Positions 1 through 64,000 of a DNA stretch of 64,000 nucleotides are shown here, piece after piece. Source of the DNA: Acidobacteriota bacterium (GTDB taxonomy: Bacteria; Acidobacteriota; Aminicenantia; UBA2199). Position 1 is the first letter of the stretch. The number at the start of each line of letters is the position of its first letter. The DNA is taken from NCBI GenBank assembly GCA_022711715.1, contig JAKLEC010000003.1, positions 1,256-65,255 on the forward strand. The letters run 5' to 3'. The notes under the pieces are model-generated. The model worked only from the letters and a program-made list of their open reading frames with translations, ran no database searches and was not told the DNA's origin. Both the position numbers and the translations under genes were made by a program.

Positions 1-285
1 AAGCGCATGGACATCAACGTTACCCGCGCCATCATCAGGGCCGTCCTCAACGGCGAGCTGGACAAGGCCGGCACGGCCGAGGACAAGACCTTCCACATCA
101 ACATCCCCGTCGCCTGCCCGGGCGTGCCCGCTGAGATCCTGCAGCCGCGCAACACCTGGAAAGACCCCGAGGCTTTCGCCGCCCGGGCGCAGAAGCTGGC
201 CAACGAGTTCAGCGCCCAGTTCGACAAGGTCTACGGCAGCAAGGACCTGCCCGAGGCGGTGCGCCGCCAGTGCCCGGGGAAGTAA
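1..285 (+). CDS. pckA: Phosphoenolpyruvate carboxykinase (ATP), C-terminal fragment; the gene begins upstream of the window
   Basis: The frame is open from base 1. The tail ...ILQPRNTWKDPEAFAARAQKLANEF... matches the conserved C-terminus of ATP-dependent PckA. Confidence 0.85.
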   Translation, partial: KRMDINVTRAIIRAVLNGELDKAGTAEDKTFHINIPVACPGVPAEILQPRNTWKDPEAFAARAQKLANEFSAQFDKVYGSKDLPEAVRRQCPGK

Positions 286-288
286 CCA

Positions 289-519
289 AAGCGAGCTCCC
301 GTGACGCGTAACGCGTGACGCGTGACGCGAAACAACCAGTCGCGAGCCAGGACGAGGGGCGATTATTCTAGGCGATCAACTTCCGCTGAGGAACGCCATC
401 GCAAAAACGAAAACACGAACCATATAGGGGTTCAAAAACTGATTATATTGCGTAATGGTTCATTTCATTGCGGCACCATGTCACGCGTTACGCGTCACGC
501 GTCACGATAGCCCGTTCCG
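289..519. repeat. Inverted heptamer-array hairpin element, copy 1 (GTRACGC class)
   Basis: Left arm 301-329 is GTGACGC GTAACGC GTGACGC GTGACGC G. Right arm 480-506 is the complementary heptamers. 300-326 pairs with 480-506 at 25 of 27 positions. The loop is about 150 nt. The element fills the convergent pckA/tsaD gap. Confidence 0.85.
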
Positions 520-521
520 TT

Positions 522-1559
522 TTATCGGTGCCTCTTGCTCTCGCGGAACGCGGCGCGCGAGTAGGCGTTGAGGCCCAGGTCGTCGTAGCGCTCGCCGGGG
601 AAAGCGGTGTAGCGTTCGTAGCCCAGCCAGGCGATCATGGCGGCGTTGTCGGTGCAGTAGCGGGGCTCGGGCAGATAGAGAGGCAGCCCGCGCGCGCCGC
701 AGGCCTCGGCGAAGCGGCGGCGCAGCAGCGAGTTGCGGCTGACCCCGCCGGAAACGATCAGCGAGCGCACGCCCAGGAAATCGGCCGCCTCGAGGGTCTT
801 GCCCGCCAGGTACTCGACGAGCGACTCCAGGAACGAGGCCAGCAGATCGTGGAAATCGCGGCCCTGCGGCTGGATGTTCCGCTCGCGCGCCAGCCGCAGC
901 AGCGCCGCCTTGTAGCCGGAGAACGAGAAATCCTCGCCGCCGTCGCTCATGCGCGGGCGGGTGAAGCGGAAGCGCCGCGGATCGCCCCGGGCGTAGAGCT
1001 CGTCGAGCAACGGCCCCCCGGGGTAGCCCAAGCCGAAGTGCTTGGCCACCTTGTCCATGACCTCGCCGGCGGCGTCGTCGCGGGTCTTGGCGACCACCCG
1101 GCCGCTGAACTTGGCTTCCTGGTGGAACAGCGTCGTGTGCCCGCCCGACACCACCAGCGCCAGCAGCGGGTAGGCGATGCCGCCGTGGCTGATGAAAGAG
1201 GCCTCGACGTGGGCGGCGACGTGGTCGACGGCCGCCAGCGGCAGCCCGCGGGCCAGGGCCAGCCCTTTGGCGAAGGAGAGGCCCACGAGCAGCGAGCCGA
1301 CCAGGCCCGGCCCCTGTGTCACCGCCAGCAGCCCGATGTCGTCGAGGCTCACGCCGGACCGGCACAGCGCCTCTTGGCAGAGGAGTTCGATGGCCTCGTA
1401 GTGGGTGCGTGCGGCGATCTCCGGCACGATCCCGCCGAAGGGGGCGTGCAGCTCGATCTGCGACTTGATCGCCTCGGAGAGCACGGCGTTCCTCTTCCCT
1501 CTCTCGATGACGGCCACGGCCGTCTCATCGCACGAGGATTCAATGCCCAGGACGTACAA
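522..1559 (-). CDS. tsaD: tRNA N6-adenosine threonylcarbamoyltransferase TsaD (Kae1/Gcp family)
   Basis: N-terminus MYVLGIESSCDETAVAV... and full-length family similarity. TTG start with GGAGG 4 nt upstream. Confidence 0.95.
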   Translation of the reverse strand: MYVLGIESSCDETAVAVIERGKRNAVLSEAIKSQIELHAPFGGIVPEIAARTHYEAIELLCQEALCRSGVSLDDIGLLAVTQGPGLVGSLLVGLSFAKGLALARGLPLAAVDHVAAHVEASFISHGGIAYPLLALVVSGGHTTLFHQEAKFSGRVVAKTRDDAAGEVMDKVAKHFGLGYPGGPLLDELYARGDPRRFRFTRPRMSDGGEDFSFSGYKAALLRLARERNIQPQGRDFHDLLASFLESLVEYLAGKTLEAADFLGVRSLIVSGGVSRNSLLRRRFAEACGARGLPLYLPEPRYCTDNAAMIAWLGYERYTAFPGERYDDLGLNAYSRAAFRESKRHR

Positions 1560-1575
1560 GCGCCCTCCTTCATGT

Positions 1576-1604
1576 CATCATAACAAACCAGAGCTCACCG
1601 GACA
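1576..1604 (-). promoter_or_regulatory. Sigma70-like promoter candidate for tsaD (TTGTCC-17-TATGAT)
   Basis: On the minus strand, TTGTCC is at 1604-1599 and TATGAT at 1581-1576, with a 17-nt spacer. It lies about 15 nt upstream of the tsaD RBS. Confidence 0.4.
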
Positions 1605-1617
1605 ATCAAAAAGAACA

Positions 1618-1800
1618 ATTCGAGCTATCGTGACGCGTAACGCGTGACGCGTGACGCGTAAAGCCATTACCGGAAGCCACAACGAACAAATTACAAAAAG
1701 AGTACTTTTTATAACTTTCCCAGAAAGCAATCCTTGAAGGCTTCAGTTTCGGCTGATGCTCGCTGCTCGTCACGCGTCACGCGTTACGCGTCACGAAGGC
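1618..1800. repeat. Inverted heptamer-array hairpin element, copy 2 (GTRACGC class)
   Basis: 1629-1655 (CGTGACGCGTAACGCGTGACGCGTGAC) is the exact reverse complement of 1769-1795, giving a perfect 27-bp stem. The loop is about 110 nt and AT-richer. Confidence 0.9.
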
Positions 1801-1803
1801 CTG

Positions 1804-2352
1804 TTACCAGTCGCGATAGTACGTCCCGTCCAGCGCCTTCTTTTCCGAGTCGCAGTAAATGTCCCAGACGTTTTCCCCTCCCCAGTCGCGGCTGCCGAGC
1901 TTGTCCTGGAAGGAGCGCAACCCCCAGTCGCCCGTGCCGGTGATGGGGTCGGTGGGGATGTGGCGCAGGAATTTCATCACTCGGGTCTTGTTCTTCTTGT
2001 CCTTGTACTCGATGCCCTTGACCAGGTCCTCCAGCTTGAGCGGATAGCCGTAGGTGTCCTCGTCGACCTCGATCTTGTTCTCGCCCACGAACTTCTTGTA
2101 ATCGTCGATGGCCGTGCGCAGGAGGCGCAGCGCCCGGCGCAGTTCGATCTCCTTGGTGCGCTGGAAGGCGTTGTGGGCCAGGGGGATGGCGGCGGCGGCC
2201 AGGATGCCGATGATCACCGTGACCGTCAGCACCTCGATGAGGGTGAAGCCGCGCGCCGGCGCGCCGGCGCCGGAAGCGGCGGACGCGGCGCGGTTCCGCG
2301 ACGGCATGGCGGCGCCTGGGGACGAGCTAGCGGCCCCCGCCGTGCGGGTCAT
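1804..2352 (-). CDS. Prepilin-type N-terminal cleavage/methylation domain protein (GspG-like pseudopilin)
   Basis: Motif ...ARG/FTLIEVLTVTVIIGILAAAAIP... is followed by a GspG-like globular domain. The start is uncertain: 2352 overlaps the pnp stop, and Met16 at 2307 is the alternative. Confidence 0.8.
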   Translation of the reverse strand: MTRTAGAASSSPGAAMPSRNRAASAASGAGAPARGFTLIEVLTVTVIIGILAAAAIPLAHNAFQRTKEIELRRALRLLRTAIDDYKKFVGENKIEVDEDTYGYPLKLEDLVKGIEYKDKKNKTRVMKFLRHIPTDPITGTGDWGLRSFQDKLGSRDWGGENVWDIYCDSEKKALDGTYYRDW

Positions 2353-4411
2353 CCTCCAATACCTTGTGGCTGAGCTTCATCTTGTTGTCGCGGTCCAGGG
2401 AAAGCACCTTGACGTCGATCACCTGACCCAGCTTGTACTCCTGGCGCGGATCGCGGATGCGCTTGTGCGAGATCTCCGACACGTGCAGCAGGCCGGTGAC
2501 GCCGGGCATGATCTCCACGAACAGGCCGTAGTCCTCGATGCGGTTGATCTTGCCGGTGTACACCTTGTCGACTTCGGGCGAGCCGGTCAGCTCCTCGATG
2601 CGGGCCATGACCTTCTCGCCGAGCTCGCGGTTGGCGGCGGCGATGGAGACCTTGCCGTCGTCCTCGGCGTTGATTTTCACGTTGTAGGTGGCCACGAGCT
2701 CCTTGATGGTCTTGCCGCCCGGGCCGATCAGGTCGCGAATCTTGTCGACGGGGATCATCATGGTGAGGATCACCGGAGCGTACTCGGACAGCTTGGCTGC
2801 CGGCGCCGGGATCGCCGCCTTCATCTTGGCCAGGATGGACTTGTAGGCCGTGGTGGCGTCGTCGATGGTGCGGCGGATGACCTCGTCGGTCAGGCCGCCG
2901 ATCTTGATGTCGAGCTGGATGGCGGTGATGCCTTTCTCGGTGCCGGCGACCTTGAAGTCCATGTCGCCGAAGTGGTCCTCGTAACCGGCGATGTCGGTGA
3001 GCACGGCGAAGTCGTCGCCCTCCTTGACCAGCCCCATGGCGATGCCGGCCACCGGCGCCTTGATGGGCACGCCGGCGTTCATCAGCGCCAGGGTGCCGCC
3101 GCAGACCGTGGCCATGGACGAGGAACCGTTCGACTCCAGGATGTCGGAGACGACGCGGATGGTATAGGGGAAGGTCTCGTTGTCGGGGATCATCAGCTTC
3201 AGTGCCTTCTCGGCCAGGTTACCGTGGCCGATCTCGCGACGGCCGGCGCCGCGCAGGAAGCTGACCTCGCCCACGGAGAAGGGCGGGAAGTTATAGTGCA
3301 GCAGGAACTTCTTCTTGGGCTCCTCGCCGCTGAGCAGGTCGAGGCGCTGGGCGTCGTCCTCGGAGCCCAGGGTGACCGTGGACAGCGACTGCGTCTCGCC
3401 GCGGGTGAAGACGGCCGAGCCATGCACGCGCGGCAGGACGCCCAGCTCGATGGTGATCGGGCGGATCTCGGTGAAGGCGCGGTTGTCGGTACGCCGCTTT
3501 TCCTTCAGCAGCGTCGCACGGAAGACCTCCGCCTCGACGTTCTCGAACGCACCCTTGAGGCTGGCAAGCTCGGATGGATCGTCCTTGCCCTTCTGGATCT
3601 CCTCCATGATGGCCTTGATCTTCAGGCGGCGCAGGACGCGGTCCTGGGTGAAGATGGCGTCGCGGATCTGCGCCGAGAAGCGGGCGCGGATGTCAGCGGT
3701 CAGGGCATCGGTCCCGGGCTTGGCCGCCGGCATGACCTTGTCGGGGTTGACCAGCTCCTTCTGCGCCCGGCAGATGCGGGCGATCACTTCCTTGGCCCGG
3801 CGCAGCCCCTCCAGGAACACCTGGTCGGAAAACTGGTTGCCGCCGGCCTCGAGCATGACCACCTCGGTCTCGGTGCCGGCCACCAGCACGATCATGTCCA
3901 GCTCCTTGCGCATGTCCAGGCCGGGGTTGACGAAATACTGCCCCGCCTTCCAGCCGATCTTGACCGCGGCCAGCGGCGTGGTGAAGGGGATGGTCGAGGA
4001 GAGCAGGGCGGCGGAGGCGCCGATGATGCCCATGGCGTCGTAGTCGATGCTGAAGTCGGCCGACAGCAGCATGGCGATCACCTGCGTGTCGTTGTGGTAG
4101 TTCTCGGGGAACAGCGGCCGGATGGGGCGGTCGATCAGCCGGGAGAGGAGCACTTCCTTCTCCGAGGGCTTGCCCTCGCGCTTGAAGAAGCCGCCGGGGA
4201 TCTTGCCGGCCGAATAGGTGTTCTCGCGGAAGTCGACCATCAGCGGCAGGAAGTCCTGGCCCTCCTTCTCCTCGTCGCGCATGTTGGCGGTGACCAGGAT
4301 CATGTTATCCTTGTAGGTCAGCAGGGCCGAGCCGTTGGACTGGCGCGCCCAGCGGTGGATGTCGATTTTCAGCGTGGAGCCCTCTATCGGGATCTCAATG
4401 GTTTTCTGCAT
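2327..4411 (-). CDS. pnp: Polyribonucleotide nucleotidyltransferase (PNPase)
   Basis: 694 aa with two RNase PH domains plus KH and S1 regions recognisable ([12 protein letters not shown]..., C-terminal S1). Confidence 0.97.
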
Positions 4412-4433
4412 GGTTGTCTCCTAGACGGGCGGA

Positions 4434-4703
4434 TTACTTGCGGAGTTCCAGTTCCTGGATGACCTTGACGTACTTGTCGTAGTCGGTGCGGCGCAGGTAG
4501 TTCAGCAGCTTCTTGCGCGTCGAGACCAGCGTCAGCAACCCCTTGCGCGAGTGGTTGTCCTTCTGGTGCGTCTTGAAATGCTCGGTCAGGTTGCGGATGC
4601 GCTCGGTCAGGACCGCGATCTGCACTTCCGACGAACCGGTGTCCTTCTCGTTTATCTGGAAGCGGCCGATCAGCTTCTGCTTGGTTTCCTTGGTAATGCT
4701 CAC
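4434..4703 (-). CDS. rpsO: 30S ribosomal protein S15
   Basis: (V)[15 protein letters not shown]...[13 protein letters not shown] start at 4703 preceded by GGAGG. The track ORF to 4769 is an upstream extension. Confidence 0.95.
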
Positions 4704-4737
4704 AAAGTCCTCCTGTGTTGATGCGAAGTTAGCCTGT

Positions 4738-4766
4738 ATTTTACCAGAAAACGGCTGCCGTGTAAA
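4738..4766 (-). promoter_or_regulatory. Sigma70-like promoter for rpsO-pnp (TTTACA-17-TAAAAT)
   Basis: On the minus strand, TTTACA is at 4766-4761 and TAAAAT at 4743-4738, with a 17-nt spacer. It lies about 35 nt upstream of the rpsO start. Confidence 0.5.
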
Positions 4767-4790
4767 CAAGCGGGGAGAAAAACGCTTCGA

Positions 4791-6320
4791 TCAGCCCTCG
4801 GCCTGGAATCCGGCGAAGTCGATGTTGTGCTCATCCAGGGTGGTGCCCAGTACCTTGCCCACCCGCGAGAGGGACAGGCTGTAGTCGATCAGCGACTTCA
4901 GCTCGGCGATGCGGGCGTTGGCGAAGTCGCGCTGGTACTGCAGGACCTGGTAGTTGGTCGAGAGGCCGACGGCCAGCTTTTTCTGCTCGGCGGCCAGCTT
5001 CTGTTCGGCCAGCTCGCGCGAGATCCGCGTGGCTTCGACGAGCTTGGCGTTGGTCTCCAGGTCCATGATGATCTGCTTGACCTCGGAATAGACGGTGCTC
5101 TCGGTCTTTTTCAGCGTCAGCAGCGACTGCTCCAGGTTCAGCCGCGCCTGGGCCAGGTCGGCGCGGGCCGAGGCGTTGACTACGGGGACGGAGAGCTGCA
5201 GGCCGAGCGAATAGTTCTCGTACAGGCGCTTCAGCGCGTCGCGCAGCGCGTCGCTCATGCCGCCCCCGACCACGCCGGGGATAGGGATGCCGTTCTTCAG
5301 GGGCATGCCGCTCAGGCCCTGGGTGTAGTAGGACGCCGTCAGCTGCAGGTCAGGCAGGGTCTGGTTGCGGTAGTAGCGCACGTCGATGTTCCTGCTCTTG
5401 AGGTCGAGGCGCACCTGCTCGATGTCGGGCCGCTTGGCCAGGGCCTTCTCGAGGAATTCGTTGAAGTCGGCCTGCCGGGGCCGGAATAGCGGCTGGTCGG
5501 CGGGGACGATCGTCTCCGGCGCCTGGCTGGTGTTCAGGATGCGGCGCAGGTTTTCCTCGTAGGCCTGGATCTGGCTGCGCGCCTGCAGCACCTCGCCCTC
5601 GCGGGCGGCGACCTCGGCCTGGGCGGTGAGGATGTCCATGGGCGCCGAGACGCCGACCCGGACCTGGGTCTCGTTCTGCTTCAGCAGGTCCTTGGCCAGC
5701 TGCAGCGACTTCTCCTTGACCTCCAGGTTCTGGTGGGAATAGACCAGGTTCCAGTAGGCCTCCTCGGTCTGGTAGATGAGATCGATCACCTGCTGGCGCA
5801 GGGTGGCCAGCGACTTGTCCTGGTTGTGGCGGGCGAGGATGATGCTCCGGCGGGTGGCGGTCAGCCCGAAGTTTTTGAGCAGGGGCTGGGACAGGGTGAA
5901 CTGCAGCTGGGAGAAGTAGCGGGGATTGATGTACACGTCGAGCGAGTTGGTCGAGTAGCGGGAGTTCTGCAGCGCGACGTCGAGGCTGCCGCCGATCGGC
6001 AGCTGCTGCTTCAGGCTGAAGCCGTAGGAGACCGACTCGGGCTTCTCGACATCGACGCCGGTGACGATGGAAGCGTTGGGCGTCGTCTGCGACGTCTTGC
6101 GGAAGCTGAACCCCACGCTGGGGATAAAGACGGCCCGGCTCTTGCGCAGCAGCGCCTTGGCGATCTCGGGATTGGCCATCTCGATCTGCAGGTCGAGGTT
6201 GTTCTTCAGGGCCTGGTTGATGACCTCCTCGAGGCTCAGGGACTTGACCGGCCGCTCCTGCGCCGGGCCCAGCAGGGCCAAGAGATGGGCCAGCACGACC
6301 ATCGCGATCATTTTCTTCAT
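4791..6320 (-). CDS. TolC-family outer membrane efflux protein
   Basis: Signal peptide MKKMIAMVVLAHLLALLGPAQE, two repeated OEP halves and coiled-coil-rich sequence. Start chosen at the ATG at 6320, which has an upstream GGAGG. Confidence 0.85.
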   Translation of the reverse strand: MKKMIAMVVLAHLLALLGPAQERPVKSLSLEEVINQALKNNLDLQIEMANPEIAKALLRKSRAVFIPSVGFSFRKTSQTTPNASIVTGVDVEKPESVSYGFSLKQQLPIGGSLDVALQNSRYSTNSLDVYINPRYFSQLQFTLSQPLLKNFGLTATRRSIILARHNQDKSLATLRQQVIDLIYQTEEAYWNLVYSHQNLEVKEKSLQLAKDLLKQNETQVRVGVSAPMDILTAQAEVAAREGEVLQARSQIQAYEENLRRILNTSQAPETIVPADQPLFRPRQADFNEFLEKALAKRPDIEQVRLDLKSRNIDVRYYRNQTLPDLQLTASYYTQGLSGMPLKNGIPIPGVVGGGMSDALRDALKRLYENYSLGLQLSVPVVNASARADLAQARLNLEQSLLTLKKTESTVYSEVKQIIMDLETNAKLVEATRISRELAEQKLAAEQKKLAVGLSTNYQVLQYQRDFANARIAELKSLIDYSLSLSRVGKVLGTTLDEHNIDFAGFQAEG

Positions 6321-6420
6321 CGGACGCCTCCAGCGTAGGAAATCCATACGGAAATAGAACAAAAAAGTTCACCGGGGCTTGCAGGATGCCCCGATATTGG
6401 CGGAAAATTTCAGCGAATGC

Positions 6421-7401
6421 CTACGCCAGGCCCTTTTCGGCCAGCCATTCGTCGTTGTAGATGGTGCTCAGGTAGCGGGAGGCGCCGTCGGGGAAGACGG
6501 TGACGATGCGCGCCGGCCCGTCGAGGCGCTTGGCCAGTTGCCGCACTCCCCACAGGGCCGCGCCGCTCGACCCCCCCACCAGGAGTCCTTCGCGGCGGGC
6601 GATCTCGCGGGCGGTGAGGAACGCCTCGCGATCGGTCACCTGCAGCATGTCGTCGATGTGGGTGAATACGGCGCAGCCGATGAGGAACTCGTCGCCCAGG
6701 CCCTCGATCAGGTAGGGGCCGGGCTTGACCAGTTTCCGGTGATGGAAATAGTCGTGGAAGACCGATCCCAGGGGATCGACGGCGATCACCCGGATGCGCG
6801 GGTCCTTCTCCTTCAGGAAGCGGGCGGTCCCGCCGACGGTGCCGCCGGTGCCGATGCCGGCGACGAAATAATCGATGCGCCCCTCCATCTGCTCCCAGAT
6901 CTCCGGGCCGGTCCCCCGGTAGTGGGCCTCGTTGTTGTCGAGGTTGTTGTGCTGGTCGGGGAAGAAGCAATTGGGGGTCTCCCGGGCCAGGCGCGGCGTG
7001 ATGTTGTTGTAACTGTCGGGATGCTCGGGCGGCAGGGTGCTGTCCACCATGTGGATCTCGACGCCGAGAGCCCGGAGCTGATCCAGCTTCTCGCGGCTGA
7101 TGCGGTCGCGCACCACCACCTTCAGGCGGTACCCCTTTTGCAGGGCGATCAGGGCCAGGCCGAGGGCGGTGTTTCCCGAGGAGTTCTCGATGATCAGGTC
7201 GCCCGGCTTGATCTTTCCCTCCCGTTCGGCCTTCTCGATCATGTAGCGGGCGATGCGGTCCTTGGAGCTGCCCATGGGATTGAGGAATTCCAGCTTGGCG
7301 TAGACCTCGCCGGGGATGTCCTGGGCGATCCGGTTCAGCCGCACCAGCGGCGTGTGGCCGATGACGTCGATGACGCTCTGACAGCAGCGGGCTTTATTCA
7401 T
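6421..7401 (-). CDS. PLP-dependent cysteine synthase / cystathionine beta-synthase family protein
   Basis: GHTPLVRLNR...LEFLNPMGSSKDR (PLP lysine motif)...GTGGT loop. 326 aa with no CBS pair. Confidence 0.85.
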   Translation of the reverse strand: MNKARCCQSVIDVIGHTPLVRLNRIAQDIPGEVYAKLEFLNPMGSSKDRIARYMIEKAEREGKIKPGDLIIENSSGNTALGLALIALQKGYRLKVVVRDRISREKLDQLRALGVEIHMVDSTLPPEHPDSYNNITPRLARETPNCFFPDQHNNLDNNEAHYRGTGPEIWEQMEGRIDYFVAGIGTGGTVGGTARFLKEKDPRIRVIAVDPLGSVFHDYFHHRKLVKPGPYLIEGLGDEFLIGCAVFTHIDDMLQVTDREAFLTAREIARREGLLVGGSSGAALWGVRQLAKRLDGPARIVTVFPDGASRYLSTIYNDEWLAEKGLA

Positions 7402-7442
7402 CGTGACCTCGGGAGGAACGCGAAAATCAAGCGGAAGGGAGG

Positions 7443-7471
7443 ATTTTACTCCAAAAGCAGGGACGAGTAAA
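7443..7471 (-). promoter_or_regulatory. Sigma70-like promoter candidate for the cysteine-synthase-family gene (TTTACT-17-TAAAAT)
   Basis: On the minus strand, TTTACT is at 7471-7466 and TAAAAT at 7448-7443, with a 17-nt spacer. It directly abuts repeat copy 3. Confidence 0.4.
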
Positions 7472-7480
7472 GATGAACCG

Positions 7481-7730
7481 AACTATCGTGACGCGTAACG
7501 CGTGACGCGTGACGAGTAACAGCAATGAAACGATACGGCGTTCAATCGCCGATGACCAACCGTGCTTCCCCGGACGATCAAGCAAGCGGCAGCAGAAAAC
7601 TATGATAAATTGAATGTCCCTGGTTCAATCGGAGCGGAAAAGTCCAATTCGCCGGCTCGGCTTTCCCGTACGCCCTATGCCGTACGCCAAGCTCCTTTCT
7701 TATTACCCGCGCGTTACGCGTCACGATTGC
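7481..7730. repeat. Inverted heptamer-array hairpin element, copy 3 (GTRACGC class)
   Basis: 7485-7502 (ATCGTGACGCGTAACGCG) is the exact reverse complement of 7710-7727. The left array continues to about 7520. The loop of about 190 nt contains CGTACGC CCTATGC CGTACGC heptamers at 7667-7687. Confidence 0.85.
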
Positions 7731-8053
7731 TCATCCTTCAACAAAGCTATGAGCTTGCGATACCCGGGATCGGCCTGCACAATCTCGATCCCCAGCCCCA
7801 CCGGCGCCTCCTCCCCCTGGACATCCGGCTTCTGTCTTTTCCACACCACCAGGCCGGTGACGGAGTAGATGTCGTCGCCCGAGGCAAGGAGGATCCGCAG
7901 CCGGCTGCGCCGGCGGATGACCCGGGTGGTGGCGACGCACATCCCGCGGCGCGAAATGTTCACCGTCACCCCCATCTGGTCCAGGCCGCGGCGGCTGATG
8001 TCGACCAGCAGGCTTTTCCTGACCCTTGGCTCCTTGCGTTTCCTTGTTTTCAT
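7721..8053 (-). CDS. PilZ domain protein (putative c-di-GMP receptor)
   Basis: 110 aa with RxxxR-like RVRKS and D/NxSxxG-like DISRRG / NISRRGMCV motifs. Confidence 0.75.
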   Translation of the reverse strand: MKTRKRKEPRVRKSLLVDISRRGLDQMGVTVNISRRGMCVATTRVIRRRSRLRILLASGDDIYSVTGLVVWKRQKPDVQGEEAPVGLGIEIVQADPGYRKLIALLKDEQS

Positions 8054-8295
8054 TCTTTTAATGTAATTATAGTATGAACCATTTCGTTAAAGCAAAAGCA
8101 ATGCATGTGCCAACCGGGTGGTGGATGGGATCGTCCAGCCAAGCCGGACAGAATTGGCCGTGTTTAGGCGGTTTATTTTTCCTAATTTTTATTCAAGGAT
8201 GGAATTTGAAAAATAAATTTGACAATTTTTTGTCGTTTCGAGTGTGTATTTTTTTTACTTTTATTACATCCAAGAAAAATTCTAGAAAAATTAAG

Positions 8296-8324
8296 TTGAC
8301 GGCAGGGGAAAGAAATGCTATATT
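8296..8324 (+). promoter_or_regulatory. Sigma70-like promoter for the SPFH operon (TTGACG-17-TATATT)
   Basis: TTGACG at 8296-8301 and TATATT at 8319-8324, inside the AT-rich island. GGAGG RBS lies before the ATG at 8361. Confidence 0.5.
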
Positions 8325-8360
8325 TATGATATCATTTCGATAGCACAAGAGGAGGAACTA

Positions 8361-9257
8361 ATGATAACCGAAAAGAAAGGCGTATCGTTCAACGGCTGGG
8401 CGGTCATCGGTCTGCATATCCTGCTGATCGCGGCCATTGTTTGGATTTTTGCCTCCGGAATGAGCTTCATCACCATGACGTTGCCGAAGATCGTGCTCGT
8501 GATCGTCCTGCTGGCGACCGTGGCGGTCATCCTTCCCCCCGGCTACTTCACCCTGCAGCCCAACGAGGCCAAGGTGCTGGTGCTGTTCGGCAAGTACAAG
8601 GGAACCGTATCCAAAGACGGCTTCCACTGGACCAACCCTCTGGCCCTGGCCCAGCCCCGCGGACGCTACACCGTCTCGCGCCGCATCCGCAACTTCGAGG
8701 TCGAGAAGCTGAAGGTCAACGACAAACGCGGCAACCCCATTGAGATCGCCGCCGTGGTGGTGTGGCGGGTGGTCGACACGGCCCACGCCCTGTTCGACGT
8801 CGACCATTACGAGCACTACGTCAAGATCCAGAGCGACGCCGCCCTGCGCCACCTGGCCAACTGCTACCCCTACGACCACGGCGAGGAGGAGGAGGAGATC
8901 ACGCTGCGCAGCGGCATGGAGGAAGTGGCCCTGGTGCTGAAAAAGGAGCTGCAGGAGCGGCTGCAGAAGGCCGGCGTCCAGGTCGAGGAGACCCGCCTCA
9001 CCCACCTGGCCTACGCCCCGGAGATCGCCAACGCCATGCTGCGCCGGCAGCAGGCCGAGGCCATCATCGCCGCCCGGCGCAAGATCGTCCACGGCGCCGT
9101 CTCCATGGTCGAGATGGCGCTGGAGGACCTGAAAACCAAGAACGTCGTCGACCTCGACGAGGAGCGCAAGGCGGCCATGGTCAGCAACCTGCTCGTCGTC
9201 TTGTGCGGCGAGGCCGAGGCCCAGCCGGTGATCAACGCCGGCACGCTGTACAAATAA
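8361..9257 (+). CDS. SPFH/band-7 (stomatin/prohibitin-like) membrane protein
   Basis: Two N-terminal TM helices, then an SPFH core (...NFEVEKLKVNDKRGNPIEIAAVVVWRVVD...). Confidence 0.9.
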   Translation: MITEKKGVSFNGWAVIGLHILLIAAIVWIFASGMSFITMTLPKIVLVIVLLATVAVILPPGYFTLQPNEAKVLVLFGKYKGTVSKDGFHWTNPLALAQPRGRYTVSRRIRNFEVEKLKVNDKRGNPIEIAAVVVWRVVDTAHALFDVDHYEHYVKIQSDAALRHLANCYPYDHGEEEEEITLRSGMEEVALVLKKELQERLQKAGVQVEETRLTHLAYAPEIANAMLRRQQAEAIIAARRKIVHGAVSMVEMALEDLKTKNVVDLDEERKAAMVSNLLVVLCGEAEAQPVINAGTLYK

Positions 9258-9275
9258 GCGCCGGGGCACGGGGCC

Positions 9276-9509
9276 ATGGCGGCGAAAAAATCGTTCCTGC
9301 TGCGCCTCAGCCAGGAGATGTGGGAGGAGCTCGAACGCTGGGCCGCGGACGACTTCCGCAGCGTCAACGGCCAGATCGAGTCCATCCTGCACGAGGCCAT
9401 CTCCCGGCGGCGGCGGCAGGCTTCGCCGCCGGCCCCATTGACCGGCGTGCCGGCCGCGGCCGAAGGCGACCCGTCGCCCGCGACGCCGGCGGAAGGGGAG
9501 GAGAAATGA
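9276..9509 (+). CDS. Arc/MetJ-type ribbon-helix-helix DNA-binding protein
   Basis: KKSFLLRLSQEMWEELERWAADDFRSVNGQIESILHEAI fits the Arc-like RHH pattern. The tail is disordered and Pro/Ala-rich. Confidence 0.7.
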   Translation: MAAKKSFLLRLSQEMWEELERWAADDFRSVNGQIESILHEAISRRRRQASPPAPLTGVPAAAEGDPSPATPAEGEEK

Positions 9510-9583
9510 AGAAGATCATTTTCATCGTCCTGTTGTTCATCCTGGCCGCGGCCCTGGTATGGGCCGGGCCGGTTATGTCGTAG
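9506..9583 (+). CDS. Candidate 25-aa hydrophobic micropeptide (MKKIIFIVLLFILAAALVWAGPVMS)
   Basis: ATGA start/stop overlap with the RHH gene, GGAGGAG just upstream, and a single predicted TM helix. No homology evidence. Confidence 0.3.
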   Translation: MKKIIFIVLLFILAAALVWAGPVMS

Positions 9584-9611
9584 GCCGAGCGCGGAACCGA
9601 GGAGGAGGATC

Positions 9612-9836
9612 ATGAAAAGCGGAACCTGCCCCCTGTGCGGGGCGAAGGAGATATACAGCGGCGCCGACGTGAGCGGCAAGTCGGGGATGCACTACAGCAA
9701 CACCATCCCGGTGTCGGCGTTCTGCGCCGCCGTGCTGGACAACTACGTGTGCGGCCAGTGCGGATACGTGCAAAGCTTCATCGCCAAGGAGAAACACCTG
9801 GCCACGATCAAGAAGAAGTGGCCGCTGGTTTTTTAG
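9612..9836 (+). CDS. Small zinc-ribbon protein (two CxxC pairs), function unknown
   Basis: CPLCG...CGQCG pairs. RBS GGAGGAGGA lies upstream of the ATG. Confidence 0.55.
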   Translation: MKSGTCPLCGAKEIYSGADVSGKSGMHYSNTIPVSAFCAAVLDNYVCGQCGYVQSFIAKEKHLATIKKKWPLVF

Positions 9837-9871
9837 CAAGGCCTAAGGCTCAGGGTTCAAGGCTTAGGGAA
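9837..9871. repeat. Tandem heptamer tract (CAAGGCC TAAGGCT CAGGGTT CAAGGCT TAGGGAA)
   Basis: Five YARGGYY heptamers begin right after the zinc-ribbon stop codon. A degenerate complementary tract lies around 9900-9937. Confidence 0.6.
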
Positions 9872-9979
9872 GAAAACCGGCAAAAACGCATTTCACCTTG
9901 AAACATGCCTGCGACCGTCAGACCCTGGCCGCGGGGGCATTTATAGCGCCGGATCGCATTCTTTTTGCAGGAATGAATT

Positions 9980-10055
9980 GGGGTGAGTGACGGGACTTGA
10001 ACCCGCAGCGGTCAGATCCACAGTCTGATACTCTACCATTGAGCTACACTCACCG
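9980..10055 (-). tRNA. tRNA-His (anticodon GTG), with encoded G-1 and CCA
   Basis: The hand-folded cloverleaf has acceptor GTGAGTG/CACTCAC, anticodon arm TCAGA-CTGTGGA-TCTGA, T-arm GCGGGTTCAAGTCCCGT, an extra 5' G and discriminator C. Confidence 0.9.
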
Positions 10056-10065
10056 CCCGGCCTCA

Positions 10066-10094
10066 TTCTATAGTATAAGCCCGCTCCTGTCAAC
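10066..10094 (-). promoter_or_regulatory. Sigma70-like promoter for tRNA-His (TTGACA-17-TAGAAT)
   Basis: On the minus strand, TTGACA is at 10094-10089 and TAGAAT at 10071-10066, about 10 nt before the tRNA 5' end. Confidence 0.45.
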
Positions 10095-10192
10095 GCGCGC
10101 CGGGAACGCGGCCGGGCCGTGAATGCGGGCGGGCGCTGGATTTCCACGGCGGAACACGCTATAATCGGAATCCCAAAGCGAGGAACCGCACC

Positions 10193-11305
10193 ATGACAAA
10201 AGCCAAGGTCGCCATACTGAGAACCAGGCCTGAAACGGCGCTCGACGACTACATCCGCCTGTTCGAGCTGGGCGGCGGCCCCGGCGCCATGAAAAAGGGG
10301 GCCACCACCATCATCAAGGACAACATTTCCTGGCATTACCCCTTCCCCTCGGCCAATACCACCCCCTGGCAGCTGGAAGGCACGGTCCTGGCCCTGAAGA
10401 AGCACGGCTTCGCCGACATCGCCTGCGTGCAGAACAAGACCGAAGTGACCAACGCCTTCAAGGGCGAGGACCTGAACAACTACAAGCCCATCTTCCGCGA
10501 CCATAACCTCAAGGTCCTGTTCAACTTCCGCGAGGAAGACATGAAATGGGTGGCCTACAAGCCCCAGGCGAGGATGCTGGCCCTGGACAAGATCTACGGC
10601 GACGAGCTGCGCATCCCCGACTACTTCATCGGCAAGAACATGGTCCACCTGCCGACGGTCAAGTGCCACATCTACACCACCACCACCGGCGCCATGAAGA
10701 ACGCCTTCGGCGGCCTGCTCAACCATAAGCGCCACCAGACCCACACCCACATCCACGAGACGCTGGTCGACCTGCTGGCCATCCAGCGCGAGATCCATCC
10801 CGGCCTGTTCTGCATGATGGACGGCACCACCGCCGGCAACGGCCCGGGGCCGCGGGTGATGCACCCGGTGGAGAAGAACGTCATCCTGGCCTCGGCCGAC
10901 CAGGTCGCCGTCGACGCCGTGGCGGCCAGGCTGATGGGCTTCGATCCCATGGCCATCCGCTACATCCGCCTGGCCCACGAGACCGGCCTGGGCACGGGGC
11001 GCCCCGAGGAGATCGAGATCGTGGGCGACGTCGAGGCAGCCAGGGAGAGCTGGAACTTCCAGGTGGGGTTCTGCTTCCACAAGGCCGTGGGCTGGGTGAC
11101 CTGGTTCGGCCCCACCCGCTTCCTGCAGAAGGCCATGACCCGGCCGCCCATCCTCTACCTCGGCAACTTCTACTCCTATTTCTACCACGACGTTCTGCAC
11201 TGGCCCTTCAAGGAGAGCAAGATCTATCGCACCTGGCTGAAAAAATCCCCCTGGGGCAAGTTGTTCCAGCAGTATCTGGACAAGGGCTCACTCAGGTCGA
11301 AATAG
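10193..11305 (+). CDS. DUF362-family protein
   Basis: 370 aa. HLPTVKCHIYTTTTGAMKNAFGGLL and ASADQVAVDAVAARLMGFDP are typical of DUF362. Confidence 0.7.
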   Translation: MTKAKVAILRTRPETALDDYIRLFELGGGPGAMKKGATTIIKDNISWHYPFPSANTTPWQLEGTVLALKKHGFADIACVQNKTEVTNAFKGEDLNNYKPIFRDHNLKVLFNFREEDMKWVAYKPQARMLALDKIYGDELRIPDYFIGKNMVHLPTVKCHIYTTTTGAMKNAFGGLLNHKRHQTHTHIHETLVDLLAIQREIHPGLFCMMDGTTAGNGPGPRVMHPVEKNVILASADQVAVDAVAARLMGFDPMAIRYIRLAHETGLGTGRPEEIEIVGDVEAARESWNFQVGFCFHKAVGWVTWFGPTRFLQKAMTRPPILYLGNFYSYFYHDVLHWPFKESKIYRTWLKKSPWGKLFQQYLDKGSLRSK

Positions 11306-11365
11306 CAACGGAACCCGGCATACGGCGTACGACAGGTTTTTATTGGATGGGTTTTTCGCCGTGGC

Positions 11366-13213
11366 CTACCGCTCCCCTGCCTGCTCCAGCCGGCGCACGG
11401 AGGCGATCAGCGGATCGGCCTGCCGGCGGAAGGAGCGCCATTCTTCATAGGTGAGGAGCCGACGGATTGGAAGCAGGAACCGCTCTCCATTCAAATCCAG
11501 CATTTGCGCCGAAAGCCATAACAGCTTGAACTGCTCCACTTGCCGCGGCGGGTCGAACGCCTGCCGGTCCCTCTCCCCCGGCGAGAAAGTCCCATAGAAA
11601 CGGCGCAATTCCCGTCGCGTTTCAGCCCCCAGCCGGCCCCGGGGGATGCAGATCGTCAGATTGGGGTCGAAATAAACAGGGAGCAGATGGGCAAGGAAGC
11701 GCCCGGGCGCCGCCAGGAAACGGGGGGTATAGTGGGTCATGGCGACCACATCGATTCGGTAGCGGTCCATGAAGCGCCTCACGGCCGCGTTATCGCCGCT
11801 TTCCAAGGCGATGAAAAAGGCGCGCAGGTCGGCGCTGCGGGCATTGATCAGCGCGGCATGGCCGTACCAGTAGGGGGTCATTCCCCGGGCCAGCCAGGTG
11901 ACGGCGCTGCACAGTCCCAGGTGGTTGCTCGCCAGGTTGCCGCGGCAGCCGAGCGCATTCAGGATCTCGACCTCACGGACCTGCTCAGCCGGCAGGACGG
12001 AAGCGATCCCGATGCCGGCGGGCAGGAACTCTTCCGCCAATTCCAGGCGCCAGGCGCGATTGATCCGGCCCACCAGGCGCGGGGAGAGCAGGAACAAGCG
12101 CTCCAGCATCAGGAAAATGCAGAGTCCGGCCAGCAGCGCCTGCCCCCACAACCGGCGGCGTGGGCGCCCGGGGCGCAGCCGGGGGTCGGGAGCCAGGGCC
12201 GAGGCGACCATGAGAAAGATCGGCAGGAACGGCAGGGCGCGCTGGTAGAACAGCGCCGGCCCCCCTACCAGCAGCAGCACCCCGAAGAACCACAGCCGGC
12301 CGGAACGGGCAGCCTGGCGCCGCCAGGGGCGGGCGGCCAGCAACGCCGCGGAGATCAAAAAAAAGAGATGGGTGTTCACGCTGACCAGGGCTGCGCTCGT
12401 CGAACGCATCGAACCGGCGGCATATTCGACACGGATCATGTTCACCGGCAAGCTGAGCAAGGCCCGCCACCCCAGCGGATTCACCAGCCAGCCAAGACCG
12501 ATGACGCCCAAATAGAGCGGCCGGCTCGGGACATTCATCGCCCGGCCTCCAGGCCGGGGCAGGAGGGTCCTGGCGTCATCCGCGATGAACAGGGCCGAAA
12601 ACAGCCCGAGACCGAGGCCATAATAGAAAAACAGGGGGTGGCTGTTCACCCAGAGGATTTCCACGGCGACCAGGGCGGCAAGCGTTCCCCCATGAGTTGA
12701 TGGCCGGCGGGCCGGCGCCAAGAGGACCAGCCAGAGAACCAGGAAGGCATAGTTGAACAGGTCGGGACGCAGGACAACCATCCCGGCCATGGCCAGCACC
12801 AGAGCGGCCGCGGCGCTCAGCAACCACATGGGGTCCCTTCGCCGGCGGAAGATCACCGACGTCAGCATAGCTAAAAAAGCCATGAACACGGCGATGCGCA
12901 GCATGTTCAAGCCCAGGAACGATCCGCTCCTGAACGCGAGCCGGAACAACGTGCCGGGGAAAAGGTTCGGATAGATCGCCAGAATGGGTTCCCCCGTCGA
13001 GATGGCGATGGGATCGCTGGTCAAGGCCCGCCCATGCTGCCAGAAATATTCGGCGCCGCGCATGTGCCACCAGCAATCCATGCTGTTGAAGGGAGTGAGG
13101 GAAAAATACAGCGCGGAAAATAGGAAGCAAATGGCCAGGACGACGGCGAGGCGTCGATCACCAGCAGGGCCGGCGGAGCAGCCGAGCGCCTGCGCTTTTT
13201 CCGGCTTGGTCAT
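11366..13213 (-). CDS. Large polytopic membrane protein with a C-terminal soluble domain (possible GT-C-like glycosyltransferase)
   Basis: 615 aa with more than 10 hydrophobic segments. No specific family recognised. Confidence 0.5.
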   Translation of the reverse strand: MTKPEKAQALGCSAGPAGDRRLAVVLAICFLFSALYFSLTPFNSMDCWWHMRGAEYFWQHGRALTSDPIAISTGEPILAIYPNLFPGTLFRLAFRSGSFLGLNMLRIAVFMAFLAMLTSVIFRRRRDPMWLLSAAAALVLAMAGMVVLRPDLFNYAFLVLWLVLLAPARRPSTHGGTLAALVAVEILWVNSHPLFFYYGLGLGLFSALFIADDARTLLPRPGGRAMNVPSRPLYLGVIGLGWLVNPLGWRALLSLPVNMIRVEYAAGSMRSTSAALVSVNTHLFFLISAALLAARPWRRQAARSGRLWFFGVLLLVGGPALFYQRALPFLPIFLMVASALAPDPRLRPGRPRRRLWGQALLAGLCIFLMLERLFLLSPRLVGRINRAWRLELAEEFLPAGIGIASVLPAEQVREVEILNALGCRGNLASNHLGLCSAVTWLARGMTPYWYGHAALINARSADLRAFFIALESGDNAAVRRFMDRYRIDVVAMTHYTPRFLAAPGRFLAHLLPVYFDPNLTICIPRGRLGAETRRELRRFYGTFSPGERDRQAFDPPRQVEQFKLLWLSAQMLDLNGERFLLPIRRLLTYEEWRSFRRQADPLIASVRRLEQAGER

Positions 13214-13473
13214 GCCGTGCCATTATAAAGGCCGGCCCGGCGCGTGTCAAAGCCCAAACGAAGCGGGAAACATGCGGCTCGGCCTCCGCAGTTCGATGTT
13301 CAAGCTCCGATCAGGCGCCGGGCGCGAGTGGCAAGACCGAATGTTCGGGAGAACGACCGGGAATTGAAGCGATCCCCGGAGCCCTCCGCGGGATTTTTTG
13401 GACAAGGCCGGCCGCGGTCTGCCTGCGCGATCCGGCCCGGCGCCGCACGACTTCCGCCATGAAAGGGCGCGCG

Positions 13474-14337
13474 CTATTGGGTCACGAAGCTCACGACATA
13501 CTCAAAATTGGCCGGCGTATCCGGCAATTTCGGATCATGCCCCCCCCATTCACCCTTCAGCCCGAGCTCGGTTGCGCTGAACTGGAAATGGCACATGGCG
13601 ATGCCCATGTCGATGCGCTGGAGATCGGCCAGCGGCATCATGGCCGAATAGGCCTTGTCGCGGCTGAGGAAGAAATGAAAGGCGTCCCCCAGGCGAACCA
13701 GGCGCCAGGGCTGCTTGTTGGAGGCCGAGGGGGCGAAACGCACGGACTCCAGGATCTGGGCCCATTGCCCCGCGTCTTCCAAGGCCATGGGCGAGCCCCA
13801 TCCCCCCGCAAAGAACAGGTCGGCGGCAGGCTTGCGCCGGTCGCCTTTGGCGCTCCAACGCACCAGGCGATCGCGCAGGGAACGTCTTTCGGCCGGCCAG
13901 CCGAGGACGATCACGGCCGGCAGCTGCTCGCCGGCGTCCATTCCCAGGGTGCGGCCGAAACGCCGGCGGTCGAAGACGCCGCCGATCCAGCAGCTGCCCA
14001 GGCCCAGGTCAGTGGCCCGGAGAACCGCCGCCTCCATGGCAAAGCCGGCGTCTTCCCAGCGGCGCGGCTCGGAGCGGCGCACCAGCACCGCCAGGTAGAA
14101 GCGCGCCCCCTTGATCATCCCGTAGCTGCCGGCGGAGAAGAGGTTCCCGGCGCGCACTATCTCGTTGTCGATCACGCCGAAGCGCGGACCGGAACCGAAG
14201 GGCACGGCCACGCCGGCGGCAAATGCCTCGAGCCCGGCCAGCAGCCGCGGCTCGGGGGCGACGGCGGCAAAGCTGCGGCAGGAGCGTCGCGCGCGGACCA
14301 ATTCGACGACCGGGCTGGCGAAGGGGTTCCCGTCCAT
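13474..14337 (-). CDS. Nitroreductase-family protein
   Basis: RRSCRSF motif and LGLGSCWIGG. Start set at MDGNPF (14337); the track ORF extends to 14412. Confidence 0.7.
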   Translation of the reverse strand: MDGNPFASPVVELVRARRSCRSFAAVAPEPRLLAGLEAFAAGVAVPFGSGPRFGVIDNEIVRAGNLFSAGSYGMIKGARFYLAVLVRRSEPRRWEDAGFAMEAAVLRATDLGLGSCWIGGVFDRRRFGRTLGMDAGEQLPAVIVLGWPAERRSLRDRLVRWSAKGDRRKPAADLFFAGGWGSPMALEDAGQWAQILESVRFAPSASNKQPWRLVRLGDAFHFFLSRDKAYSAMMPLADLQRIDMGIAMCHFQFSATELGLKGEWGGHDPKLPDTPANFEYVVSFVTQ

Positions 14338-14569
14338 GACCCGATTATAGCACAACCCCAGGGCATGGCCCGCCGGGGCCACAAGGGTCACGATCGCCCA
14401 TCCCGGAGGCACCCATGGCGGAAAGGGCAGGCCGTCGGCTTGGCATGCGACGTTTCAGGAGTCCCGGTTCCGCGGGTCCCGTGGCCGCGAATCCCACCCG
14501 CCCCATCGATCATTAAATCCATGGCCTGGCCACCGTATGGAAGGCCGCTGCCACGACAAGGTGATTGGC

Positions 14570-16108
14570 TCAGGATCCGCCGGGAGCAGCATCCCCGCCA
14601 GTCAACCGGGCGGACGGTTGCGTCTTGCCCTGCAGCCTGACCATGGGGCCCGCGTTCGTGGCGCTATAGACCCGCCCGAGTTCCCGCACATGGTAATACG
14701 GCTCATAACGGTCGGATAAATAGAGGGGGCGGCAATGGATATACTTCTCGATGATCTCGGTCATGTCCCGGACCGGGTCTGGCGACGCGTGGACGATGGA
14801 ATCGATGAATTGGGGTATGGTGATGTCGGGACGCCCGCCATATATCTTCTGGCCATAGATCAAGGCCATGCCGGGGTTGAAATCCGTGATAATGACGGCA
14901 TTCTTCTCCGCCCTGGCGAAGGCATCCTGGACATATTTCCGGGCGCTGTATTCCCATCTTTTGTCCGGCCTGAAGAAATATTCAACCGAATCCCGGTAGG
15001 GCAGCTGGCGAATATGGATCAGTTTCAAGCCAGAATGCTTGTAGATCGAAGGAAAGGCGTAATAGGTGAAAAAGGGGACCGTAACCATGGACAAATACAA
15101 AAGATTCTTGAAGAATTTCTTGGGCTGGATTTTTTCTTCCAGCAGGGAGCGGTCCAATCCGAACATGACCCATATGCCGAAAACCAGATAAGAAGGGATA
15201 AGCAGGGCGAACTGCCTTTGCAGGAAATAGGTGAACGCGAAGAAGCTGTTGAGCAGGAAAAAGAAAAAAAGCGAGAGACTGAGGATCCGATCCCTCCGCA
15301 TGAGTTTTCCCAGCCCCAGCAGTCCGGCCAGAATGGCAAAAGACGGGAATTGGTAGATCAAATAGAAGGGGAATTTCGCCATTTCCCTGATGGTTTTCTT
15401 GACCTCAAAGAAAGTAGCAAAAACGCCGGATGTCTCTGAAAAGACAGCCCGGCTGAAATCGCTGAACCCCATGCTGAGGAGCGGGATCAGGAACATCGGG
15501 GAGATGCCGATCAGAAAACAAAGAGGGGCGAGCAATGCCATTCTCAACCGGAAACGAGTGCCCAGAAAACATAGCATTGCCGTCGTCGGCAGAAGCAAGA
15601 AGGACGCCGTGTGGTTGTACAAGGCCAGCCCGGAAAAAAAGAAGGCCGAACAAAAGCAGGCCAACCGCTTCGTGTTTCGGAATTTCACGGCTGAAAGCAG
15701 GATCAGGACGGTGAAAAATGCATTCAGCGAATACGTTTCGTTGATGAGCGAATAGAGCCAGAACGAATGGGTGATGGCAAGCAGCAGGCAACCCAGCAAG
15801 CTTGCTTTGGGCGGGAGGCCCAGTTCTCTCAGCAGGTGAAACAATGCCAGGAGGGCGGCGGCGGCAAAAAAGGCCGACATCAGGTTCTGGGTATAGGCCA
15901 GTTCAAAGGGAAGCTTCGCGAACAGGATGCCCAACAAGGTATGGAGCGGATGATAGCCGTGGCCATAGCCGGCAAAATCGCGCTCCTGGACAAAAATGGC
16001 CAATTTGGCGCTGTCGGACCAGAGCATCGTGGGGGCCAGGGTGCCGAGATACAGGCCGAATGGGACAAAAAACGAAAGGATTGAGTACAACGGCTTTGCG
16101 GATTTCAT
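14570..16108 (-). CDS. DUF2723/TMEM260-like polytopic membrane protein (putative GT-C glycosyltransferase)
   Basis: MKSAKPLYSILSFFVPFGLYLGTLAPTMLWSDSAKLAIF... followed by many TM segments. Start at 16108. The track ORF to 16516 runs through the tRNA-Arg gene on the opposite strand. Confidence 0.55.
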   Translation of the reverse strand: MKSAKPLYSILSFFVPFGLYLGTLAPTMLWSDSAKLAIFVQERDFAGYGHGYHPLHTLLGILFAKLPFELAYTQNLMSAFFAAAALLALFHLLRELGLPPKASLLGCLLLAITHSFWLYSLINETYSLNAFFTVLILLSAVKFRNTKRLACFCSAFFFSGLALYNHTASFLLLPTTAMLCFLGTRFRLRMALLAPLCFLIGISPMFLIPLLSMGFSDFSRAVFSETSGVFATFFEVKKTIREMAKFPFYLIYQFPSFAILAGLLGLGKLMRRDRILSLSLFFFFLLNSFFAFTYFLQRQFALLIPSYLVFGIWVMFGLDRSLLEEKIQPKKFFKNLLYLSMVTVPFFTYYAFPSIYKHSGLKLIHIRQLPYRDSVEYFFRPDKRWEYSARKYVQDAFARAEKNAVIITDFNPGMALIYGQKIYGGRPDITIPQFIDSIVHASPDPVRDMTEIIEKYIHCRPLYLSDRYEPYYHVRELGRVYSATNAGPMVRLQGKTQPSARLTGGDAAPGGS

Positions 16109-16228
16109 CGCGGAAATGATAAGGGAAAGCGCATTCGTTTTCAATGACGGCGCGGTGGGGGCGCTTTGTTCTTTCCTGTGGAACGGGGCGCGGCGATCGG
16201 AAACGGCCGGATACAGAGCGGCCCCGCC

Positions 16229-16257
16229 TTGCCGGCGGAGTCGATAAACGCTATAAT
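16229..16257 (+). promoter_or_regulatory. Sigma70-like promoter for tRNA-Arg (TTGCCG-17-TATAAT)
   Basis: TTGCCG at 16229-16234 and TATAAT at 16252-16257, 13 nt before the tRNA 5' end. Confidence 0.5.
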
Positions 16258-16270
16258 ATCGGCCGCCTAT

Positions 16271-16343
16271 GCGCCCGTAGCTCAAAGGATAGAGCGGCAG
16301 CCTTCGAAGCTGTGCGTTGGGAGTTCGAGTCTCTCCGGGCGTA
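16271..16343 (+). tRNA. tRNA-Arg (anticodon TCG)
   Basis: Acceptor GCGCCCG/CGGGCGT, D-arm GCTC-AAAGGATA-GAGC, anticodon arm GCAGC-CTTCGAA-GCTGT, T-arm GGGAG-TTCGAGT-CTCTC. CCA is not encoded. Confidence 0.9.
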
Positions 16344-16402
16344 GGCCGCCCATGCGCTTTTTCGTTTCCCTGAGATAACCGCGCCGTGAATCCTATTTCC
16401 AT

Positions 16403-16759
16403 ATGATGATGCGCCGCCTCGCCGTGCTCGCCCTGCTGGCCCTGCCGCTCCTGGCCGGAAGCGCGCCGCATCCATTCCTGCGCATCGAGCAGCCCAACGG
16501 CGGCGAGACCCTGCACGCCGGCTCCGAGGCGCAGGTCCGCTGGCTATCCGTGGGCGTCGAGGGACCCGTGGCCATCCTGCTCTTCAAGGGCGGCGAGCAG
16601 CACGCCGTCATCGCCGCCGAGGCGCCCAATATCGGCTTCTACCGCTGGCAGGTGCCGGCCATACTCCCCGCCGGCGGCCAGTACCGGCTGCGCATCTGCT
16701 CGCTGCGCGACCTGCGCGTCAACGATTTCTCAGACAGCGACTTCGCCATTAAGAAATAA
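16403..16759 (+). CDS. Small secreted Ig-like protein (Kre9/KNH-like N-terminal domain type)
   Basis: Signal peptide MMMRRLAVLALLALPLLAGS, then ...GETLHAGSEAQVRW...GFYRWQVPAILPAGGQYRLRI... Confidence 0.55.
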   Translation: MMMRRLAVLALLALPLLAGSAPHPFLRIEQPNGGETLHAGSEAQVRWLSVGVEGPVAILLFKGGEQHAVIAAEAPNIGFYRWQVPAILPAGGQYRLRICSLRDLRVNDFSDSDFAIKK

Positions 16760-16781
16760 TACCGTCTACCGGTTCGATTAA

Positions 16782-16975
16782 AACGAGCATTCGTGACGCG
16801 TGACGCGTGACACGTGACAAGTAGCCGCAATCATGGATCTTCTGGATCTGGCATTGCGGATTTCATTTGCATATGGAAATGATCAATTCTGGTTCTTGCC
16901 TGGCACAGAAAAGGCCTCTCTCGTGCAGTTACTCGTTACGCGTCACGCGTAACGCGTCACGATAGGTCGTTTCGA
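16782..16975. repeat. Inverted heptamer-array hairpin element, copy 4 (GTRACGC class, degenerate)
   Basis: Left arm 16793-16822 is GTGACGC GTGACGC GTGACAC GTGACAA GT. Right arm 16935-16965 is GTTACGC GTCACGC GTAACGC GTCACGATAG. The outer flanks AACGAGCAT... and ...GATAGGTCGTT are shared with the other copies. Confidence 0.8.
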
Positions 16976-17012
16976 CCACTCATGCTATAATCGCTCCGGA
17001 TCGCGGCCACAT

Positions 17013-19685
17013 ATGGAAAAAAACATTATCCTGAAGGGCGTCCGCACCCACAACCTGAAGGGCATCGACCTGGAGATCCCGCTGGGCAAGATCACCGCCC
17101 TGGTCGGCGTCAGCGGCGCCGGCAAGTCATCGCTGGCCTTCCACACGCTGTACGCCGAGGGCTACATCCGCTACATCGAGTCGATCTCGCCCTACATCCG
17201 CCAGTTCCTGGACCAGGTGGAAAAGCCCGACATCGACCGTGTCGAGAACCTGCCCCCGGCCATCGCCTTCCGCCAGAAGCGGCCCAACAAGAATCCCCGC
17301 TCCATCGTGGCCACCGCCGCCGACATCTTCGACTACCTGCGCATCCTCTACGCCAAGATCGCCGACTTTTGCTGCCCGGGCTGCGGCGCGCCGGTGCGCA
17401 AGTTCAGCATCGACGAGATCGTCGCGGACCTGCTGGCGCTGCCGCCCGCCTCGCTGCGCGTCTGCTTCGCCTACCAGGGCGACATCGCCTTCCTGGCCAA
17501 CCGCGGCTATCGTTTCCGGGTCAACGGCGGCGACAAGATCCTCATCGACGGCCGCAGCAAGGGCCGGCCCATCCAGGTGCTGGTCGACGAGATGGAGAAC
17601 TCGGCGGCGAACCGCGCCCGCCTCTTCGAGGCCGTCGACTCGGCCATCGGCCTGGGCCGCAGGACCGTCAGCGTCTTCGCCGCCGCCGGCGGCGCGAAAC
17701 GGTTCGCGGAACGGAGCTATCCCTTCTCGCTCTACTGCCCCCGCTGCGACAAGGAGTACGAGAGCCCCGACGAGAACCTGTTCTCCTTCAACAGCGCCCG
17801 CGGCGCCTGCCCGAGCTGCAACGGCTTCGGCGACGTGACGGCCATTGATCCCGCCCTGGTGTTCGCCGAGGAGCTTTCCCTGGAACAGGGGGCGGTGCGC
17901 CCGCTGAACACCCCGGCCAACCGCGACTTCCGCGACGATTTCCTGCTCCATGCCCGCAAGGCCGGGCTGGACACGCGCCGGCCCCTGCGCGAGCTCAGCG
18001 GAGCCCAGAGGGAATTCCTGCTGCGGGGGTCGGGGCGCTTCCCCGGCCTGGAGGGCCTGTTCGCCTACCTGCGCAGGAAATCCTACAAGGTCGAGGCGCG
18101 CGCCTTCCTGAGCCGCTATACCTCCTACCGCCCCTGCCCGGCCTGCGGCGGCAGCCGCTTCAACCCGCTGGTCCTCTCCTTCCGCGTCCAGGGCAGGACC
18201 ATCGCCGATTTCCTGGCCATGACCATCGGCGAGGCCGAGGCCTTCGTCCGCGGCCTCGACCCCAAGCGCCATGAACGGCGCATCTCGCCCGACGTGTCCC
18301 GCGAGATCTCGGCCAAGCTGCGCTTCCTGATCCAGAACCGCCTGCACTACATCCAGCTCGACCGCCCCACGTTCACCCTGTCGCGGGGCGAGCACCAGCG
18401 CATCAACCTGGCCTTCATCATGGGCTCCACCCTCTCCGACTCGCTGCTGATCATCGACCAGCCTTCGGCCGACCTGCACCCGGCCGACTACGGCAAGATG
18501 GACCTCTTCCTGCGCCGCCTGAAGGAGCACGGCAACACCGTCGTCATGGTCGAGCACAACCCGCTGCTGGTGCGCAGCTCCGACCACGTCGTCGAACTGG
18601 GACCCGGCGCCGGCAGCGCCGGCGGCCGCGTCGTTTTCCAGGGCGGCCGCGACGAATTCTTCGCCGGCGACGCCACCATTACCCAGAAGTATTTCCGCCG
18701 CCGCGCCCGGCCGGCGGCCGCGCCGGCCGGCGGCGCGGGGTACATGGAGTTCCGCAACGCCTGCGCCCACAACCTGAAGGGCTTCGACCTGCGGCTGCCG
18801 CTGCGGGCGCTGACCGTCATCGCCGGAGTCAGCGGCGCCGGCAAGAGCTCGCTGCTGTACGACGAGATGTACCTGAAGAACCCGCGCATCCCGGGCGTGC
18901 GCGAGAAGGTGCACATCGACCCCGGCATCCGTTCGCTGCGCAGCCACAGCAACATCGCCGGCTTCCTGGACGCCTCTTCCGCGGTGCGCGACGTCTTCGC
19001 CGCCCTGCCGCCCAGCCGCCAGTTGGGCTACCAGCCCGGCCATTTCTCCTTCCATTCCCCCCTCGGCCGCTGCCCGGAGTGCGGCGGCCGCGGCTTCAAG
19101 GAGATCGAGATGCAGTTCCTGCCCGCGGTCCGCGCCGGCTGCGGGCTGTGCCGCGGCAGCGGCTTCTCCCCCGAGGTGCTGAAGATCACCCTGCGCGGCC
19201 GCAGCATCGCCGACGTCCTGGCCATGACCGCCGACGCCTTCTGCGCCGAGTTCGCCGCCCGGATCCCGGCCGCCGCCGCGGCGCTGGCCCCGCTGCGCGA
19301 GAACGGCATGGGCACCCTGCGCCTGGGGGACAAGCTGGGCGCCCTGTCCAGCGGCGAGCTGCAGAAGCTCAAGCTGATCAAGCACTTGAACAACGGCGCC
19401 CCGGGCACGCTGTTCCTGATCGACGAGCCGTCGTTCGGGCTGCATCCCTTCGACGTCGAGGTGATCCGCGGGCTGATCGCCCGGCTGCTGGCGCGCGGCG
19501 ACACGGTGGTGGCCGTCGAGCACAACCTGGCCCTGATCGCCGGCGCCGATCATGTCGTCGAGCTGGGCCCCGAGGGCGGGGCCGGCGGCGGCCGGCTGCT
19601 CTTCAGCGGACCCCCGCGCGCGCTCGCGGGAAAGGCCTCGTCGGCCACCGGCCGCCATCTGAAAAAATATCTGCAAAAGGCTTGA
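17013..19685 (+). CDS. UvrA-like excinuclease ABC ATPase, divergent paralog
   Basis: 890 aa with two ABC modules (GVSGAGKSSL twice) and CxxC zinc modules. The first signature/Walker B is degenerate (LSRGE, IIDQPS); the second is canonical (LSSGE, LIDEPS). Confidence 0.85.
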   Translation: MEKNIILKGVRTHNLKGIDLEIPLGKITALVGVSGAGKSSLAFHTLYAEGYIRYIESISPYIRQFLDQVEKPDIDRVENLPPAIAFRQKRPNKNPRSIVATAADIFDYLRILYAKIADFCCPGCGAPVRKFSIDEIVADLLALPPASLRVCFAYQGDIAFLANRGYRFRVNGGDKILIDGRSKGRPIQVLVDEMENSAANRARLFEAVDSAIGLGRRTVSVFAAAGGAKRFAERSYPFSLYCPRCDKEYESPDENLFSFNSARGACPSCNGFGDVTAIDPALVFAEELSLEQGAVRPLNTPANRDFRDDFLLHARKAGLDTRRPLRELSGAQREFLLRGSGRFPGLEGLFAYLRRKSYKVEARAFLSRYTSYRPCPACGGSRFNPLVLSFRVQGRTIADFLAMTIGEAEAFVRGLDPKRHERRISPDVSREISAKLRFLIQNRLHYIQLDRPTFTLSRGEHQRINLAFIMGSTLSDSLLIIDQPSADLHPADYGKMDLFLRRLKEHGNTVVMVEHNPLLVRSSDHVVELGPGAGSAGGRVVFQGGRDEFFAGDATITQKYFRRRARPAAAPAGGAGYMEFRNACAHNLKGFDLRLPLRALTVIAGVSGAGKSSLLYDEMYLKNPRIPGVREKVHIDPGIRSLRSHSNIAGFLDASSAVRDVFAALPPSRQLGYQPGHFSFHSPLGRCPECGGRGFKEIEMQFLPAVRAGCGLCRGSGFSPEVLKITLRGRSIADVLAMTADAFCAEFAARIPAAAAALAPLRENGMGTLRLGDKLGALSSGELQKLKLIKHLNNGAPGTLFLIDEPSFGLHPFDVEVIRGLIARLLARGDTVVAVEHNLALIAGADHVVELGPEGGAGGGRLLFSGPPRALAGKASSATGRHLKKYLQKA

Positions 19686-19740
19686 CAAAACGAGAATAAC
19701 CTCTTAAATAGAAGCCAAAAATAACGAAGGAGTTCCGCCG

Positions 19741-20097
19741 ATGGAGCAATTGGAGATCATTTCATGGCAGACGCTCGACGTGTTGAAGGCGGCTGCCACC
19801 AAGATCGTTGAAGTGGTCGGCGACCTGGACACCGACGAGCACCAGTCGGTCTTCTGCACCATCGAGGACGACTACCTGGAGCTTTTCTACAGCGAGCTGG
19901 ACGCCAACTTCATCCGCCATTTCGAGGATGAGGACGAGTTTTACAAGACCATCGAGACGCGCAAGAACGAGTTCGGCGAGGAGGACTTCGACGCCGCCAA
20001 TTACTACGAGGAAGAGGAGAACTTCGGCGACGAGGAGTCGGAGGAGGACTTGGACGGTTTCGACATGAAGGACGACGAGGAGGACGAGGATTACTGA
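19741..20097 (+). CDS. Highly acidic 118-aa protein of unknown function
   Basis: By my count 44 of 118 residues are D/E against 7 K/R. RBS AAGGAG lies upstream. No recognisable domain. Confidence 0.55.
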   Translation: MEQLEIISWQTLDVLKAAATKIVEVVGDLDTDEHQSVFCTIEDDYLELFYSELDANFIRHFEDEDEFYKTIETRKNEFGEEDFDAANYYEEEENFGDEESEEDLDGFDMKDDEEDEDY

Positions 20098-20149
20098 TCC
20101 CCGCCGTCCCCAGCCCGCGGCGCCGCCGGACGCGGGAAAACGCAAGTGG

Positions 20150-20335
20150 GTGGAATACTCGTCGGTCGGGCTGATGTTCCCCGCCTCCATCCTCGTCGGC
20201 TTCGCCATCGGCCATTTCCTGGACCGCTGGCTGAAGACTTCCCCCTGGCTGACCCTGGCATTCATCTTCTACGGCATTCTCGCCGGGTTCTACAACCTGT
20301 TCGCGCAGACGAGGCGCCATGAGCCCGAGGAATAA
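20150..20335 (+). CDS. atpZ: AtpZ/ATPase_gene1-type small membrane protein of the ATP synthase operon
   Basis: 61 aa with two TM helices (GLMFPASILVGFAIGHFLD...LTLAFIFYGILAGFYNL). GTG start. Confidence 0.65.
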   Translation: MEYSSVGLMFPASILVGFAIGHFLDRWLKTSPWLTLAFIFYGILAGFYNLFAQTRRHEPEE

Positions 20336-20707
20336 GGCATCCATGGTGACCGCTGCCGCCGTCCGCGCCGCGGCCGCCTTCGAGGCCCTGGCCCTGGCGG
20401 CGATTTTTTTTTTACAAAGCGCGCCGAGTATTGTATAATTTCCCTTGCAGGAGCCGCCGCCGGCATCGCGGGATTCCTCGCGCTGGCGCGGCAGGCTGAC
20501 CGGATCCTGGAAAAAGGCAAGGGCAAAATGCTTTTCTTCGTGTCGAGCTTGGTGAAAATCCTGGCCATCGCCGCCTTGGTCCTTGTGGTCAGCCGCATCT
20601 CCGGCGCCGGCGCGCTCTTTTTCGTCCAGGGCTGGTCCATGAGCTACCTGGGCGTCGTCGCCGCCGGCCTGCGCCGACCCGCGCGCGGCAGGCGCCATGG
20701 AACATAA
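20319..20707 (+). pseudogene. atpI: atpI-like gene split by a frameshift at a T10 homopolymer (20404-20413)
   Basis: Frame A runs 20319-20438 (MSPRNKASMVTAAAVRAAAAFEALALAAIFF...stop). A second frame is open through 20707 (...SLAGAAAGIAGFLALARQADRILEKGKGKMLFFVSSLVKILAIAALVLVVSRISGAGALFFVQGWSMSYLGVVAAGL). One extra T would join them into a ~129-aa AtpI-like protein with 4 TM helices. Confidence 0.5.
20411..20439 (+). promoter_or_regulatory. Sigma70-like promoter inside the atpI-like region (TTTACA-17-TATAAT)
   Basis: TTTACA at 20411-20416 and TATAAT at 20434-20439, with a 17-nt spacer. It follows the T10 tract directly, which could act as an UP-like element. Confidence 0.4.
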
Positions 20708-21410
20708 CCCGCTGGTCGCCGTCTGGGTCAACGGCGCGCTCCGCTCCCTGGCCGCGCTGGCCGGCGTCCGCGTCCGCGGCGACGTGCTTCCCGCCCACGT
20801 CATCATGGCCATGATCGCCACCCTGGGCCTCATCCTCTTCTTTAAGCTGGCCGCCCGCCGCCTGTCGCTTTTCCCGGCGCCCCTGCAGGCGATGCTGGAA
20901 TCGATCTATCTCTTCCTGCGCTCGCTGGTGGACGACATGATCGGCCCCGAGGGGCGGCGGTTCGTGCCGGTGCTGGGCACGCTGGGGCTGTTCATCGCCA
21001 CCGCCAACCTGCTGGGGCTGCTGCCCGAGATGGCCTCGCCGACGGCCAACCTGAACGTCCCGGCCGGCTGCGCCGTGTTCATCTTCCTGTACTACAACGC
21101 CCAGGGGGTGAAGAAGCACGGCTTCCTGGGCTACCTGAAGCACTTCTCGGGTCCAAAGTGGTGGATGGCGCCCATCTTCTTCCCCATCGAGATCATCTCG
21201 CAGTTCTCGCGCCCGCTGTCGCTGACCGTCCGTCTCTTCTGCAACATCTTCGGCGAGGACCTGGTCATCATCATCATCGTCTCGCTGGTGCCCTTCGTGG
21301 CGCCGCTGCCCATGATGGCCATGGCCATCTTTACTTCGCTTCTGCAGGCGTATATCTTTATCATGCTGTCGTCGGTCTATTTGTCCGGCGCCATCGCATC
21401 GGAGCATTGA
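20697..21410 (+). CDS. atpB: F0F1 ATP synthase subunit a
   Basis: 237 aa. The conserved ...SLTVRLFCNIFGE... motif with the essential Arg is present. Confidence 0.95.
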   Translation: MEHNPLVAVWVNGALRSLAALAGVRVRGDVLPAHVIMAMIATLGLILFFKLAARRLSLFPAPLQAMLESIYLFLRSLVDDMIGPEGRRFVPVLGTLGLFIATANLLGLLPEMASPTANLNVPAGCAVFIFLYYNAQGVKKHGFLGYLKHFSGPKWWMAPIFFPIEIISQFSRPLSLTVRLFCNIFGEDLVIIIIVSLVPFVAPLPMMAMAIFTSLLQAYIFIMLSSVYLSGAIASEH

Positions 21411-21429
21411 CACACAAGGAGGAACTTTC

Positions 21430-21792
21430 ATGAGAAACAAGGCACTGCTGACCGTCGCCGGCCTGCTGGCCCTGGCCGCCGCGCTCCCCGCCCAGGCCCA
21501 GGTGGCGCCCAAGGCCGCCGGCGCCACGTCGTCGATCTTCTTCTGGACCATCCTCATCGGCGCCGCCTGCCTGACCGTGGCGGCCATCTTCGGCATCCTC
21601 GGCCAGTCCCGGGCCTTCTGCACTGCCGCCGACAACATCGCCCGCAACCCGGCCTCGGCCGACTCCATCCGTGGCCTGCTGATCATCGCCCTGGCGCTGA
21701 TGGAATCCCTGGTCATCTACGTCCTGCTCATCGACCTGATCCTCTTCTTCGTCAAGTGGGGCGGCTCCACCCTGTCCACCATCGCTCGCTGA
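21430..21792 (+). CDS. atpE: F0F1 ATP synthase subunit c with an N-terminal signal-like extension
   Basis: Hairpin core ...GILGQSRAFCTAADNIARNPA...ALALMESLVIYVLLI... follows about 35 extra N-terminal residues (MRNKALLTVAGLLALAAALPAQAQ...). Confidence 0.9.
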   Translation: MRNKALLTVAGLLALAAALPAQAQVAPKAAGATSSIFFWTILIGAACLTVAAIFGILGQSRAFCTAADNIARNPASADSIRGLLIIALALMESLVIYVLLIDLILFFVKWGGSTLSTIAR

Positions 21793-21824
21793 CCGCGAGC
21801 GGGGGAAGACGCGGCTGAGGGGCC

Positions 21825-22694
21825 ATGGCCGGCCGGAGCGGCGCGCTGACGCCGCTGGGGTTCCTGCGCGTGCTGTGGCGCGCGCTGCGGGAATTCCTGT
21901 CCGAGGGCGGCATCGACCAGTCGTCGATCCTGGCCTACTACTCCATCTTCTCCACGTTCTTCCTGCTCATTTTCTTCACCTACCTGTTCGCCGGCGTGAT
22001 GGACTCGCCCGATGCGGCGCTGCAGAACGTCTACCCCTTTTCCCCCGAGTTCTTCCAGGACATCGCGCCGGTGTTCTTCCAGCAGGCCGCCGCGCTGTCG
22101 GCGCGCATCGGCCACCTGAGCCTGTACGGCCTGGGTTTCTTCCTCTTCCTCGGCGTCCTGATCTTCAAGAAGATGGTGCAGTTCATCAACGACATGTTCC
22201 GCATCGACGTCAAGCGCGTGTTCTTCACCCGCCGCGTCAAGGAGTTCGGGCTGCTGCTGATCGTGCTGGTGCTGGTCATCGCCTCCTTCCTGGTCACCGG
22301 CCTGGCATCGACCGTCACCGCCATCGTCAGCCAGGACGTGGCCCAGCGCGGACCGATCGACCCCGCCCTGGTGCGCGCCATCAACAGCTTCTTCGTCCGC
22401 TATGCCATGCCCTTCCTGATCACCTCGCTGTTCTTCTACATCCTGTTCAAATGGATCCCCGAGAAGCGGGTGGCCGTGCTGCCGGCGCTGGCCTCGGCGC
22501 TGTTCGCGGCGCTGCTGTGGGAGACGGTCAAGCGCGCCTACGCCTACTACCTGGTGAACGTGTCGCTGCTGCGCCGAGTGCAGGACCCGATCGTGGCCAT
22601 CATCGTATTCGGGTTCTGGATGGAGATCACCATGGGCATCATGCTCTACGGGGCCAAGATGACCTTCCTGCTCGACAAGGAGGCTCATGCCTAA
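21825..22694 (+). CDS. YihY/BrkB-family inner membrane protein
   Basis: FLSEGGIDQSSILAYYSIFSTFFLLIF and a 6-TM layout. Confidence 0.8.
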   Translation: MAGRSGALTPLGFLRVLWRALREFLSEGGIDQSSILAYYSIFSTFFLLIFFTYLFAGVMDSPDAALQNVYPFSPEFFQDIAPVFFQQAAALSARIGHLSLYGLGFFLFLGVLIFKKMVQFINDMFRIDVKRVFFTRRVKEFGLLLIVLVLVIASFLVTGLASTVTAIVSQDVAQRGPIDPALVRAINSFFVRYAMPFLITSLFFYILFKWIPEKRVAVLPALASALFAALLWETVKRAYAYYLVNVSLLRRVQDPIVAIIVFGFWMEITMGIMLYGAKMTFLLDKEAHA

Positions 22695-23709
22695 ATTGAA
22701 GGAGATCGCCGCCCTCCTCAACGGCGAGCTGCTCGGCGACGGGGAGCTGGAGATCGCCGGCGTGCAGTCGCTGCCGCGCGCCGGCCCCGGCGAGATCGCC
22801 TACGTGGCCAAGGGCAACGATGCCGCCGCCGCCGGCTCCCGCGCCGGCGCGCTGGTCGTGGCGCGCGGGAGCGTCGTGGAGCACGCCAACCGCGTCCTCG
22901 TCGCCGACCCGCAGCTGGCCTTCGCCCTCCTGCTGCGGCACTTTCACCCGCGCCGGCCCCTCTGGCAGGGCGTCTCCCCCGCCGCCTTCGTCGCCGCCAG
23001 CGCCGTGCTCGGCGCCGGGGCGAGCGTCGCCCCCTTCGCCTTCGTCGGCGAGGAGTGCCGCGTCGGCGAGCGCAGCGAGATCCACCCCGGGACGGCGCTC
23101 TACCGCGACGTGGTCATCGGCCGCGACTGCCTGATCTACGCCAACGTGGTGATCCGCGAAGGCGCGCGCATCGGCGACAACGTCATCATCCATCCCGGCG
23201 CCGTCATCGGCGCCGACGGCTTCGGCTTCGGCCGCGCGGCCGACGGCGCGGCGGTGAAGGTGCCGCAGGTGGGACGGGTGATCATCGGCGACGGCTGCGA
23301 GATCGGGGCCAACACCTGCATCGACCGCTCGACCATCGAGGAGACGGCGCTGGCGGCGAACGTCAAGCTGGACAACCTGGTGCAGATCGGCCACAACGTG
23401 CGCATCGGCCGCGACACCGCCATTTCGGCCCACACGGGCATCGCCGGCTCCACGCGCATCGGCGCCGGGGTGATCATGGGCGGCCAGGTCGGGGTGGCCG
23501 ACCACGTCGAGATCGCCGACGGCGTCATGGTCGCCGCCCTCACCGGCATCTCCGGCTCGATCAAATCCAAGATGGTCGTCGCCGGCATCCCGCACCAGGA
23601 GATGGGCGAATGGCGGCGCAACATGGTCCTGGCGCGCAACCTGGCGGCGATGCGCGACCGCATCCGCATGTTGGAGAAGAAGATAAAGGAAATGGAGGAA
23701 AAAGAATGA
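22687..23709 (+). CDS. lpxD: UDP-3-O-acylglucosamine N-acyltransferase
   Basis: N-terminal LpxD domain (LKEIAALLNGEL...) followed by long hexapeptide-repeat left-handed beta-helix sequence. Confidence 0.92.
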   Translation: MPKLKEIAALLNGELLGDGELEIAGVQSLPRAGPGEIAYVAKGNDAAAAGSRAGALVVARGSVVEHANRVLVADPQLAFALLLRHFHPRRPLWQGVSPAAFVAASAVLGAGASVAPFAFVGEECRVGERSEIHPGTALYRDVVIGRDCLIYANVVIREGARIGDNVIIHPGAVIGADGFGFGRAADGAAVKVPQVGRVIIGDGCEIGANTCIDRSTIEETALAANVKLDNLVQIGHNVRIGRDTAISAHTGIAGSTRIGAGVIMGGQVGVADHVEIADGVMVAALTGISGSIKSKMVVAGIPHQEMGEWRRNMVLARNLAAMRDRIRMLEKKIKEMEEKE

Positions 23710-24386
23710 AGAAACTCGTAGCCTTGGCCCTCTTCTTGCTGCTGCCGGTGATCGCGCTCGCCAAGCCGGCCCTCAAGTTCAAGAGCGCGACCTTCGAGTT
23801 CGGCGAGGTCTCCAGCGGCAAGATCCTCGACATCGCCTTCGAGTTCGAAAACTCCGGCGACGAGGCGCTGCTGATCAAGAACGTCGTACCCTCCTGCGGC
23901 TGCACCACGGCGGCGCTGGACAAGAAGGAATATAAGCCCGGCGAAAAGGGGACGATCAGCGGCAAGTTCAACACCAGCGGCTACAACGGCCGCGTCGTCA
24001 AGACCATCACCGTGACCAGCAACGATCCCGCCAACCCGGAGATCCGGCTGGCGGTGAGCGGCACGGTGGTCGTCAAGGACTTCGCCCAGGCCGACGTCAA
24101 GCCGGGGCAGATCGCCTTCGGCGTTGTCAAGGTCGGCAAGGCCTACGTGCGCAAGCTCAACTTGAGCAACCTGGGCAACATGGACCTGCGCGTCCTGGAG
24201 TACAGCTGCAGCCCCGAGGTGTCGCTGGCGTTCCGCACGAGCAGCGTGGCGGGGAAGAACAGCACCGAGTTCACCCTCACCTTCACCCCCTTCGAGAAAG
24301 GGACGTTCAACAACATGGTGAAGATCCGCACCAACGACTACCGCAGCCCCTACGCCTTCATCCGCCTGGAGGCCCAGGCCGACTGA
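23706..24386 (+). CDS. DUF1573-domain secreted protein (two Ig-like repeats)
   Basis: Signal peptide MKKLVALALFLLLPVIALA. FEFGEV...FENSGDEALLIKNVVPSCGCT is typical of DUF1573. The ATG overlaps the lpxD stop (ATGA). Confidence 0.8.
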   Translation: MKKLVALALFLLLPVIALAKPALKFKSATFEFGEVSSGKILDIAFEFENSGDEALLIKNVVPSCGCTTAALDKKEYKPGEKGTISGKFNTSGYNGRVVKTITVTSNDPANPEIRLAVSGTVVVKDFAQADVKPGQIAFGVVKVGKAYVRKLNLSNLGNMDLRVLEYSCSPEVSLAFRTSSVAGKNSTEFTLTFTPFEKGTFNNMVKIRTNDYRSPYAFIRLEAQAD

Positions 24387-24392
24387 GCCAGA

Positions 24393-24866
24393 TTATTGCT
24401 TGGTGTTCGGCAGGACGGTGAAGCGGCCGTCGCTGTAAATGATGTCCTGGTTGAAATCGGATAAAGAACGCAACGGATATTGGCCAACCGGCGTGTTATC
24501 GGTAACTTTGTTGCGGCCCCAGGACATAACCGAATAGGCGTCAAAAGCGCTTCCCCCGCCAGCATCGTATGCGAAGAGGGTATTCCAGCCATCTCGATCG
24601 GGCAGTATCTTGATGTAAAAAGGGCGGAACCAAGGTCGATCCAAACCGGTTATCAGGGTTTCACCCGGGGCAGGAGCGAAAGCCCAGTCGACGAGATACG
24701 ATTCGATGGCCGCTCCGATCGAGGTCATGTCCCCCATGGTCGCTTTCTGCCGGCCTTTATGCAGGGCCACCAGCAGGTTGGGGATGGCGATGGCGGCGAT
24801 GATGCCAATGATGGCCACGACGATAAGGAGCTCAATCAGCGTAAAGCCTCTTGTTCTCACTGGCAC
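24393..24866 (-). CDS. Type IV pilin-like / pseudopilin protein (paralog 1)
   Basis: MPVRTRG/FTLIELLIVVAIIGIIAAIAIPNLL prepilin motif. It is a paralog of the gene at 28167-28646. Confidence 0.85.
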   Translation of the reverse strand: MPVRTRGFTLIELLIVVAIIGIIAAIAIPNLLVALHKGRQKATMGDMTSIGAAIESYLVDWAFAPAPGETLITGLDRPWFRPFYIKILPDRDGWNTLFAYDAGGGSAFDAYSVMSWGRNKVTDNTPVGQYPLRSLSDFNQDIIYSDGRFTVLPNTKQ

Positions 24867-24891
24867 CTCCTCGTGATCCTATAATAAGAAA

Positions 24892-24906
24892 GCAATCTTG
24901 CTGCCA
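24892..24906 (-). promoter_or_regulatory. Sigma54 (-24/-12) promoter for pilin paralog 1
   Basis: The minus strand reads TGGCAGCAAGATTGC (consensus TGGCAC-N5-TTGC), 26 nt upstream of the ATG at 24866. Confidence 0.6.
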
Positions 24907-24929
24907 AATCGCTTTCATTCACGGCATTC

Positions 24930-26756
24930 TTATTTCCTAGAAGCCCGCTCAGGAAACTGGTGCAACTTGAAGACATAGGATCCGGGAGGGGCATGAAGGC
25001 GATCCGCCTGCTCGCGAATACGGGCGATCCGCTCCCGCAGCACGGGGTCATCGGCAGGAAGCCCCTCCAGCTCATGGAGGAACAGGATCGCCGCCACATA
25101 GGACGGCTCCAGGTCCAGGGCGGCCAGCGCCAGTTTTCGGGCTTCGGCCTTGCGGCCCGAATCCCGCAGGACCAGCGCCTGACGTAGCTTTAAAAACGGA
25201 TTGAACGGCTCAAGCGATTCGGCCCGGCGCAGCGGCCGCAGAATCTCATCGGCCAAATGGGGGTAAGCCAATTTACCAGCCTGGAATCCCCGGAACAGCT
25301 CCGACTCCAGGAACAGGGCCTCGCTGCCGTTGCGGTTCAAGCGCTGGGCCCGGCGCACGCGCTCCCAAGCATCGGTCCAGGCGTCCAGGTTGCCGGTTTC
25401 CGCGGCGATCATGCGCAAGTTTTCGCCCATAAAAAGCACAGGCCGCTCGTCCAGCGGGCTGAGAACCGCCGCCTGCCTGAGCAGGGAGAGCCGGCGCGAG
25501 AGATCTTTTTCGGCGGAGGCGGCAGCGAAACGCTGTTCCGCCATGTAGGGGAACAGGTAGAGCAGAACGACAATAAAAACAAGCAGTACAGACAAAAAGA
25601 GGCGCCCCGCGGGACGCAGCGAAACGAAACGGGGCCTTGAATACAGGAAATCCTGCAGGAGCAAGAAAAAGAGCATCAGGAAAAAAAAGTTGAAAAGGCA
25701 ATTGATCAAGAGGATCTGCGCCAGCAGGAAAGCCAGCAGCCATTTCGACAGATCGGACCATGGAGGGGAGAGCAACCGCCGAATGGCCGAAAACAGAGCC
25801 GCCAGCACGAATATCAGCCCCGGTGCCCCGTTTTCGACTATGATCTTCCAATAATCGCTGTGCGGGGATTCGGGAATCTTTCCGTAACGCGAAGGGCCCA
25901 TGTCTTGGGGAAAATTGAAGCGCGGCGCCGCCTCGGCAAACAGGTCGGGGCCGACCCCGGTCCAAAAATGGGCGCGAAACATGCGCGCCGACATGCTCCA
26001 GATGTCCAGGCGGTCGAAGACATAGGGATCGTGGCGCAGCGAATGGGCCAGCGAATGCCTGAAGGGATTGGGCAATACGACGAGGATGAGCAGCAGCAGG
26101 CCCAGGTAAACCATCCAGCGCCGGCGGCGAAGGAGGATCATGGCGGCCGAGAATAGGAACAGCCCCAGGAAGGCGGCCTTGGAGGCGCCGATGATCACGG
26201 CGGTCCCGTTCAGCACCAGAAGGGCGAGGCCGGCATGGGAATACCGGCGCAGAAGCAGGTGAAGGAAAACCAGGACCGCGAACGCCGAGGCGATACTCTG
26301 CAGGATGGGGTTCGCGAAGCAGGGAGTGGCGATCCCCCGCCCCCACTGCAGGGCAAACGCCGCCACCATCGCCAGCGATGAGATGGAGATCACTCCGGCC
26401 GCCAGGAACAGATACCGCTCCATGTCCCTTTTCTCCAGGAAAAAGAAAACGGCCCAGAACGAGACCAGGAAAACGTCGGCCACGAAAAGGAGCGACTTGT
26501 AGGGATGGGGGGAAAAGAAGGCGCTGAACATCAGAAACGAATTCAGGACCAGAAGAAAGGCCGAAAAACGGTGCAGGGCGATGTTTTTAAGAACTTGGAG
26601 CTTGGCCAGGGAGAAAACCGCCAGCAGGCAAACGAAACCGAGGTAATAGGCATAACCGATCTTGGCCGGAAACAGCAGCGCCCAGGCCAAAAGAAGGGAG
26701 AACTCAATTTCCTGGAAGTGCAGTCCGCTGGGCGATAGCCCCTTTAATGAAATCAT
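24930..26756 (-). CDS. O-antigen ligase (Wzy_C) family membrane protein with C-terminal TPR-like repeats
   Basis: Polytopic N-terminal part with ...FWTGVGPDLF...SPHSDYWKIIVENGAPGL. The C-terminal ~200 aa are helical-repeat/TPR-like. Confidence 0.8.
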   Translation of the reverse strand: MISLKGLSPSGLHFQEIEFSLLLAWALLFPAKIGYAYYLGFVCLLAVFSLAKLQVLKNIALHRFSAFLLVLNSFLMFSAFFSPHPYKSLLFVADVFLVSFWAVFFFLEKRDMERYLFLAAGVISISSLAMVAAFALQWGRGIATPCFANPILQSIASAFAVLVFLHLLLRRYSHAGLALLVLNGTAVIIGASKAAFLGLFLFSAAMILLRRRRWMVYLGLLLLILVVLPNPFRHSLAHSLRHDPYVFDRLDIWSMSARMFRAHFWTGVGPDLFAEAAPRFNFPQDMGPSRYGKIPESPHSDYWKIIVENGAPGLIFVLAALFSAIRRLLSPPWSDLSKWLLAFLLAQILLINCLFNFFFLMLFFLLLQDFLYSRPRFVSLRPAGRLFLSVLLVFIVVLLYLFPYMAEQRFAAASAEKDLSRRLSLLRQAAVLSPLDERPVLFMGENLRMIAAETGNLDAWTDAWERVRRAQRLNRNGSEALFLESELFRGFQAGKLAYPHLADEILRPLRRAESLEPFNPFLKLRQALVLRDSGRKAEARKLALAALDLEPSYVAAILFLHELEGLPADDPVLRERIARIREQADRLHAPPGSYVFKLHQFPERASRK

Positions 26757-28110
26757 GCCACCTCTGATATTCGTTGTTCTTCCTGTTCGCTTCCGCCGCC
26801 CGGCAGGCGTGGGCCAATGCCGTCAGATAGGCCCCGCGGCGCACGGCGATGTGCGAAACGAGATAATGGGCATACGCCTGCCCGGGAAAGGCGCCGAAGA
26901 CCCGGTCCAGGCATTTTTCCGCCGCCGGGCCATCTCCTCTTTCCCAGGCGATATGGGCCAGACCCAGCCAGGCACGGTAGGAAAACGGCTCGATCTTCAA
27001 GGCCGAGCGGTAGGAGCTCTCCGCACGCTGGGGCTTCCCGCGGCTTAGCCAAAGATCGCCCGCCTGCTGGCGGCTGGCGGCCGCGGCATGAACCAGAAGC
27101 ACGATCGCCGGCAGGAGAAGAGACGAGACATGCCGCGGCCGGACCGGTCCCGGCAAGCGGACAACTTGGGAGAGGACCAGGGAAAAGCTGATGCCAGCGG
27201 CAAAAAAGAAGTTGCCGATGTCGAACATATTGAAGCACAGGATCAGGACGCAGGCCGAGGCGAACAGGGCGTTTTCCCGGTCCGCGAAGCGGGGCAGATT
27301 CGATTTCAGCCAGTGCAGCGTCATGATGGCCAGCAGCAGGAACAAGGGCAGGCCGGCCTCGGCGGCAAACTGCAGGAAAAAATTATGGGCATAAATGGAG
27401 GTCGGCTCGTTCGCGCGAATGTGCGGGGAGACCGCCGACTCATAATTCCCCAGCCCCACGCCCAGGAGCGGGGCCTGGATGATGAGGCGGCCGGCCTGGG
27501 CCCAGTTGGCGAAGCGCAGCCTGGCCGGGGTCATTTCCCGGGCATCGGAAAACCGCAGGGCCGTGACCAGGAAAAACACCAGGGTCAGGACCATGAGCAG
27601 GGGCGCCAGGTGCCTGGCCCGGAACCTCCGTGAGGCAAAAAGATAAAACAAAATGCCGACCGTGAAGAAAAGGATGCCGCCGAAAGACTGGGTCAAGACC
27701 AGGTTGAAGGCGCCAAGGAGAAAAAGGCCGCCCCAAAAAAACTGCGCTCGGCCCCGCGAGCGGTACAGGTAGTGGACAACGAAGATCAGCAGCAGCCCGC
27801 AGACCATGGCGTACAGCGTGGGCAGGGGGAAAACGGCGAAGATCCGGCCAAAGGCAACGCGGGCGTGCAGGGCATGGGCGTAGAACGACGGTCCCGGCTC
27901 GAGCTGCCGGAGAATGGCGGGAAAAATAAGGTATTTCTGCAGGATTCCGTAAATGAAGAAGATCAGGGCGATCCCGCCGCTGATGGGGGCCAGGATTTTT
28001 TCAAGCCGGCAGCGCCGGCATAGGGAAAAAACACCCGACAGAAAAGCGAAATAGGCCAGGCGCAGCCAGAACAGCCCTTTCGCCTGGCTGGCGGAAAAAT
28101 TCAGCAGCAA
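26704..28110 (-). CDS. O-antigen ligase (Wzy_C) family membrane protein with C-terminal TPR repeats
   Basis: ...PLLGVGLGNYE...IYAHNFFLQFAAEAGLP... and a TPR tail. The TTG start at 28110 lies inside the terminator T-run, so the start is uncertain. Confidence 0.75.
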   Translation of the reverse strand: MLLNFSASQAKGLFWLRLAYFAFLSGVFSLCRRCRLEKILAPISGGIALIFFIYGILQKYLIFPAILRQLEPGPSFYAHALHARVAFGRIFAVFPLPTLYAMVCGLLLIFVVHYLYRSRGRAQFFWGGLFLLGAFNLVLTQSFGGILFFTVGILFYLFASRRFRARHLAPLLMVLTLVFFLVTALRFSDAREMTPARLRFANWAQAGRLIIQAPLLGVGLGNYESAVSPHIRANEPTSIYAHNFFLQFAAEAGLPLFLLLAIMTLHWLKSNLPRFADRENALFASACVLILCFNMFDIGNFFFAAGISFSLVLSQVVRLPGPVRPRHVSSLLLPAIVLLVHAAAASRQQAGDLWLSRGKPQRAESSYRSALKIEPFSYRAWLGLAHIAWERGDGPAAEKCLDRVFGAFPGQAYAHYLVSHIAVRRGAYLTALAHACRAAEANRKNNEYQRWHDFIKGAIAQRTALPGN

Positions 28111-28142
28111 AAAAAAAGCGGCTGGAAAATATTTCCAGCCGC
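28109..28142 (-). terminator. Rho-independent terminator/attenuator after pilin paralog 2
   Basis: The minus strand reads GCGGCTGGAAA-TAT-TTTCCAGCCGC, an 11-bp perfect stem, followed by T9. It sits between the pilin stop (28167) and the ligase ORF. Confidence 0.75.
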
Positions 28143-28166
28143 TTTCGAAGAACGAGTCGCGAACGA

Positions 28167-28646
28167 TTATCTCTTGACCTGGGGCCCGACCGTGTAGATG
28201 CCGTTGGAGAAGAAGATGTCGTTGTTGAAATCAGCCAGGCTGGTCACAGTATACAGATTGTTCGGGGGGGCGGGAATGGGGCCATTCAATTTATTGCGAC
28301 CCCAGGACTGGATCGTATACAAGTCACCGCCTGCAGCAATGGCGCTGTGATCATACCGGAAAATAGTGCCCCAGCCATCGGTTTGCGGGAGAATCTTGAT
28401 GTAGAAAGGCTGGAACCAGTTAACCGCCATGGTGTTGATTGGACCTGCCGCCACTTGCGGAGCAAACGACCAGTCAGTGATGTAGGACTCGATGGCCGAG
28501 CCGATCGACTTCATGTCGCCCATGGTCGCTTTCTGCTTGCCCTTCTGCAGGGCAACCAGCAGGTTGGGTATGGCGATGGCGGCAATGATACCGATAATGG
28601 CCACGACAATCAGCAATTCGATGAGCGTGAAACCTTTTTTATTCAT
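28167..28646 (-). CDS. Type IV pilin-like / pseudopilin protein (paralog 2)
   Basis: MNKKG/FTLIELLIVVAIIGIIAAIAIPNLL. RBS AAAGGAGG. Confidence 0.85.
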   Translation of the reverse strand: MNKKGFTLIELLIVVAIIGIIAAIAIPNLLVALQKGKQKATMGDMKSIGSAIESYITDWSFAPQVAAGPINTMAVNWFQPFYIKILPQTDGWGTIFRYDHSAIAAGGDLYTIQSWGRNKLNGPIPAPPNNLYTVTSLADFNNDIFFSNGIYTVGPQVKR

Positions 28647-28678
28647 TCGAACCTCCTTTAAGATTCACAATATATTAA

Positions 28679-28693
28679 GCAATTTCGCTGCCA
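28679..28693 (-). promoter_or_regulatory. Sigma54 (-24/-12) promoter for pilin paralog 2
   Basis: The minus strand reads TGGCAGCGAAATTGC, 33 nt upstream of the ATG at 28646. A palindrome TGACA-AATTC-TGTCA at 28766-28780 lies about 75-90 bp further upstream and is a candidate enhancer-binding-protein site. Confidence 0.6.
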
Positions 28694-28782
28694 AGCAAAA
28701 CTCTAGGTTTGAACAGGGCTTTTTGAAAATTTGTAGGGATTATTGCCAATTACCGTCAGCTGAAATGACAAATTCTGTCACA

Positions 28783-28811
28783 TTGACCGATGGTCAGTTT
28801 TGCCATAAAAC
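28783..28811 (+). promoter_or_regulatory. Sigma70-like promoter candidate for the glycan cluster (TTGACC-17-TAAAAC)
   Basis: TTGACC at 28783-28788 and TAAAAC at 28806-28811, 16 nt before the ATG at 28827. Confidence 0.35.
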
Positions 28812-28826
28812 GCAGGTTCTGTTAAT

Positions 28827-29834
28827 ATGACAAATGCTGGAAACATGTTCAACAATTGGATCAACATCCACGATCTAGAGCGGTTCTGGGAAAAGGCCGG
28901 CAGCGGCGGGTGGCGGCAGATTGTCAGGAGGGCATCGGCTGCCAAACAGGATCGAACCCGGTCAGCCTGGGAGCATACACAAAGCCCCCCCATTCATGCC
29001 TGGGAAATTCCGGAGCTGCGCCGGCGCTGGAATTTCATGGTATCCGGGAACGCCCAGATCGATCACGTCGCCCATGTCAAAAACAATTTCCTGGCGGGGA
29101 AAACGGGCCTTGCCGCCTTCTCGCCCGGCTGCGGCGGCGGCGGCAACGAGATGAGCTGGGCCCGGACCGGCCTCTTCCGGCGCATCGACGCCTGTGACCT
29201 TTCGCAGCCGCGCATCGCCGCCGCCCGACGGGCCGCCGAACAAGCGGGCCTGGACCGGATCCTGAACTTCCAGGTGGGCGACGTGGGCTCAATGGCCGGA
29301 GCCGGCCCCTACGACCTGGTGATCACCGAAGGCGCGCTCCATCATTTCTTCCCCATGCGCCGCGCGCTGGAAGAGATACGGGACATGCTCAGGCCCGGCG
29401 GCTTCCTGGTGATCAACGAATTCGTCGGCCCCTCCCGTTTCCAATGGACGGGGCGGCAGCTGCAGGCGGCCAATGAACTGCTGAACCAGATCCCGGAGGC
29501 ATACCGGCGGCGCTGGGAGAACGGCAGGGTCAAGAAAAGGATCGACGCGCCGGGGCGCCTGCGCATGATGCTGGCGGACCCCTCCGAGGCGGCCGAGTCT
29601 TCGGCGATCCTGCCTTTGCTCAATGAAATGTTCCTGCCGCTGGAGGTCAAGGAGAAGGGCGGCACCCTCGCCTGCCTGGTATTCCACGGCATCGCCCACC
29701 ACTTCCTGGAACCCGAAGCAGAAGCCGAAGCAGTCCTGCGCCGTTGCTTCGCAGTTGAGGACAGCCTCATGAAAAGCGGCGAGATCACCAGCGATTATGT
29801 CTTCGGGGTATTTGGCAACCGGGCAGGCGGATAG
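28827..29834 (+). CDS. Class I SAM-dependent methyltransferase
   Basis: ...YDLVITEGALHHFFPMRRALEEIRDMLRPGGFLVINEF... (motifs II/III). Start uncertain. Confidence 0.7.
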   Translation: MTNAGNMFNNWINIHDLERFWEKAGSGGWRQIVRRASAAKQDRTRSAWEHTQSPPIHAWEIPELRRRWNFMVSGNAQIDHVAHVKNNFLAGKTGLAAFSPGCGGGGNEMSWARTGLFRRIDACDLSQPRIAAARRAAEQAGLDRILNFQVGDVGSMAGAGPYDLVITEGALHHFFPMRRALEEIRDMLRPGGFLVINEFVGPSRFQWTGRQLQAANELLNQIPEAYRRRWENGRVKKRIDAPGRLRMMLADPSEAAESSAILPLLNEMFLPLEVKEKGGTLACLVFHGIAHHFLEPEAEAEAVLRRCFAVEDSLMKSGEITSDYVFGVFGNRAGG

Positions 29835-29871
29835 CCGGCGATTATTGCCGGCGGTCTGCGCGGCCAGCCGG

Positions 29872-29901
29872 TTGTCAATCAAGCCTGAAATCATGTATGA
29901 T
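29872..29901 (+). promoter_or_regulatory. Sigma70-like promoter candidate (TTGTCA-18-TATGAT)
   Basis: TTGTCA at 29872-29877 and TATGAT at 29896-29901, upstream of the aminotransferase gene. Confidence 0.3.
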
Positions 29902-30027
29902 GAACATGAGATGGCCTGAGCCCATGCTTGCGCCAACAAATCCGCCAGCCCGGCCGCATGCAGCGGCGGCAGCTTAGGAAAAAGGACGGAATTCCTTCTC
30001 GGCAGACAGCCCCCAAGGAGACACAGC

Positions 30028-31140
30028 ATGCAGTTCATCGACTTACCGGCCCAGCAAAAAAGGATCCGCGAGCGGATCGAAGCCGGAATGAAACGAATAC
30101 TGGACCACGGCCAGTACATCATGGGCCCGGAAATCCGCGAGCTTGAGGCAAAGCTGGCCGCCTTCACCGGCTCGCGTTACGCCGTGGCCGTGGCCAGCGG
30201 CACCGACGCCCTGCTCATGCCGCTGCTGGCCGAAAACGTCGGGCGGGGCGACGCCGTTTTCGTCCCCACGTTCACGTTCATCGCCACCGCCGGCGCCGTC
30301 GCCCTCACCGGGGCGACGCCGGTCTTCGTTGACATCGACCCGGAAACGTTCAATATCGACCCGGCAAGCCTCGAGGGGGCGATAGAAAAAATCATTGCCG
30401 AGAAAAAACTCACGCCCAGGGGAATCATGCCGGTCGACCTGTTCGGCCAGCCCGCCGATTACGACGCCATCCAGGCCATCGCCGACAAGCACCGGATGTT
30501 CGTCCTGGAGGACGCGGCCCAGAGTTTCGGCGCCGGCCAAAAGGGGAGGAAGGCCGGCGCGCTGGCCCGGGTGGCGGGGACGAGCTTCTTCCCGGCCAAG
30601 CCGCTGGGCTGTTATGGCGATGGCGGCATGGTCTTCACCGATGACACGGCCGTTCATGAGCAGCTGCTGTCCATCCGCGTGCACGGCCAGGGGGCCGACA
30701 AGTACACCAACGTGCGGGTGGGCATCAACGGCCGCATGGACTCCCTGCAGGCGTCCGTGCTGCTGGCCAAAATGGATATCTTTCCCGAGGAGATCGAACT
30801 GCGCCAGCAGGTCGCCGGCCGTTACGACCGGCTGCTGGCCGGAGCCGTGAAAACGCCCAGGATCCTGCCCGGGAATGTCTCCGCCTGGGCACAGTACTCG
30901 GTTCTCCATCCGCACCGCGACAAGGTCATCGCCAAGCTGCGCGAGGAAGGCATCCCGACCGCCGTTTATTACCCGATCCCCCTGCACATGCAGCAGGCCT
31001 TCGCTGGCCTGGGATACCGCCAGGGAGACTTCCCGGTCGCCGAAAAGACCGCCAACGAGATATTCAGCCTGCCCATGCACCCCTATCTGCAGCCAGCGGA
31101 CCAGGAGCGGATCGCCGAGGTCATCACTCGGTTTTCATGA
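30028..31140 (+). CDS. DegT/DnrJ/EryC1/StrS-family sugar aminotransferase
   Basis: MQFIDLPAQQKRI...GQYIMGPEIRELE...ASGTDALLM... and full-length family similarity. Confidence 0.9.
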   Translation: MQFIDLPAQQKRIRERIEAGMKRILDHGQYIMGPEIRELEAKLAAFTGSRYAVAVASGTDALLMPLLAENVGRGDAVFVPTFTFIATAGAVALTGATPVFVDIDPETFNIDPASLEGAIEKIIAEKKLTPRGIMPVDLFGQPADYDAIQAIADKHRMFVLEDAAQSFGAGQKGRKAGALARVAGTSFFPAKPLGCYGDGGMVFTDDTAVHEQLLSIRVHGQGADKYTNVRVGINGRMDSLQASVLLAKMDIFPEEIELRQQVAGRYDRLLAGAVKTPRILPGNVSAWAQYSVLHPHRDKVIAKLREEGIPTAVYYPIPLHMQQAFAGLGYRQGDFPVAEKTANEIFSLPMHPYLQPADQERIAEVITRFS

Positions 31141-32003
31141 AGAGATTCGTGCGCAAGCACTTCCCGGTCGGGGTGCAATCCTGGCTGCGAAGGGCATATT
31201 ACCGATATCCCCTCCTGCGTCGCCTGTATTATCTCCCCCAGGACGCGGCGCAGCGATTGCGGAGAAGGGGTGGTTCCATAACGCCGCCCCGATCGCTGAT
31301 CTCGGTCGGCGACGGGGATTTCGCCGCCATCGGCGGCGAATTTCTTGGATATTTCAAGGATCTGGCCGGGCTGCAGCCGGATGAAAAGGTACTTGAGATC
31401 GGCTGCGGAGTCGGCCGCATGGCCATCCCCCTGACGACGTATCTCAGCGACCAGGGAGAGTATGTTGGGTTTGATATTGTCCGGCCCGAGATCCGCTGGT
31501 GCCAGAAGCGCATCACCCCGCGCTTCCCCAACTTCCATTTCCACTATATTGACATCCACAACGAACAGACGAACCGGCGGGGCCGGCAGCAAGCCGGTTC
31601 CTGCCGTTTCCCCTTCACAGACGGTCGCTTCGACTTCGTCTTCCTGACATCCGTCTTCACCCATATGCTCCTGGAGGACATCGGGAACTACCTGCTCGAA
31701 ATCTCGCGGGTCCTGAAGCCCAACGGCCGGATGCTGGCCACCTGCTTCCTGCTGGACCCGCCAGCCCGCGAGCGGTTAAAGAAAATGAACAGCCGTTTCC
31801 GCCATGTTCATGGCGACAGCTTGGCCATCGATCCCAGGCTGCCGGAGGCCAGCATCGCCCACGAGGAAGCCGCAATCCGAAACCTGTTCAAAAAAAGCGG
31901 CCTGGCCATTCAAGATCCGGTCCGCTACGGCAATTGGAACGGACGGGAAAATTTTTTATCTTCCCAGGATATCATCGTTGCCCGAAAAAATGAATCGGAA
32001 TAA
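31137..32003 (+). CDS. Class I SAM-dependent methyltransferase
   Basis: Motif I VLEIGCGVGR and post-I/II motifs (FDFVFLTSVFTHM, LKPNGRM). Confidence 0.75.
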   Translation: MKRFVRKHFPVGVQSWLRRAYYRYPLLRRLYYLPQDAAQRLRRRGGSITPPRSLISVGDGDFAAIGGEFLGYFKDLAGLQPDEKVLEIGCGVGRMAIPLTTYLSDQGEYVGFDIVRPEIRWCQKRITPRFPNFHFHYIDIHNEQTNRRGRQQAGSCRFPFTDGRFDFVFLTSVFTHMLLEDIGNYLLEISRVLKPNGRMLATCFLLDPPARERLKKMNSRFRHVHGDSLAIDPRLPEASIAHEEAAIRNLFKKSGLAIQDPVRYGNWNGRENFLSSQDIIVARKNESE

Positions 32004-32832
32004 GGATAAGCTCCCAGTCCTACTGATCATCGAGGCCGGAAAAGGCCGCCGGCAGTTCTTCCGCGATCTGTGGAACTACCGCGAACTCTTCCTGTTCCTC
32101 TCCTGGCGCGATATCCTGGTCCGCTACAAGCAGGCGGTCCTGGGCATACTGTGGAGCGTTCTGCGCCCGCTTCTGACCATCGCCGTCTTCTCGCTGGTAT
32201 TCGGGCGGCTGGCCAAATTGCCCGCCCAGGGTGTCCCCTACCCGGTCCTGGTGTTCGCGGCCATGCTCCCCTGGCAGTTCTTTGCCGGCGCCCTACAAGA
32301 GAGCAGCAACAGCCTGCTGGGGAACACCAACCTGATCTCCAAGATCTACTTCCCGCGCCTGATCATTCCCGCCTCATCGGTCATGGTCCACCTTCTGGAC
32401 TTCCTCATTTCACTGGCGCTCCTGTTGAGCATGATGGCCTGGACCCGCTGCCTGCCCGACGCCCGCGTCCTCTTCCTGCCGCTCTTCCTGCTCCTAGCCC
32501 TGCTGCTGGCGCTGGGATGCGGTTTCTGGTTCTCGGCGCTAAACGTCAAGTACCGCGACTTCCGCTACGTCGTCCCATTCATCGTCCAGTTCGGCCTGTA
32601 CATCTCCCCGGTCGGGTTCAGCAGCACCGTCATCCCCGAACGCTGGCGGCTGCTCTATGCGCTGAACCCGTTGGTGGGCATCATCGACGGTTTCCGCTGG
32701 TCGCTGCTACGGGGCCGGGCGGAGCTCAACATGCAAGGTTTCTGGCTGTCACTCCTGCTGGTGCTGCTGGTGTTTCTTTCCGGCCTCACTTATTTCCGCC
32801 GCACCGAGCGCCTTTTCGCCGATGTTATCTGA
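31990..32832 (+). CDS. wzm: ABC-2 type polysaccharide export permease (Wzm/TagG-like)
   Basis: ...FRDLWNYRELFLFLSWRDILVRYKQAVLGILWSVLRPLL... with 6 TM. Start at the ATG at 31990. Confidence 0.85.
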   Translation: MNRNKDKLPVLLIIEAGKGRRQFFRDLWNYRELFLFLSWRDILVRYKQAVLGILWSVLRPLLTIAVFSLVFGRLAKLPAQGVPYPVLVFAAMLPWQFFAGALQESSNSLLGNTNLISKIYFPRLIIPASSVMVHLLDFLISLALLLSMMAWTRCLPDARVLFLPLFLLLALLLALGCGFWFSALNVKYRDFRYVVPFIVQFGLYISPVGFSSTVIPERWRLLYALNPLVGIIDGFRWSLLRGRAELNMQGFWLSLLLVLLVFLSGLTYFRRTERLFADVI

Positions 32833-34105
32833 AATGAAATTTGTGATTCGCGTCGCCGGCCTGGGCAAGAAATACCTCATCCGCCACCAGTCGCGGCCGC
32901 GCTACGAAACGCTGCGCGACACGCTGGCCCACGGTGCCCGGCGGCTGCTGCGAAAAAACGCCGCACCCTGCAGGGAGGACTTCTGGGCCCTGCGCGATGT
33001 TACTATTGAGGTGAAGCCAGGCGACAAGCTCGGCATCATCGGCCGCAACGGCGCCGGCAAGACCACGCTGCTAAAGATCCTCAGCCGCATCACCGAGCCC
33101 AGCGCCGGCCGGGCAGAGATCCGCGGCCGCGTGGCCAGCCTGCTTGAGGTGGGCACCGGCTTCCACCCTGAGTTGACCGGCCGGGAGAACATCTTTCTCA
33201 ACGGGGCGATCCTGGGCATGCGCCGCCACGAGATCGCGCGCAAGTTCGACGAGATCGTGACCTTCGCCGAAGTGGAAAAATTCCTCGACACGCCGGTCAA
33301 GCGCTATTCCTCGGGTATGTACGTGCGCCTGGCCTTCGCCGTAGCGGCCCACCTGGAACCGGAAATATTGATCATCGACGAGGTTCTGGCTGTGGGCGAC
33401 GCCCAGTTCCAGAAAAAGTGCCTGGGAAAGATGGGTGACGTGACGAAAGAAGGCCGGACAGTGCTGTTCGTCAGTCATAATTTGGGGGCCATCGAAACAC
33501 TTTGCGATGCGGCCATCCTTCTCGATCGTGGAAGACTGCAACAGGTCGGCGAGACGCATCAAGTGATCGCCGCCTATCTATCGACATTCGACGACGGGAC
33601 AATCGGCGATCTGCGTACGCGAACGGACCGCAGCGGTTCTGGAAAAGCGAGAATCACGGCCATCGGCATGAAGGGAGAGGGTGGGGAAGCGCTGCAACAA
33701 GTATTGTCCGGACAAGATTGCACAGTTACGATCGACTTCCACTCGTCGATTGAACTCGTCAGGCCAACGTTCAGGTTTACAATCTACAACAGCATGGGAC
33801 AGCCGCTCCTTCATTTCAACAGCTCACTCGGCGAAAAGCCCTTGACCGGCCTTTCGCGCAGCGGGTGCGCTGGCTGCCGTATCAACAAGCTCCCGCTGGC
33901 GAAAGGCAACTATCGTCTGAATGCGTCACTGGAGGACAGCGGGCTACTGCTGGACCATGTGAACGGAGCGTATTCTTTCGCAGTTGATGAAGGAAACTTC
34001 TATGGCGCCGGTCGCAATGTCATCGACTTAAAGGAGATCTGCTTGGCCGAGCAGGAATGGCTGCCTGTCGAGCCCAGACAACCCGCGGTGAAAAGTGAAA
34101 ACTAA
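32822..34105 (+). CDS. wzt: Polysaccharide export ABC ATPase (Wzt/TagH-like) with an extra C-terminal domain
   Basis: GRNGAGKTTLLK, YSSGMYVRLAFA and ILIIDEVLAVGD motifs. The ~170-aa C-terminal extension is like a Wzt carbohydrate-binding domain. Confidence 0.9.
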   Translation: MLSEMKFVIRVAGLGKKYLIRHQSRPRYETLRDTLAHGARRLLRKNAAPCREDFWALRDVTIEVKPGDKLGIIGRNGAGKTTLLKILSRITEPSAGRAEIRGRVASLLEVGTGFHPELTGRENIFLNGAILGMRRHEIARKFDEIVTFAEVEKFLDTPVKRYSSGMYVRLAFAVAAHLEPEILIIDEVLAVGDAQFQKKCLGKMGDVTKEGRTVLFVSHNLGAIETLCDAAILLDRGRLQQVGETHQVIAAYLSTFDDGTIGDLRTRTDRSGSGKARITAIGMKGEGGEALQQVLSGQDCTVTIDFHSSIELVRPTFRFTIYNSMGQPLLHFNSSLGEKPLTGLSRSGCAGCRINKLPLAKGNYRLNASLEDSGLLLDHVNGAYSFAVDEGNFYGAGRNVIDLKEICLAEQEWLPVEPRQPAVKSEN

Positions 34106-34940
34106 ATCGCATCCCATACTCCACGCCGCGGCCAACAGTCTCGCCAAGAGGTATTTTTACAAATTCCTGCGCACGTTCCTCATTCCGATCGATTATACGA
34201 GGACCAAGGAAATTCCGGCCATGCTGGACTTGAGCGGTTTGCTGGAATGTCAGGAGCGGAAGCTGAAAATCCTGGATATCGGCTCGCCTCAGATATTATC
34301 TCTTTCATTGGGAAAGTACTCTGCTGCGTGGGAAATCACCTATGTAAATTCCTGGGAGCCAGAGCTGGAAGACATGCGGCAAAAAGCCTCGGCCCTTGGG
34401 CTTAGCCAGATGCAGATCATCCATGCCGATATAACCCGTTTTGACACCGTCTCCGGGTTGGGAACGTTCGACTTTATTTTTTCCTGCTCGGTATTCGAAC
34501 ATATTCACCCTGAGGATGGAGGCGATTCGCTGGCAGCAAAGATCGTCCCGCGCTTGCTGAATCCCTCTGGCGTTTTTACTTTTTCTGTCCCTTTTTATAC
34601 AGAAAAATTCAATGAATACATGCCCGGGGACGTATATGGCATGAAGGGCACACTTCTGAACAAAACGTTCTTTCAGCGCTTCTATGATGAAAAATCCCTG
34701 AAGGATCAGATCATAACGCCAACCGGTCTGCGCGTCAGCGGGAAAACGTATGTCGGTGAAAGATACTATGCGGTAAATAATATAAAAAAGAGGATGTCGC
34801 TTCTCGTTGGTCTCGGGAAACGCGCATTCATCATGGGGAGATCATTCAATGCGCTATCCACTGTGTTCATGGAAGAATCGCGCGATTACAAAAAATTGAA
34901 GAAGCCATATCTAGCCATCATTGCCATGATAAAGGATTAA
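34095..34940 (+). CDS. Class I SAM-dependent methyltransferase-like protein
   Basis: KILDIGSP...FDFIFSCSVFEHI...LNPSGVF. The gene is visibly AT-richer than its neighbours. Confidence 0.6.
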   Translation: MKTKSHPILHAAANSLAKRYFYKFLRTFLIPIDYTRTKEIPAMLDLSGLLECQERKLKILDIGSPQILSLSLGKYSAAWEITYVNSWEPELEDMRQKASALGLSQMQIIHADITRFDTVSGLGTFDFIFSCSVFEHIHPEDGGDSLAAKIVPRLLNPSGVFTFSVPFYTEKFNEYMPGDVYGMKGTLLNKTFFQRFYDEKSLKDQIITPTGLRVSGKTYVGERYYAVNNIKKRMSLLVGLGKRAFIMGRSFNALSTVFMEESRDYKKLKKPYLAIIAMIKD

Positions 34941-34952
34941 TTCTCTGACTAT

Positions 34953-36086
34953 GTGACTATGAAAAGAATAGGATTGATCACAACCTTGAACACCAATATC
35001 GGCGATGACTTCATCCGCGAAGGCATCTGTCTGTTGCTGCGAGAACAATTCAGGGGAGAAGAAATCGAGTTCATTCCGGTCAACAAACATAGACCTCTCT
35101 CGGCCTACCCGAAATGGCATCCCATTCAGCTCAGCAAAGCAGCTCACATTTTACCAAGAGGTAGAAAACGCTTAAGTCGTTTTCTAGAAACCTTCGCAGC
35201 AAAGCTAAAATCAAGCCGTTTCGATAATTGTGACCTGATCGTTCAATGTGGGACCCCTGTTTTTTCGCCTAGCTGCAGTCATACCGAGTGGGTGAAGCCC
35301 ATTTGGGAGGGAATCATCGGCCGACTCCACGAGCAGATCCCGGTTTTTAACCTGGCGGCAGGTTCATGCTATCCTTGGGAGAGACAACCCGTAAAAATTG
35401 ACTCTCCTGAAGACGAAAAGTATTTAAGGGCGATACTCAGCTATTGCCGGCTGACCACTGTCCGCGACCGACTTTCACAAAAACTGTGCAAAACGCTTGG
35501 CGCCGATTTGCCATTGATCCCCTGCAGCGCACTCTTGGTGGGCAAGGGAAGAAAAGTGCAGGGCTCTCCCTCTAGCTATATTTTATTCAACTACATGAGG
35601 GGCGGTGGACATTACACATGGGAGCAGGGAATCGATGAACAAAAATGGGAAAACTCAGTGAAAACGCTCATTGCCCGACTTTCTAAAAGACACAAGGTGG
35701 CTTTCCTGTGCCATGACGAAAAAGAGTATTCTCTGGCCAAAAGACTTGATCCCAGGCTGCCCGCCTTTTTCCCGAAGTCGCCCCGAGATTATCTTGAATG
35801 CGCTTCTGAAGCCAAGTTTGCCGTTTGCAATCGGATGCATGCATCAATCGCCATGGCTGGAATAGGCATACCTTCAATAGCTGTATGTACCGATACACGG
35901 ATGTTAATGGTGTCACAGATAGGACTTGCTACTCACTATGTCAAGGATGTGAATGCAGATGACTTGGAAGATGAGACCGAAAATGGCATCCAATCAGTCC
36001 GATCCGAGCAGGATAGGCTTCTTGTCATCCAATCAGAAACATGGGCAAGCTACACTTCAATTATCAAAGAAACACTTCATCCCTGA
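34953..36086 (+). CDS. Polysaccharide pyruvyl transferase family protein
   Basis: N-terminal IGLITTLNTNIGDDFIREG resembles the PS_pyruv_trans signature. AT-richer gene. Confidence 0.6.
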   Translation: MTMKRIGLITTLNTNIGDDFIREGICLLLREQFRGEEIEFIPVNKHRPLSAYPKWHPIQLSKAAHILPRGRKRLSRFLETFAAKLKSSRFDNCDLIVQCGTPVFSPSCSHTEWVKPIWEGIIGRLHEQIPVFNLAAGSCYPWERQPVKIDSPEDEKYLRAILSYCRLTTVRDRLSQKLCKTLGADLPLIPCSALLVGKGRKVQGSPSSYILFNYMRGGGHYTWEQGIDEQKWENSVKTLIARLSKRHKVAFLCHDEKEYSLAKRLDPRLPAFFPKSPRDYLECASEAKFAVCNRMHASIAMAGIGIPSIAVCTDTRMLMVSQIGLATHYVKDVNADDLEDETENGIQSVRSEQDRLLVIQSETWASYTSIIKETLHP

Positions 36087-37141
36087 TGAATTGCATTTCG
36101 ATTTGGCAAAGAGCAAAGAAATATTGGAACCGCTTCAGGCATCGCCTGATTCTCAAGTTGTCGTTTCGGATCAACGGCGCCTTACTTTGCCGACACCTGA
36201 AGCGGGCAGGCGTCCGCACTGATCATCGGCGAGTGATCGTCATCAGTCAGGTTGAGCATCTGGGTGATATCGTGGCCTGCGAACCGGTAGTGCGCGAGAT
36301 GCGCCGGCAATGGCCAGGAGCATTCATCGTATTTGCCCTCCGCCCTGAATACAGAGAACTGATGGATGTGCATCCAGATGTTGACTATGTATTGCCAGTA
36401 ACCTGCGTCTCAGAATGGGCCCGCTATACTGTTTCTGATATTTTCAACCAAGTCATTGACTTGAATATCGAGGATCGCAAGTGTAGGATCTGTTGCGAAT
36501 CTTGGTATAAGCGGATTGGTAACCACGGCGTCACCTTTAGTAATTATTTAAATCTGGGCAGCCTGATGGAGAGTTTCTGCCGGTCAGCCGGAATAACCCC
36601 ACCAAACGGGGGGCCGAAAATTTATCAGGATAAAAACAATGTGACGATTATCAACAATTTTCGGCTTCCCAATTCGTTCGTCGTTATCCATACTAATAGC
36701 AATATGCCCAACAAATCTCTTCCATCGAATATGTGGCAACAGATATTCTCCTACATCACCAGGCGTTGGGACTTGCCAATCGTCGAAATTGGACTCGAGA
36801 CAGGAATACTCATGTCAAATGAAACGAGAAACCGCTGTCTGTGTGGACAGTTATCAATATTACAATCTGCAGAAGTAATCCGCCGAAGTGTTCTTTTTTT
36901 AGGTGTAGACAGCGGACCTGCGCATCTGGCTAACGCGGTTGGAGCATATGGGATAATTATTCTGGGGCATTATCAACATTTTCGGCGATATATACCTTAT
37001 TCCGGAGACTACGCCCATGGGATCCGCAGCGAGCTTCTCCATCACGATGGTCCAATAGCCGAAATTCCCATCACACGAATCTTTGAGGCCATTGACCGCC
37101 GCCTGTCCGCAGTAATGATTCCCGGCTTGAAGTTATCGTGA
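36086..37141 (+). CDS. Glycosyltransferase family 9 (heptosyltransferase-like)
   Basis: ...HLGDIVACEPVVREM... and ...GVDSGPAHLANAVGAYGIIILG. ATGA overlap with the upstream gene. AT-richer gene. Confidence 0.7.
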   Translation: MNCISIWQRAKKYWNRFRHRLILKLSFRINGALLCRHLKRAGVRTDHRRVIVISQVEHLGDIVACEPVVREMRRQWPGAFIVFALRPEYRELMDVHPDVDYVLPVTCVSEWARYTVSDIFNQVIDLNIEDRKCRICCESWYKRIGNHGVTFSNYLNLGSLMESFCRSAGITPPNGGPKIYQDKNNVTIINNFRLPNSFVVIHTNSNMPNKSLPSNMWQQIFSYITRRWDLPIVEIGLETGILMSNETRNRCLCGQLSILQSAEVIRRSVLFLGVDSGPAHLANAVGAYGIIILGHYQHFRRYIPYSGDYAHGIRSELLHHDGPIAEIPITRIFEAIDRRLSAVMIPGLKLS

Positions 37142-37156
37142 CCGTTGGGAGTTCAC

Positions 37157-38146
37157 ATGAAGGAAATTAATTTTAGAGGCAGGAAAGTCTTGATCACCGG
37201 GGGCCTGGGGATGATCGGCAGCAGCATTGCCATACGGCTGCGGCAGCTGGGCGCAGACATCACGATCCTTGACGCAGAGCTGCCCATGTACGGTGCCAAT
37301 AAGTTCAACCTGGAGCCGATACGCGGCCAGGTCAAAATGGTGAAGGCGGATATCCGGGACCGCCGATCCCTGGAACAGCTGAAGTGGGATTTTGACATGA
37401 TATTCAACCTTGCCGGCCAGGTCAGTCACAATGACAGCATTGAAAACCCGTACCTGGACACCGAGATCAACTATCTTGGTCAGTTGAATGTCCTGGAGCA
37501 GGCCCGAAAAAAGAATCCCAAGGCCCGGATCTTTTTTTCCGGTTCACGGCTGCAATTCGGCAAGATCGAGGCCGTTCCCGTTGCGGAAAACCACCCTCAG
37601 CATCCCCTCACGCCCTATGCGTTGAACAAGAACGCGGCGGAGAACCTCCACCTTTTCTATCATCACATTCACGGCATTTCGGTGGTGGTCTTCCGCATTG
37701 CCAATCCGTACGGCCCCCGCGGCCAGATGAAGCATAGCAAATATTGCATCGTCAACTGGTTTGTCCGCCAGGCCATGGAAGGCAAGACGATCACGGTTTT
37801 CGGCGACGGCAAGCAGCTGCGGGACTACATCTTCATCGATGATCTCGTCGAGGCGATGCTCGCGGCCATGTCCTCCCCCCAAGCCGGCGGCGAGGTGTTC
37901 AACGTGGGCTCCGGCGTCGGAATATCGTTTCAGGACATGACCGCCCTAGTCGTACGAACGGTCGGCAGGGGAAGCATCCGCCATGTCGGCTGGCCGGCGG
38001 ATTACATCAATGTGGAAACCGGGGATTACGTGTCAAACATCCAGAAGCTTTGCCGCCTGACCAGTTGGCGGCCTCGGATCAGCATCGAAGAGGGAATCCG
38101 GCGGACCGTCGCCTATTTCCGGCGGCACGGCTGCCATTATTTCTGA
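37157..38146 (+). CDS. NAD-dependent epimerase/dehydratase (extended SDR) family protein
   Basis: VLITGGLGMIGSSI Rossmann motif and YALNK catalytic motif. Confidence 0.85.
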   Translation: MKEINFRGRKVLITGGLGMIGSSIAIRLRQLGADITILDAELPMYGANKFNLEPIRGQVKMVKADIRDRRSLEQLKWDFDMIFNLAGQVSHNDSIENPYLDTEINYLGQLNVLEQARKKNPKARIFFSGSRLQFGKIEAVPVAENHPQHPLTPYALNKNAAENLHLFYHHIHGISVVVFRIANPYGPRGQMKHSKYCIVNWFVRQAMEGKTITVFGDGKQLRDYIFIDDLVEAMLAAMSSPQAGGEVFNVGSGVGISFQDMTALVVRTVGRGSIRHVGWPADYINVETGDYVSNIQKLCRLTSWRPRISIEEGIRRTVAYFRRHGCHYF

Positions 38147-38188
38147 TGCCCGCCTTCCCGAGGCCGCGAGCGGCCCGCGCCGCCTCCC

Positions 38189-39160
38189 ATGCCTAAGGTT
38201 TCCATCATCGTGCCGAATTACAACCACGGCCGTTATTTGCCTCGGCGTTTGGACAGCATCTTCGGCCAGACATTCCAAGATTTCGAGGTCACCGTCGTCG
38301 ACGACGCCTCGCGCGACGACAGCATCGATGTCCTGCGGCGATACGAGCACGATCCCCGGCTGCGCCTGATCCTAAACTCGATCAACAGCGGCAGCCCCTT
38401 TAAGAGCTGGAATGCCGGTGCCCGGGCTTCGGTCGGCGAATTCCTCTGGATCGCAGAATCGGACGACTACGCCGACCCCCGCTTCCTCGAGCATCTCGTC
38501 CCCCGCCTGGAGCGTTCTCCTTCGATCGGCATGGTTTACTGCCGCTCGTACATGGTCGGCGAACACGACGAGGTCCTGGGAACGGACGATGCTCTTAAGG
38601 AAAGGCTTTTCGGCGCACATTGGTCGAGCGATTACCAGGCGCGCGGCCGCGATGAGATCGCCGACTACCTGGTTTTCCGCAACACCATTCCCAACGCCAG
38701 CGCCGTCCTGCTGCGCCGGGAGCGTTTCGAAGGGATTGGCTTCGCTCCCGAGGAGATGACCCTGGCCGGCGACTGGCTCACCTGGGTGAGGATCCTGCTC
38801 GACTCGGACATCGCTTACAGCGCGCAGCCGCTCAATTATTTCCGCCGCCACCCGGACACCGTCCGCCAGCGGCTTACCGGCAGGGTTGAGGAGATCGAGG
38901 AGAGCTGCCGCATCATCCACCTCGTTCTATCCGCGATGAATCTGGAGCGGAGCAAGATCGAGGAGATCCAGGATTTTCTGGTTGAAAAATGGTGGGCCAC
39001 GCTGCGCAATCATCCGCGCGAGCTCCTGAGCCGAAAAAACATCTCGGTCTACCGCCTGGCCTCACGGCAAGACCCGCGTCTTCGCTCCAGGATCGCGAAG
39101 AAGATCCTGGCCAAATTCTTGCATCCCTCACGCCGCCGTAGCAGCAAGCAGTCCCCATGA
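38189..39160 (+). CDS. Glycosyltransferase family 2
   Basis: VSIIVPNYNHGRYL...VTVVDDASRDDS (GT-A DxD region). Confidence 0.85.
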   Translation: MPKVSIIVPNYNHGRYLPRRLDSIFGQTFQDFEVTVVDDASRDDSIDVLRRYEHDPRLRLILNSINSGSPFKSWNAGARASVGEFLWIAESDDYADPRFLEHLVPRLERSPSIGMVYCRSYMVGEHDEVLGTDDALKERLFGAHWSSDYQARGRDEIADYLVFRNTIPNASAVLLRRERFEGIGFAPEEMTLAGDWLTWVRILLDSDIAYSAQPLNYFRRHPDTVRQRLTGRVEEIEESCRIIHLVLSAMNLERSKIEEIQDFLVEKWWATLRNHPRELLSRKNISVYRLASRQDPRLRSRIAKKILAKFLHPSRRRSSKQSP

Positions 39161-40302
39161 AGAAGAAGGGGAAGCCGGTCCGGATCGTGCTATTCCTGCG
39201 CTCCCTGGAGATCGGCGGCGCCCAGACCCACGCCGCAATGCTGGCGGAGTATCTCGACCGCGCCGGGCCTTACGCGGTGCAGGTATGGACCTTCTCCGCG
39301 CGCGGCCTGATCGCCGAGGCGTTGCGCGCAAAGGGCATCACCATCGTCGATGTCCCCGAAATTCCGAACGACATCGTCGGCAAGGTCGTCGCCCTCACAC
39401 GTTTGATTCAGCGGCTGCGAAAGGCGAAGCCGGCGATCCTTCTTCCGTTTTGCGACTACCCCAATAAGCTGCTGGGCGCCATATGGGAATTCACTGGTGC
39501 CGAAGCCTGCGTCTGGAACCAGCTGGACGAAGGGCGCGAGGTGACCGGAAAATTCCTGGAAAAACGCTCGCTGAATCGGACATCGGCGTTCGTCGCCAAC
39601 GCGGTGGAAGGGAAGTCTTTCCTGATGCGGCGGTTCAAGGTCCCTGCCGAAAAGATCCGCATCATCCACAACGGCGTCCGCCTGGAGAAACCCGAGCTGG
39701 ATCGGGGCGGCTGGCGCAGGAAGCTGAGAATCCCGGAACAAGCTTCCCTGGCGGTGATGGTAGCCAACTTCACACCGTTCAAGGACCAGCCGACGCTGCT
39801 GAAAGCCTGGCGCATCGTCCAGGAGCGCCGCTGGCCGCGGCAGCGGCCGATCCTGCTGCTCGTCGGCAATGTGCGCCAAACCGAGGGCGAGCTGCGCGCG
39901 CTGGCCGGGCGGCTGGGGCTGGCGAAAACGGTGATCTTCACGGGGCAGGTCAAAGACCTGAGTGGCCTCCTGCTTGCCAGCGACCTAGGCGTTTTTAGCT
40001 CCAAGCGCGAGGGAATGCCGTATGCCGTACTCAGCTGCATGCTAGCCCGGCTCCCGGTAGTCGCCAGCGACATCACCGGCATCCGCGAGGCGCTGGGGCC
40101 AGAGTATCCCTACCTGGTCCCTCCCGATGATCCGGCGCAATTCGCTGAAAAGATAATGGAATGGATCGATCATCCCGACGCCGGGAAGAAGTGGATTGAG
40201 GCCAATCATGAGCGCGCGTCCAGCCTCTTCTCCCCGGAGATCATGGGGAAGAATTATGAAGAACTATTCTCCGAGCTTCTGGGAAAGCGCCCCCTCGCCT
40301 GA
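39157..40302 (+). CDS. Glycosyltransferase family 4 (GT-B)
   Basis: C-terminal ...SKREGMPYAVLSCMLARLPVVASDITGIRE... EX7E-type motif. Confidence 0.85.
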   Translation: MKKKGKPVRIVLFLRSLEIGGAQTHAAMLAEYLDRAGPYAVQVWTFSARGLIAEALRAKGITIVDVPEIPNDIVGKVVALTRLIQRLRKAKPAILLPFCDYPNKLLGAIWEFTGAEACVWNQLDEGREVTGKFLEKRSLNRTSAFVANAVEGKSFLMRRFKVPAEKIRIIHNGVRLEKPELDRGGWRRKLRIPEQASLAVMVANFTPFKDQPTLLKAWRIVQERRWPRQRPILLLVGNVRQTEGELRALAGRLGLAKTVIFTGQVKDLSGLLLASDLGVFSSKREGMPYAVLSCMLARLPVVASDITGIREALGPEYPYLVPPDDPAQFAEKIMEWIDHPDAGKKWIEANHERASSLFSPEIMGKNYEELFSELLGKRPLA

Positions 40303-40395
40303 GGCGCTCGAGCGACAAGCGCATCTTGGCCGCGCTGGCAGGAGCGCGATTCTTGGAAATTTGCCTACGGCGAATAAATTATCGACGGACGAACC

Positions 40396-41211
40396 ATGAA
40401 CGCAAGAAAACTCGTTTCCAGGATCCGTCATTCCGGACTTGTTACCCGCTGGATCGATTATGAAGCGCGGAAAAAATCCCAAGTGGTGAAGAGATTTCGC
40501 TGCCCCTTCGGCCTGCCCACCATTGATATACTGGAATTGCTGCCTGGCTTGGAGGAAACGATTTCCCCCTATAGCTTCCTTGATGGAGCCGCCTCTCCCA
40601 TCGACATGGCCATCCTGAAAGGGCTGGCCCGCGGCATCCCCGATTGCCATTACCTGGAAATCGGCAGTTTGCGCGGCGAAAGCGTGGCCAACGTGGCGAC
40701 CGTGGCCAGCCGCTGCGTCGCGCTCTCCCTACCGCCGGGGCGGATGAAGGAGCTCGGCTACAGTGACGACCTGATCCGCTCGCACCATTTTTATTCCCGC
40801 ACAATCGCGAACGTGACCCATGTCGAGCACGACTCGCAGACGTTCGACTTCTCCACGCTGGGCATGAAATTCGACCTGGTATTCATTGATGGAGACCATT
40901 ATGACGCCAGCGTCAGGCGGGACACGATCAACGCTTTCCAGGTCCTGCGCGGCAGGAATTCCCTGATTGTCTGGCACGACTACGCCTTCACGCCGGGCCA
41001 GGTCCGCTGGTCGGTCCTGAGCGGGATACTCGAGGGAATGCCGGAAGACAAAAGAAGGCATCTCTTTCATATCTCCAACTCCCAGTGCGCGATTTATTCC
41101 TATCAGCATTTCGCTTCGTCTTCCCCGGTTCAGCCGGAAATGCCCGACAAGTCTTTTGCCGTTTCCATCCGCCTGGCCAGCCTTGCGTCCAGCCATGAAC
41201 GAACCACCTAA
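40396..41211 (+). CDS. Class I methyltransferase-like protein (FkbM/CmcI/Methyltransf_24-like)
   Basis: ...YLEIGSLRGES...FDLVFIDGDHYDASVRRD... Confidence 0.55.
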   Translation: MNARKLVSRIRHSGLVTRWIDYEARKKSQVVKRFRCPFGLPTIDILELLPGLEETISPYSFLDGAASPIDMAILKGLARGIPDCHYLEIGSLRGESVANVATVASRCVALSLPPGRMKELGYSDDLIRSHHFYSRTIANVTHVEHDSQTFDFSTLGMKFDLVFIDGDHYDASVRRDTINAFQVLRGRNSLIVWHDYAFTPGQVRWSVLSGILEGMPEDKRRHLFHISNSQCAIYSYQHFASSSPVQPEMPDKSFAVSIRLASLASSHERTT

Positions 41212-42388
41212 AATCCGGGTTCTCTTCTGGCCGGGCTGGTGGTACCCCGACCGCTTCAACTCGATGAACGGCATCTTTATCCGCCGCCACGCCGAGGCAG
41301 TGGCGCCGCTGGTCGACCTGGCCGTGCTGTACGTCACCCCGGACCCGGGCCTAAATAATAAAGCAATTGAGGTCGTAACAGACTGGGCGGACGGCTGGCC
41401 GACAATCCGCGTGTATTATCGCCTTATCCCTCCGCCATTCCGCTCAAGCAAAGTTCTGAATGCCTGGCGTTATTTCCGGGCCGCCCGCCAGGGCATATGG
41501 AAGCTGCGAACGATCTGGGGAGATCCTGTGCTTGTTCACTTGCACGTCAACCCTCCCTGGGGCCAGATCGCCGCTCTGAAGACTTGTTTTCCTCGCCTCC
41601 CCTTTCTCTTAACCGAACACTGGACGGGCTATCAAAATGAAGGCGGCTACCGTGGCTTCTTTCGCAAGCTCCTTACCTCGTGGGTGGTGCGGCACGCATT
41701 CGCCGTTGCCCCTGTCTCTCATGACCTTCAAGCGAAGATGGAAGGGCATGGGTTAAAAGGCAATTTCGCCGTCATCCCCAATGCTGTCCGCACCAACCTC
41801 TTCTATCCGGCTGCAGCGGCAACATCAGGAACGAATTTCACCTTTCTCCATGTATCCACCTTGATCCCAAGAAAGAATGTTGCCGGCATATTGCGCGCTA
41901 CGGCAGTCCGGTGGCGTGAGCGCCGAGATTTCAGGCTGGTCATTGTCGGCGACGGAAAGGACAGGCCGTCATTGGAAAGGTTGGCCAAAGAACTGTCCCT
42001 GGACAACGGATGCATCCTTTTTTTGGGTCAAAAGGAGGAAACCGAACTGGCAGCGATCATGCGCCAGGCCAGCTGCTTTGTGCTATTCAGTGACAACGAG
42101 AACCTGCCTTGCGTCATCTCCGAAGCGCAGGCCAGCGGTTTACCGGTTATCGCCTCCAGGGTAGGGGGGATTCCGGAGCAGGTCAATGAGGGGAAGGGAA
42201 TACTGGTGGAGCCGGGCGACGAAGCCGGGTTGGCGAAGGCGATGGACAACATGATCGGCGGGAAGCTGCAGCCAGACCGGGAGAAAATCCGCCGCTTCGC
42301 TGTAGACAATTACAGTTTTCCAGCCGTCGGGACGAGCATCGTTCGCCTTTATCAGCAAGCCCTGGAGCAACGTCGGGGCCGCATATGA
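41195..42388 (+). CDS. Glycosyltransferase family 4 (GT-B)
   Basis: ...VLFSDNENLPCVISEAQASGLPVIASRVGGIPE... Start set at MNEPPKIRVLF. Confidence 0.8.
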   Translation: MNEPPKIRVLFWPGWWYPDRFNSMNGIFIRRHAEAVAPLVDLAVLYVTPDPGLNNKAIEVVTDWADGWPTIRVYYRLIPPPFRSSKVLNAWRYFRAARQGIWKLRTIWGDPVLVHLHVNPPWGQIAALKTCFPRLPFLLTEHWTGYQNEGGYRGFFRKLLTSWVVRHAFAVAPVSHDLQAKMEGHGLKGNFAVIPNAVRTNLFYPAAAATSGTNFTFLHVSTLIPRKNVAGILRATAVRWRERRDFRLVIVGDGKDRPSLERLAKELSLDNGCILFLGQKEETELAAIMRQASCFVLFSDNENLPCVISEAQASGLPVIASRVGGIPEQVNEGKGILVEPGDEAGLAKAMDNMIGGKLQPDREKIRRFAVDNYSFPAVGTSIVRLYQQALEQRRGRI

Positions 42389-43638
42389 ACATACTCCTCA
42401 TCGCCTATTATTATCCGCCGCTGGAGGGCGCGGGGGTGACCCGGGCACTCCAGATGGTCAAATACCTGCGCGCCGCCGGGCATAAGGTTTCCGTGCTGAC
42501 TCATTCCTATGCCGGTGACCGGATCGGCGGCGAAGGGCTGTTCCGCATCCATGATGCCGGCTTCAACCGACGGCGCACAGGGTTCCGGGGTTTCGTCTGG
42601 CTTGGCCGCCGCTTGTGGTGCGAAGCGTCGAACCGGATCGGCATTTACGCCAGCATCTACGACGCCTGGAAAAGACGGGTGCTGGCTCATGGCGACGAAA
42701 TCCTGAACATCATCCGTCCCGATGCGCTGCTGGCCACTTATCCGCCGGTGGAGTCACTGGAGATCGCCCTGCGCCTGGGCCATGATCGCGGCATCCCCCT
42801 CATCGCCGATTTCCGCGACGGACTGCTTTTCGAACCCATTGAGAGCAAGAAGATGAGCCGGTTCGCCTGCGTTGGCCGGGCATATGCAAAGATTGAAGCG
42901 GAGATCGCGGCTCGGGCTTCCGTGCTGGTCACGGTGTCGGATCCTCTTAGCCGCTACTTTCGCGACCAGTACGGCCATGAACGGGTGATCACCGTGGCCA
43001 ACGGATTCGACCCCGAAGAAAACGCCATGACGCTTCCGGAAGTGACGCTGGAACCCGGATGCTTCCACGTCGTGCATACCGGCCGCTTTGCCCTTTCCGA
43101 TGCCGGCTGCGACATCGCCCCGCTGGTCGAAGCGCTGCAGGGGCTTCTTGCCGCCCGGTCCGAACTGGCCGTCAAGCTGCGCTTGCACCTGCTGGGAGAC
43201 CTGGCGCGCCGCGAAAGAAAACTGCTGGCTCCTTTAGAAGAATGCGGGCTGGTCCGGGTCCACGGCGCGGTCGACCGGGCGCAAGCCCTGGCCTTCCAGC
43301 GCCGCGCCGACCTGCTGCTTCTGGTCACGGACCCGAACCGCCGCAGCGTCGCCTCGACCAAGATCTTCGAATACCTGCAGGCGCGCCGGCCGATACTGGC
43401 CCTGACCGGACCTACGTTCGCGGCTGAGATCGTCGCGAAAACCCGCAGCGGCTGGGTGGTTTCGCCGCTGGCCGCAAAAGAAATCCGGGATATCCTGGAG
43501 CGCCTGATCGACGATCCGAACCTGGATCAAAAAGTGGACCTCTCCCCCGCGGCCATCGCCGCCTACTCGTTCCCGACCTCCCTAACCCGATTGAGCGAAT
43601 CATTGGGGGCAATGGAGCGCCCAGGGCCGCTGCCATAG
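42385..43638 (+). CDS. Glycosyltransferase family 4-like (GT-B)
   Basis: MNILLIAYYYPPLEGAGVTRAL... GT-B N-terminal pattern and ...STKIFEYLQARRPILAL... Confidence 0.7.
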   Translation: MNILLIAYYYPPLEGAGVTRALQMVKYLRAAGHKVSVLTHSYAGDRIGGEGLFRIHDAGFNRRRTGFRGFVWLGRRLWCEASNRIGIYASIYDAWKRRVLAHGDEILNIIRPDALLATYPPVESLEIALRLGHDRGIPLIADFRDGLLFEPIESKKMSRFACVGRAYAKIEAEIAARASVLVTVSDPLSRYFRDQYGHERVITVANGFDPEENAMTLPEVTLEPGCFHVVHTGRFALSDAGCDIAPLVEALQGLLAARSELAVKLRLHLLGDLARRERKLLAPLEECGLVRVHGAVDRAQALAFQRRADLLLLVTDPNRRSVASTKIFEYLQARRPILALTGPTFAAEIVAKTRSGWVVSPLAAKEIRDILERLIDDPNLDQKVDLSPAAIAAYSFPTSLTRLSESLGAMERPGPLP

Positions 43639-43733
43639 CCGGACTCGAGGAATTCCCCGGGCCGGGTTTGATTTTTGATAATTTTCCTTTACAATGACCG
43701 GGTGGCAACTGCATTCAGCCTGAAGGACCGCGA

Positions 43734-44462
43734 ATGAGCGATATCCGTTCAAATTCCGACATCGAGCCCTGCCTGTCGGTGGTGATGCCCGCCTACAACG
43801 AAGCCGCCACCATCGAGAAGGCCGCCGCTGCCGTGCTGGCCCAGCGCCCGGTCCAGGAGCTGATCATCGTGGATGACGGCTCGCAGGACGGTACGCGCGA
43901 CATCCTGGTCCGAATGGCCGCGGCGGCGCCGCGCATCCAGCTGATCATCCAGGAGCGCAACCAGGGGAAGGGGGCCGCGCTGCGCAAGGGCTTCGCGCAG
44001 GCATCGGCTCCCTACGTCATCGTCCAGGACGCCGACCTGGAATATGACCCGGCTGAATATCATTTGCTCCTGGCGCCGCTGCTTGCGGACCGCGCCGACG
44101 TTGTCTTCGGTTCGCGCTTCAAGGGCGCCACGGCCCAGCGCGTGCTGTATTATTGGCACTCCATCGGCAACAAGTTCCTGACCTCCCTCTCGAACATGGC
44201 CACCAACCTCAACCTGACCGACATGGAGACATGCTACAAGGTCTTCCGCCGCGGGCTGATCCAGAAGATCCGCCTGGAGGAAGACCGCTTCGGCTTCGAG
44301 CCCGAGGTCACGGCCAAGGTTGCCCAGCTCGGCGTACGCATCTACGAGGTGGCCATCTCCTACTACGGCCGCACCTATGCCGAGGGCAAGAAGATCAACT
44401 GGCAGGACGGCATGCACGCCATCTGGTGCATCTTCCGCTATAACCTGATCCGCCGGCCATGA
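43734..44462 (+). CDS. Polyprenol-phosphate glycosyltransferase (GT2, DPM1/ArnC-like)
   Basis: LSVVMPAYNEAATI...IIVDDGSQDGT...VIVQDADLEYDP... with a short soluble architecture. Confidence 0.8.
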   Translation: MSDIRSNSDIEPCLSVVMPAYNEAATIEKAAAAVLAQRPVQELIIVDDGSQDGTRDILVRMAAAAPRIQLIIQERNQGKGAALRKGFAQASAPYVIVQDADLEYDPAEYHLLLAPLLADRADVVFGSRFKGATAQRVLYYWHSIGNKFLTSLSNMATNLNLTDMETCYKVFRRGLIQKIRLEEDRFGFEPEVTAKVAQLGVRIYEVAISYYGRTYAEGKKINWQDGMHAIWCIFRYNLIRRP

Positions 44463-45172
44463 GCCGGGATCCCCGGGCGGAAGCGCCCAGCCGCTACGAA
44501 TTCGCGGCCCTGGAGTCGGCGCAGAATTACCGCGCCGCCCTGATTCGGGAATTCCGTTCCCATCTGCGCGGCCGGGTCCTGGAAGTCGGCGGCGGCGTGG
44601 GCCAGATCACCGGGCTTCTGCTGGCCGAGGCGGCGATCGACCACCTGCAGGTCGTTGAACCCGAGGCGGGCTTCGCCGCGCGCTTGCAGCGGAGTTTCCC
44701 CGGGCTCGATCTGGTCGAAGGAACGATCGCCGCCGTGCCCGCGGCCGAGACCTTCGACGCCCTGGTCAGCATCAACGTCCTCGAACACATCCAGAAGGAC
44801 GAACTCGAACTCGCGGCCTACCGGCAGCGCCTGGCGGCGCGGCGCGGCGCGCTCTGCCTGTTCGTTCCCGCGCGACCCGAACTCTACGGGAGCATCGACC
44901 GTGATTTCGGCCACTGCCGCCGCTATCGACTCAAAGAACTTCAATTAAAGCTCGAAACGGCTGGGTTTCAAATCGAAAGCCTATCCTATTTCAATTTTGC
45001 CGGTTATTTCGCCTGGTGGTGGAATTTCCGCCTGTGGCGCAGGCATGCGTTTGACCCCGCTGCGATACGCCTTTTCGACCGCTGCCTTTTCCCGTTGCAG
45101 CACGCATTCGAATCACGACTGCTACGCCCACCGCTCGGTCAGAGTTTGATCACCATCGCCGCAGCAAACTGA
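44459..45172 (+). CDS. Class I SAM-dependent methyltransferase
   Basis: VLEVGGGVGQ motif I and FDALVSINVLEHI. Confidence 0.75.
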   Translation: MSRDPRAEAPSRYEFAALESAQNYRAALIREFRSHLRGRVLEVGGGVGQITGLLLAEAAIDHLQVVEPEAGFAARLQRSFPGLDLVEGTIAAVPAAETFDALVSINVLEHIQKDELELAAYRQRLAARRGALCLFVPARPELYGSIDRDFGHCRRYRLKELQLKLETAGFQIESLSYFNFAGYFAWWWNFRLWRRHAFDPAAIRLFDRCLFPLQHAFESRLLRPPLGQSLITIAAAN

Positions 45173-45210
45173 TACCTTCTCCGATTCCCGTCAAGACCGA
45201 CAGCGGAGCA

Positions 45211-47043
45211 TCAATCTATGCGATACACGCACAATGCACCCCGGCGGAATTCCGGCGCCATAGTTCGCAAAAAGGACAGCAGCTTCACTTTTTCGGCTGC
45301 TGTTAATATCCGGTAGCGCCCCTGAAGGCGCTCTAGTTCGCTGAAATTGACCAACAAGTAGGCAAAACCATCGGTACGGATGGCGGCGACGAATCCAGTG
45401 GCGTCCTGCCCAGCGCTCAGGTACTTTTTCAAGATGCAATGGTCTAGGGCGGAGGAAAGCCGGTAGGGCCTCTTCAGGTAGAAGTTGCGGGCTTCGCCGG
45501 CGATCAGTATCTTCGCTCCTGGAGGTGCCTGGTGATTGAGATAAGAAAAGGCCGAGTAGGCCGGGAAAAAATGTTCCCGGTAACTTTCAGAATCATAGGT
45601 TCCGCTTAAGACAGAATGGGCCTGGTAAAATTTTTCCAGCATGGCGAACCCCATGATGAAATTCAAGACGATCAACAGGTAAAAGACCGTTTTGAGAAGT
45701 TTGCAGCCCGACGTTTCATACGCTCGCGCGGCAAAAATGGTCAGCACCACAAAAACAATGAAGATGAAGCGTAGGCTGGCCGTAAAGAACGGGGCGGCCG
45801 CAAGGGCGAGCATGGCCCACAAAAACCATCTCTTCTCCCGGACCGGTTCCAAAAGGAGAAAGGGAAGGAAGACCAGAAAAAATGGCCCGACCAGGCCGCC
45901 GTAGCCGTGGTTGAAAAAAGACAGGTCGTAGGGCAGGCGCAGCATGTCGGCCGGGGCGTGCACCATCTTTCCCACGTCGTCCTGAAGGATGCGAAAGCGG
46001 CCACCATCCCAAACATCGGAAGGAAAAATACTGTGGAGGAAAGGGAAGAACGGGTTGCCGGTAAAGCGATAATTCTTGATCAACAGCGGCGAAACGACCG
46101 ATAACACAATAAGCCCCGTGAGCAGCATTTTTTTTAAATCGTCTTTTCTCCAGGGCTTGAACGCGATTAGCACGAAGAGCGCCAGCGGCAGCAGGTTGAA
46201 ATACTTGATGCCCACAGCAAAGCCCCAGAATGCGGCCGACAGTTTCCAATCTCCATGCCGGAACCGCATGATCGCCAAAAAAATGAATATGGCGCCGGTC
46301 AGGTCATTTTTACACGTCGTAAGGAGAAAAAGGGTCATTGGCAGCGAAACCAGTGCCAGGATGAGGAGGATCTTTTTTTTGACTCCCCAATGTTCGACCG
46401 CTTCGTCGGCCACGCCCAGGACAAAGAGCGATCCCAGCAAAAAATGGAACAGCCGCGGCACCAGGTCGCCGAGGAAAACGGCGGGAATCAGCGATATTTC
46501 GTAATAGATGAATGTGTTCGCAAAAACGAACTGGGGAGTGGGGACGAAGCCTCCGCTTTGCAGGTAGAGGTTCGGGATCCCCAGGTGGTAGACCAGCGTA
46601 TCGTAAAACGAAGGAGGCAGGGCGGCATAGACCAAGGGCAGGAGGAAAACGCTGTACTCGGACAGAGGCCGTGAAAAGAATCTTCGCATGCCCTCCCGGC
46701 TCTCGCGCCGGCCCTGATGAACAAAAAAGCGCTCGATGAAGAGCACCAGGGAAACGGTGAAGAACGACAGGATGGTCCAAAGACCCAGGATCTTGAAAAA
46801 ACTCACCAAGTAAAAATATACCGTGGCCGCCATCAGCCCCAGGGCGGCCTTATCCATGATCCCGGCTTCCGGGACCCTGAACAGCCTGGCCAGACATTCA
46901 CCCAGGCCGATGAGGGCGGCCAGCAGCATCAGGGCACCCAGCAGCGGCAGGATGACATGCTGGCTATAATTAAAAAAGATCAGGTTCAGGGTAAGGATCA
47001 CAGCCGCGGCGGAGAGGATAGCGCGCAGGAACGGCTTGCTCAT
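45211..47043 (-). CDS. Large polytopic membrane protein, GT-C (ArnT/PMT)-like
   Basis: 610 aa starting MSKPFLRAILSAAAVILTL..., with many TM helices and a C-terminal soluble domain. The gene is AT-richer. The track ORF to 48606 is a fusion with a recN antisense shadow. Confidence 0.55.
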   Translation of the reverse strand: MSKPFLRAILSAAAVILTLNLIFFNYSQHVILPLLGALMLLAALIGLGECLARLFRVPEAGIMDKAALGLMAATVYFYLVSFFKILGLWTILSFFTVSLVLFIERFFVHQGRRESREGMRRFFSRPLSEYSVFLLPLVYAALPPSFYDTLVYHLGIPNLYLQSGGFVPTPQFVFANTFIYYEISLIPAVFLGDLVPRLFHFLLGSLFVLGVADEAVEHWGVKKKILLILALVSLPMTLFLLTTCKNDLTGAIFIFLAIMRFRHGDWKLSAAFWGFAVGIKYFNLLPLALFVLIAFKPWRKDDLKKMLLTGLIVLSVVSPLLIKNYRFTGNPFFPFLHSIFPSDVWDGGRFRILQDDVGKMVHAPADMLRLPYDLSFFNHGYGGLVGPFFLVFLPFLLLEPVREKRWFLWAMLALAAAPFFTASLRFIFIVFVVLTIFAARAYETSGCKLLKTVFYLLIVLNFIMGFAMLEKFYQAHSVLSGTYDSESYREHFFPAYSAFSYLNHQAPPGAKILIAGEARNFYLKRPYRLSSALDHCILKKYLSAGQDATGFVAAIRTDGFAYLLVNFSELERLQGRYRILTAAEKVKLLSFLRTMAPEFRRGALCVYRID

Positions 47044-47079
47044 GGCCGCAGTATAGCATGTTTTGCCAGGGCCGGCCAT

Positions 47080-47109
47080 TTGACTTCGCGACCGTTTTTC
47101 ACGTATAGT
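47080..47109 (+). promoter_or_regulatory. Sigma70-like promoter candidate for recN (TTGACT-18-TATAGT)
   Basis: TTGACT at 47080-47085 and TATAGT at 47104-47109. Confidence 0.4.
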
Positions 47110-47148
47110 GCCCAAGGCAGGGAACGCAAAACTTTCCCGCCCGACAAC

Positions 47149-48771
47149 ATGCTTTCCTATCTCAAGGTCGAGAACCTGGCGGTGGTGGAGAAGGTCGGAC
47201 TCGACTTCTCCCCGCGGTTGAACGTCCTGACCGGCGAGACCGGCGCCGGCAAGTCGATCCTCATCGACGCCGTCACCCTGCTGCTCAACAAGAAGGCGCC
47301 GGCCGCCCTGATCCGCGGCGGCGAGGAGAAGCTCACCGTCGAGGCGCTGTTCGCCAGCGGCGACGAGGAGACGGTGCTGCGCCGCGAGGTCACGCGCGGC
47401 AAGTCGCTGGCCTTCCGCGACGGCGAGCCGGTCCCCTTCGCCCGGGTGCAGGAGGCGGCCGAGGCGCGGCTCAACATTTACGGCCAGCGGGATCACGTCT
47501 TCCTGCTCAACGCCGCCAACCACCAGGCCTACCTCGACCGGTTCGCCGGCAACGGCGAGCTGCTGGGGGAGCTGGCCGAGCGCTGCCGCGCCGTGCGTGT
47601 CCTGCAGGCGCGGCGCAACGAGCTCCTGGAGAAGAAGCAGCAGGCCGGCGAGCGCCTGGACTACCTGGGGTTCCAGCTGCAGGAGATCGACGCCCTGGAC
47701 CTCAAGGAAGGCGACGAGGAGCGCTGGCAGGAGCGGCTGAAGATCCTCGCCGACGCCGAGACCATCCTGGAGAAGGCCCGCGCCCTGGTAGACGACCTGC
47801 ACCAGAAGGACGAGTCGGTCTACGGCGTGCTGGCCCGCTCCCTGCCGGCGGCCGAGTACCTCGCCGCCATGTTCCCCGACTTCGCCCCGCTCAAGGAGGA
47901 GATCGACCGCTTCTACGCCGCGCTGCCCGAGATCTCGGCCCAGCTGGACGCCCTCGCCGCCCGCGTCGAGTTCAACGAGGGAGAGTTGAACGAGACCGCG
48001 GAGAAGCTGTCGCGCCTGGAGCGGCTCAAGGCCAAGCACAAGCTGGACCTGCCGGGGCTGCTGCGCCGCGCCGAGCAGATGCGCGCCGAGCGCGACGGGC
48101 TGGTCAACCTGCAATTCGACCTGGCCGACGTGGAGCAGGAGATCGCCCGGGCGCTGGCCGAGTACCGGGCGCGGATGGAGCGGCTGCGCCAGGCGCGGCG
48201 CCAGGCCGCCGGGAAGCTGGGCCAGCTGGTGGTCAGGGAGCTGGCGCGGCTGGAGATGGCCAAGGCGCGCTTCGAGGCCCGCGTCGAGGAGGTCGAGCCC
48301 GACGCCGGCAACGTGGCCGAGGACGGCACCGACCGGCTCGAGTTCTACTTCAGCTCCAACCCCGGCCAGCCGCCGGGCAGGCTGAAGGACGTCGCCTCGG
48401 GCGGCGAACTGTCGCGGCTGATGCTGGTGCTGAAGTCGATCTCCGGCGACGAGCCGGGCGCCACCTTCATTTTCGACGAGATCGACGCCGGCATCGGCGG
48501 CAAGACCGCCGAGTTCGTCGGCGAGAAGCTGCGCCGGATCGCCGAGCGCAACCAGGTGATCTGCATCTCGCACCTGCCGCAGATCGCCCGCTTCGCCGAC
48601 CGCCACTTCCTCATCCGCAAGGAGGTGCGCGGCGGCCAGACCTTCAGCTCCGCCGCCGCGCTGGAGCGGAACGAGCGCGTGCGCGAGATCGCCCGGCTGA
48701 TGGCCGGCAGCGCCATCAACGCCGACGTGCTGAAGGCCGCCGAGCTGCTCCTGTCCCGCCGGCCGGAATGA
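47149..48771 (+). CDS. recN: DNA repair protein RecN
   Basis: MLSYLKVENLAVVEKVGLDFSPRLNVLTGETGAGKSILIDAV..., coiled coil, and C-terminal ...SGGELSRLMLVLK...FDEIDAGIGG. Confidence 0.92.
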   Translation: MLSYLKVENLAVVEKVGLDFSPRLNVLTGETGAGKSILIDAVTLLLNKKAPAALIRGGEEKLTVEALFASGDEETVLRREVTRGKSLAFRDGEPVPFARVQEAAEARLNIYGQRDHVFLLNAANHQAYLDRFAGNGELLGELAERCRAVRVLQARRNELLEKKQQAGERLDYLGFQLQEIDALDLKEGDEERWQERLKILADAETILEKARALVDDLHQKDESVYGVLARSLPAAEYLAAMFPDFAPLKEEIDRFYAALPEISAQLDALAARVEFNEGELNETAEKLSRLERLKAKHKLDLPGLLRRAEQMRAERDGLVNLQFDLADVEQEIARALAEYRARMERLRQARRQAAGKLGQLVVRELARLEMAKARFEARVEEVEPDAGNVAEDGTDRLEFYFSSNPGQPPGRLKDVASGGELSRLMLVLKSISGDEPGATFIFDEIDAGIGGKTAEFVGEKLRRIAERNQVICISHLPQIARFADRHFLIRKEVRGGQTFSSAAALERNERVREIARLMAGSAINADVLKAAELLLSRRPE

Positions 48772-50066
48772 CCTTCTTCATCAAGACCTTCGGCTGCCAG
48801 ATGAACGTCAACGACTCGGAGAAGATGCGCCACCTTCTCGTGCAGCGCGGGCTGGCCCCGGCCGCGGACGAGGAGCACGCCGACCTGCTGATCATCAACA
48901 GCTGCACCGTGCGCGCCCGGCCGCAGGAAAAGATCTTCTCTTACGCCGGCCGCTTCGGCCGCGGCCGCAAGGTGATCCTGGCCGGCTGCGTGGCCCAGGT
49001 CGAGAAGGAGGCGGCGTTGGCGCGCAAGGCGCGGGTGGACTACGTTGTGGGCACCCACCAGGTCCACCGCATCGGCGAGATCGCCGGCGAAATCCTCGCC
49101 GGCGGCCGGCCGGGGCTGGAGGTGGGCTTCAGCCGCCGCTGGCAGGAGCTGGTGCCCGCCGCAGGCGCCCGGAGCAGCGCCGTCACCGGCTTCGTGCCGG
49201 TCATGGAGGGCTGCGACAACTTCTGCTCCTACTGCATCGTCCCCTTCACCCGCGGCCGCGAGAAGCACCGCCCGCTGGCCGCCATCCTGCGCGAAGCCGA
49301 GGGGCTGGCCGCGGCCGGCTACAAGGAGATCGTGCTCTTGGGCCAGAACGTCAACCACTGGCGCGATCCTGGCTCCGGAGAGGGTTTTCCCGGGCTGCTG
49401 CGCCGCCTGTCCCGCCTCGGCGTCCCCTGGATCCGTTTCATCACCTCCTACCCCGGCTACCACGAGCCCGAGCTCGTCGCGGCCGTGGCCGAGTGCCGCG
49501 CCATCGCCCGCCACATCCATTTCCCGGCGCAGTCGGGATCGACGCGCGTGCTGCGGCGCATGAACCGCGCCTACACGCGCGAAGGCTACCTGCGCATTGT
49601 CGCCGCCTTCCGCACCGCCGTGCCGGGGATGAAGTTCAGCTCCGACTTCATCGTCGGCTTCCCGGGCGAGAGCGAGCGCGACTTCCGCCTGACCCTGTCG
49701 CTGCTGGAGCGGGTGGAGTACGAGTCGGTATTTTCCTTCGTCTATTCGCCGCGGCCGCGCACCCGGGCCGCCGCCTGGAAAACGGACGTGCCGGCGGCGA
49801 CAGCCAAGGCGCGGCTGGCCGAGCTGCAGGTAACTCAGGCGGCGATCCAGCTGCGCAACAACCTGCGACTGGTCGGCGCCGAGATCGACGTGCTGGTCTG
49901 CGAGCCGCACCCGCGCCAGGCGGGCGAAATGATCGGTCGCAGCGAGAGCTACCGCGTGGTCAATTTCGCCTCGCGCACCCCGGCGGGCGCGTTTACCCGG
50001 GTGCGCATCACCGGCGCCGGCCCCCATTCCCTGCGCGGGGAAGAGATCATCGTCCCTCATGCCTGA
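48768..50066 (+). CDS. miaB: tRNA-i6A37 methylthiotransferase MiaB (radical SAM MTTase)
   Basis: FIKTFGCQMNVNDSE (UPF0004), CDNFCSYC radical-SAM cluster and a C-terminal TRAM domain. Confidence 0.88.
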   Translation: MTFFIKTFGCQMNVNDSEKMRHLLVQRGLAPAADEEHADLLIINSCTVRARPQEKIFSYAGRFGRGRKVILAGCVAQVEKEAALARKARVDYVVGTHQVHRIGEIAGEILAGGRPGLEVGFSRRWQELVPAAGARSSAVTGFVPVMEGCDNFCSYCIVPFTRGREKHRPLAAILREAEGLAAAGYKEIVLLGQNVNHWRDPGSGEGFPGLLRRLSRLGVPWIRFITSYPGYHEPELVAAVAECRAIARHIHFPAQSGSTRVLRRMNRAYTREGYLRIVAAFRTAVPGMKFSSDFIVGFPGESERDFRLTLSLLERVEYESVFSFVYSPRPRTRAAAWKTDVPAATAKARLAELQVTQAAIQLRNNLRLVGAEIDVLVCEPHPRQAGEMIGRSESYRVVNFASRTPAGAFTRVRITGAGPHSLRGEEIIVPHA

Positions 50067-51525
50067 TCCGTCACCGTCCGGGGCTTCTCCCGGCAAAACG
50101 GCCGGCGCGCCCGTGCTGTACCCGTTCCTTTTCTCCCTGTATCCCGTGCTTTTCCTGTACGCACGCAACGTCCGCGAGGCCGCCTGGGAGCAGGTGCTGG
50201 CGGCCGGCACCGTTTCCCTGGCGATTGCCGCCGCCCTCTGGCTTCTGTCCGGCCTGGTCGTTGCCGGCAGGGGGAAGCGGGCGCTGCTTCTCTTTGTCTT
50301 TCTCCTGTTCTTTCATTCCTATGGAATCCTCTTCGACCTGTTCAAGGGGCTGCTGCCCGAAGGCTTGGGTCTCGTGCCGTCCCATCTGCTGGTCTTCATC
50401 CTGCCGGGCGGCATCTGGCTGGTCCTGCTGGTCCGGATCGCTCGCTCCAGGCGGGGTGTTGAGGCTGCCGGCCGGCTCCTGAGGGTGGCAGTGCTCTTCC
50501 TCCTGATCTGGACCGCTGTCAGGATCCTGTACATCCGGCTTCAGCCGTATCCCGATCCGGGGCTGGCCGGCCAACAGGAGGGAAGCGGCATCAGGGTCCC
50601 GCGCGCGGCGCTCCCCGACATCTACTGCATCATCCCGGATGAATACCCTTCCCCCGAAACCCTTCGTGACCGGCTCGGGCACGACCCGGCCGGCTTCGTC
50701 GCTTCCCTGCGGAGGCGGGGCTTTTTTGTCGCTGAAAAGAGCAGATCAAGGTTCGCCTGGACCGAGTTCGCCATTGCCGACCTGCTGAACTTCGGCCAAT
50801 TCAAGCAAGGTGACGATCCGTTCCTTGCCGTCCGCCGCAGCGCCGTCGTTTCCGCGCTGGACCGTCTGGGCTACCGCATCGTCGATTTCGCCTCCATCAG
50901 GCAGCTGGTCCTGCCCGGGACCGACCGCCGCTTTTTTTACGACATGGTCCACGCGTCGGTCTTTTTCGACGACTTCTACCGCGCCCTGTTCGAGAGGTCC
51001 CTGCTGCGCATCCTTCCTGACCTATGGAAGGATCGGGCAACCGACCTGATCCCCTATTACCGGCAGCGGGTCCTGCAGGTGTTTGCCGAGCTTCCCGGGG
51101 TGATCGGGGAAAAGGGACCCAAATTCGTCTTCGTCCATCTCTTTTCCCCGCACGAGCCGTTCGTGTTCGACCGGCGGGGCGGCCCGGTCGGTCCTGACCG
51201 CATTTGGGAGCGGAGCGATCCGCGCTATTACCTGGAGCAGTGCGCGTACGTGCAGAATCGCATCCTGGAGACCGTCGACCGGATTCTGGCGAACTCAGCA
51301 GTCCCGCCGGTGATCCTCCTGCAGTCAGACCACGGTTACCGCGGCTCCAGGCGCCCTGACCGGAACCGGATCCCCTACGGCGAATGGTTCAGCGTATTCA
51401 ATGCCCTCTATCTGCCCGGCATTTCCACGCACGCGATCGGCCGCAACCTGTCGCCGGCGAACAATTTCCGGCTGGTCTTCACCCACGCCCTGGGAACGGA
51501 ATACCCGCTGCTGCCCGATCCCTGA
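50059..51525 (+). CDS. Membrane-anchored alkaline-phosphatase-superfamily (sulfatase/LtaS-like) protein
   Basis: About 5 N-terminal TM helices, then ...IYCIIPDEYP...FVFVHLFSPHEPF...LLQSDHGYRG. Confidence 0.55.
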   Translation: MPDPSPSGASPGKTAGAPVLYPFLFSLYPVLFLYARNVREAAWEQVLAAGTVSLAIAAALWLLSGLVVAGRGKRALLLFVFLLFFHSYGILFDLFKGLLPEGLGLVPSHLLVFILPGGIWLVLLVRIARSRRGVEAAGRLLRVAVLFLLIWTAVRILYIRLQPYPDPGLAGQQEGSGIRVPRAALPDIYCIIPDEYPSPETLRDRLGHDPAGFVASLRRRGFFVAEKSRSRFAWTEFAIADLLNFGQFKQGDDPFLAVRRSAVVSALDRLGYRIVDFASIRQLVLPGTDRRFFYDMVHASVFFDDFYRALFERSLLRILPDLWKDRATDLIPYYRQRVLQVFAELPGVIGEKGPKFVFVHLFSPHEPFVFDRRGGPVGPDRIWERSDPRYYLEQCAYVQNRILETVDRILANSAVPPVILLQSDHGYRGSRRPDRNRIPYGEWFSVFNALYLPGISTHAIGRNLSPANNFRLVFTHALGTEYPLLPDP

Positions 51526-51543
51526 CGCTGCCCCCGGCGACGC

Positions 51544-51972
51544 TCAGGGGGCGACGATCCTGAGCGCGGGGACGATCTCGCAGCTCCCCTTCAGCATGGC
51601 CCAGACCGGGCAGATCGTCCCCTCGGCCATGGAAACCGCCTTCTGCAGGTCGGCCGGGGCCGCGTCGGGGGAGGACAGCGCGAACTCAATGTCGATGCGC
51701 TCGAAGCTCGTCGGGTGCCGGTCGCGGCGCTTCCCGGCGGCGCTCACCCTGAGGCCGGCGACCGTTTTGCCCATGCGCCGCAGCAGGGGCAGGATGGCCG
51801 TGCCGCTGCAGACGGCCAGGCTCAGCAGCAGCAGCTCCAGACCGGTGTAGCCCTGGCTGTCGCCGAGCGGCGGGAAATAGTCGGCACTCACCGGCGGCAG
51901 GCCGCGGGTGGAGCCGCTGAAGCGCACCTTGTCGTTGACCAGCTCGACGGCGATGGAAAGCGGGACGTCCAT
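51544..51972 (-). CDS. OsmC/Ohr-family protein
   Basis: 142 aa. ...GLELLLLSLAVCSG... and ...EGTICPVWAML... carry the two conserved Cys. Confidence 0.8.
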   Translation of the reverse strand: MDVPLSIAVELVNDKVRFSGSTRGLPPVSADYFPPLGDSQGYTGLELLLLSLAVCSGTAILPLLRRMGKTVAGLRVSAAGKRRDRHPTSFERIDIEFALSSPDAAPADLQKAVSMAEGTICPVWAMLKGSCEIVPALRIVAP

Positions 51973-51991
51973 GAGAACCTCCGGGAATGAT

Positions 51992-54037
51992 TTATGATCT
52001 CTTGCCCAGCAGGGCGACGAACTCGTCCTCGCTGACGACCGTCGCCTTCAATTTTTCGGCCTTGGCCAGCTTGGATCCGGGATGGGCGCCGGCCAGCAGA
52101 TGGGTGGTGCGCGAGGAGACGCTCTCGGCCACCCGCCCGCCGCGGCGGCGAATCTCCTCGGCGGCACGCTCGCGCGGCTCGAAGCGCGCGAACGAGCCGG
52201 TGATCACCCACACCTGGCCGGCGAAAGAGTCGTCCAGGCGGTCGGCGGCGTCCCCTTCGGCCCTGAATTTCAGCCCCGCCGCCCGCAGCCGGGCGATGAG
52301 ATCCAGGTTCTGCGGGTCGCGGAAATGGGCGACCAGCTGCCGCGCCGTGGTCTCGCCGACGCCATCGACGGCGGCGAAGGCCTGCCAGTCGTCGCGCGCG
52401 GCGGCGGCGATGATCGTGTCGATGTCGGCGAAGCCGTGGCCGATCAGGGCGGCGGCGACCGCAGCGGCCAGGTTTTCGAAGCCCAGCGAGGCCAGCACGC
52501 GCACGAAGGGCCGCTCCCTGCTCTTATCCACCCCCTCGCGGATACGGGCGATCTTGCGCTCCTTGAATCCCTCCTCGCCCTCCAGGCGCGAGTAGTCGAA
52601 GGAGTAGATGTCGGGGATGGTCCGCACCCAGCCCTTCTCGTACAGGAAGGCCAGGGTCTTCTCGCCCAGCGTCTCGATGTCCATCTGGTCCTTGGCGCAG
52701 AAATAGCCGAGTGCCCGCCGCCGCCGCTCGGGGCAGTCGAGGTTGCGGCAGAAGTGGTGGCCGCCCTCGCGCACCAGGGTCGAGCCGCAGAACGGGCAGA
52801 GCTCGGGCAGCTTGTAGACCGAAGGCCGCTTGGCGCTCTTCTCCAGCACCTCCTCCACGGCCGGGATGACGTCGCCGCGCTTGGAGATGCTGACCTGGTC
52901 GCCGATGCCCAGCTCCAGCATGTCGACGTAGTCCTGGTTGTGCAGCGTCGCCCGGGTGACGGTGCTGCCGGCCAGCGCGACCGGCTTCAGCACCGCCACC
53001 GGCGTGACGCGGCCGTTGCGCCCCACCTGCACCAGCACGTCCAGCAGCTCGGTGCGCGCCTGCGGCGCCTCGAACTTGTAGGCCATGGCCCAGCGCGGGT
53101 GGTGGGCGGTGAAGCCCAGCTCGCGGCGCATGGCCAGGTCGGTCAGCTTGATCACCAGGCCGTCGATGTCGTAAGGCACCCCGGCGCGGGCCGCCGCCCG
53201 CCGTCCCAGGTACTCCTCCACACCGGCCAGCGGCGCGGCATGGGCCTCGGGGAACAGGGCCAGCGCACGGCGCCGCCGCCCGTTGCCGTCGCAGAAAAAC
53301 CCCAGCCGCGGGTTGACGCGGAAGCCGAGCCCGCGCAGGCGGGCCAGGACCTCCAGGTGGTCGCCGCCGGACTCGCCGGCGAAGAAGCCCTCGTAGGCGA
53401 AGAAGTTCAGCGGCACGCGCGCGGTCAGCGCCGACTTGAGGTTGCGCAACGAGCCGGCGGCCAGGTTGCGCGGGTTGGCGTACTTCTCGGGCAGGGCGGC
53501 GTTGAAGCGGGCGAAGTCGGCGCGGGTGATGTAGACCTCGCCGCGCACGGCCAGGCTGCCGGGTTCGCCGACGCGCAGCGGCACCTGGCGGATGGTGCGC
53601 ACGTTGTCGCTGACGTCGTTGCCGGTCACGCCGTCGCCGCGCGTTAGCGCGCGGCTCAGCTCGCCGCCCTCGTAGTAGAGGACGATGGCGGCGCCGTCGA
53701 TCTTCTCCTCCACGGTGAAGGCCGCTCCTCCCGGGCAGGCGCCGGCGGTCTTGCGCAGCCATTGCGCCGCCTCGCCGGCGTCGTAGAGCTTGTCCAGGCT
53801 GAGCACCGGCACCGCGTGCGGCCGCTCGGGGAAGCTGCCGTCCAGGTCGGAGCCCACGCGGCGGCTGGGCGAGTTGGGGCTGGCATACTGAGGGTATTCC
53901 CGCTCCAGCCGCAGCAGCTCGTCCAGCTTGCGGTCGTACTCGGCGTCGCTGATCTCGGGGCGGGCCAGCACGTAGTAGAGGTGCTGGTGGCGCAGCAGCT
54001 CACCGGCCAGCCGCTCCATGCGTTTGCGGGGCTCCAT
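51992..54037 (-). CDS. ligA: NAD-dependent DNA ligase
   Basis: ...LLRHQHLYYVLARPEISDAEYD..., adenylation motif VEEKIDG, Zn finger CPFCGS...C, HhH and BRCT. Start at MEPRKR (54037). Confidence 0.95.
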   Translation of the reverse strand: MEPRKRMERLAGELLRHQHLYYVLARPEISDAEYDRKLDELLRLEREYPQYASPNSPSRRVGSDLDGSFPERPHAVPVLSLDKLYDAGEAAQWLRKTAGACPGGAAFTVEEKIDGAAIVLYYEGGELSRALTRGDGVTGNDVSDNVRTIRQVPLRVGEPGSLAVRGEVYITRADFARFNAALPEKYANPRNLAAGSLRNLKSALTARVPLNFFAYEGFFAGESGGDHLEVLARLRGLGFRVNPRLGFFCDGNGRRRRALALFPEAHAAPLAGVEEYLGRRAAARAGVPYDIDGLVIKLTDLAMRRELGFTAHHPRWAMAYKFEAPQARTELLDVLVQVGRNGRVTPVAVLKPVALAGSTVTRATLHNQDYVDMLELGIGDQVSISKRGDVIPAVEEVLEKSAKRPSVYKLPELCPFCGSTLVREGGHHFCRNLDCPERRRRALGYFCAKDQMDIETLGEKTLAFLYEKGWVRTIPDIYSFDYSRLEGEEGFKERKIARIREGVDKSRERPFVRVLASLGFENLAAAVAAALIGHGFADIDTIIAAAARDDWQAFAAVDGVGETTARQLVAHFRDPQNLDLIARLRAAGLKFRAEGDAADRLDDSFAGQVWVITGSFARFEPRERAAEEIRRRGGRVAESVSSRTTHLLAGAHPGSKLAKAEKLKATVVSEDEFVALLGKRS

Positions 54038-54106
54038 GGGCCCATTATAGGCAAAAGCGGCGGGTGAGTAAACGCCACGGGCGCCGGCGCCGATTTTCCC
54101 GGCAAT

Positions 54107-54135
54107 CTTGACAAAATGGAACAAAATTTATACTA
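54107..54135 (+). promoter_or_regulatory. Sigma70-like promoter (TTGACA-17-TACTAT)
   Basis: TTGACA at 54107-54112 and TACTAT at 54130-54135, upstream of the DUF4388 gene. Confidence 0.5.
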
Positions 54136-54171
54136 TTGTTCCTTGAAACGCTCCATGAAGAGAAACAAACC

Positions 54172-54714
54172 ATGAGCCTAAAAGGATCGTTGAGTTCGAT
54201 CAACCTGGCGGACATCATCCAGCTGGTCTCCAACTCCAAGCAGACCGGCCGCTTCGTACTCTCGCGCAGCAGCGGCCAGAAGGGGGCGATCTACCTCAAG
54301 AACGGCGAGATCGTCCACGCCGAGGTCGATGAATACAAGGGCGAGGACGCCATCTTCACCGTCATCTCCTGGGACGACGGCGAGTTCGTCTTCGAGGAGG
54401 GGGCGTTCGACACGGCGGGCACCAGCGTCATCCGCCCCATCACCTCGCTGCTGATGGAGGCGGCGCGGCGCATCGACGAATGGAAGCTGCTGCGCAAGAA
54501 GATCGGCTCGATCAACGCCATCCCCGAGTTCAGCGACATCGACCGCCAGGAGCGGCGCAAGATCTCGCTGTCCACCATGGAATGGGTGATCATCGCCAAG
54601 ATCGACGGCAAGAAGAGCATCGACCAGATCTCGCGCGAGTGCGGCGTCAACATCTACGACACCTCGCGCATCATCTACGGGATGGTCACCTCCGATTTGA
54701 TCAAGCTGAAATAG
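54172..54714 (+). CDS. DUF4388 (PATAN-like) domain protein
   Basis: MSLKGSLSSINLADIIQLVSNSKQTGRFVL...GAIYLKNGEIVHA... is typical of DUF4388. Confidence 0.65.
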   Translation: MSLKGSLSSINLADIIQLVSNSKQTGRFVLSRSSGQKGAIYLKNGEIVHAEVDEYKGEDAIFTVISWDDGEFVFEEGAFDTAGTSVIRPITSLLMEAARRIDEWKLLRKKIGSINAIPEFSDIDRQERRKISLSTMEWVIIAKIDGKKSIDQISRECGVNIYDTSRIIYGMVTSDLIKLK

Positions 54715-54895
54715 CCAAGAAATTTTTGTGATAGTGGTAGTGATAGTGGTAGTAACAGCAATAAAAAGCTTTAATTAGAATCTGGCGAAAGTATCTTCAC
54801 TTTTACCTTTTTACTTTTACCTTTTACCTTTGGCTTCAGTTGTCATTACAGGGCTTGCCACTACCACTACCACTATCACTACCACTTAGAATTCA
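54715..54895. repeat. Inverted hexamer-array hairpin element, copy 1 (GTGRTA class)
   Basis: Left arm 54728-54757 is GTGATA GTGGTA GTGATA GTGGTA GTAACA. Right arm 54858-54887 is CCACTA CCACTA CCACTA TCACTA CCACTT. 54734-54753 is the exact reverse complement of 54866-54885 (20 bp). The interior holds a (C)TTTTAC(C) tandem tract at 54795-54833. Confidence 0.85.
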
Positions 54896-54908
54896 CTGCG
54901 ATCCCTAG

Positions 54909-55280
54909 CTACTCGATGACCACCAGGGCGACGGCCATGCCGCGCGTGTGCGACAGCGAGAGCAGGGCGCGCTTGAGGCGGCGGCGGCGGAACCGGCGCA
55001 GGGCGGCGGCGGCCAGGCGCAGCTGCGGCTTGCCTAGCTTGTCGTTCTCCACCTCCACGTCCTGCCAGCTCATGCCACCGCGGAAGCCCGTCCCCAGGGC
55101 CTTGAAGAATGCCTCCTTGGCGGTGAAGCGGGCGGCGTAGTGCTGGGCGCGGGAAAACTTGCCCTCGCAGTAGGCGATCTCGCGCGGGGTGAAGACGCGC
55201 GCGGCGAAGCCGCTGTCGCTCTCGATCAGCCGCCGCACGCGCTCGATCTCCACCATGTCCACGCCGACTCCCTTGATCAT
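54909..55280 (-). CDS. acpS: Holo-[acyl-carrier-protein] synthase
   Basis: MIKGVGVDMVEIERV...FTAKEAFFKALGTG... Confidence 0.92.
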   Translation of the reverse strand: MIKGVGVDMVEIERVRRLIESDSGFAARVFTPREIAYCEGKFSRAQHYAARFTAKEAFFKALGTGFRGGMSWQDVEVENDKLGKPQLRLAAAALRRFRRRRLKRALLSLSHTRGMAVALVVIE

Positions 55281-55369
55281 GCCGTCTCCCGGCGTGCACT
55301 ATAGCGGAAGCGGCGCGAAATTTCAACCCGCCCCTGTGGCCGGAAAATGTGATATACTGGAGCGCAGTC

Positions 55370-57709
55370 ATGAAGACCTTCCTGAAGAAACACCGCAGAA
55401 AGCTGCTGTTCGCGTTCAGCCTCGTCCTGGTGGTCCTGCTGGGCATCGTGATCGGCGTGGTCCTCGTCTACCAGAAGGGGTTCCCGCAGATCCGCAACCT
55501 GGAGGACATCAAGCCGGTGGTGATGACCACCGTCTACGACGACCAGAACGTCGCCATCAAGGACTTCGCCATCGAGAAGCGCATCATCGTGCGCAGCGCC
55601 GACATCCCCCAGCGCCTCAAGCAGGCGATCGTCGCCGCCGAGGACAACCAGTTCTACTCCCACTGGGGCATCAACATCCGTGGCGCCTTCCGCGCCGCCG
55701 TCGGCGTGGCGCTGGGCAAGAAGGGCATCCGCTGGGGCGGCGGCAGCTCGATCACCCAGCAGCTGGCCCGCGGCCTCTTCCTCACCCCCGAGTTCACCGT
55801 CTCGCGCAAGCTGCAGGAGATGCTGCTGGCCATCCAGATCGAGAAGAAGTACACCAAGGACCAGATCATGACCTTCTATCTCAACAAGATCTTCCTTGGC
55901 GGCTCGGTGTACGGCGTAGGGGCGGCGGCGCGTTATTACTTCGGCAAGCCCATCCGGGAGGTCAGCCTGGCCGAGGCGGCGCTGATCGCCGGCATCATCC
56001 CCAACCCCAACGGCCTGTACGCGGTCTTCAAGCGGCCGGAGGGCGCGCGCCGGCGGCGCAACTACGTGCTGCTGAAGATGATGCTGCTGAAAATGATCAG
56101 TGTCGCCGAGTACCAGGCGGCGGAGAAGGAGCCTCTCCCCGCGCGCCCGGCCGACGCCGGCGCCGAGACGCTGGCCGACTACTTCACCGAGGACACGCGC
56201 AAGTACCTGGAAACCAAGTACGGCGACAACCTGCTCTACAAGGGCGGTCTGAAGGTCTACACCACCCTCAACGGCGAGATGCAGAAATGGGCCGAGGACG
56301 CCCTGCGCGAGGGGCTGCGGGCGCTGGACAAGCGCCGCGGCTGGCGCAGCCGCGAGAAGCTGTTCAACCTGGCGGAGAACAAGCTGGACGTCCGCTCCTA
56401 CCCGCTCCCTTCCTGGGAAAACGCCCGCGTGGAGGCCGGCCAGATCCTCGAGGGCGTGGTGCTGGAGGTGGGCAAGAACGCGGCCGAGGTGCGCATCGCC
56501 GGCTATTCCGGGGTGCTGCCGGCCGCCGGCGCCCGCTGGACCAACCGGCCGCTGGCACGCCTGTTCAAGGCCGGCGACGTGGCCCTGTTCCGCGTCGTGA
56601 CGGCGGACGCCAAGGCGCGCCGGCTGGAGCTTTCCCTGGAGCAGGAGCCGCAGGTCGAGGGCGCGCTGCTGGCGGTGGACAACCGCAGCGGCGAGATCAA
56701 GGTCATGGTCGGCGGCTACGAGTTCCAGAAGAGCAAGTTCAACCGCGCCACCCAGGCCCTGCGCCAGACCGGCTCCACCTTCAAGCCCATCATCTACACG
56801 GCGGCGCTGGAGAACGGTTTCTCGGCGGCGACCATCATCCAGGACGAGCCCTTCTCCTACGTCGACGAATGGACCGGCGAGCTCTGGGAGCCGCGCAACC
56901 ACAAGGGCGACTACCTGGGGCCGCTGACCCTGCGCCGCGGGCTGGAGCTCTCGCGCAACGTGGTCACGGCCCGCATCCTGCAGGCCATCACCCCCGAGGT
57001 GGGCGTGCGCTACGCCAAGAAATTCGGCATCACCTCCGACCTCAAGCCCTACATGTCACTGGGGCTGGGCGCCTTCGAGGTCACGCTCAAGGAGATGGTC
57101 GAGGCCTTCACCGTCTTCGCCAACCTGGGCACGCGGGTGAGCGCCTACTTCATCCGCGGCATCCGCGACCTGGACAACAACCTCATCGAGGAGAACGGCC
57201 CCGAGCGGCGGCAGGTCATCGAGAAGGAGACCGCCTTCATCATGAACTACCTGCTGCAGGGCGTGGTGCGCTCCGGCACCGGCTGGCGGGCGCGGGCCCT
57301 GCCGGCCCCCATCGGCGGCAAGACCGGCACGACCAACGATTTCACCGACGCCTGGTTCATCGGCTTCACTCCCACCCTGACCGTCGGCGTCTGGGTGGGC
57401 TTCGACCAGAAGAAGAGCCTCGGCGTCGAGATGACCGGCAGCGAGGCGGCGTCGCCGATCTTCGTCTCCTTCATGGAGAAGTACCTGGCCAAGTTCCCGG
57501 AGACGGGAAAGTTCACCCCGCCGTCGGGCGTCTACATGATCGACATCGACAAGTATACGGGGAAGCTCCTGACCCCGGACTGTCTGTATGCCCTGCACGA
57601 GGCCTTCCTGCCGGGCACCGAGCCCCTCGAGTTCTGCAACGAAGAGGAGCACGCCAAGATCACCAATTATTACAAGACCGAAGAGGGCGAGGACAGCACG
57701 GACGACTGA
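55370..57709 (+). CDS. Class A penicillin-binding protein (PBP1A-type transglycosylase/transpeptidase)
   Basis: GT51 motifs (AIVAAEDNQFYSHWGI, GGSSITQQLAR) and transpeptidase motifs STFKP, SRN and KTGTT. Confidence 0.93.
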   Translation: MKTFLKKHRRKLLFAFSLVLVVLLGIVIGVVLVYQKGFPQIRNLEDIKPVVMTTVYDDQNVAIKDFAIEKRIIVRSADIPQRLKQAIVAAEDNQFYSHWGINIRGAFRAAVGVALGKKGIRWGGGSSITQQLARGLFLTPEFTVSRKLQEMLLAIQIEKKYTKDQIMTFYLNKIFLGGSVYGVGAAARYYFGKPIREVSLAEAALIAGIIPNPNGLYAVFKRPEGARRRRNYVLLKMMLLKMISVAEYQAAEKEPLPARPADAGAETLADYFTEDTRKYLETKYGDNLLYKGGLKVYTTLNGEMQKWAEDALREGLRALDKRRGWRSREKLFNLAENKLDVRSYPLPSWENARVEAGQILEGVVLEVGKNAAEVRIAGYSGVLPAAGARWTNRPLARLFKAGDVALFRVVTADAKARRLELSLEQEPQVEGALLAVDNRSGEIKVMVGGYEFQKSKFNRATQALRQTGSTFKPIIYTAALENGFSAATIIQDEPFSYVDEWTGELWEPRNHKGDYLGPLTLRRGLELSRNVVTARILQAITPEVGVRYAKKFGITSDLKPYMSLGLGAFEVTLKEMVEAFTVFANLGTRVSAYFIRGIRDLDNNLIEENGPERRQVIEKETAFIMNYLLQGVVRSGTGWRARALPAPIGGKTGTTNDFTDAWFIGFTPTLTVGVWVGFDQKKSLGVEMTGSEAASPIFVSFMEKYLAKFPETGKFTPPSGVYMIDIDKYTGKLLTPDCLYALHEAFLPGTEPLEFCNEEEHAKITNYYKTEEGEDSTDD

Positions 57710-57802
57710 TCCCCGCCCCGGGGGCTCCGCGTCAGGAAAGCCGCTATGGCGCGGAAACGGAGGCCGCAGGCCCCTTTCCCGGCGGGCGCGGAACGGCGGA
57801 CC

Positions 57803-58246
57803 TTATTTCTTGATCAGGAAAAAGCCCAGCAGCCATTCTCCAGGGGCATTGACGCGCACGCGGAAGAATTCATCCCCGGAGGTCAGCTTCCGGCTCACCT
57901 GGAAGCCGCCGCCGCCGCGATGGGGCATGGCGATGGCCAGTTCCTCGAACAGCGGCTCGCGGCGCTCGTCCTGCACCACAAAGGAGCGCTGCCCGTCCTT
58001 CTCGGTCAGCACCAGCCAGTAGTTCCCCGCCGGGAACTCCTTTCCGGCGTGGACGAAGGCCATGGGGATGCGCACGCGCTGGAGGTCGCGGCCCGGGGCC
58101 GGCGGCGGCTCCACGGCCTGCTGCGGCGCCGGCTGCGCCTGCTCGTCGGGCAGGACCGGGACCTGCTCCGGCTCCTGTTCCTGGGCCGCAAGCAGCAGGG
58201 AGAACAGGATCAGAACGGCGAAAACGATCGATCTCTTCATGGGCAT
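57803..58246 (-). CDS. Secreted hypothetical protein
   Basis: Signal peptide (MKRSIVFAVLILFSLLLAAQ) and a Pro/Gln-rich linker. No domain recognised. Confidence 0.45.
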   Translation of the reverse strand: MPMKRSIVFAVLILFSLLLAAQEQEPEQVPVLPDEQAQPAPQQAVEPPPAPGRDLQRVRIPMAFVHAGKEFPAGNYWLVLTEKDGQRSFVVQDERREPLFEELAIAMPHRGGGGFQVSRKLTSGDEFFRVRVNAPGEWLLGFFLIKK

Positions 58247-58440
58247 CTCTCCTCGCGAATATTATAGGAAAGCGGGGAATTCCCTGTCAAGTCGCGGCTG
58301 GGCAATAAAAAAGAAACTCGCACCCGGTGTCAGCATCGGTGTTGGTGACAGCAACAGCGATCAGCAAGCACTTATTGGAATCCTGGCAGATAGCCCTTCA
58401 CTTTTTCCTTTTACCTTGTTAGCGCCTTTGTGAGGAGAGC

Positions 58441-58472
58441 AAAAAAAAGGGCCAGGTCGCGGGACCTGGCCC
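58441..58472 (-). terminator. Rho-independent terminator
   Basis: The minus strand reads GGGCCAGGTC-CCGC-GACCTGGCCC, a 10-bp perfect stem, followed by T8. It lies 26 nt downstream of the stop at 58499. Confidence 0.8.
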
Positions 58473-58498
58473 TCGTGTCTCTCGGTCTTGGCTTCGCC

Positions 58499-59689
58499 CT
58501 AGAAGATGTAGCGGAAGCCCAGCAGCAGCTTGTGGTTGTGCTCCCAGTCGCGGCCCTCGGTGAAGACCGGGGCGCGCAGCTCGCCGAACAGCGAGCCGGT
58601 CGAATCGTTGTGCTTGAACAGGTTGATCCCCAGCTGGCCGACCAGGTCGATGCCGCCCTTCTTGACTGCCTGATCGCGGTCCTTGGTGCTGAAGCCGAGG
58701 CCGCCGCCCAGGTAGGCCTGGCCGGCATGCAGGTTCAGCACGGCATTGCCCATGAAGAAGGACTTCCAGGGGTCGCCCTGCAGCGGCACGCCGCCGCCGA
58801 GGGTGAAGATGGCATCCAGCTTGTCCTCGACCAGTCCGAACAGGACGCCGGCGCGGGCCCAGAGCATGGAGGTGTAGGTGCCCTTCAGCAGGCCGGGGCC
58901 GCCTTCCAGCAGGAACGCCAGCGGCAGGGCCGCCTTGGCGGGCGGCGGGGGCGGCGGAGGCGGCGGGGGCGCCAGCACCTTGATGGTGGCCTCGCAGGGG
59001 TTGGCGGCCTTCATGGCGTACTGGCCCTCGACAACGGCCGTTACCGAGTACTCGCCCACCTTGTCCAGGTTGAGCTCGGCGGCGCAGTTTTCCGGCGTCA
59101 GGTCGAAGGTCTTGACGACCGCGCCGGCGGCGTCGCTGACCGTCACCGTGGTTTTCAGGGCGTTCTGCGAGCCGCACATCTCGATCTTGACCGGCGTGCC
59201 CAGCTCGGCCTCGGCCGGGGAGACCTTCAGGTCGCAGACCGGCGCCGGAACTTCGCTGACGTTCTTCAGCGAGATGTTGCCGCAGATCTTGGGGACGATG
59301 AAGGTGTAGAGCTTGCCGTCGCGGAATATGGTGAAGGTGTAGGCCGTGAGGGGCTTCTTGCCGGCCCAGACCACGTCGTTCATGACCGTGACCTTGCGGT
59401 TTTTCTTGAACAGCATCCACTTGACCGTGTCGCCCGGCTGCATGTCCACGGTCTGGACGTCGGCCTTCTGGATCTGCTCGAGGAAAGCGAAGACCAGCTC
59501 GCCGTTGCCGGCCATCTCGAAGCCCTGCTTGACCTCGCCGGCCTTGTCCAGGGCGATGACCTTCAGGTCCTCGGGCTTCAGGTCCCTGCTTTTATAAAAG
59601 GGATGCTGCCCGAGCCGGACGACCCGCTCTTCGGCGCTGATGGTAAAAACGAAGCAGAAAATCAGCACAAGGAAAATGACTTTTTTCAT
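58499..59689 (-). CDS. Putative outer-membrane protein: signal peptide, Ig-like region, poly-Pro linker, C-terminal beta-barrel-like domain
   Basis: MKKVIFLVLIFCFVFTISA. A run of about 10 Pro. The C-terminus ...LLLGFRYIF ends in an aromatic residue, as in OMP signatures. RBS GGAGG. Confidence 0.5.
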   Translation of the reverse strand: MKKVIFLVLIFCFVFTISAEERVVRLGQHPFYKSRDLKPEDLKVIALDKAGEVKQGFEMAGNGELVFAFLEQIQKADVQTVDMQPGDTVKWMLFKKNRKVTVMNDVVWAGKKPLTAYTFTIFRDGKLYTFIVPKICGNISLKNVSEVPAPVCDLKVSPAEAELGTPVKIEMCGSQNALKTTVTVSDAAGAVVKTFDLTPENCAAELNLDKVGEYSVTAVVEGQYAMKAANPCEATIKVLAPPPPPPPPPPAKAALPLAFLLEGGPGLLKGTYTSMLWARAGVLFGLVEDKLDAIFTLGGGVPLQGDPWKSFFMGNAVLNLHAGQAYLGGGLGFSTKDRDQAVKKGGIDLVGQLGINLFKHNDSTGSLFGELRAPVFTEGRDWEHNHKLLLGFRYIF

Positions 59690-59732
59690 GCGAAAACCTC
59701 CTGAATCTCCTGAGTTTCCCGTGTCTTCAGGA

Positions 59733-59761
59733 TTCATATACCTTTGATATGCAAAAGTCAA
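59733..59761 (-). promoter_or_regulatory. Sigma70-like promoter candidate (TTGACT-17-TATGAA)
   Basis: On the minus strand, TTGACT is at 59761-59756 and TATGAA at 59738-59733, upstream of the OMP-like gene. Confidence 0.4.
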
Positions 59762-59825
59762 GGGGATCGTCACGATTCCGCAGCAGCATGGCCATTCAGG
59801 AAGGGGCGCGGCTCGGATCGCGGGA

Positions 59826-60356
59826 TCAGCGCTCGATGCCGTCACGGGCCATGACGCCGCGCTGATAGTAGTGGCGCTCCTCGCGCATTTCGGTCACCAG
59901 GTCGGCGCGGTCCAGGACGGCCTGGGGGGAGTAGCGCCCGGTCAGCACCAGCTCCACCTGGGGAGGGCGGATGTCCAGCAGCGCCAGGACGCGCGCGACG
60001 GGCACGATGCCGAAGTGCAGCAGGGTATTGACCTCGTCGAGGACGACGATGCGGTAGGCGCCGCCGCGCAGGGCAGCCTCGGCCGCCGCCAATCCGGCCT
60101 CGGCGGCGCGCGTTTCCGCCTCCGTAACCCCCTGCTCGCGGTGGTGGAACTCGGGGAGGCCGAACTGCTCGATGGTGATCATGTCGGCGAGGCGCTCGCG
60201 CACTGCCAGCAGCTCGCCGTAGTCGCCCTTCTTCATGAACTGCGCCACGTAGGTGCGCAGGCCGCGTCCCGCCGCCCGCAGGGCCAGCCCCAGGGCGGCC
60301 GTAGTCTTGCCCTTGCCGTTGCCGGTGTAGACCTGGACGAAGCCGGGGGCCGCCAT
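59826..60356 (-). CDS. cobO: Cob(I)yrinic acid a,c-diamide adenosyltransferase
   Basis: VQVYTGNGKGKTTAALGLALRAAG...DEVN... CobA/CobO/BtuR pattern. Confidence 0.88.
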   Translation of the reverse strand: MAAPGFVQVYTGNGKGKTTAALGLALRAAGRGLRTYVAQFMKKGDYGELLAVRERLADMITIEQFGLPEFHHREQGVTEAETRAAEAGLAAAEAALRGGAYRIVVLDEVNTLLHFGIVPVARVLALLDIRPPQVELVLTGRYSPQAVLDRADLVTEMREERHYYQRGVMARDGIER

Positions 60357-60363
60357 GTCCGCC

Positions 60364-63300
60364 TCAGGTCATCTTCATGGAGTAGAGCTTGGACACGCCG
60401 GGCTCGTCCATGCTGACGCCGTAGATGAAGTCGGCCTCCTCCATGGTCTTGAAGTTGTGGGTGATGATGACGAACTGCGTCTGGCTCTTCAGCTGGTGCA
60501 GGAACTTGAGGAAGCGCTGGATGTTGGCCTCGTCGAGCGAGGCGTCGACCTCGTCGAAGACGCAGAAGGGCGAGGGCTTGTATTCGAACAGCGAGAAGAG
60601 GAAGGCCAGGGAGGTGAGGGTCTTCTCGCCCCCCGACAGCAGGCGCATGCTCTGCAGCTTCTTGCCCGGCGGCTGCACCTGGATCTCCAGGCCGGCCTCG
60701 AGCACGTTCTCGTTGTCGGTCAGGGCCAGCTCGGCCTCGCCGCCCTCGAAGAGGATCTTGAAGTTCTTGACGAAGTTTTCCTTGATGGCGTTGAAGGCGG
60801 CCAGGAAGCTCGACTGGGAGTCGCTGTCGATGCGGGCGATGGCGGCGTTCATGTCGGCGATGGACTTGACGATGTCCTCCTTCTGCCCGCCCAGGAAGTT
60901 GTAGTCCTTCTCCAGGATCTCGTACTCGGCCTCGGCGGAAAAGTTCAGGCGGTCGCTGTCGCGCATGCGGTTGAGCTTGGCTACCAGCTCGTTGTATTGC
61001 CCCTCCAGCTCGGCGGCGTCGCGCTGCAGCGCCTCGGGGTCGGCCTCAAGGTCCTTGAGCTCCATGCCCAGCTCCTGGCCGGAGACTTCCTCCAGCTGGA
61101 ACAGGTCCTTCTTGACGGCGGCGATGCGGATCTCGCTCTCCTTCTTGTTCTCGCGCCACTCCTCGAGGACCTGGCGCTTGGAAGCCAGGTCGGCGGCGGC
61201 CTTCTTGGCCTGGGCGCTCACTTCGTCCAGCGCCAGCTCGTCCTTCTTCATGAGCTTCTCCAGGTCGGCCTTTTCCAGCCCCAGGACCTTGCCGCGCGCC
61301 TGGATCTCCTGGATCTTGCCGGCGCTGTCGGCGATCTCCTGCTCCAGCCGCTTCCTTTCGCCGGCGGCGGCCTGGACCTGCTGGCGGCGCTTCTCCGCCC
61401 GCGCCTGGCTCTCGCGCAGCAGGCTGCGCCGCGAGCTCATCTTCTCGCGGATCAGGCTCAGGGCATGGTCGCGCTGGATCTTTTCCTTCTCCTTTCCGTT
61501 CAGCTGCTGCTGCAGCGCCTCGGCGGCGGCGGCGGCTTCCTCCTTCTCGCGCTCCAGGGCCTGGCTGCGCCGGTCGAGTTCGGCCTTCTCCTTCTCCAGC
61601 TCGGCCAGGCGCTGCCTGAGCTTCTCCGTCTCGGCGGCGAAGCCCTCGATCTCGGCATGGGCGATCTGGATGCGCTTCTGGCCCATTTCGCGGTTCTGGC
61701 GCAGCGCCTCCAGCCGCGAGCGCAGGGCGATCCCCTCCTCCTTCTGCAGGTTCAGCGCCCCCTCGGCCTCCTGCAGGCGCAGGGCCTTCTCCTGGCGGCC
61801 GCGGCCGGCGGACTCCAGCCCGGAGCGGATGCCGGCCAGGCCGGAGCCCAGGGAATCGACGCGCCGCTCGATGGCCTTGATCTCGTCGAGCACCTCGAGG
61901 ATGCCGCGGTCGCGGTTCTTGATCAAGACGCCGCCGGCGCCGATCACCTCGGCGTTCTCGGTGACGACGTCGACGCCGTACTTGGCGAAGATGGCCAGGC
62001 CGTTCTTCAGCGAGTCGACCAGCACGCCGTCGCGGAATCCCGTCTTCAGCTCCCGGTCCTCGAGCTCGAAGAGCTCCTTGACGAAGCGGCGGAAACCCGG
62101 CTCGCGGCGGATGGCGTCGGGCAGGGCCGGCGCCGCCGGCCGCACCAGGAAGGCCTTGCGCAGCTCGGGGCGCAGGGCGGCGTCGGCGTCGGCCAGGATC
62201 GGCGCGTCCAGCTCGTCGAAGTAGAAGCTCTCCAGCACGGCATGCAGGTTCTTGGGCGCCTGCAGCTGCTCCTGCAGGAATCCGCGGTGCCCGGCCGGGG
62301 CGGAGCGGGCGTCGGTGCCGGTGATCTTGGCCTTGATCTCCAGGTATTTTTCCTTCTGCCGCTCCAGGTTGGCGATCTCGGCCTGGGCGTCGCGCAGCTG
62401 CTTCTCCAGCGCCTCGCCCGCCGCGCGCGCGGCGGCGAACTCGGCCGCGGCGCGCGCATGCCCGGCCTCGCGTCCGGCCAGAGCCTCGGCCAGGCCGGCC
62501 ACCGCCTGCTCCACCTGGGCGGTCTCCGGGTCGCTGCCCTGCTTCTCCAGGTCCTCGATGGTGTGGCGGCGCGAGGCGACGTCGCCCTCCAGCCGCGACA
62601 GGTTCTTTTCCAGGTGGGCCGCCTCGTTGCGATTGCGCGAGACCTCCACCTGCAGGTTAAACATGGACTTCTTGAGGTGGCCGTCGTTGATGTTGCGCTC
62701 GGCGATGGCCTGGCGCGCCGCCTGCAGGGCGCGCTCGAGCTCCTGGTCGCCGCCGGCGCGGCCGGCCAGCTCCTTCTCGAACTCCGCCAGCTCCGCCGCC
62801 AGCGCCCGGTCCTGGCGCTCGCTCTCGCCCGTCTCGGCCTCGCTCTCGGAGGCGAAGCGCTCCAGCTCGGCGATCTTTTGGCGCAGGAACTCCTGGCGCT
62901 GCTGCGTCTTCTCGATCTCCTTGCTGCCCTCCAGGAGCTTGTTGTTGTGGTCGAAGATGAACTGCTGGTTGCTCTTGATCCCCTGCTCCAGGGCCCAGCG
63001 CTTGTTCTCCAGCTCGAGCAGCTGCCGGTCGTACTCGGCGATTTCCTTGACCATGGCCGTCTCGCCGTTGATGAACTCCATGATCTTGGCGCCCTGGCGG
63101 TCGAACTCCTCCTTGAACACGACGTACTTCTTCTTCAGCAGGGTCTTCAGCAGCTCGTTGCGCGAATTCTTGACGTCGCGGTAGCGGCGGGCGAAGTGGA
63201 CCTGGTTCTTCAGGTCGCGCAGGCGGTTGCCCTTCTCCTGCAACACCAGCTCCAGGCTGTCGAGGTTCTGCTGGGCGATGATCAGCTTTCCGGCCGTCTC

Positions 63301-63810
63301 CTTCTTGCGCTCCAGGTACTGGGCGATGCCCGCCGCCTCCTCGATGAGGATGCGGCGCTCGCTGGGCTTGAGGTTCACCATCTTTTCGACGCTGCCCTGC
63401 TCGAAGATGAAGTAGTTGCGTTCGCCGATGCCCAGGTCGAACAGAGTGTCCTGGATGTCCTTGTTGCGGCAGAACTTCTCGTTGAGGATGTACTTGCCCT
63501 CGCCGCTGCGGAAGAAGCGGCGGGCGATGTAGGTCTCGCTGTCGTTGTTCTGGAAGAAGGCGCCGACCTCGGTCATGCCCAGGGGTTTCTTGGAGACGCT
63601 GCCGGTGAAGATCAGGTCCTCGTTGTTCTCGCCGCGCAGGTTCTTGATGCGCTGCTCGCCGAGCACCCACAGCAGGGCGTCGACGAGGTTGCTCTTGCCA
63701 CAGCCGTTCGGGCCGATGACGGCGGTGATCCCCTGGTGGAACTGGACGACGGTCTTTTCCGGAAACGACTTGAATCCGTGCAATTCGAGTTTTTTCAGGT
63801 AGATATGCAT
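60364..63810 (-). CDS. smc: Chromosome segregation protein SMC
   Basis: 1148 aa. N-terminal GPNGCGKSN Walker A, long coiled coils, a hinge, and C-terminal LSGGEKTLTSLAFLFS...DEVDASLD. Confidence 0.95.
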   Translation of the reverse strand: MHIYLKKLELHGFKSFPEKTVVQFHQGITAVIGPNGCGKSNLVDALLWVLGEQRIKNLRGENNEDLIFTGSVSKKPLGMTEVGAFFQNNDSETYIARRFFRSGEGKYILNEKFCRNKDIQDTLFDLGIGERNYFIFEQGSVEKMVNLKPSERRILIEEAAGIAQYLERKKETAGKLIIAQQNLDSLELVLQEKGNRLRDLKNQVHFARRYRDVKNSRNELLKTLLKKKYVVFKEEFDRQGAKIMEFINGETAMVKEIAEYDRQLLELENKRWALEQGIKSNQQFIFDHNNKLLEGSKEIEKTQQRQEFLRQKIAELERFASESEAETGESERQDRALAAELAEFEKELAGRAGGDQELERALQAARQAIAERNINDGHLKKSMFNLQVEVSRNRNEAAHLEKNLSRLEGDVASRRHTIEDLEKQGSDPETAQVEQAVAGLAEALAGREAGHARAAAEFAAARAAGEALEKQLRDAQAEIANLERQKEKYLEIKAKITGTDARSAPAGHRGFLQEQLQAPKNLHAVLESFYFDELDAPILADADAALRPELRKAFLVRPAAPALPDAIRREPGFRRFVKELFELEDRELKTGFRDGVLVDSLKNGLAIFAKYGVDVVTENAEVIGAGGVLIKNRDRGILEVLDEIKAIERRVDSLGSGLAGIRSGLESAGRGRQEKALRLQEAEGALNLQKEEGIALRSRLEALRQNREMGQKRIQIAHAEIEGFAAETEKLRQRLAELEKEKAELDRRSQALEREKEEAAAAAEALQQQLNGKEKEKIQRDHALSLIREKMSSRRSLLRESQARAEKRRQQVQAAAGERKRLEQEIADSAGKIQEIQARGKVLGLEKADLEKLMKKDELALDEVSAQAKKAAADLASKRQVLEEWRENKKESEIRIAAVKKDLFQLEEVSGQELGMELKDLEADPEALQRDAAELEGQYNELVAKLNRMRDSDRLNFSAEAEYEILEKDYNFLGGQKEDIVKSIADMNAAIARIDSDSQSSFLAAFNAIKENFVKNFKILFEGGEAELALTDNENVLEAGLEIQVQPPGKKLQSMRLLSGGEKTLTSLAFLFSLFEYKPSPFCVFDEVDASLDEANIQRFLKFLHQLKSQTQFVIITHNFKTMEEADFIYGVSMDEPGVSKLYSMKMT

Positions 63811-63911
63811 GATCTCCGTCCGCGCCGGGCGCGTTGCGCGCTCCGTTCGTACTCAATGTACCACAAGTCGGCCCCTTTGTAAATTTGGCTCTTCTCAGAA
63901 ATTTGAAGAAA

Positions 63912-64000
63912 GTGATAGTGGTAGTGATAATGGTAGTTAAACACACTCGACCGATTTCTTTATGCTTTAAAGACCAAAATAAGTGCGGCTCTTTTTACAA
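63912..64000. repeat. Inverted hexamer-array element, copy 2 (GTGRTA class), truncated by the window end
   Basis: 63912-63941 is GTGATA GTGGTA GTGATA ATGGTA GTTAAA. It is preceded by AGAAATTT, as in the 54.7-kb copy. The partner arm would lie beyond base 64000. Confidence 0.6.

What the first reader, a model, noticed from the sequence alone, without database searches (positions are those of the whole stretch)
24393..28780. Two tandem pilin + O-antigen-ligase/TPR modules under sigma54 promoters: candidate pilin O-glycosylation system
On the minus strand the order is pilin2 (28646-28167), a strong hairpin + T9 attenuator, ligase/TPR 2, ligase/TPR 1, a new sigma54 promoter, then pilin1 (24866-24393). 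Both pilin genes have near-consensus -24/-12 boxes (TGGCAGCGAAATTGC and TGGCAGCAAGATTGC). A TGACA-N5-TGTCA palindrome at 28766-28780 sits at enhancer distance from the pilin2 promoter. Wzy_C/O-antigen-ligase-family proteins encoded next to pilin genes are the pilin O-oligosaccharyltransferases in Pseudomonas aeruginosa (TfpO/PilO), Acinetobacter and Neisseria (PglL). Fusion to a C-terminal TPR domain and duplication of the whole pilin-ligase pair are not features of those systems. Neither pilin ends in the C-terminal Ser used by TfpO. The block directly abuts a Wzm/Wzt glycan cluster that could supply the lipid-linked glycan.
Basis: partly seen in the sequence, partly recalled or inferred. Interest (0 to 1): 0.62.

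Follow-up and report, generated by a model that had tools for sequence, protein, structure and literature searches.

The report
Pilin gene with paired glycan ligases
In an uncultured Aminicenantes (Acidobacteriota) bacterium, the highly expressed major type IV pilin gene is followed by two different O-antigen-ligase-like membrane enzymes with outward-facing TPR domains, a cassette kept across the phylum that most likely adds sugars to the pilus, though no experiment has tested this.

Summary
These are two GspG-like prepilins, two Wzy_C proteins with C-terminal TPR domains, sigma54 -24/-12 boxes, an upstream palindrome, a strong hairpin with a T9 run, and an adjacent Wzm/Wzt glycan cluster.

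The "two duplicated modules" reading is wrong. The pilins are 59% identical paralogs, but the two ligases show no BLASTP similarity. The conserved unit is pilin(s), then Wzy_C-TPR "A", then Wzy_C-TPR "B". It occurs in about 26 Acidobacteriota families, always in that order, and is fused into one ~1,240-aa protein in several lineages. In some lineages it sits directly after pilC-pilS-pilR, so the pilin is PilA. The trailing pilin1 is a variable extra copy.

The sigma54 box, the palindrome and the terminator are conserved in relatives. Metatranscriptome contigs cover pilin2 at 14-114x and reach only up to the hairpin. A separate canonical WaaL candidate lies in a heptosyltransferase/RfaE-like cluster elsewhere in the genome.

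Best reading (about 0.6): a PilR/sigma54-driven pilin operon whose weak read-through expresses a two-part pilin O-oligosaccharyltransferase. This is a new variant of the TfpO/PglL/PglS/TfpM kind. It rests on sequence evidence only.

The parts
28744..28780 (-). Upstream activator site. It holds the perfect palindrome TGACAGAATTTGTCA (28766-28780) and a second, imperfect site TGACGGTAATTGGCA (28744-28758), 22 bp apart centre to centre. It is the putative PilR-type enhancer-binding-protein site, about 85 nt upstream of the -24 box.
   Evidence: The palindrome is unique in the window and in the whole genome. TGACA-N5-TGTCA is exact at the same position in 10 of 11 loci of the same taxonomic family, and the second site is partly conserved. 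Protein binding is inferred.
28679..28693 (-). Sigma54 -24/-12 promoter of pilin2 (TGGCAG-N5-TTGC).
   Evidence: A matching box stands before 36 of 61 distinct pilin genes across the phylum, against a background of 0.055 per 230 nt. rpoN is present in the genome.
28167..28646 (-). pilin2: GspG-like type IV prepilin of 159 aa with leader MNKKG|FTLIELL. It is the likely major pilin (PilA).
   Evidence: Pfam and NCBIfam matches. Orthologs follow pilC-pilS-pilR in other lineages. 100%-identical metatranscriptome contigs cover it at depth 14-114.
28105..28146 (-). Intrinsic terminator or attenuator: a 15-bp GC-rich stem, a 3-nt loop and a T9 run. The last three bases of the T-run region form the TTG start of lig2.
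   Evidence: RNA contigs reach only up to its 5' edge, 28147-28156. It is conserved in 36 of 37 Aminicenantes loci, including the stem sequence GCGGCTGG.
26704..28110 (-). lig2 (paralog "A"): Wzy_C membrane enzyme, a further TM helix and a periplasmic 3-repeat TPR domain.
   Evidence: Pfam. AF2 model with pLDDT 83.7, whose C-terminus matches CTPR3 and Hsp90-peptide TPRs at TM 0.84-0.88. R199, N202, W203, H242, N243, E251 and G253 are invariant in 46 homologs.
24930..26756 (-). lig1 (paralog "B"): Wzy_C membrane enzyme, a further TM helix and a periplasmic TPR domain of about 5 repeats. It overlaps lig2 by 53 nt, which suggests translational coupling.
   Evidence: Pfam. AF2 model with pLDDT 94.6 and pTM 0.92; its TPR matches MamA and OGT. 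R249, W253, H299, E308 and G310 are nearly invariant in 50 homologs. The same 53-nt overlap is seen in relatives.
24892..24906 (-). Sigma54 -24/-12 promoter of pilin1, embedded in an inverted repeat (24888-24916).
   Evidence: It is conserved before the trailing pilin of genus relatives (L083, L085, L086, L020). No UAS palindrome of its own was found.
24393..24860 (-). pilin1: second prepilin paralog of 155 aa, 59% identical to pilin2. It is a variable extra copy.
   Evidence: It is present after lig1 in only about 13 of 38 Aminicenantes loci. Little or no metatranscriptome signal.
28827..38646 (+). Divergently transcribed glycan-assembly cluster (the part checked here): methyltransferases, DegT aminotransferase, Wzm, Wzt with Wzt_C, pyruvyl transferase, GT9, epimerase and GT2. 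It is the probable source of the lipid-linked glycan.
   Evidence: Pfam labels of the called genes on identical public contigs.

Best explanation
This is the major type IV pilin locus of an Aminicenantes bacterium, with a built-in pilin glycosylation device.

Proposed mechanism:
1. PilS/PilR, encoded with pilB-pilT-pilC on another contig, activates sigma54 from a tandem upstream site.
2. This drives very strong transcription of pilin2.
3. Most transcripts stop at the hairpin-T9 terminator.
4. The few that read through express two translationally coupled, non-identical Wzy_C-family membrane enzymes, lig2 and lig1.
5. Each enzyme has a conserved Arg...His catalytic loop and a TPR domain, both on the periplasmic side.
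6. The two enzymes work together. They are fused into one protein in several lineages.
7. They take an undecaprenyl-pyrophosphate-linked glycan made by the neighbouring cluster and transfer it to Ser/Thr of the membrane-anchored pilin before pilus assembly. The TPR domains hold the pilin.
8. pilin1 is an alternative, weakly expressed pilin variant with its own sigma54 promoter.

Shown: gene content, domain folds, conservation of synteny, promoter, UAS and terminator, presence of fused forms, in-situ abundance of pilin2 mRNA, and RNA contigs that reach only up to the terminator.

Inferred: PilR binding, read-through, glycan transfer, the acceptor site, and cooperation of the two enzymes.
For: (1) Linkage across the phylum.
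- Of the 30 best lig2-like loci in 301 Acidobacteriota genomes, 23 have a same-family prepilin gene directly upstream.
- Cross-matching searches gives pilin then lig2-like then lig1-like, same strand and order, in at least 45 genomes of about 26 families.
- All 38 Aminicenantes loci with enough flank have it.

(2) Fusion.
- L106 encodes one 1,240-aa protein with two Wzy_C stretches, lig2-like then lig1-like.
- Open frames of 1,045-1,374 aa occur in about 7 families.

(3) The pilin is PilA.
- L106 reads pilC-pilS-pilR-pilin-pilin-fused ligase.
- pilR lies directly upstream of the pilin in three more loci, one from the same class.
- The window's own genome has pilB-T-C-S-R with no pilA after pilR.

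(4) Regulation.
- The sigma54 box is conserved, the UAS is conserved and unique, and rpoN is present.

(5) Expression.
- pilin2 contigs in three metatranscriptomes have depth 14-114, against 0-2 over the ligases, and reach only as far as 28147-28156, the 5' edge of the hairpin.
- The terminator is conserved in 36 of 37 loci.

(6) Enzyme competence.
- The Arg/His catalytic-type residues of Wzy_C enzymes (PMC3643930) are invariant or nearly so in both families.

(7) Topology.
- Four TM helices lie between the catalytic loop and the TPR in both models, so both face the periplasm.

(8) A better WaaL exists.
- A 401-aa Wzy_C gene lies between a GT9 heptosyltransferase and a PfkB/RfaE-like kinase.

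(9) Glycan genes accompany the cassette but change type.
- Wzm/Wzt here, Wzx, formyltransferase and GT4 in L103, and a WecA-family GT plus GT2 in L106.

(10) Precedents.
- pilA-adjacent Wzy_C O-OTases are known, and 21 of 31 pglL homologs lie next to pilins (PMC3643930).
- TfpW has a periplasmic TPR (10.1101/2020.04.19.049825).
Against: - There is no experimental evidence of any glycan on these pilins.
- The PglL_A and Wzy_C_2 motifs are absent even at E=10.
- The pilins lack the C-terminal Ser/Thr acceptor used by TfpO and TfpM.
- Here the cassette lies between lpxD and an O-antigen-type ABC-transporter cluster, which would also fit an LPS role.
- Glycans of ABC-transporter pathways are normally handed to WaaL.
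- Many Acidobacteriota families have the pilin family without either ligase, so the enzymes are not needed for pilus formation.
- Foldseek hits were dominated by the TPR domain, so the membrane core was compared with WaaL only by sequence (7TPG, E 0.012).
- The reason two different enzymes are needed is unexplained.
- The prepilin peptidase was not found in this 82%-complete MAG.
- Contig depth is a poor measure of expression.
Confidence: 0.6

Rival explanations
1. Division of labour inside a glycan pathway. One Wzy_C paralog is a Wzy-type polymerase, or a chain-modifying enzyme, for the neighbouring glycan. Only the other transfers the product to the pilin or another acceptor.
For: - Pfam Wzy_C covers both polymerases and ligases.
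- The two paralogs are very different yet always paired or fused.
- L103 has a Wzx flippase but no other recognisable polymerase within the 15 kb held for that locus.
Against: - The window's lineage uses a Wzm/Wzt pathway, which needs no Wzy, yet keeps both genes with conserved catalytic residues.
- Both paralogs carry a periplasmic TPR, which is not known for Wzy polymerases.
Confidence: 0.15
2. Ordinary LPS or exopolysaccharide ligases (WaaL-like) that belong to the adjacent O-antigen cluster. The pilin genes are neighbours without a functional link.
For: - Public records annotate them as "O-antigen ligase family protein".
- lpxD and a Wzm/Wzt cluster flank the block.
- lig1 weakly matches the WaaL structure 7TPG (E 0.012).
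Against: - The pilin-to-ligase order survives in about 26 families while the flanks change completely.
- In L106 the cassette lies inside the pilus locus, right after pilSR-pilA.
- A separate WaaL candidate lies in a heptose/core-type cluster.
- The ligases lie in the read-through path of the pilin transcript with no promoter found.
Confidence: 0.12
3. Non-catalytic or non-glycan role. The TPR-bearing membrane proteins act as pilin chaperones or assembly scaffolds for the type IV pilus.
For: - TPR proteins such as PilW/PilF serve pilus biogenesis.
- lig2's TPR weakly matches the PilW model.
Against: - The catalytic-type Arg/His residues are invariant.
- Glycan genes travel with the cassette.
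- Many relatives have the pilin without these genes.
Confidence: 0.05

Closest known systems
TfpO (PilO) of Pseudomonas aeruginosa group I and Acinetobacter, and TfpM of Moraxellaceae: pilin-specific Wzy_C O-oligosaccharyltransferases
   Same: The gene lies directly downstream of the major pilin gene on the same strand. It has a Wzy_C domain with the conserved catalytic His. The glycan is borrowed from a surface-polysaccharide pathway (PMC9829042).
   Different: Those enzymes are 420-470 aa without a C-terminal domain and use a C-terminal Ser/Thr of the pilin. Here there are two enzymes, each with an extra TM helix and a periplasmic TPR, and the pilins end in ...VKR and ...TKQ.
PglL (Neisseria and others) and PglS (Acinetobacter baylyi), and the Acinetobacter pilA-tfpO-pglL arrangement
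   Same: These are larger enzymes (520-620 aa) with a C-terminal periplasmic domain and internal acceptor sites. pglL homologs often lie next to pilin genes (21 of 31, PMC3643930). In Acinetobacter, as I recall from Harding et al. 2015 (not re-read here), two Wzy_C OTase genes follow pilA.
   Different: The PglL_A motif (PF15864) and Wzy_C_2 are absent. The C-terminal domain here is a canonical TPR. The two enzymes are translationally coupled or fused, which is not reported for tfpO/pglL.
TfpW of P. aeruginosa group IV (bioRxiv 10.1101/2020.04.19.049825)
   Same: It is encoded immediately downstream of pilA. It is a polytopic membrane enzyme with a large periplasmic C-terminal TPR domain whose best structural match is the OGT TPR. 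It modifies pilin.
   Different: TfpW has a GT-C/ArnT-like core with a DDX motif and uses D-arabinofuranose. The proteins here have a Wzy_C (WaaL-like) core.
WaaL O-antigen ligase (e.g. Cupriavidus metallidurans WaaL, PDB 7TPG)
   Same: Same Pfam family and catalytic-type residues, and the same lipid-linked glycan donor.
   Different: WaaL is about 400 aa without a TPR, lies in LPS core clusters, and its acceptor is lipid A-core. This genome has such a gene elsewhere.
PilS/PilR-sigma54 control of pilA (Pseudomonas, Myxococcus, Geobacter)
   Same: A -24/-12 promoter with an upstream enhancer site before pilA. In relatives, pilB-pilT-pilC-pilS-pilR stand next to the pilin.
   Different: In this genus the pilin cassette has moved away from pilSR. 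The site sequence TGACA-N5-TGTCA has not been shown to bind PilR.

Membership tests
Wzy_C / O-antigen ligase superfamily (PF04932) | Match to the Pfam model above the gathering score | tested here: met
   lig1 scores 60.1 bits and lig2 60.2 bits against a cut-off of 31.7.
Wzy_C / O-antigen ligase superfamily (PF04932) | Conserved periplasmic Arg and His needed for activity (E. coli WaaL R215/R288/H338; PglL R224/R298/H349, PMC3643930) | tested here: inconclusive
   R199, W203 and H242 are invariant in lig2 homologs. R249, W253 and H299 are at least 90% conserved in lig1 homologs. Their equivalence to the published residues was judged by motif position and was not aligned to those proteins. No conserved counterpart of the second Arg was found in lig2.
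TfpO/TfpM pilin-specific O-OTases | Gene immediately downstream of the pilin gene, same orientation | tested here: met
   for the window. Conserved across the phylum.
TfpO/TfpM pilin-specific O-OTases | Cognate pilin ends in Ser or Thr, the acceptor residue | tested here: not met
   The C-termini are ...GPQVKR and ...PNTKQ. Relatives end in K, R or Q.
TfpO/TfpM pilin-specific O-OTases | Size 420-470 aa without a C-terminal periplasmic domain (PMC9829042, Table 2) | tested here: not met
   Both proteins carry a TPR domain after an extra TM helix.
PglL general O-OTases | PglL_A motif (PF15864) | tested here: not met
   No hit even at E=10.
PglL general O-OTases | Transfer of lipid-linked glycan to Ser/Thr of protein | not testable with these tools
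   Needs mass spectrometry or reconstitution.
WaaL (lipid A-core O-antigen ligase) | Location in an LPS core or heptose cluster, about 400 aa, no extra domain | tested here: not met
   lig1 and lig2 follow a pilin and carry TPRs. A different 401-aa Wzy_C gene lies between GT9 and PfkB genes.
Type IVa major pilin (PilA) | Class III signal: short basic leader, Gly-1, Phe+1, Glu+5, hydrophobic helix | tested here: met
   MNKKG|FTLIELL and MRTRG|FTLIELL. N_methyl scores 37.1 and 33.8 bits.
Type IVa major pilin (PilA) | Genetic linkage to pilB/T/C/S/R, and high expression | tested here: met
   Orthologs follow pilC-pilS-pilR. pilin2 is the only strongly covered segment in three metatranscriptomes. 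Caveat: NCBIfam's best model is GspG, below its cut-off.
Sigma54-dependent promoter with enhancer | GG/GC at -24/-12 with correct spacing, conserved in orthologous positions; rpoN and an enhancer-binding protein encoded | tested here: met
   Transcription start and PilR binding were not testable.
TPR domain | Helix-turn-helix repeats with TPR fold | tested here: met
   lig2: Pfam TPR_19/TPR_16 and TM 0.84-0.88 to CTPR3. lig1: TM 0.7-0.79 to MamA and CTPR4.

The most novel reading that the evidence does not exclude
The two unlike Wzy_C-TPR proteins form one obligate two-site periplasmic machine. It is a heterodimer here and a single fused polypeptide in other Acidobacteriota, and it is dedicated to type IV pilins. 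It would represent a further, undescribed class of bacterial O-oligosaccharyltransferase, built as a WaaL-like core, a 13th helix and an outward-facing TPR acceptor arm. It may be able to load long, ABC-transporter-made polysaccharide chains onto the pilus. Earlier notes of this scan, which are unchecked, report similar Wzy_C-TPR/pilin pairs in Patescibacteria and Actinobacteria, which would make the class very widespread.
Probability: 0.3. Interest if true: 0.75.

Novelty: new variant of a known kind. Interest (0 to 1): 0.55.

Why it matters
Pilin-adjacent Wzy_C enzymes (TfpO, PglL, PglS, TfpM) are the working tools of bacterial O-glycoengineering, and all characterised ones come from Proteobacteria. 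A phylum-wide, paired or fused, TPR-bearing version in Acidobacteriota would widen the known range of protein O-glycosylation. It would suggest how acceptor proteins are recognised, through a TPR arm as in OGT and TfpW. It would also point to glycosylated pili as a common surface trait of abundant soil and sludge bacteria that are rarely cultured. The conserved UAS, sigma54 box and terminator also give a clean, testable model of how a very abundant structural protein and its scarce modifying enzymes are expressed from one transcription unit.

Tried and rejected
- BLASTP of lig1 against lig2 found no significant similarity, so the duplication idea was rejected.
- Sequence search of solved structures gave only TPR proteins and a weak WaaL hit.
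- Foldseek of both models against PDB was dominated by the TPR domain. No membrane-core match reached the list, so the core fold was not compared with WaaL or any OTase.
- A Pfam scan at E=10 for PglL_A and Wzy_C_2 found nothing.
- NCBIfam has no named family for either ligase.
- The search for related loci with the lig1 alignment failed because no stretch was conserved enough. With the lig2 alignment it returned Aminicenantes loci plus unrelated generic Wzy_C fragments in Chloroflexota, so it says nothing about other phyla.
- My own crude gene caller was unreliable in this high-GC genome, so I used public gene calls instead.
- One exact-sequence look-up of a distant pilin found nothing.
- My first pattern search for the sigma54 box used the wrong spacer (N7) and found nothing. 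It was corrected to N6.
- Literature searches for this cassette in Acidobacteria or next to pilR found no paper.
- No glycosylation site could be assigned. Variable Ser/Thr/Ala/Pro-rich loops exist, but this is only suggestive.
- Prepilin peptidase was not found in the incomplete MAG.


Full report
**What is there.**
- On the minus strand of 24393-28780 the ORF list and the sequence show pilin2 (28167-28646, 159 aa), lig2 (26704-28110, 468 aa), lig1 (24930-26756, 608 aa) and pilin1.
- pilin1 most likely starts at the GTG at 24860 (155 aa). AGGAGG lies 5 nt upstream of it, and public gene calls on identical contigs use it.
- Pfam gives N_methyl plus T2SSG for both pilins, Wzy_C for both large proteins, and TPR_19/TPR_16 for lig2.
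- NCBIfam names no family for either ligase. It places the pilins nearest GspG, below its cut-off.
- Close homologs are labelled Candidatus Aminicenantes or Acidobacteria bacterium. The window is part of an 82%-complete, 2.09-Mb MAG.

**The "two modules" picture does not hold.**
- The pilins are 59% identical, but lig1 and lig2 show no significant similarity (E 0.41).
- In 301 genomes sampled across the phylum, lig2-like proteins occur in 101 and lig1-like proteins in 78.
- In at least 45 genomes from about 26 families, the lig1-like gene lies directly after the lig2-like gene on the same strand. A prepilin of the same family lies directly before them.
- Of the 30 best lig2-like loci, 23 show a prepilin within about 1 kb upstream.
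- All 38 Aminicenantes species loci with enough flank have the upstream pilin. Only about 13 have a second pilin after lig1, and 6 have two pilins in front.
- The conserved unit is therefore pilin(s), then Wzy_C-TPR A, then Wzy_C-TPR B. pilin1 is a variable addition.
- One family (f42) has pilin, pilin and only the lig1-like gene.

**The two enzymes belong together.**
- lig2 and lig1 overlap by 53 nt here and in relatives and by 4 nt in a distant relative.
- In GCA_003695625.1 they are one 1,240-aa protein with two Wzy_C stretches, lig2-like first.
- Uninterrupted frames of 1,045-1,374 aa at the same place occur in about seven families.
- Such fusions are classic evidence of joint function.

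**The pilin is PilA.**
- The same fused locus reads pilC, pilS, pilR, pilin, pilin, fused ligase, GT2, WecA-family GT and further genes.
- A sigma54 activator lies directly upstream of the pilin in three more loci, one from the window's own class.
- The window's genome has pilB-pilT-pilC-pilS-pilR on another contig with no pilin after pilR.
- The genome also has rpoN and two secretins. The prepilin peptidase was not found in this incomplete MAG.
- Two other prepilin-like genes are more typical pseudopilins: window 1804-2352 and contig C48.

**Regulation.**
- The pattern TGGCA-N6-TTGC occurs three times in the window, twice before the pilins.
- A matching box, allowing a little degeneracy, stands 52-116 nt before the Gly-1 codon of 36 of 61 distinct pilin genes across the phylum. 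The background is 0.055 per 230 nt. It normally stands before the first pilin of a cluster.
- The palindrome TGACA-N5-TGTCA is unique in the window and in the whole assembly.
- The palindrome is exact at the same distance in 10 of 11 loci of the same family. A second, weaker site lies 22 bp downstream.
- This is the layout expected for an NtrC-type activator such as PilR. Binding itself is inferred.
- pilin1 has the promoter but no such site.

**Terminator and expression.**
- The hairpin at 28114-28146 has 15 bp and dG -25 kcal/mol. None of 200 shuffles folds as well. It is followed by T9, and the T-run region contains the TTG start of lig2.
- The N-terminus of lig2 from residue 4 on is conserved as protein, so this start is real.
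- The hairpin, including its stem sequence, recurs in 36 of 37 Aminicenantes loci.
- In three metatranscriptomes from activated sludge and biofilm, 100%-identical contigs cover 28147/28156 to 28625/28644 at depth 14-114. The ligases show 0-2.
- So pilin2 mRNA is abundant in situ, and the assembled contigs reach only up to the hairpin. The ligases can only be expressed by read-through or from an unrecognised promoter.
- Contig depth is a rough measure, and no read-level data were available.

**The enzymes.**
- AlphaFold2 models are confident: lig2 pLDDT 83.7 and lig1 pLDDT 94.6 with pTM 0.92.
- In each model, four TM helices separate the loop holding the conserved Arg...His from the C-terminal domain. 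The conserved pairs are R199/H242 in lig2 and R249/H299 in lig1. Both the loop and the C-terminal domain therefore face the periplasm.
- The C-terminal domains are TPRs. lig2 has three repeats, like peptide-binding CTPR3, CHIP and SGT (TM 0.84-0.88). lig1 has about five repeats, like MamA and OGT.
- The Arg and His correspond by position to residues shown to be essential in WaaL and PglL (PMC3643930) and in TfpM (PMC9829042).
- No PglL_A or Wzy_C_2 motif is present.

**Why not WaaL.**
- The genome has at least two further Wzy_C genes.
- The best-scoring one (401 aa) lies between a GT9 heptosyltransferase and a PfkB/RfaE-like kinase. That is the usual setting of waaL.
- The flanks of the pilin-ligase cassette differ completely between families. 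Here they are lpxD and Wzm/Wzt. In L103 they are YfhO-like, DegT, formyltransferase, Wzx and GT4. In L105 they are PQQ-propeller genes and GT2. In L106 they are pilSR and a WecA-type GT.
- The pilin-ligase order stays the same throughout. Glycan genes are usually nearby, but their pathway type changes. This is what one expects of a transferase that uses whatever lipid-linked glycan the cell makes.

**What remains open.**
- Nothing shows that the pilins carry sugar.
- The acceptor site is unknown. The pilins do not end in Ser or Thr. The variable loops are rich in Ser/Thr/Ala/Pro (for example PIPAPPNNLYTVTS in pilin2), which is only suggestive.
- Why two unlike enzymes are needed is not explained. 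A polymerase-plus-transferase split is possible, but it fits poorly with the Wzm/Wzt pathway here.
- Many Acidobacteriota families have the pilin without the ligases. This fits an optional modification.

**Comparison with known systems and novelty.**
- The arrangement works like pilA-tfpO, pilA-tfpM, comP-pglS or pilA-tfpW. It fails the membership tests of TfpO/TfpM (size, C-terminal acceptor) and of PglL (PglL_A motif).
- It combines a WaaL-like core with a TfpW-like periplasmic TPR, and it comes as a coupled or fused pair.
- I found no paper describing it.
- Earlier notes of this scan describe the fused Acidobacteriota form and similar Wzy_C-TPR/pilin pairs in other phyla. These are unchecked leads. 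The fused form I confirmed independently.

**Verdict.** This is a real, well-conserved locus. It is a new variant of a known kind, of moderate interest.

Noticed in passing
window 28114-28146, and L109-L150: The terminator stem after the pilin is conserved at the nucleotide level (AAGCGGCTGGAA...TTCCAGCCGCTT + T9) in species whose ligases are only 40-60% identical. This is more than a hairpin alone would require. The lig2 start codon lies in the T-run with no Shine-Dalgarno sequence.
   Followed up: partly
window 8098-8112 (-): This is the third exact TGGCA-N6-TTGC match in the window (TGGCACATGCATTGC). It lies about 50 nt upstream of an ORF starting MKTRKRKEPR..., upstream of a TolC-like gene (4791-6362).
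   Followed up: no
window 24888-24916 (-): The pilin1 sigma54 box sits inside an inverted repeat (GAAAGCGATT...GATTGCTTTC) that the terminator scan also flags. It could act as a weak terminator for lig1, or occlude the promoter.
   Followed up: no
window 1804-2352 (-), and genome contig C48 about 24524-24913: Two further prepilin-like genes of a different, more GspG-like type. One lies directly downstream of pnp. They may serve the separate T2SS-like cluster on contig C84, which has an 880-aa ATPase and an 853-aa secretin.
   Followed up: partly
L103:1-2431 and L105:5637-6080: A YfhO-like (GT-C family) membrane protein gene lies just upstream of the pilin-ligase cassette in two distant Acidobacteriota families. 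It is a possible additional glycosylation component.
   Followed up: no
genome G000, contig C56 about 18231-19574: A fourth Wzy_C-containing open frame of 927 aa, with the Pfam match split in two parts. It was not examined.
   Followed up: no
genome G000 (whole): No Peptidase_A24 (prepilin peptidase) match was found, although pilB/T/C/S/R, two secretins and five prepilin-like genes are present. This is probably a gap of the 82%-complete MAG.
   Followed up: partly
(families f29, f31, f13, f41): Several Acidobacteriota families have multiple copies of this pilin family but no lig1- or lig2-like gene at the thresholds used. The cassette is therefore accessory and patchy.
   Followed up: partly

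What the first reader, a model, noticed from the sequence alone, without database searches (positions are those of the whole stretch)
54715..54895. Second element class: hairpin with arms built from GTGATA/GTGGTA hexamers and an internal (C)TTTTAC(C) tandem tract
The convergent gap between the DUF4388 gene and acpS is filled by an element with the same design as the heptamer family but a different unit. The left arm is GTGATA GTGGTA GTGATA GTGGTA GTAACA (54728-54757). The right arm is CCACTA x3 TCACTA CCACTT (54858-54887). There is a perfect 20-bp pairing register between 54734-54753 and 54866-54885. The loop contains another short-unit tandem tract (CACTTTTACC TTTTTAC TTTTACC TTTTACC, 54795-54833). 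Part of it (CTTCACTTTTTCCTTTTACCTT) recurs at 58394-58420. Arms made of different oligomers, combined with shared layout, shared junction motif and shared genomic niche, suggest a mechanism that generates or tolerates arm-unit turnover. I have not seen this described.
Basis: seen in the sequence. Interest (0 to 1): 0.72.

Follow-up and report, generated by a model that had tools for sequence, protein, structure and literature searches.

The report
Foldback repeat with tandem-hexamer arms
The hairpin between the DUF4388 gene and acpS is real: it is a recently inserted, non-coding copy of a large and apparently undescribed family of intergenic repeats in Candidatus Aminicenantes, built from short arrays of 6-8-base units, resembling the heptamer (STRR) repeats of cyanobacteria, with no demonstrated function.

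Summary
The element, X1 (54715-54908), fills the convergent gap between the DUF4388 gene and acpS. It has five GTGATA/GTGGTA-type hexamers in each arm, a perfect 21-bp pairing register, a ~100-nt loop and a CTTTTAC x4.6 tract.

The genome is a Candidatus Aminicenantes MAG. In about 600 kb of DNA from this clade I found more than 100 non-coding arrays of 6-8-nt units. There are many unit classes, each array has about 4.3 units, and each has a polar GCA(A/G) junction. Arrays often form inverted pairs with the G-rich arm 5'.

Copies share only ~35-50-nt arm modules, or composites of up to ~150 nt.

X1 is a lineage-specific insertion. In relatives, the same gap is empty in about 25 loci or holds one of four other inserts: a GTGTTA-armed hairpin, an AAATTCC/TCGTGAT composite, a 177-nt MITE-like element, or a foreign gene.

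Unit number varies between strains in other arrays (4 vs 2 heptamers; 4/4 vs 3/3 hexamers) but not in X1's arms.

There is no Rfam match, no ORF, no transposase and no target-site duplication.

Best reading: a non-autonomous foldback/mosaic dispersed repeat (STRR, REP-BIME or MITE-like). It turns over by replacement of modules or whole elements plus slippage, not by in-place change of the arm unit. I rate it a new variant of a known kind.

The parts
54715..54727 (.). X1 outer flank, left (CCAAGAAATTTTT). It is part of the extended inverted repeat. Five of the seven differences from the 1.3%-diverged strain fall in 54717-54731.
54728..54757 (+). X1 left arm: five hexamers, GTGATA GTGGTA GTGATA GTGGTA GTAACA (G/purine-rich strand).
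54752..54762 (+). Inner junction GTAACAGCAAT. It is identical in the heptamer element at 7480-7732 and invariant in the L127 orthologue.
54763..54794 (.). Unique, A+T-rich part of the loop. It evolves fast: about 55% identity to L127.
54795..54832 (-). CTTCA + (CTTTTAC)4.6 module. On the - strand it reads as a GGTAAAAG-type array followed by TGAAG. The same module occurs in other Aminicenantes MAGs. L127 has 3 units where the window has 4.
54846..54858 (.). Right inner junction TTACAGGGCTTGC, invariant between the window and L127.
54858..54887 (-). X1 right arm: CCACTA x3, TCACTA, CCACTT. It is the complement of the hexamer array.
54888..54908 (.). X1 outer flank, right (TAGAATTCACTGCGATCCCTAG), up to the acpS stop codon.
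58327..58417 (+). Decayed paralogue of X1's left two-thirds: a GTGTCA/GTGACA-like arm, the junction GCAACAGCGAT, GGAATCCTGGC, and CTTCACTTTTTCCTTTTACC. It has no right arm. It is absent from relatives.
63912..64000 (+). X2, the second hexamer-armed hairpin, cut by the window end. The complete element (about 250 nt) is seen in L135-L138. Its far arm begins inside the stop codon of cstA.
292..514 (.). Heptamer-armed element H1 (CGTGACG/CGTAACG arms) in a convergent gap.
1621..1800 (.). Heptamer-armed element H2, with perfect 29-bp arms.
7480..7732 (.). Heptamer-armed element H3. The loop holds a GCCGTAC-type array. Strain L144 lacks exactly two units (14 nt) of the arm.
16781..16972 (.). Heptamer-armed element H4, with 49-nt arms at 82% complementarity.

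Best explanation
X1 is a non-coding, non-autonomous foldback element. It belongs to a lineage-wide superfamily of intergenic mosaic repeats in Candidatus Aminicenantes.

The building block is a polar module of about 35-50 nt. It consists of a short outer flank, about four tandem units of 6-8 nt, and an inner junction (GTARCNGCAAT, GCAGGAG or GCAAGA). Two modules in inverted orientation, with the G-rich strand 5' on both strands, make the hairpin. Further modules, here the CTTTTAC tract, can sit in the loop.

Elements or modules are copied into permissive intergenic gaps, and whatever copies them is not encoded nearby. The arrays then change by replication slippage, which gains or loses whole units. 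They also show clustered substitutions that look like conversion. The unique loop sequence drifts at or above the neutral rate.

Any effect on the host is probably a by-product: a long stem-loop at the 3' ends of both convergent transcripts.

Shown: the anatomy, the family and its grammar, the lineage-specific presence, the unit-number polymorphism, and the lack of coding or known RNA signals. Inferred: mobility in trans, slippage and conversion as the mechanisms, and the neutral or selfish status.
For: **Family**
- The 18-nt degenerate arm pattern pulled out about 18 loci from Aminicenantes or Acidobacteria MAGs among 120 hits. Their gaps are full of arrays of many classes.
- NCBI names for the window's own proteins say Candidatus Aminicenantes.

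**Census**
- In 274 kb, 101 of 110 arrays are non-coding, although only 19% of the DNA is non-coding.
- The median is 4.3, 4.4 and 4.1 copies for periods 6, 7 and 8.
- The junction GCA[AG] is polar: 40/112 against 0/112.
- Inverted pairs put the G-rich arm first in 12 cases and the C-rich arm first in 2. This is 11:2 without the X1 orthologue.

**Unit of homology**
- BLAST between copies covers the arms with about 10 nt of flank, and the CTTTTAC module. It does not cover the loops.
- Composites of 70-150 nt recur at different loci and in different MAGs.
- The relic at 58.3 kb is collinear with X1's arm, junction, loop and tract.

**Insertion**
- The gap measures 194 nt in the window and in L121/L280, and 178 nt in L127.
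- It measures 9-43 nt, with unrelated sequence, in about 25 relatives at 75-95% protein identity.
- Four other inserts occupy the same gap in other relatives.

**Slippage**
- H3 has 4 units in the window and 2 in L144.
- L131 has 4/4 units in its two arms and L132 has 3/3.
- A TCGTGAT-type array has 2.5, 3.5 or 4.5 units in three relatives.
- The CTTTTRC tract has 4 units in the window and 3 in L127.

**Clustered change**
- Five of the 80 differences in 6.4 kb lie in 15 nt of X1's left arm.
- Five of 11 substitutions, plus the indel, lie within 75 nt of H3's arm.

**No constraint on the loop**
- X1 is 70% identical between the window and L127. Third codon positions of the two flanking genes are 88% and 76% identical.

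**Multi-copy**
- Short-read assemblies break inside the element.
Against: - No transposase, recombinase or reverse transcriptase lies near any element.
- tblastn with remembered Y1-transposase sequences against about 600 kb found nothing. This is weak evidence.
- No target-site duplication is visible, and no filled/empty pair with alignable flanks exists for an array-armed element.
- Loops are unrelated between most copies. This does not fit simple copy-and-paste of whole MITEs.
- The near-constant number of about 4 units, the polar junction and the G-first rule are not predicted by a purely selfish or neutral model. They hint at a constraint that I cannot name.
- X2 and the 58.3-kb relic are almost unchanged between the two strains that differ by 1.3%. 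Hypermutability is therefore not general.
- I had only about 600 kb of the clade, chosen partly because it contained arrays.
Confidence: 0.5

Rival explanations
1. The element is kept for the host's benefit. It forms a long stem-loop in the 3' untranslated parts of both convergent mRNAs and acts as a barrier to 3' exonucleases, as a transcription insulator or terminator, or as an RNase III processing site. REP elements and cyanobacterial STRR hairpins have been proposed to work this way.
For: - X1 starts directly after the DUF4388 stop codon (its extended inverted repeat begins 5 nt after it) and ends 21 nt before the acpS stop, and it fills the gap.
- X2 and H3 overlap stop codons.
- Both strands fold very stably.
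- The stem is kept in three orthologues, with 7 one-sided changes that preserve pairing.
- The arms are 26-34 bp, the size of double-stranded RNase III substrates. This last point rests on my own knowledge.
- STRR hairpins have been suggested to affect transcript stability or termination (PMC2670836).
Against: - No U-tract follows the stem, and the terminator scan finds nothing.
- The organism has ordinary intrinsic terminators, for example at 58441-58470.
- About 25 relatives do without any element in this gap.
- Arrays also sit in divergent, promoter-only gaps: 5 of 25 such gaps, against 10 of 31 convergent ones.
- None of the 41 predicted pairs shows a compensatory double change.
- The 106-nt loop is unlike known terminators.
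Confidence: 0.2
2. There is no mobility. The arrays arise in place by polymerase slippage on chance seeds, and the inverted copies arise by template switching. This would be the same mutational bias proposed for the excess of heptamer repeats in some bacteria.
For: - Whole-unit gains and losses between strains.
- A symmetric 4/4 versus 3/3 change in the two arms of one element.
- Heptamer repeats are known to be over-represented in intergenic DNA of some bacteria, and slippage is the proposed cause (PMC4692102).
- No transposase was found.
Against: - The same arm sequence, with the same variant unit in the same place (CGTGACG CGTAACG CGTGACG CGTGACG plus flanks), recurs in H1, H2, H3 and in another MAG.
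- Composites of up to 150 nt with non-repetitive linkers recur at unrelated loci and in different MAGs.
- Copy number is tightly about 4 and not long-tailed.
- None of the ancestral gap sequence is recognisable inside the filled gaps.
Confidence: 0.15
3. The arrays are binding sites for an oligomeric DNA- or RNA-binding protein. Ribbon-helix-helix proteins bind heptad arrays, and TRAP or HutP bind spaced triplets in RNA. On this view, X1 would be a regulatory or nucleoid-organising site.
For: - About four units in every array, whatever the unit length.
- A strict polarity and a conserved junction.
- Most classes share a GTGA core.
Against: - There are at least 15 unit classes with different sequences and three different periods. 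These would need many proteins or recognition that does not depend on sequence.
- There is no consistent position relative to promoters or start codons.
- The elements are present or absent among close relatives without any change in the neighbouring genes.
Confidence: 0.08
4. X1 is a gene for a structured small RNA or a small protein.
For: A promoter-like pair (GTAACA, 18 nt, TAGAAT) lies at 54752-54781. The fold is stable.
Against: - No Rfam family reaches threshold in the window or, at relaxed E-value, in the element.
- The loop diverges faster than synonymous sites.
- Read from its first GTG, the left-arm array is open for only 16 codons (MIVVVIVVVTAIKSFN), with no ribosome-binding site. 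Heptamer arrays are out of frame and contain stop codons. Both points are read directly from the sequence.
Confidence: 0.04

Closest known systems
STRR (short tandemly repeated repetitive) sequences of heterocystous cyanobacteria
   Same: Both are tandem arrays of a few copies of a roughly 7-nt unit, with several families per genome. Both are confined to intergenic DNA, often form hairpins (for example between hupS and hupL), and have no known function (PMC2670836; Calothrix heptamers are cited in PMC4692102).
   Different: - The phylum and the unit sequences differ.
- Here hexamers, heptamers and octamers share one grammar: about 4 units, a polar GCAR junction, and the G-rich arm 5'.
- Here the arms are separated by 40-200-nt loops.
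- Here modules are chained into composites.

I know of none of these features being reported for STRR.
Heptamer repeats of Xanthomonas (GGGAATC), Nostoc (GGGGAYT) and Beggiatoaceae (TAACTGA)
   Same: All are intergenic heptamer arrays. They vary in length and sequence between close relatives and occasionally occur as inverted pairs. Slippage has been invoked to explain them (PMC4692102, PMC4679880).
   Different: Those have one dominant unit per genome. The first two are G-quadruplex-prone, and TAACTGA is usually placed just upstream of start codons. Here there are many unit classes, no G-runs and no fixed relation to start codons.
REP / BIME / REPIN elements with their RAYT (Y1) transposases
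   Same: Both have modules of about 35 nt that occur singly, as inverted pairs, or in mosaic clusters with variable linkers. Both are restricted to intergenic DNA, often lie after convergent genes, and are mobilised in trans (PMC3333891, PMC3116915).
   Different: - A REP is itself an imperfect palindrome with a 5' GTAG. The modules here are tandem arrays, and the hexamer ones are not palindromic.
- REPIN spacers are short and conserved.
- No RAYT was found in the DNA available.
MITEs, and eukaryotic Foldback elements
   Same: All have terminal inverted repeats, are non-coding, measure 150-300 nt and show presence/absence polymorphism. From my own knowledge, Drosophila Foldback elements have inverted arms made of short tandem repeats and variable loops.
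   Different: No target-site duplication is seen here, and the interior is not conserved between copies. Foldback elements are eukaryotic and much larger.
Neisserial intergenic mosaic elements (NIME / dRS3)
   Same: Both have short conserved inverted repeats bracketing variable 50-150-nt segments in intergenic mosaics. This rests on my own knowledge.
   Different: dRS3 is a single 20-bp repeat that serves as a phage integration target. It is not a set of tandem-unit arrays.

Membership tests
STRR-type intergenic tandem oligomer repeats | Tandem array of a short unit (about 7 nt) with a few copies | tested here: met
   The hexamer arms have 4.3 and 4.8 copies and the heptamer tract has 4.6 copies. 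The family median is 4.1-4.4 copies.
STRR-type intergenic tandem oligomer repeats | Dispersed in many copies and restricted to non-coding DNA | tested here: met
   101 of 110 arrays are non-coding. Copies occur in more than 15 MAG loci.
STRR-type intergenic tandem oligomer repeats | Cyanobacterial origin and the STRR1-3 unit sequences | tested here: not met
   The organism is Candidatus Aminicenantes. The units are GTGRTA, CGTGACG, CTTTTAC and others. It is an analogue, not a member.
REP/BIME (RAYT-mobilised) | Each repeat is a 20-40-nt imperfect palindrome with a conserved 5' GT[AG]G | tested here: not met
   The hexamer arm is not self-complementary. Pairing needs the partner arm about 105 nt away.
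REP/BIME (RAYT-mobilised) | A RAYT / Y1 transposase gene in the genome, flanked by the repeats | tested here: inconclusive
   Pfam found none in the window ORFs tested. tblastn with remembered queries found none in about 600 kb. The whole genome was not available.
MITE | Terminal inverted repeats | tested here: met
   35-nt arms at 80% complementarity, with a perfect 21-nt core.
MITE | Target-site duplication | tested here: not met
   No direct repeat flanks X1 or H1-H4, as read. The flanks of the empty sites cannot be aligned.
MITE | Copies homologous over their whole length | tested here: not met
   Homology is limited to the arms and the CTTTTAC module. The one exception is the partial paralogue at 58.3 kb.
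Intrinsic (Rho-independent) terminator | Short G+C-rich stem with a 3-8-nt loop, followed by a U-tract | tested here: not met
   The scan found no terminator-like sites in 54500-55100. The loop is 106 nt and there is no T-run.
Any curated RNA family (Rfam 15) | Covariance-model match at the gathering score | tested here: not met
   The window yields only two tRNAs. The best hits in the element have E = 0.12 and 0.25, far below the gathering scores.
Phase-variable simple sequence repeat (contingency locus) | Repeat inside a coding region or promoter spacer, so that unit number switches expression | tested here: not met
   X1 lies downstream of both genes. Its hexamer arms have five units in the window, L121 and L127. 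Unit number does vary in other arrays.

The most novel reading that the evidence does not exclude
The arm modules are not ordinary selfish repeats. They would be the products or substrates of a dedicated, still unidentified machinery that installs about four copies of a short unit next to a fixed junction, always with the same polarity. Candidates are a repeat-synthesising polymerase or reverse transcriptase, or a structure-specific recombinase that targets hairpins. Alternatively, the arms are RNase III processing stems that release fast-evolving loop RNAs. Either reading would explain the constant unit number across 6-, 7- and 8-nt classes, the shared junction, the G-first rule and the repeated hits on one gap.
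Probability: 0.12. Interest if true: 0.85.

Novelty: new variant of a known kind. Interest (0 to 1): 0.55.

Why it matters
Aminicenantes are abundant and uncultured, and I found nothing published on their repeats.

- **Practical consequence.** If the family is as dense as in this window (about one element per 10 kb), it shapes intergenic DNA and breaks short-read assemblies. It would also offer strain-typing markers.
- **Mechanistic question.** The common grammar is shared by arrays of different unit sequence and length. One convergent gap holds at least five different inserts among close relatives. Together these give a tractable case for asking how such repeats arise and spread. For the cyanobacterial STRR heptamers, the papers I read still describe the function as unknown and the repeats as uncharacterised (PMC2670836, PMC4692102).

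Tried and rejected
- **First genome scan.** The degenerate pattern was too loose.
- **Viral contigs.** Eight heptamer hits and more than 119 hexamer hits were unrelated contexts, with no hairpin partners.
- **Promoter in the loop.** There is one weak match, 9 of 12 positions. It would drive antisense to acpS and is not conserved in L127.
- **Small ORF.** The hexamer array reads as a 16-codon Val/Ile-rich frame. It has no ribosome-binding site, and the heptamer classes are out of frame.
- **CsrA-type GGA sites.** The GCAGGAG junctions could be such sites, but X1 has none, and many junctions read GCAAGA instead.
- **Rho loading.** The G-poor tract and right arm could load Rho. This is possible on the + strand only and could not be tested.
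- **Target-site duplications.** None were found.
- **Y1 transposases.** None were found.
- **Covariation.** With only three orthologues there are no double changes.
- **General hypermutability.** Rejected, because X2 and the relic are stable between strains.
- **A script error.** One search used a failed anchor, and timed out. Searches are the valid versions.

Full report
**1. The observation**

- The left arm has five hexamers at 54728-54757, and the right arm has five complementary hexamers at 54858-54887.
- A perfect 21-nt inverted repeat pairs 54733-54753 with 54866-54886. With the flanks it extends to 35 nt at 80% complementarity.
- A period-7 tract, CTTTTAC x4.6, lies at 54800-54831.
- The arm 18-mer with up to 3 mismatches matches 8 times, against 0.01 expected.
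- Either strand folds into one long stem-loop: RNA -53.6 and -60.8 kcal/mol, z about -5.3 and -5.4; DNA -22.9 kcal/mol, z -3.5.
- The piece said to recur lies at 58396-58417. It belongs to a decayed copy that is collinear with X1's arm, junction, part of the loop and tract.
- A second hexamer-armed element begins at 63912 and is cut by the window end.
- Four elements of the same layout, with CGTGACG/CGTAACG heptamer arms, lie at 292-514, 1621-1800, 7480-7732 and 16781-16972.
- All six elements fill gaps that contain at least one gene 3' end, by my own codon-position (GC3-based) gene map and the gene calls for X2.

**2. Whose genome, and is the element known?**

The window matches JGI contig Ga0209507_1000265 and is 98.7% identical to a contig of MAG GCA_016294905.1. 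NCBI names its acpS and DUF4388 proteins 'Candidatus Aminicenantes bacterium'. Rfam finds only two tRNAs in the window and nothing in the element, even at E up to 5. Full-text searches found no paper on repeats in Aminicenantes.

**3. The family**

The genome-collection scan with a degenerate three-hexamer pattern was too permissive. Even so, about 18 of its 120 loci came from Aminicenantes or Acidobacteria MAGs, including one labelled Clostridia that has the same G+C content and the same repeats. In these loci the intergenic DNA is a mosaic of short tandem arrays of many unit classes:
- hexamers: GTGRTA, GTGTTA, GTGWCA;
- heptamers: CGTGACG, CGTGATG, TCGTGAT, AGTGACG, AGTGAAA, AAAGGYA (which is CTTTTRC on the other strand), GGAATTT, CGGTTGA, ACCGTCT, CTAACGT, CAGGGTA, GTTCCAY;
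- octamers: GTTGAAGC, GGGGTAGA.

In 274 kb, 101 of 110 arrays are non-coding, although only 19% of the DNA is non-coding. Arrays are present in 26 of 81 tandem gaps, 10 of 31 convergent gaps and 5 of 25 divergent gaps.

Three regularities hold across the classes.
- Copy number is about 4 whatever the unit length. The medians are 4.3, 4.4 and 4.1 for periods 6, 7 and 8, and only one of 113 arrays exceeds 5.5 copies.
- The G-rich strand of an array is followed by GCA[AG] in 40 of 112 cases, against 0 of 112 on the mirror side and 8.8% background. X1 and H3 share the exact 11-mer GTAACAGCAAT at this position.
- Inverted pairs put the G-rich arm 5' on both strands: 12 pairs against 2, or 11:2 without the X1 orthologue.

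**4. What is actually repeated**

BLAST of the six window elements against all the Aminicenantes DNA in hand shows two kinds of shared segment. One is the arm with about 10 nt on each side. The other is the 38-nt CTTCA-(CTTTTAC)n module. Loops are otherwise unique.

The heptamer arms carry the same variant unit in the same place (CGTGACG CGTAACG CGTGACG CGTGACG) in H1, H2, H3 and in another MAG. They are therefore copies of one module, not local inventions. Larger composites of 70-150 nt, with several arrays in a fixed order and non-repetitive linkers, recur within a contig and between different MAGs. In L103, a ~145-nt composite of three arrays flanks ispD in inverted orientation.

**5. History of this particular gap**

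I collected about 40 orthologous DUF4388|acpS gaps.
- The GTGRTA hairpin is present in the window strain, in the strain that differs by 1.3%, and in diverged form in L127 (94% protein identity).
- About 25 relatives at 75-95% identity have an unrelated gap of 9-43 nt.
- Other relatives carry four other contents:
  - L131-L133: a hairpin with GTGTTA arms and an unrelated ~130-nt loop. Judged by the AACAGCAAT junction, it lies in the opposite orientation.
  - L354, L282, L287: an AAATTCC/TCGTGAT composite. L287 has an internal segment swapped for a different module.
  - L298, L299: a 177-nt MITE-like insert with ~40-nt inverted ends. L300 is the matching empty site.
  - L355: a 1.3-kb low-G+C insert with an SDH-type ClpP-like protease gene.
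- The 58.3-kb relic and X2 are likewise absent from relatives.

X1 is therefore a recent arrival in a gap that is hit again and again. The different arm classes in this gap are different arrivals, not one element whose unit changed.

**6. Micro-evolution**

Unit number does vary between strains.
- H3's arm has four heptamers in the window and exactly two in L144.
- The GTGTTA element has 4/4 units in L131 and 3/3 in L132.
- A TCGTGAT array has 2.5, 3.5 or 4.5 units in three relatives.
- The CTTTTRC tract has 4 units in the window and 3 in L127. In L127 two of the three units read G where the window has A (TTTTACC to TTTTGCC).
- X1's hexamer arms keep five units in all three orthologues.

Substitutions can cluster. 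Five of 80 differences in 6.4 kb lie in 54717-54731. Five of 11 substitutions, plus the indel, lie within 75 nt of H3's arm. In contrast, X2 and the relic are almost identical between the two strains.

Between the window and L127 the element is 70% identical, while third codon positions of the flanking genes are 88% and 76% identical. The arms, both junctions and CTTCACTTTT are conserved, and the unique loop is not. The stem is retained in the three orthologues without any compensatory double change.

**7. How it most likely works**

I commit, at about 0.5, to the following. X1 is a non-autonomous foldback element made of two inverted copies of a polar array module, with a third module in its loop. 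It was copied into a permissive convergent gap by something not encoded nearby. Since then it has been modified by slippage and by conversion-like events, and it has no sequence-specific host function.

Shown: the anatomy, the family grammar, the insertion polymorphism, the unit-number changes, the absence of coding or Rfam signals, and the fast-evolving loop. Inferred: mobility in trans, the mutational mechanisms and neutrality.

Weak points:
- No transposase and no target-site duplication.
- Loops are mostly unrelated between copies.
- Three regularities remain unexplained by a selfish or neutral model: about four units, the polar junction, and the G-first rule.

Rivals:
- A host-selected 3' stem-loop acting as stabiliser, insulator or RNase III site (0.2; not exclusive of the best explanation).
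- Purely local origin by slippage (0.15). The recurrence of identical modules and composites argues against it.
- A protein-binding array (0.08).
- An RNA or peptide gene (0.04).

**8. Comparison with what is known**

The nearest described things are the STRR heptamer arrays of filamentous cyanobacteria. They form intergenic hairpins and have no known function (PMC2670836). Next come the heptamer arrays of Xanthomonas, Nostoc and Beggiatoaceae (PMC4692102, PMC4679880).

In organisation, the elements also resemble REP/BIME/REPIN mosaics (PMC3333891, PMC3116915) and foldback-type MITEs. X1 fails defining tests for REP, for MITE and for intrinsic terminators:
- its modules are not palindromic, as REPs are;
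- it has no target-site duplication or whole-length homology, as MITEs have;
- it lacks the short-loop stem followed by a U-tract that defines intrinsic terminators.

It matches STRR only as an analogue. I therefore class it as a new variant of a known kind, in a phylum where nothing of the sort has been reported.

**9. Verdict**

Interest is 0.55. The family is rich, regular and dynamic enough to deserve a genome-wide study, but no function or mechanism has been demonstrated.

Noticed in passing
L069 about 5290-5320; L103 6517-6544: The same perfect REP-like palindrome, GTAGGGAACGCAAATTTGCGTTCCCTAC (with a 5' GTAG), sits inside array-rich gaps of two different Aminicenantes MAGs. It may be a separate, REP-type repeat family.
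   Followed up: no
L103 6264-6409 and 7693-7857: A ~145-nt composite of three arrays (CGGTTGA, AAATTCC, AGTGTC) flanks the housekeeping gene ispD in inverted orientation. The two copies are 84-90% complementary and 1.28 kb apart.
   Followed up: partly
L298/L299 versus L300 (DUF4388|acpS gap): This is a clean filled/empty pair. A 177-nt insert with ~40-nt imperfect inverted ends (ATTTCTCACARATATT...) lies between ACGCTTTAGC and CCGCTTGCC. GCTTGCC is repeated at the right junction.
   Followed up: partly
L355 (DUF4388|acpS gap, 1317 nt): A low-G+C insert carrying an SDH-type ClpP-like serine protease gene (PF01972) occupies the same gap in one relative.
   Followed up: partly
L124, L125, L126 (contig ends); L133: Independent short-read assemblies stop 107-126 nt past acpS, inside X1's CTTTTAC tract. 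L133 stops inside the arm of its own element. These repeats fragment assemblies.
   Followed up: yes
window 34100-37150: A block of low G+C (0.42-0.50) in a genome of 0.65. It carries a methyltransferase, a polysaccharide pyruvyl transferase and a family 9 glycosyltransferase, and was probably acquired horizontally.
   Followed up: partly
window 14570-16144 (-): A TMEM260-like / PMT_2 glycosyltransferase gene with atypically low third-position G+C lies next to the tRNA at 16271-16343. My GC3-based gene map missed it.
   Followed up: partly
window 58441-58470 (- strand) and 58246-58300: A textbook intrinsic terminator (GGGCCAGGTCCCGCGACCTGGCCC followed by T8) and a consensus promoter (TTGACA, 17 nt, TATAAT) bracket the 58.3-kb relic. 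Both are conserved in relatives that lack the relic.
   Followed up: yes
L089 1415-1589: A ~105-nt unit containing a GTGRTA array and a GTGGCA array is duplicated in tandem at 89% identity.
   Followed up: no
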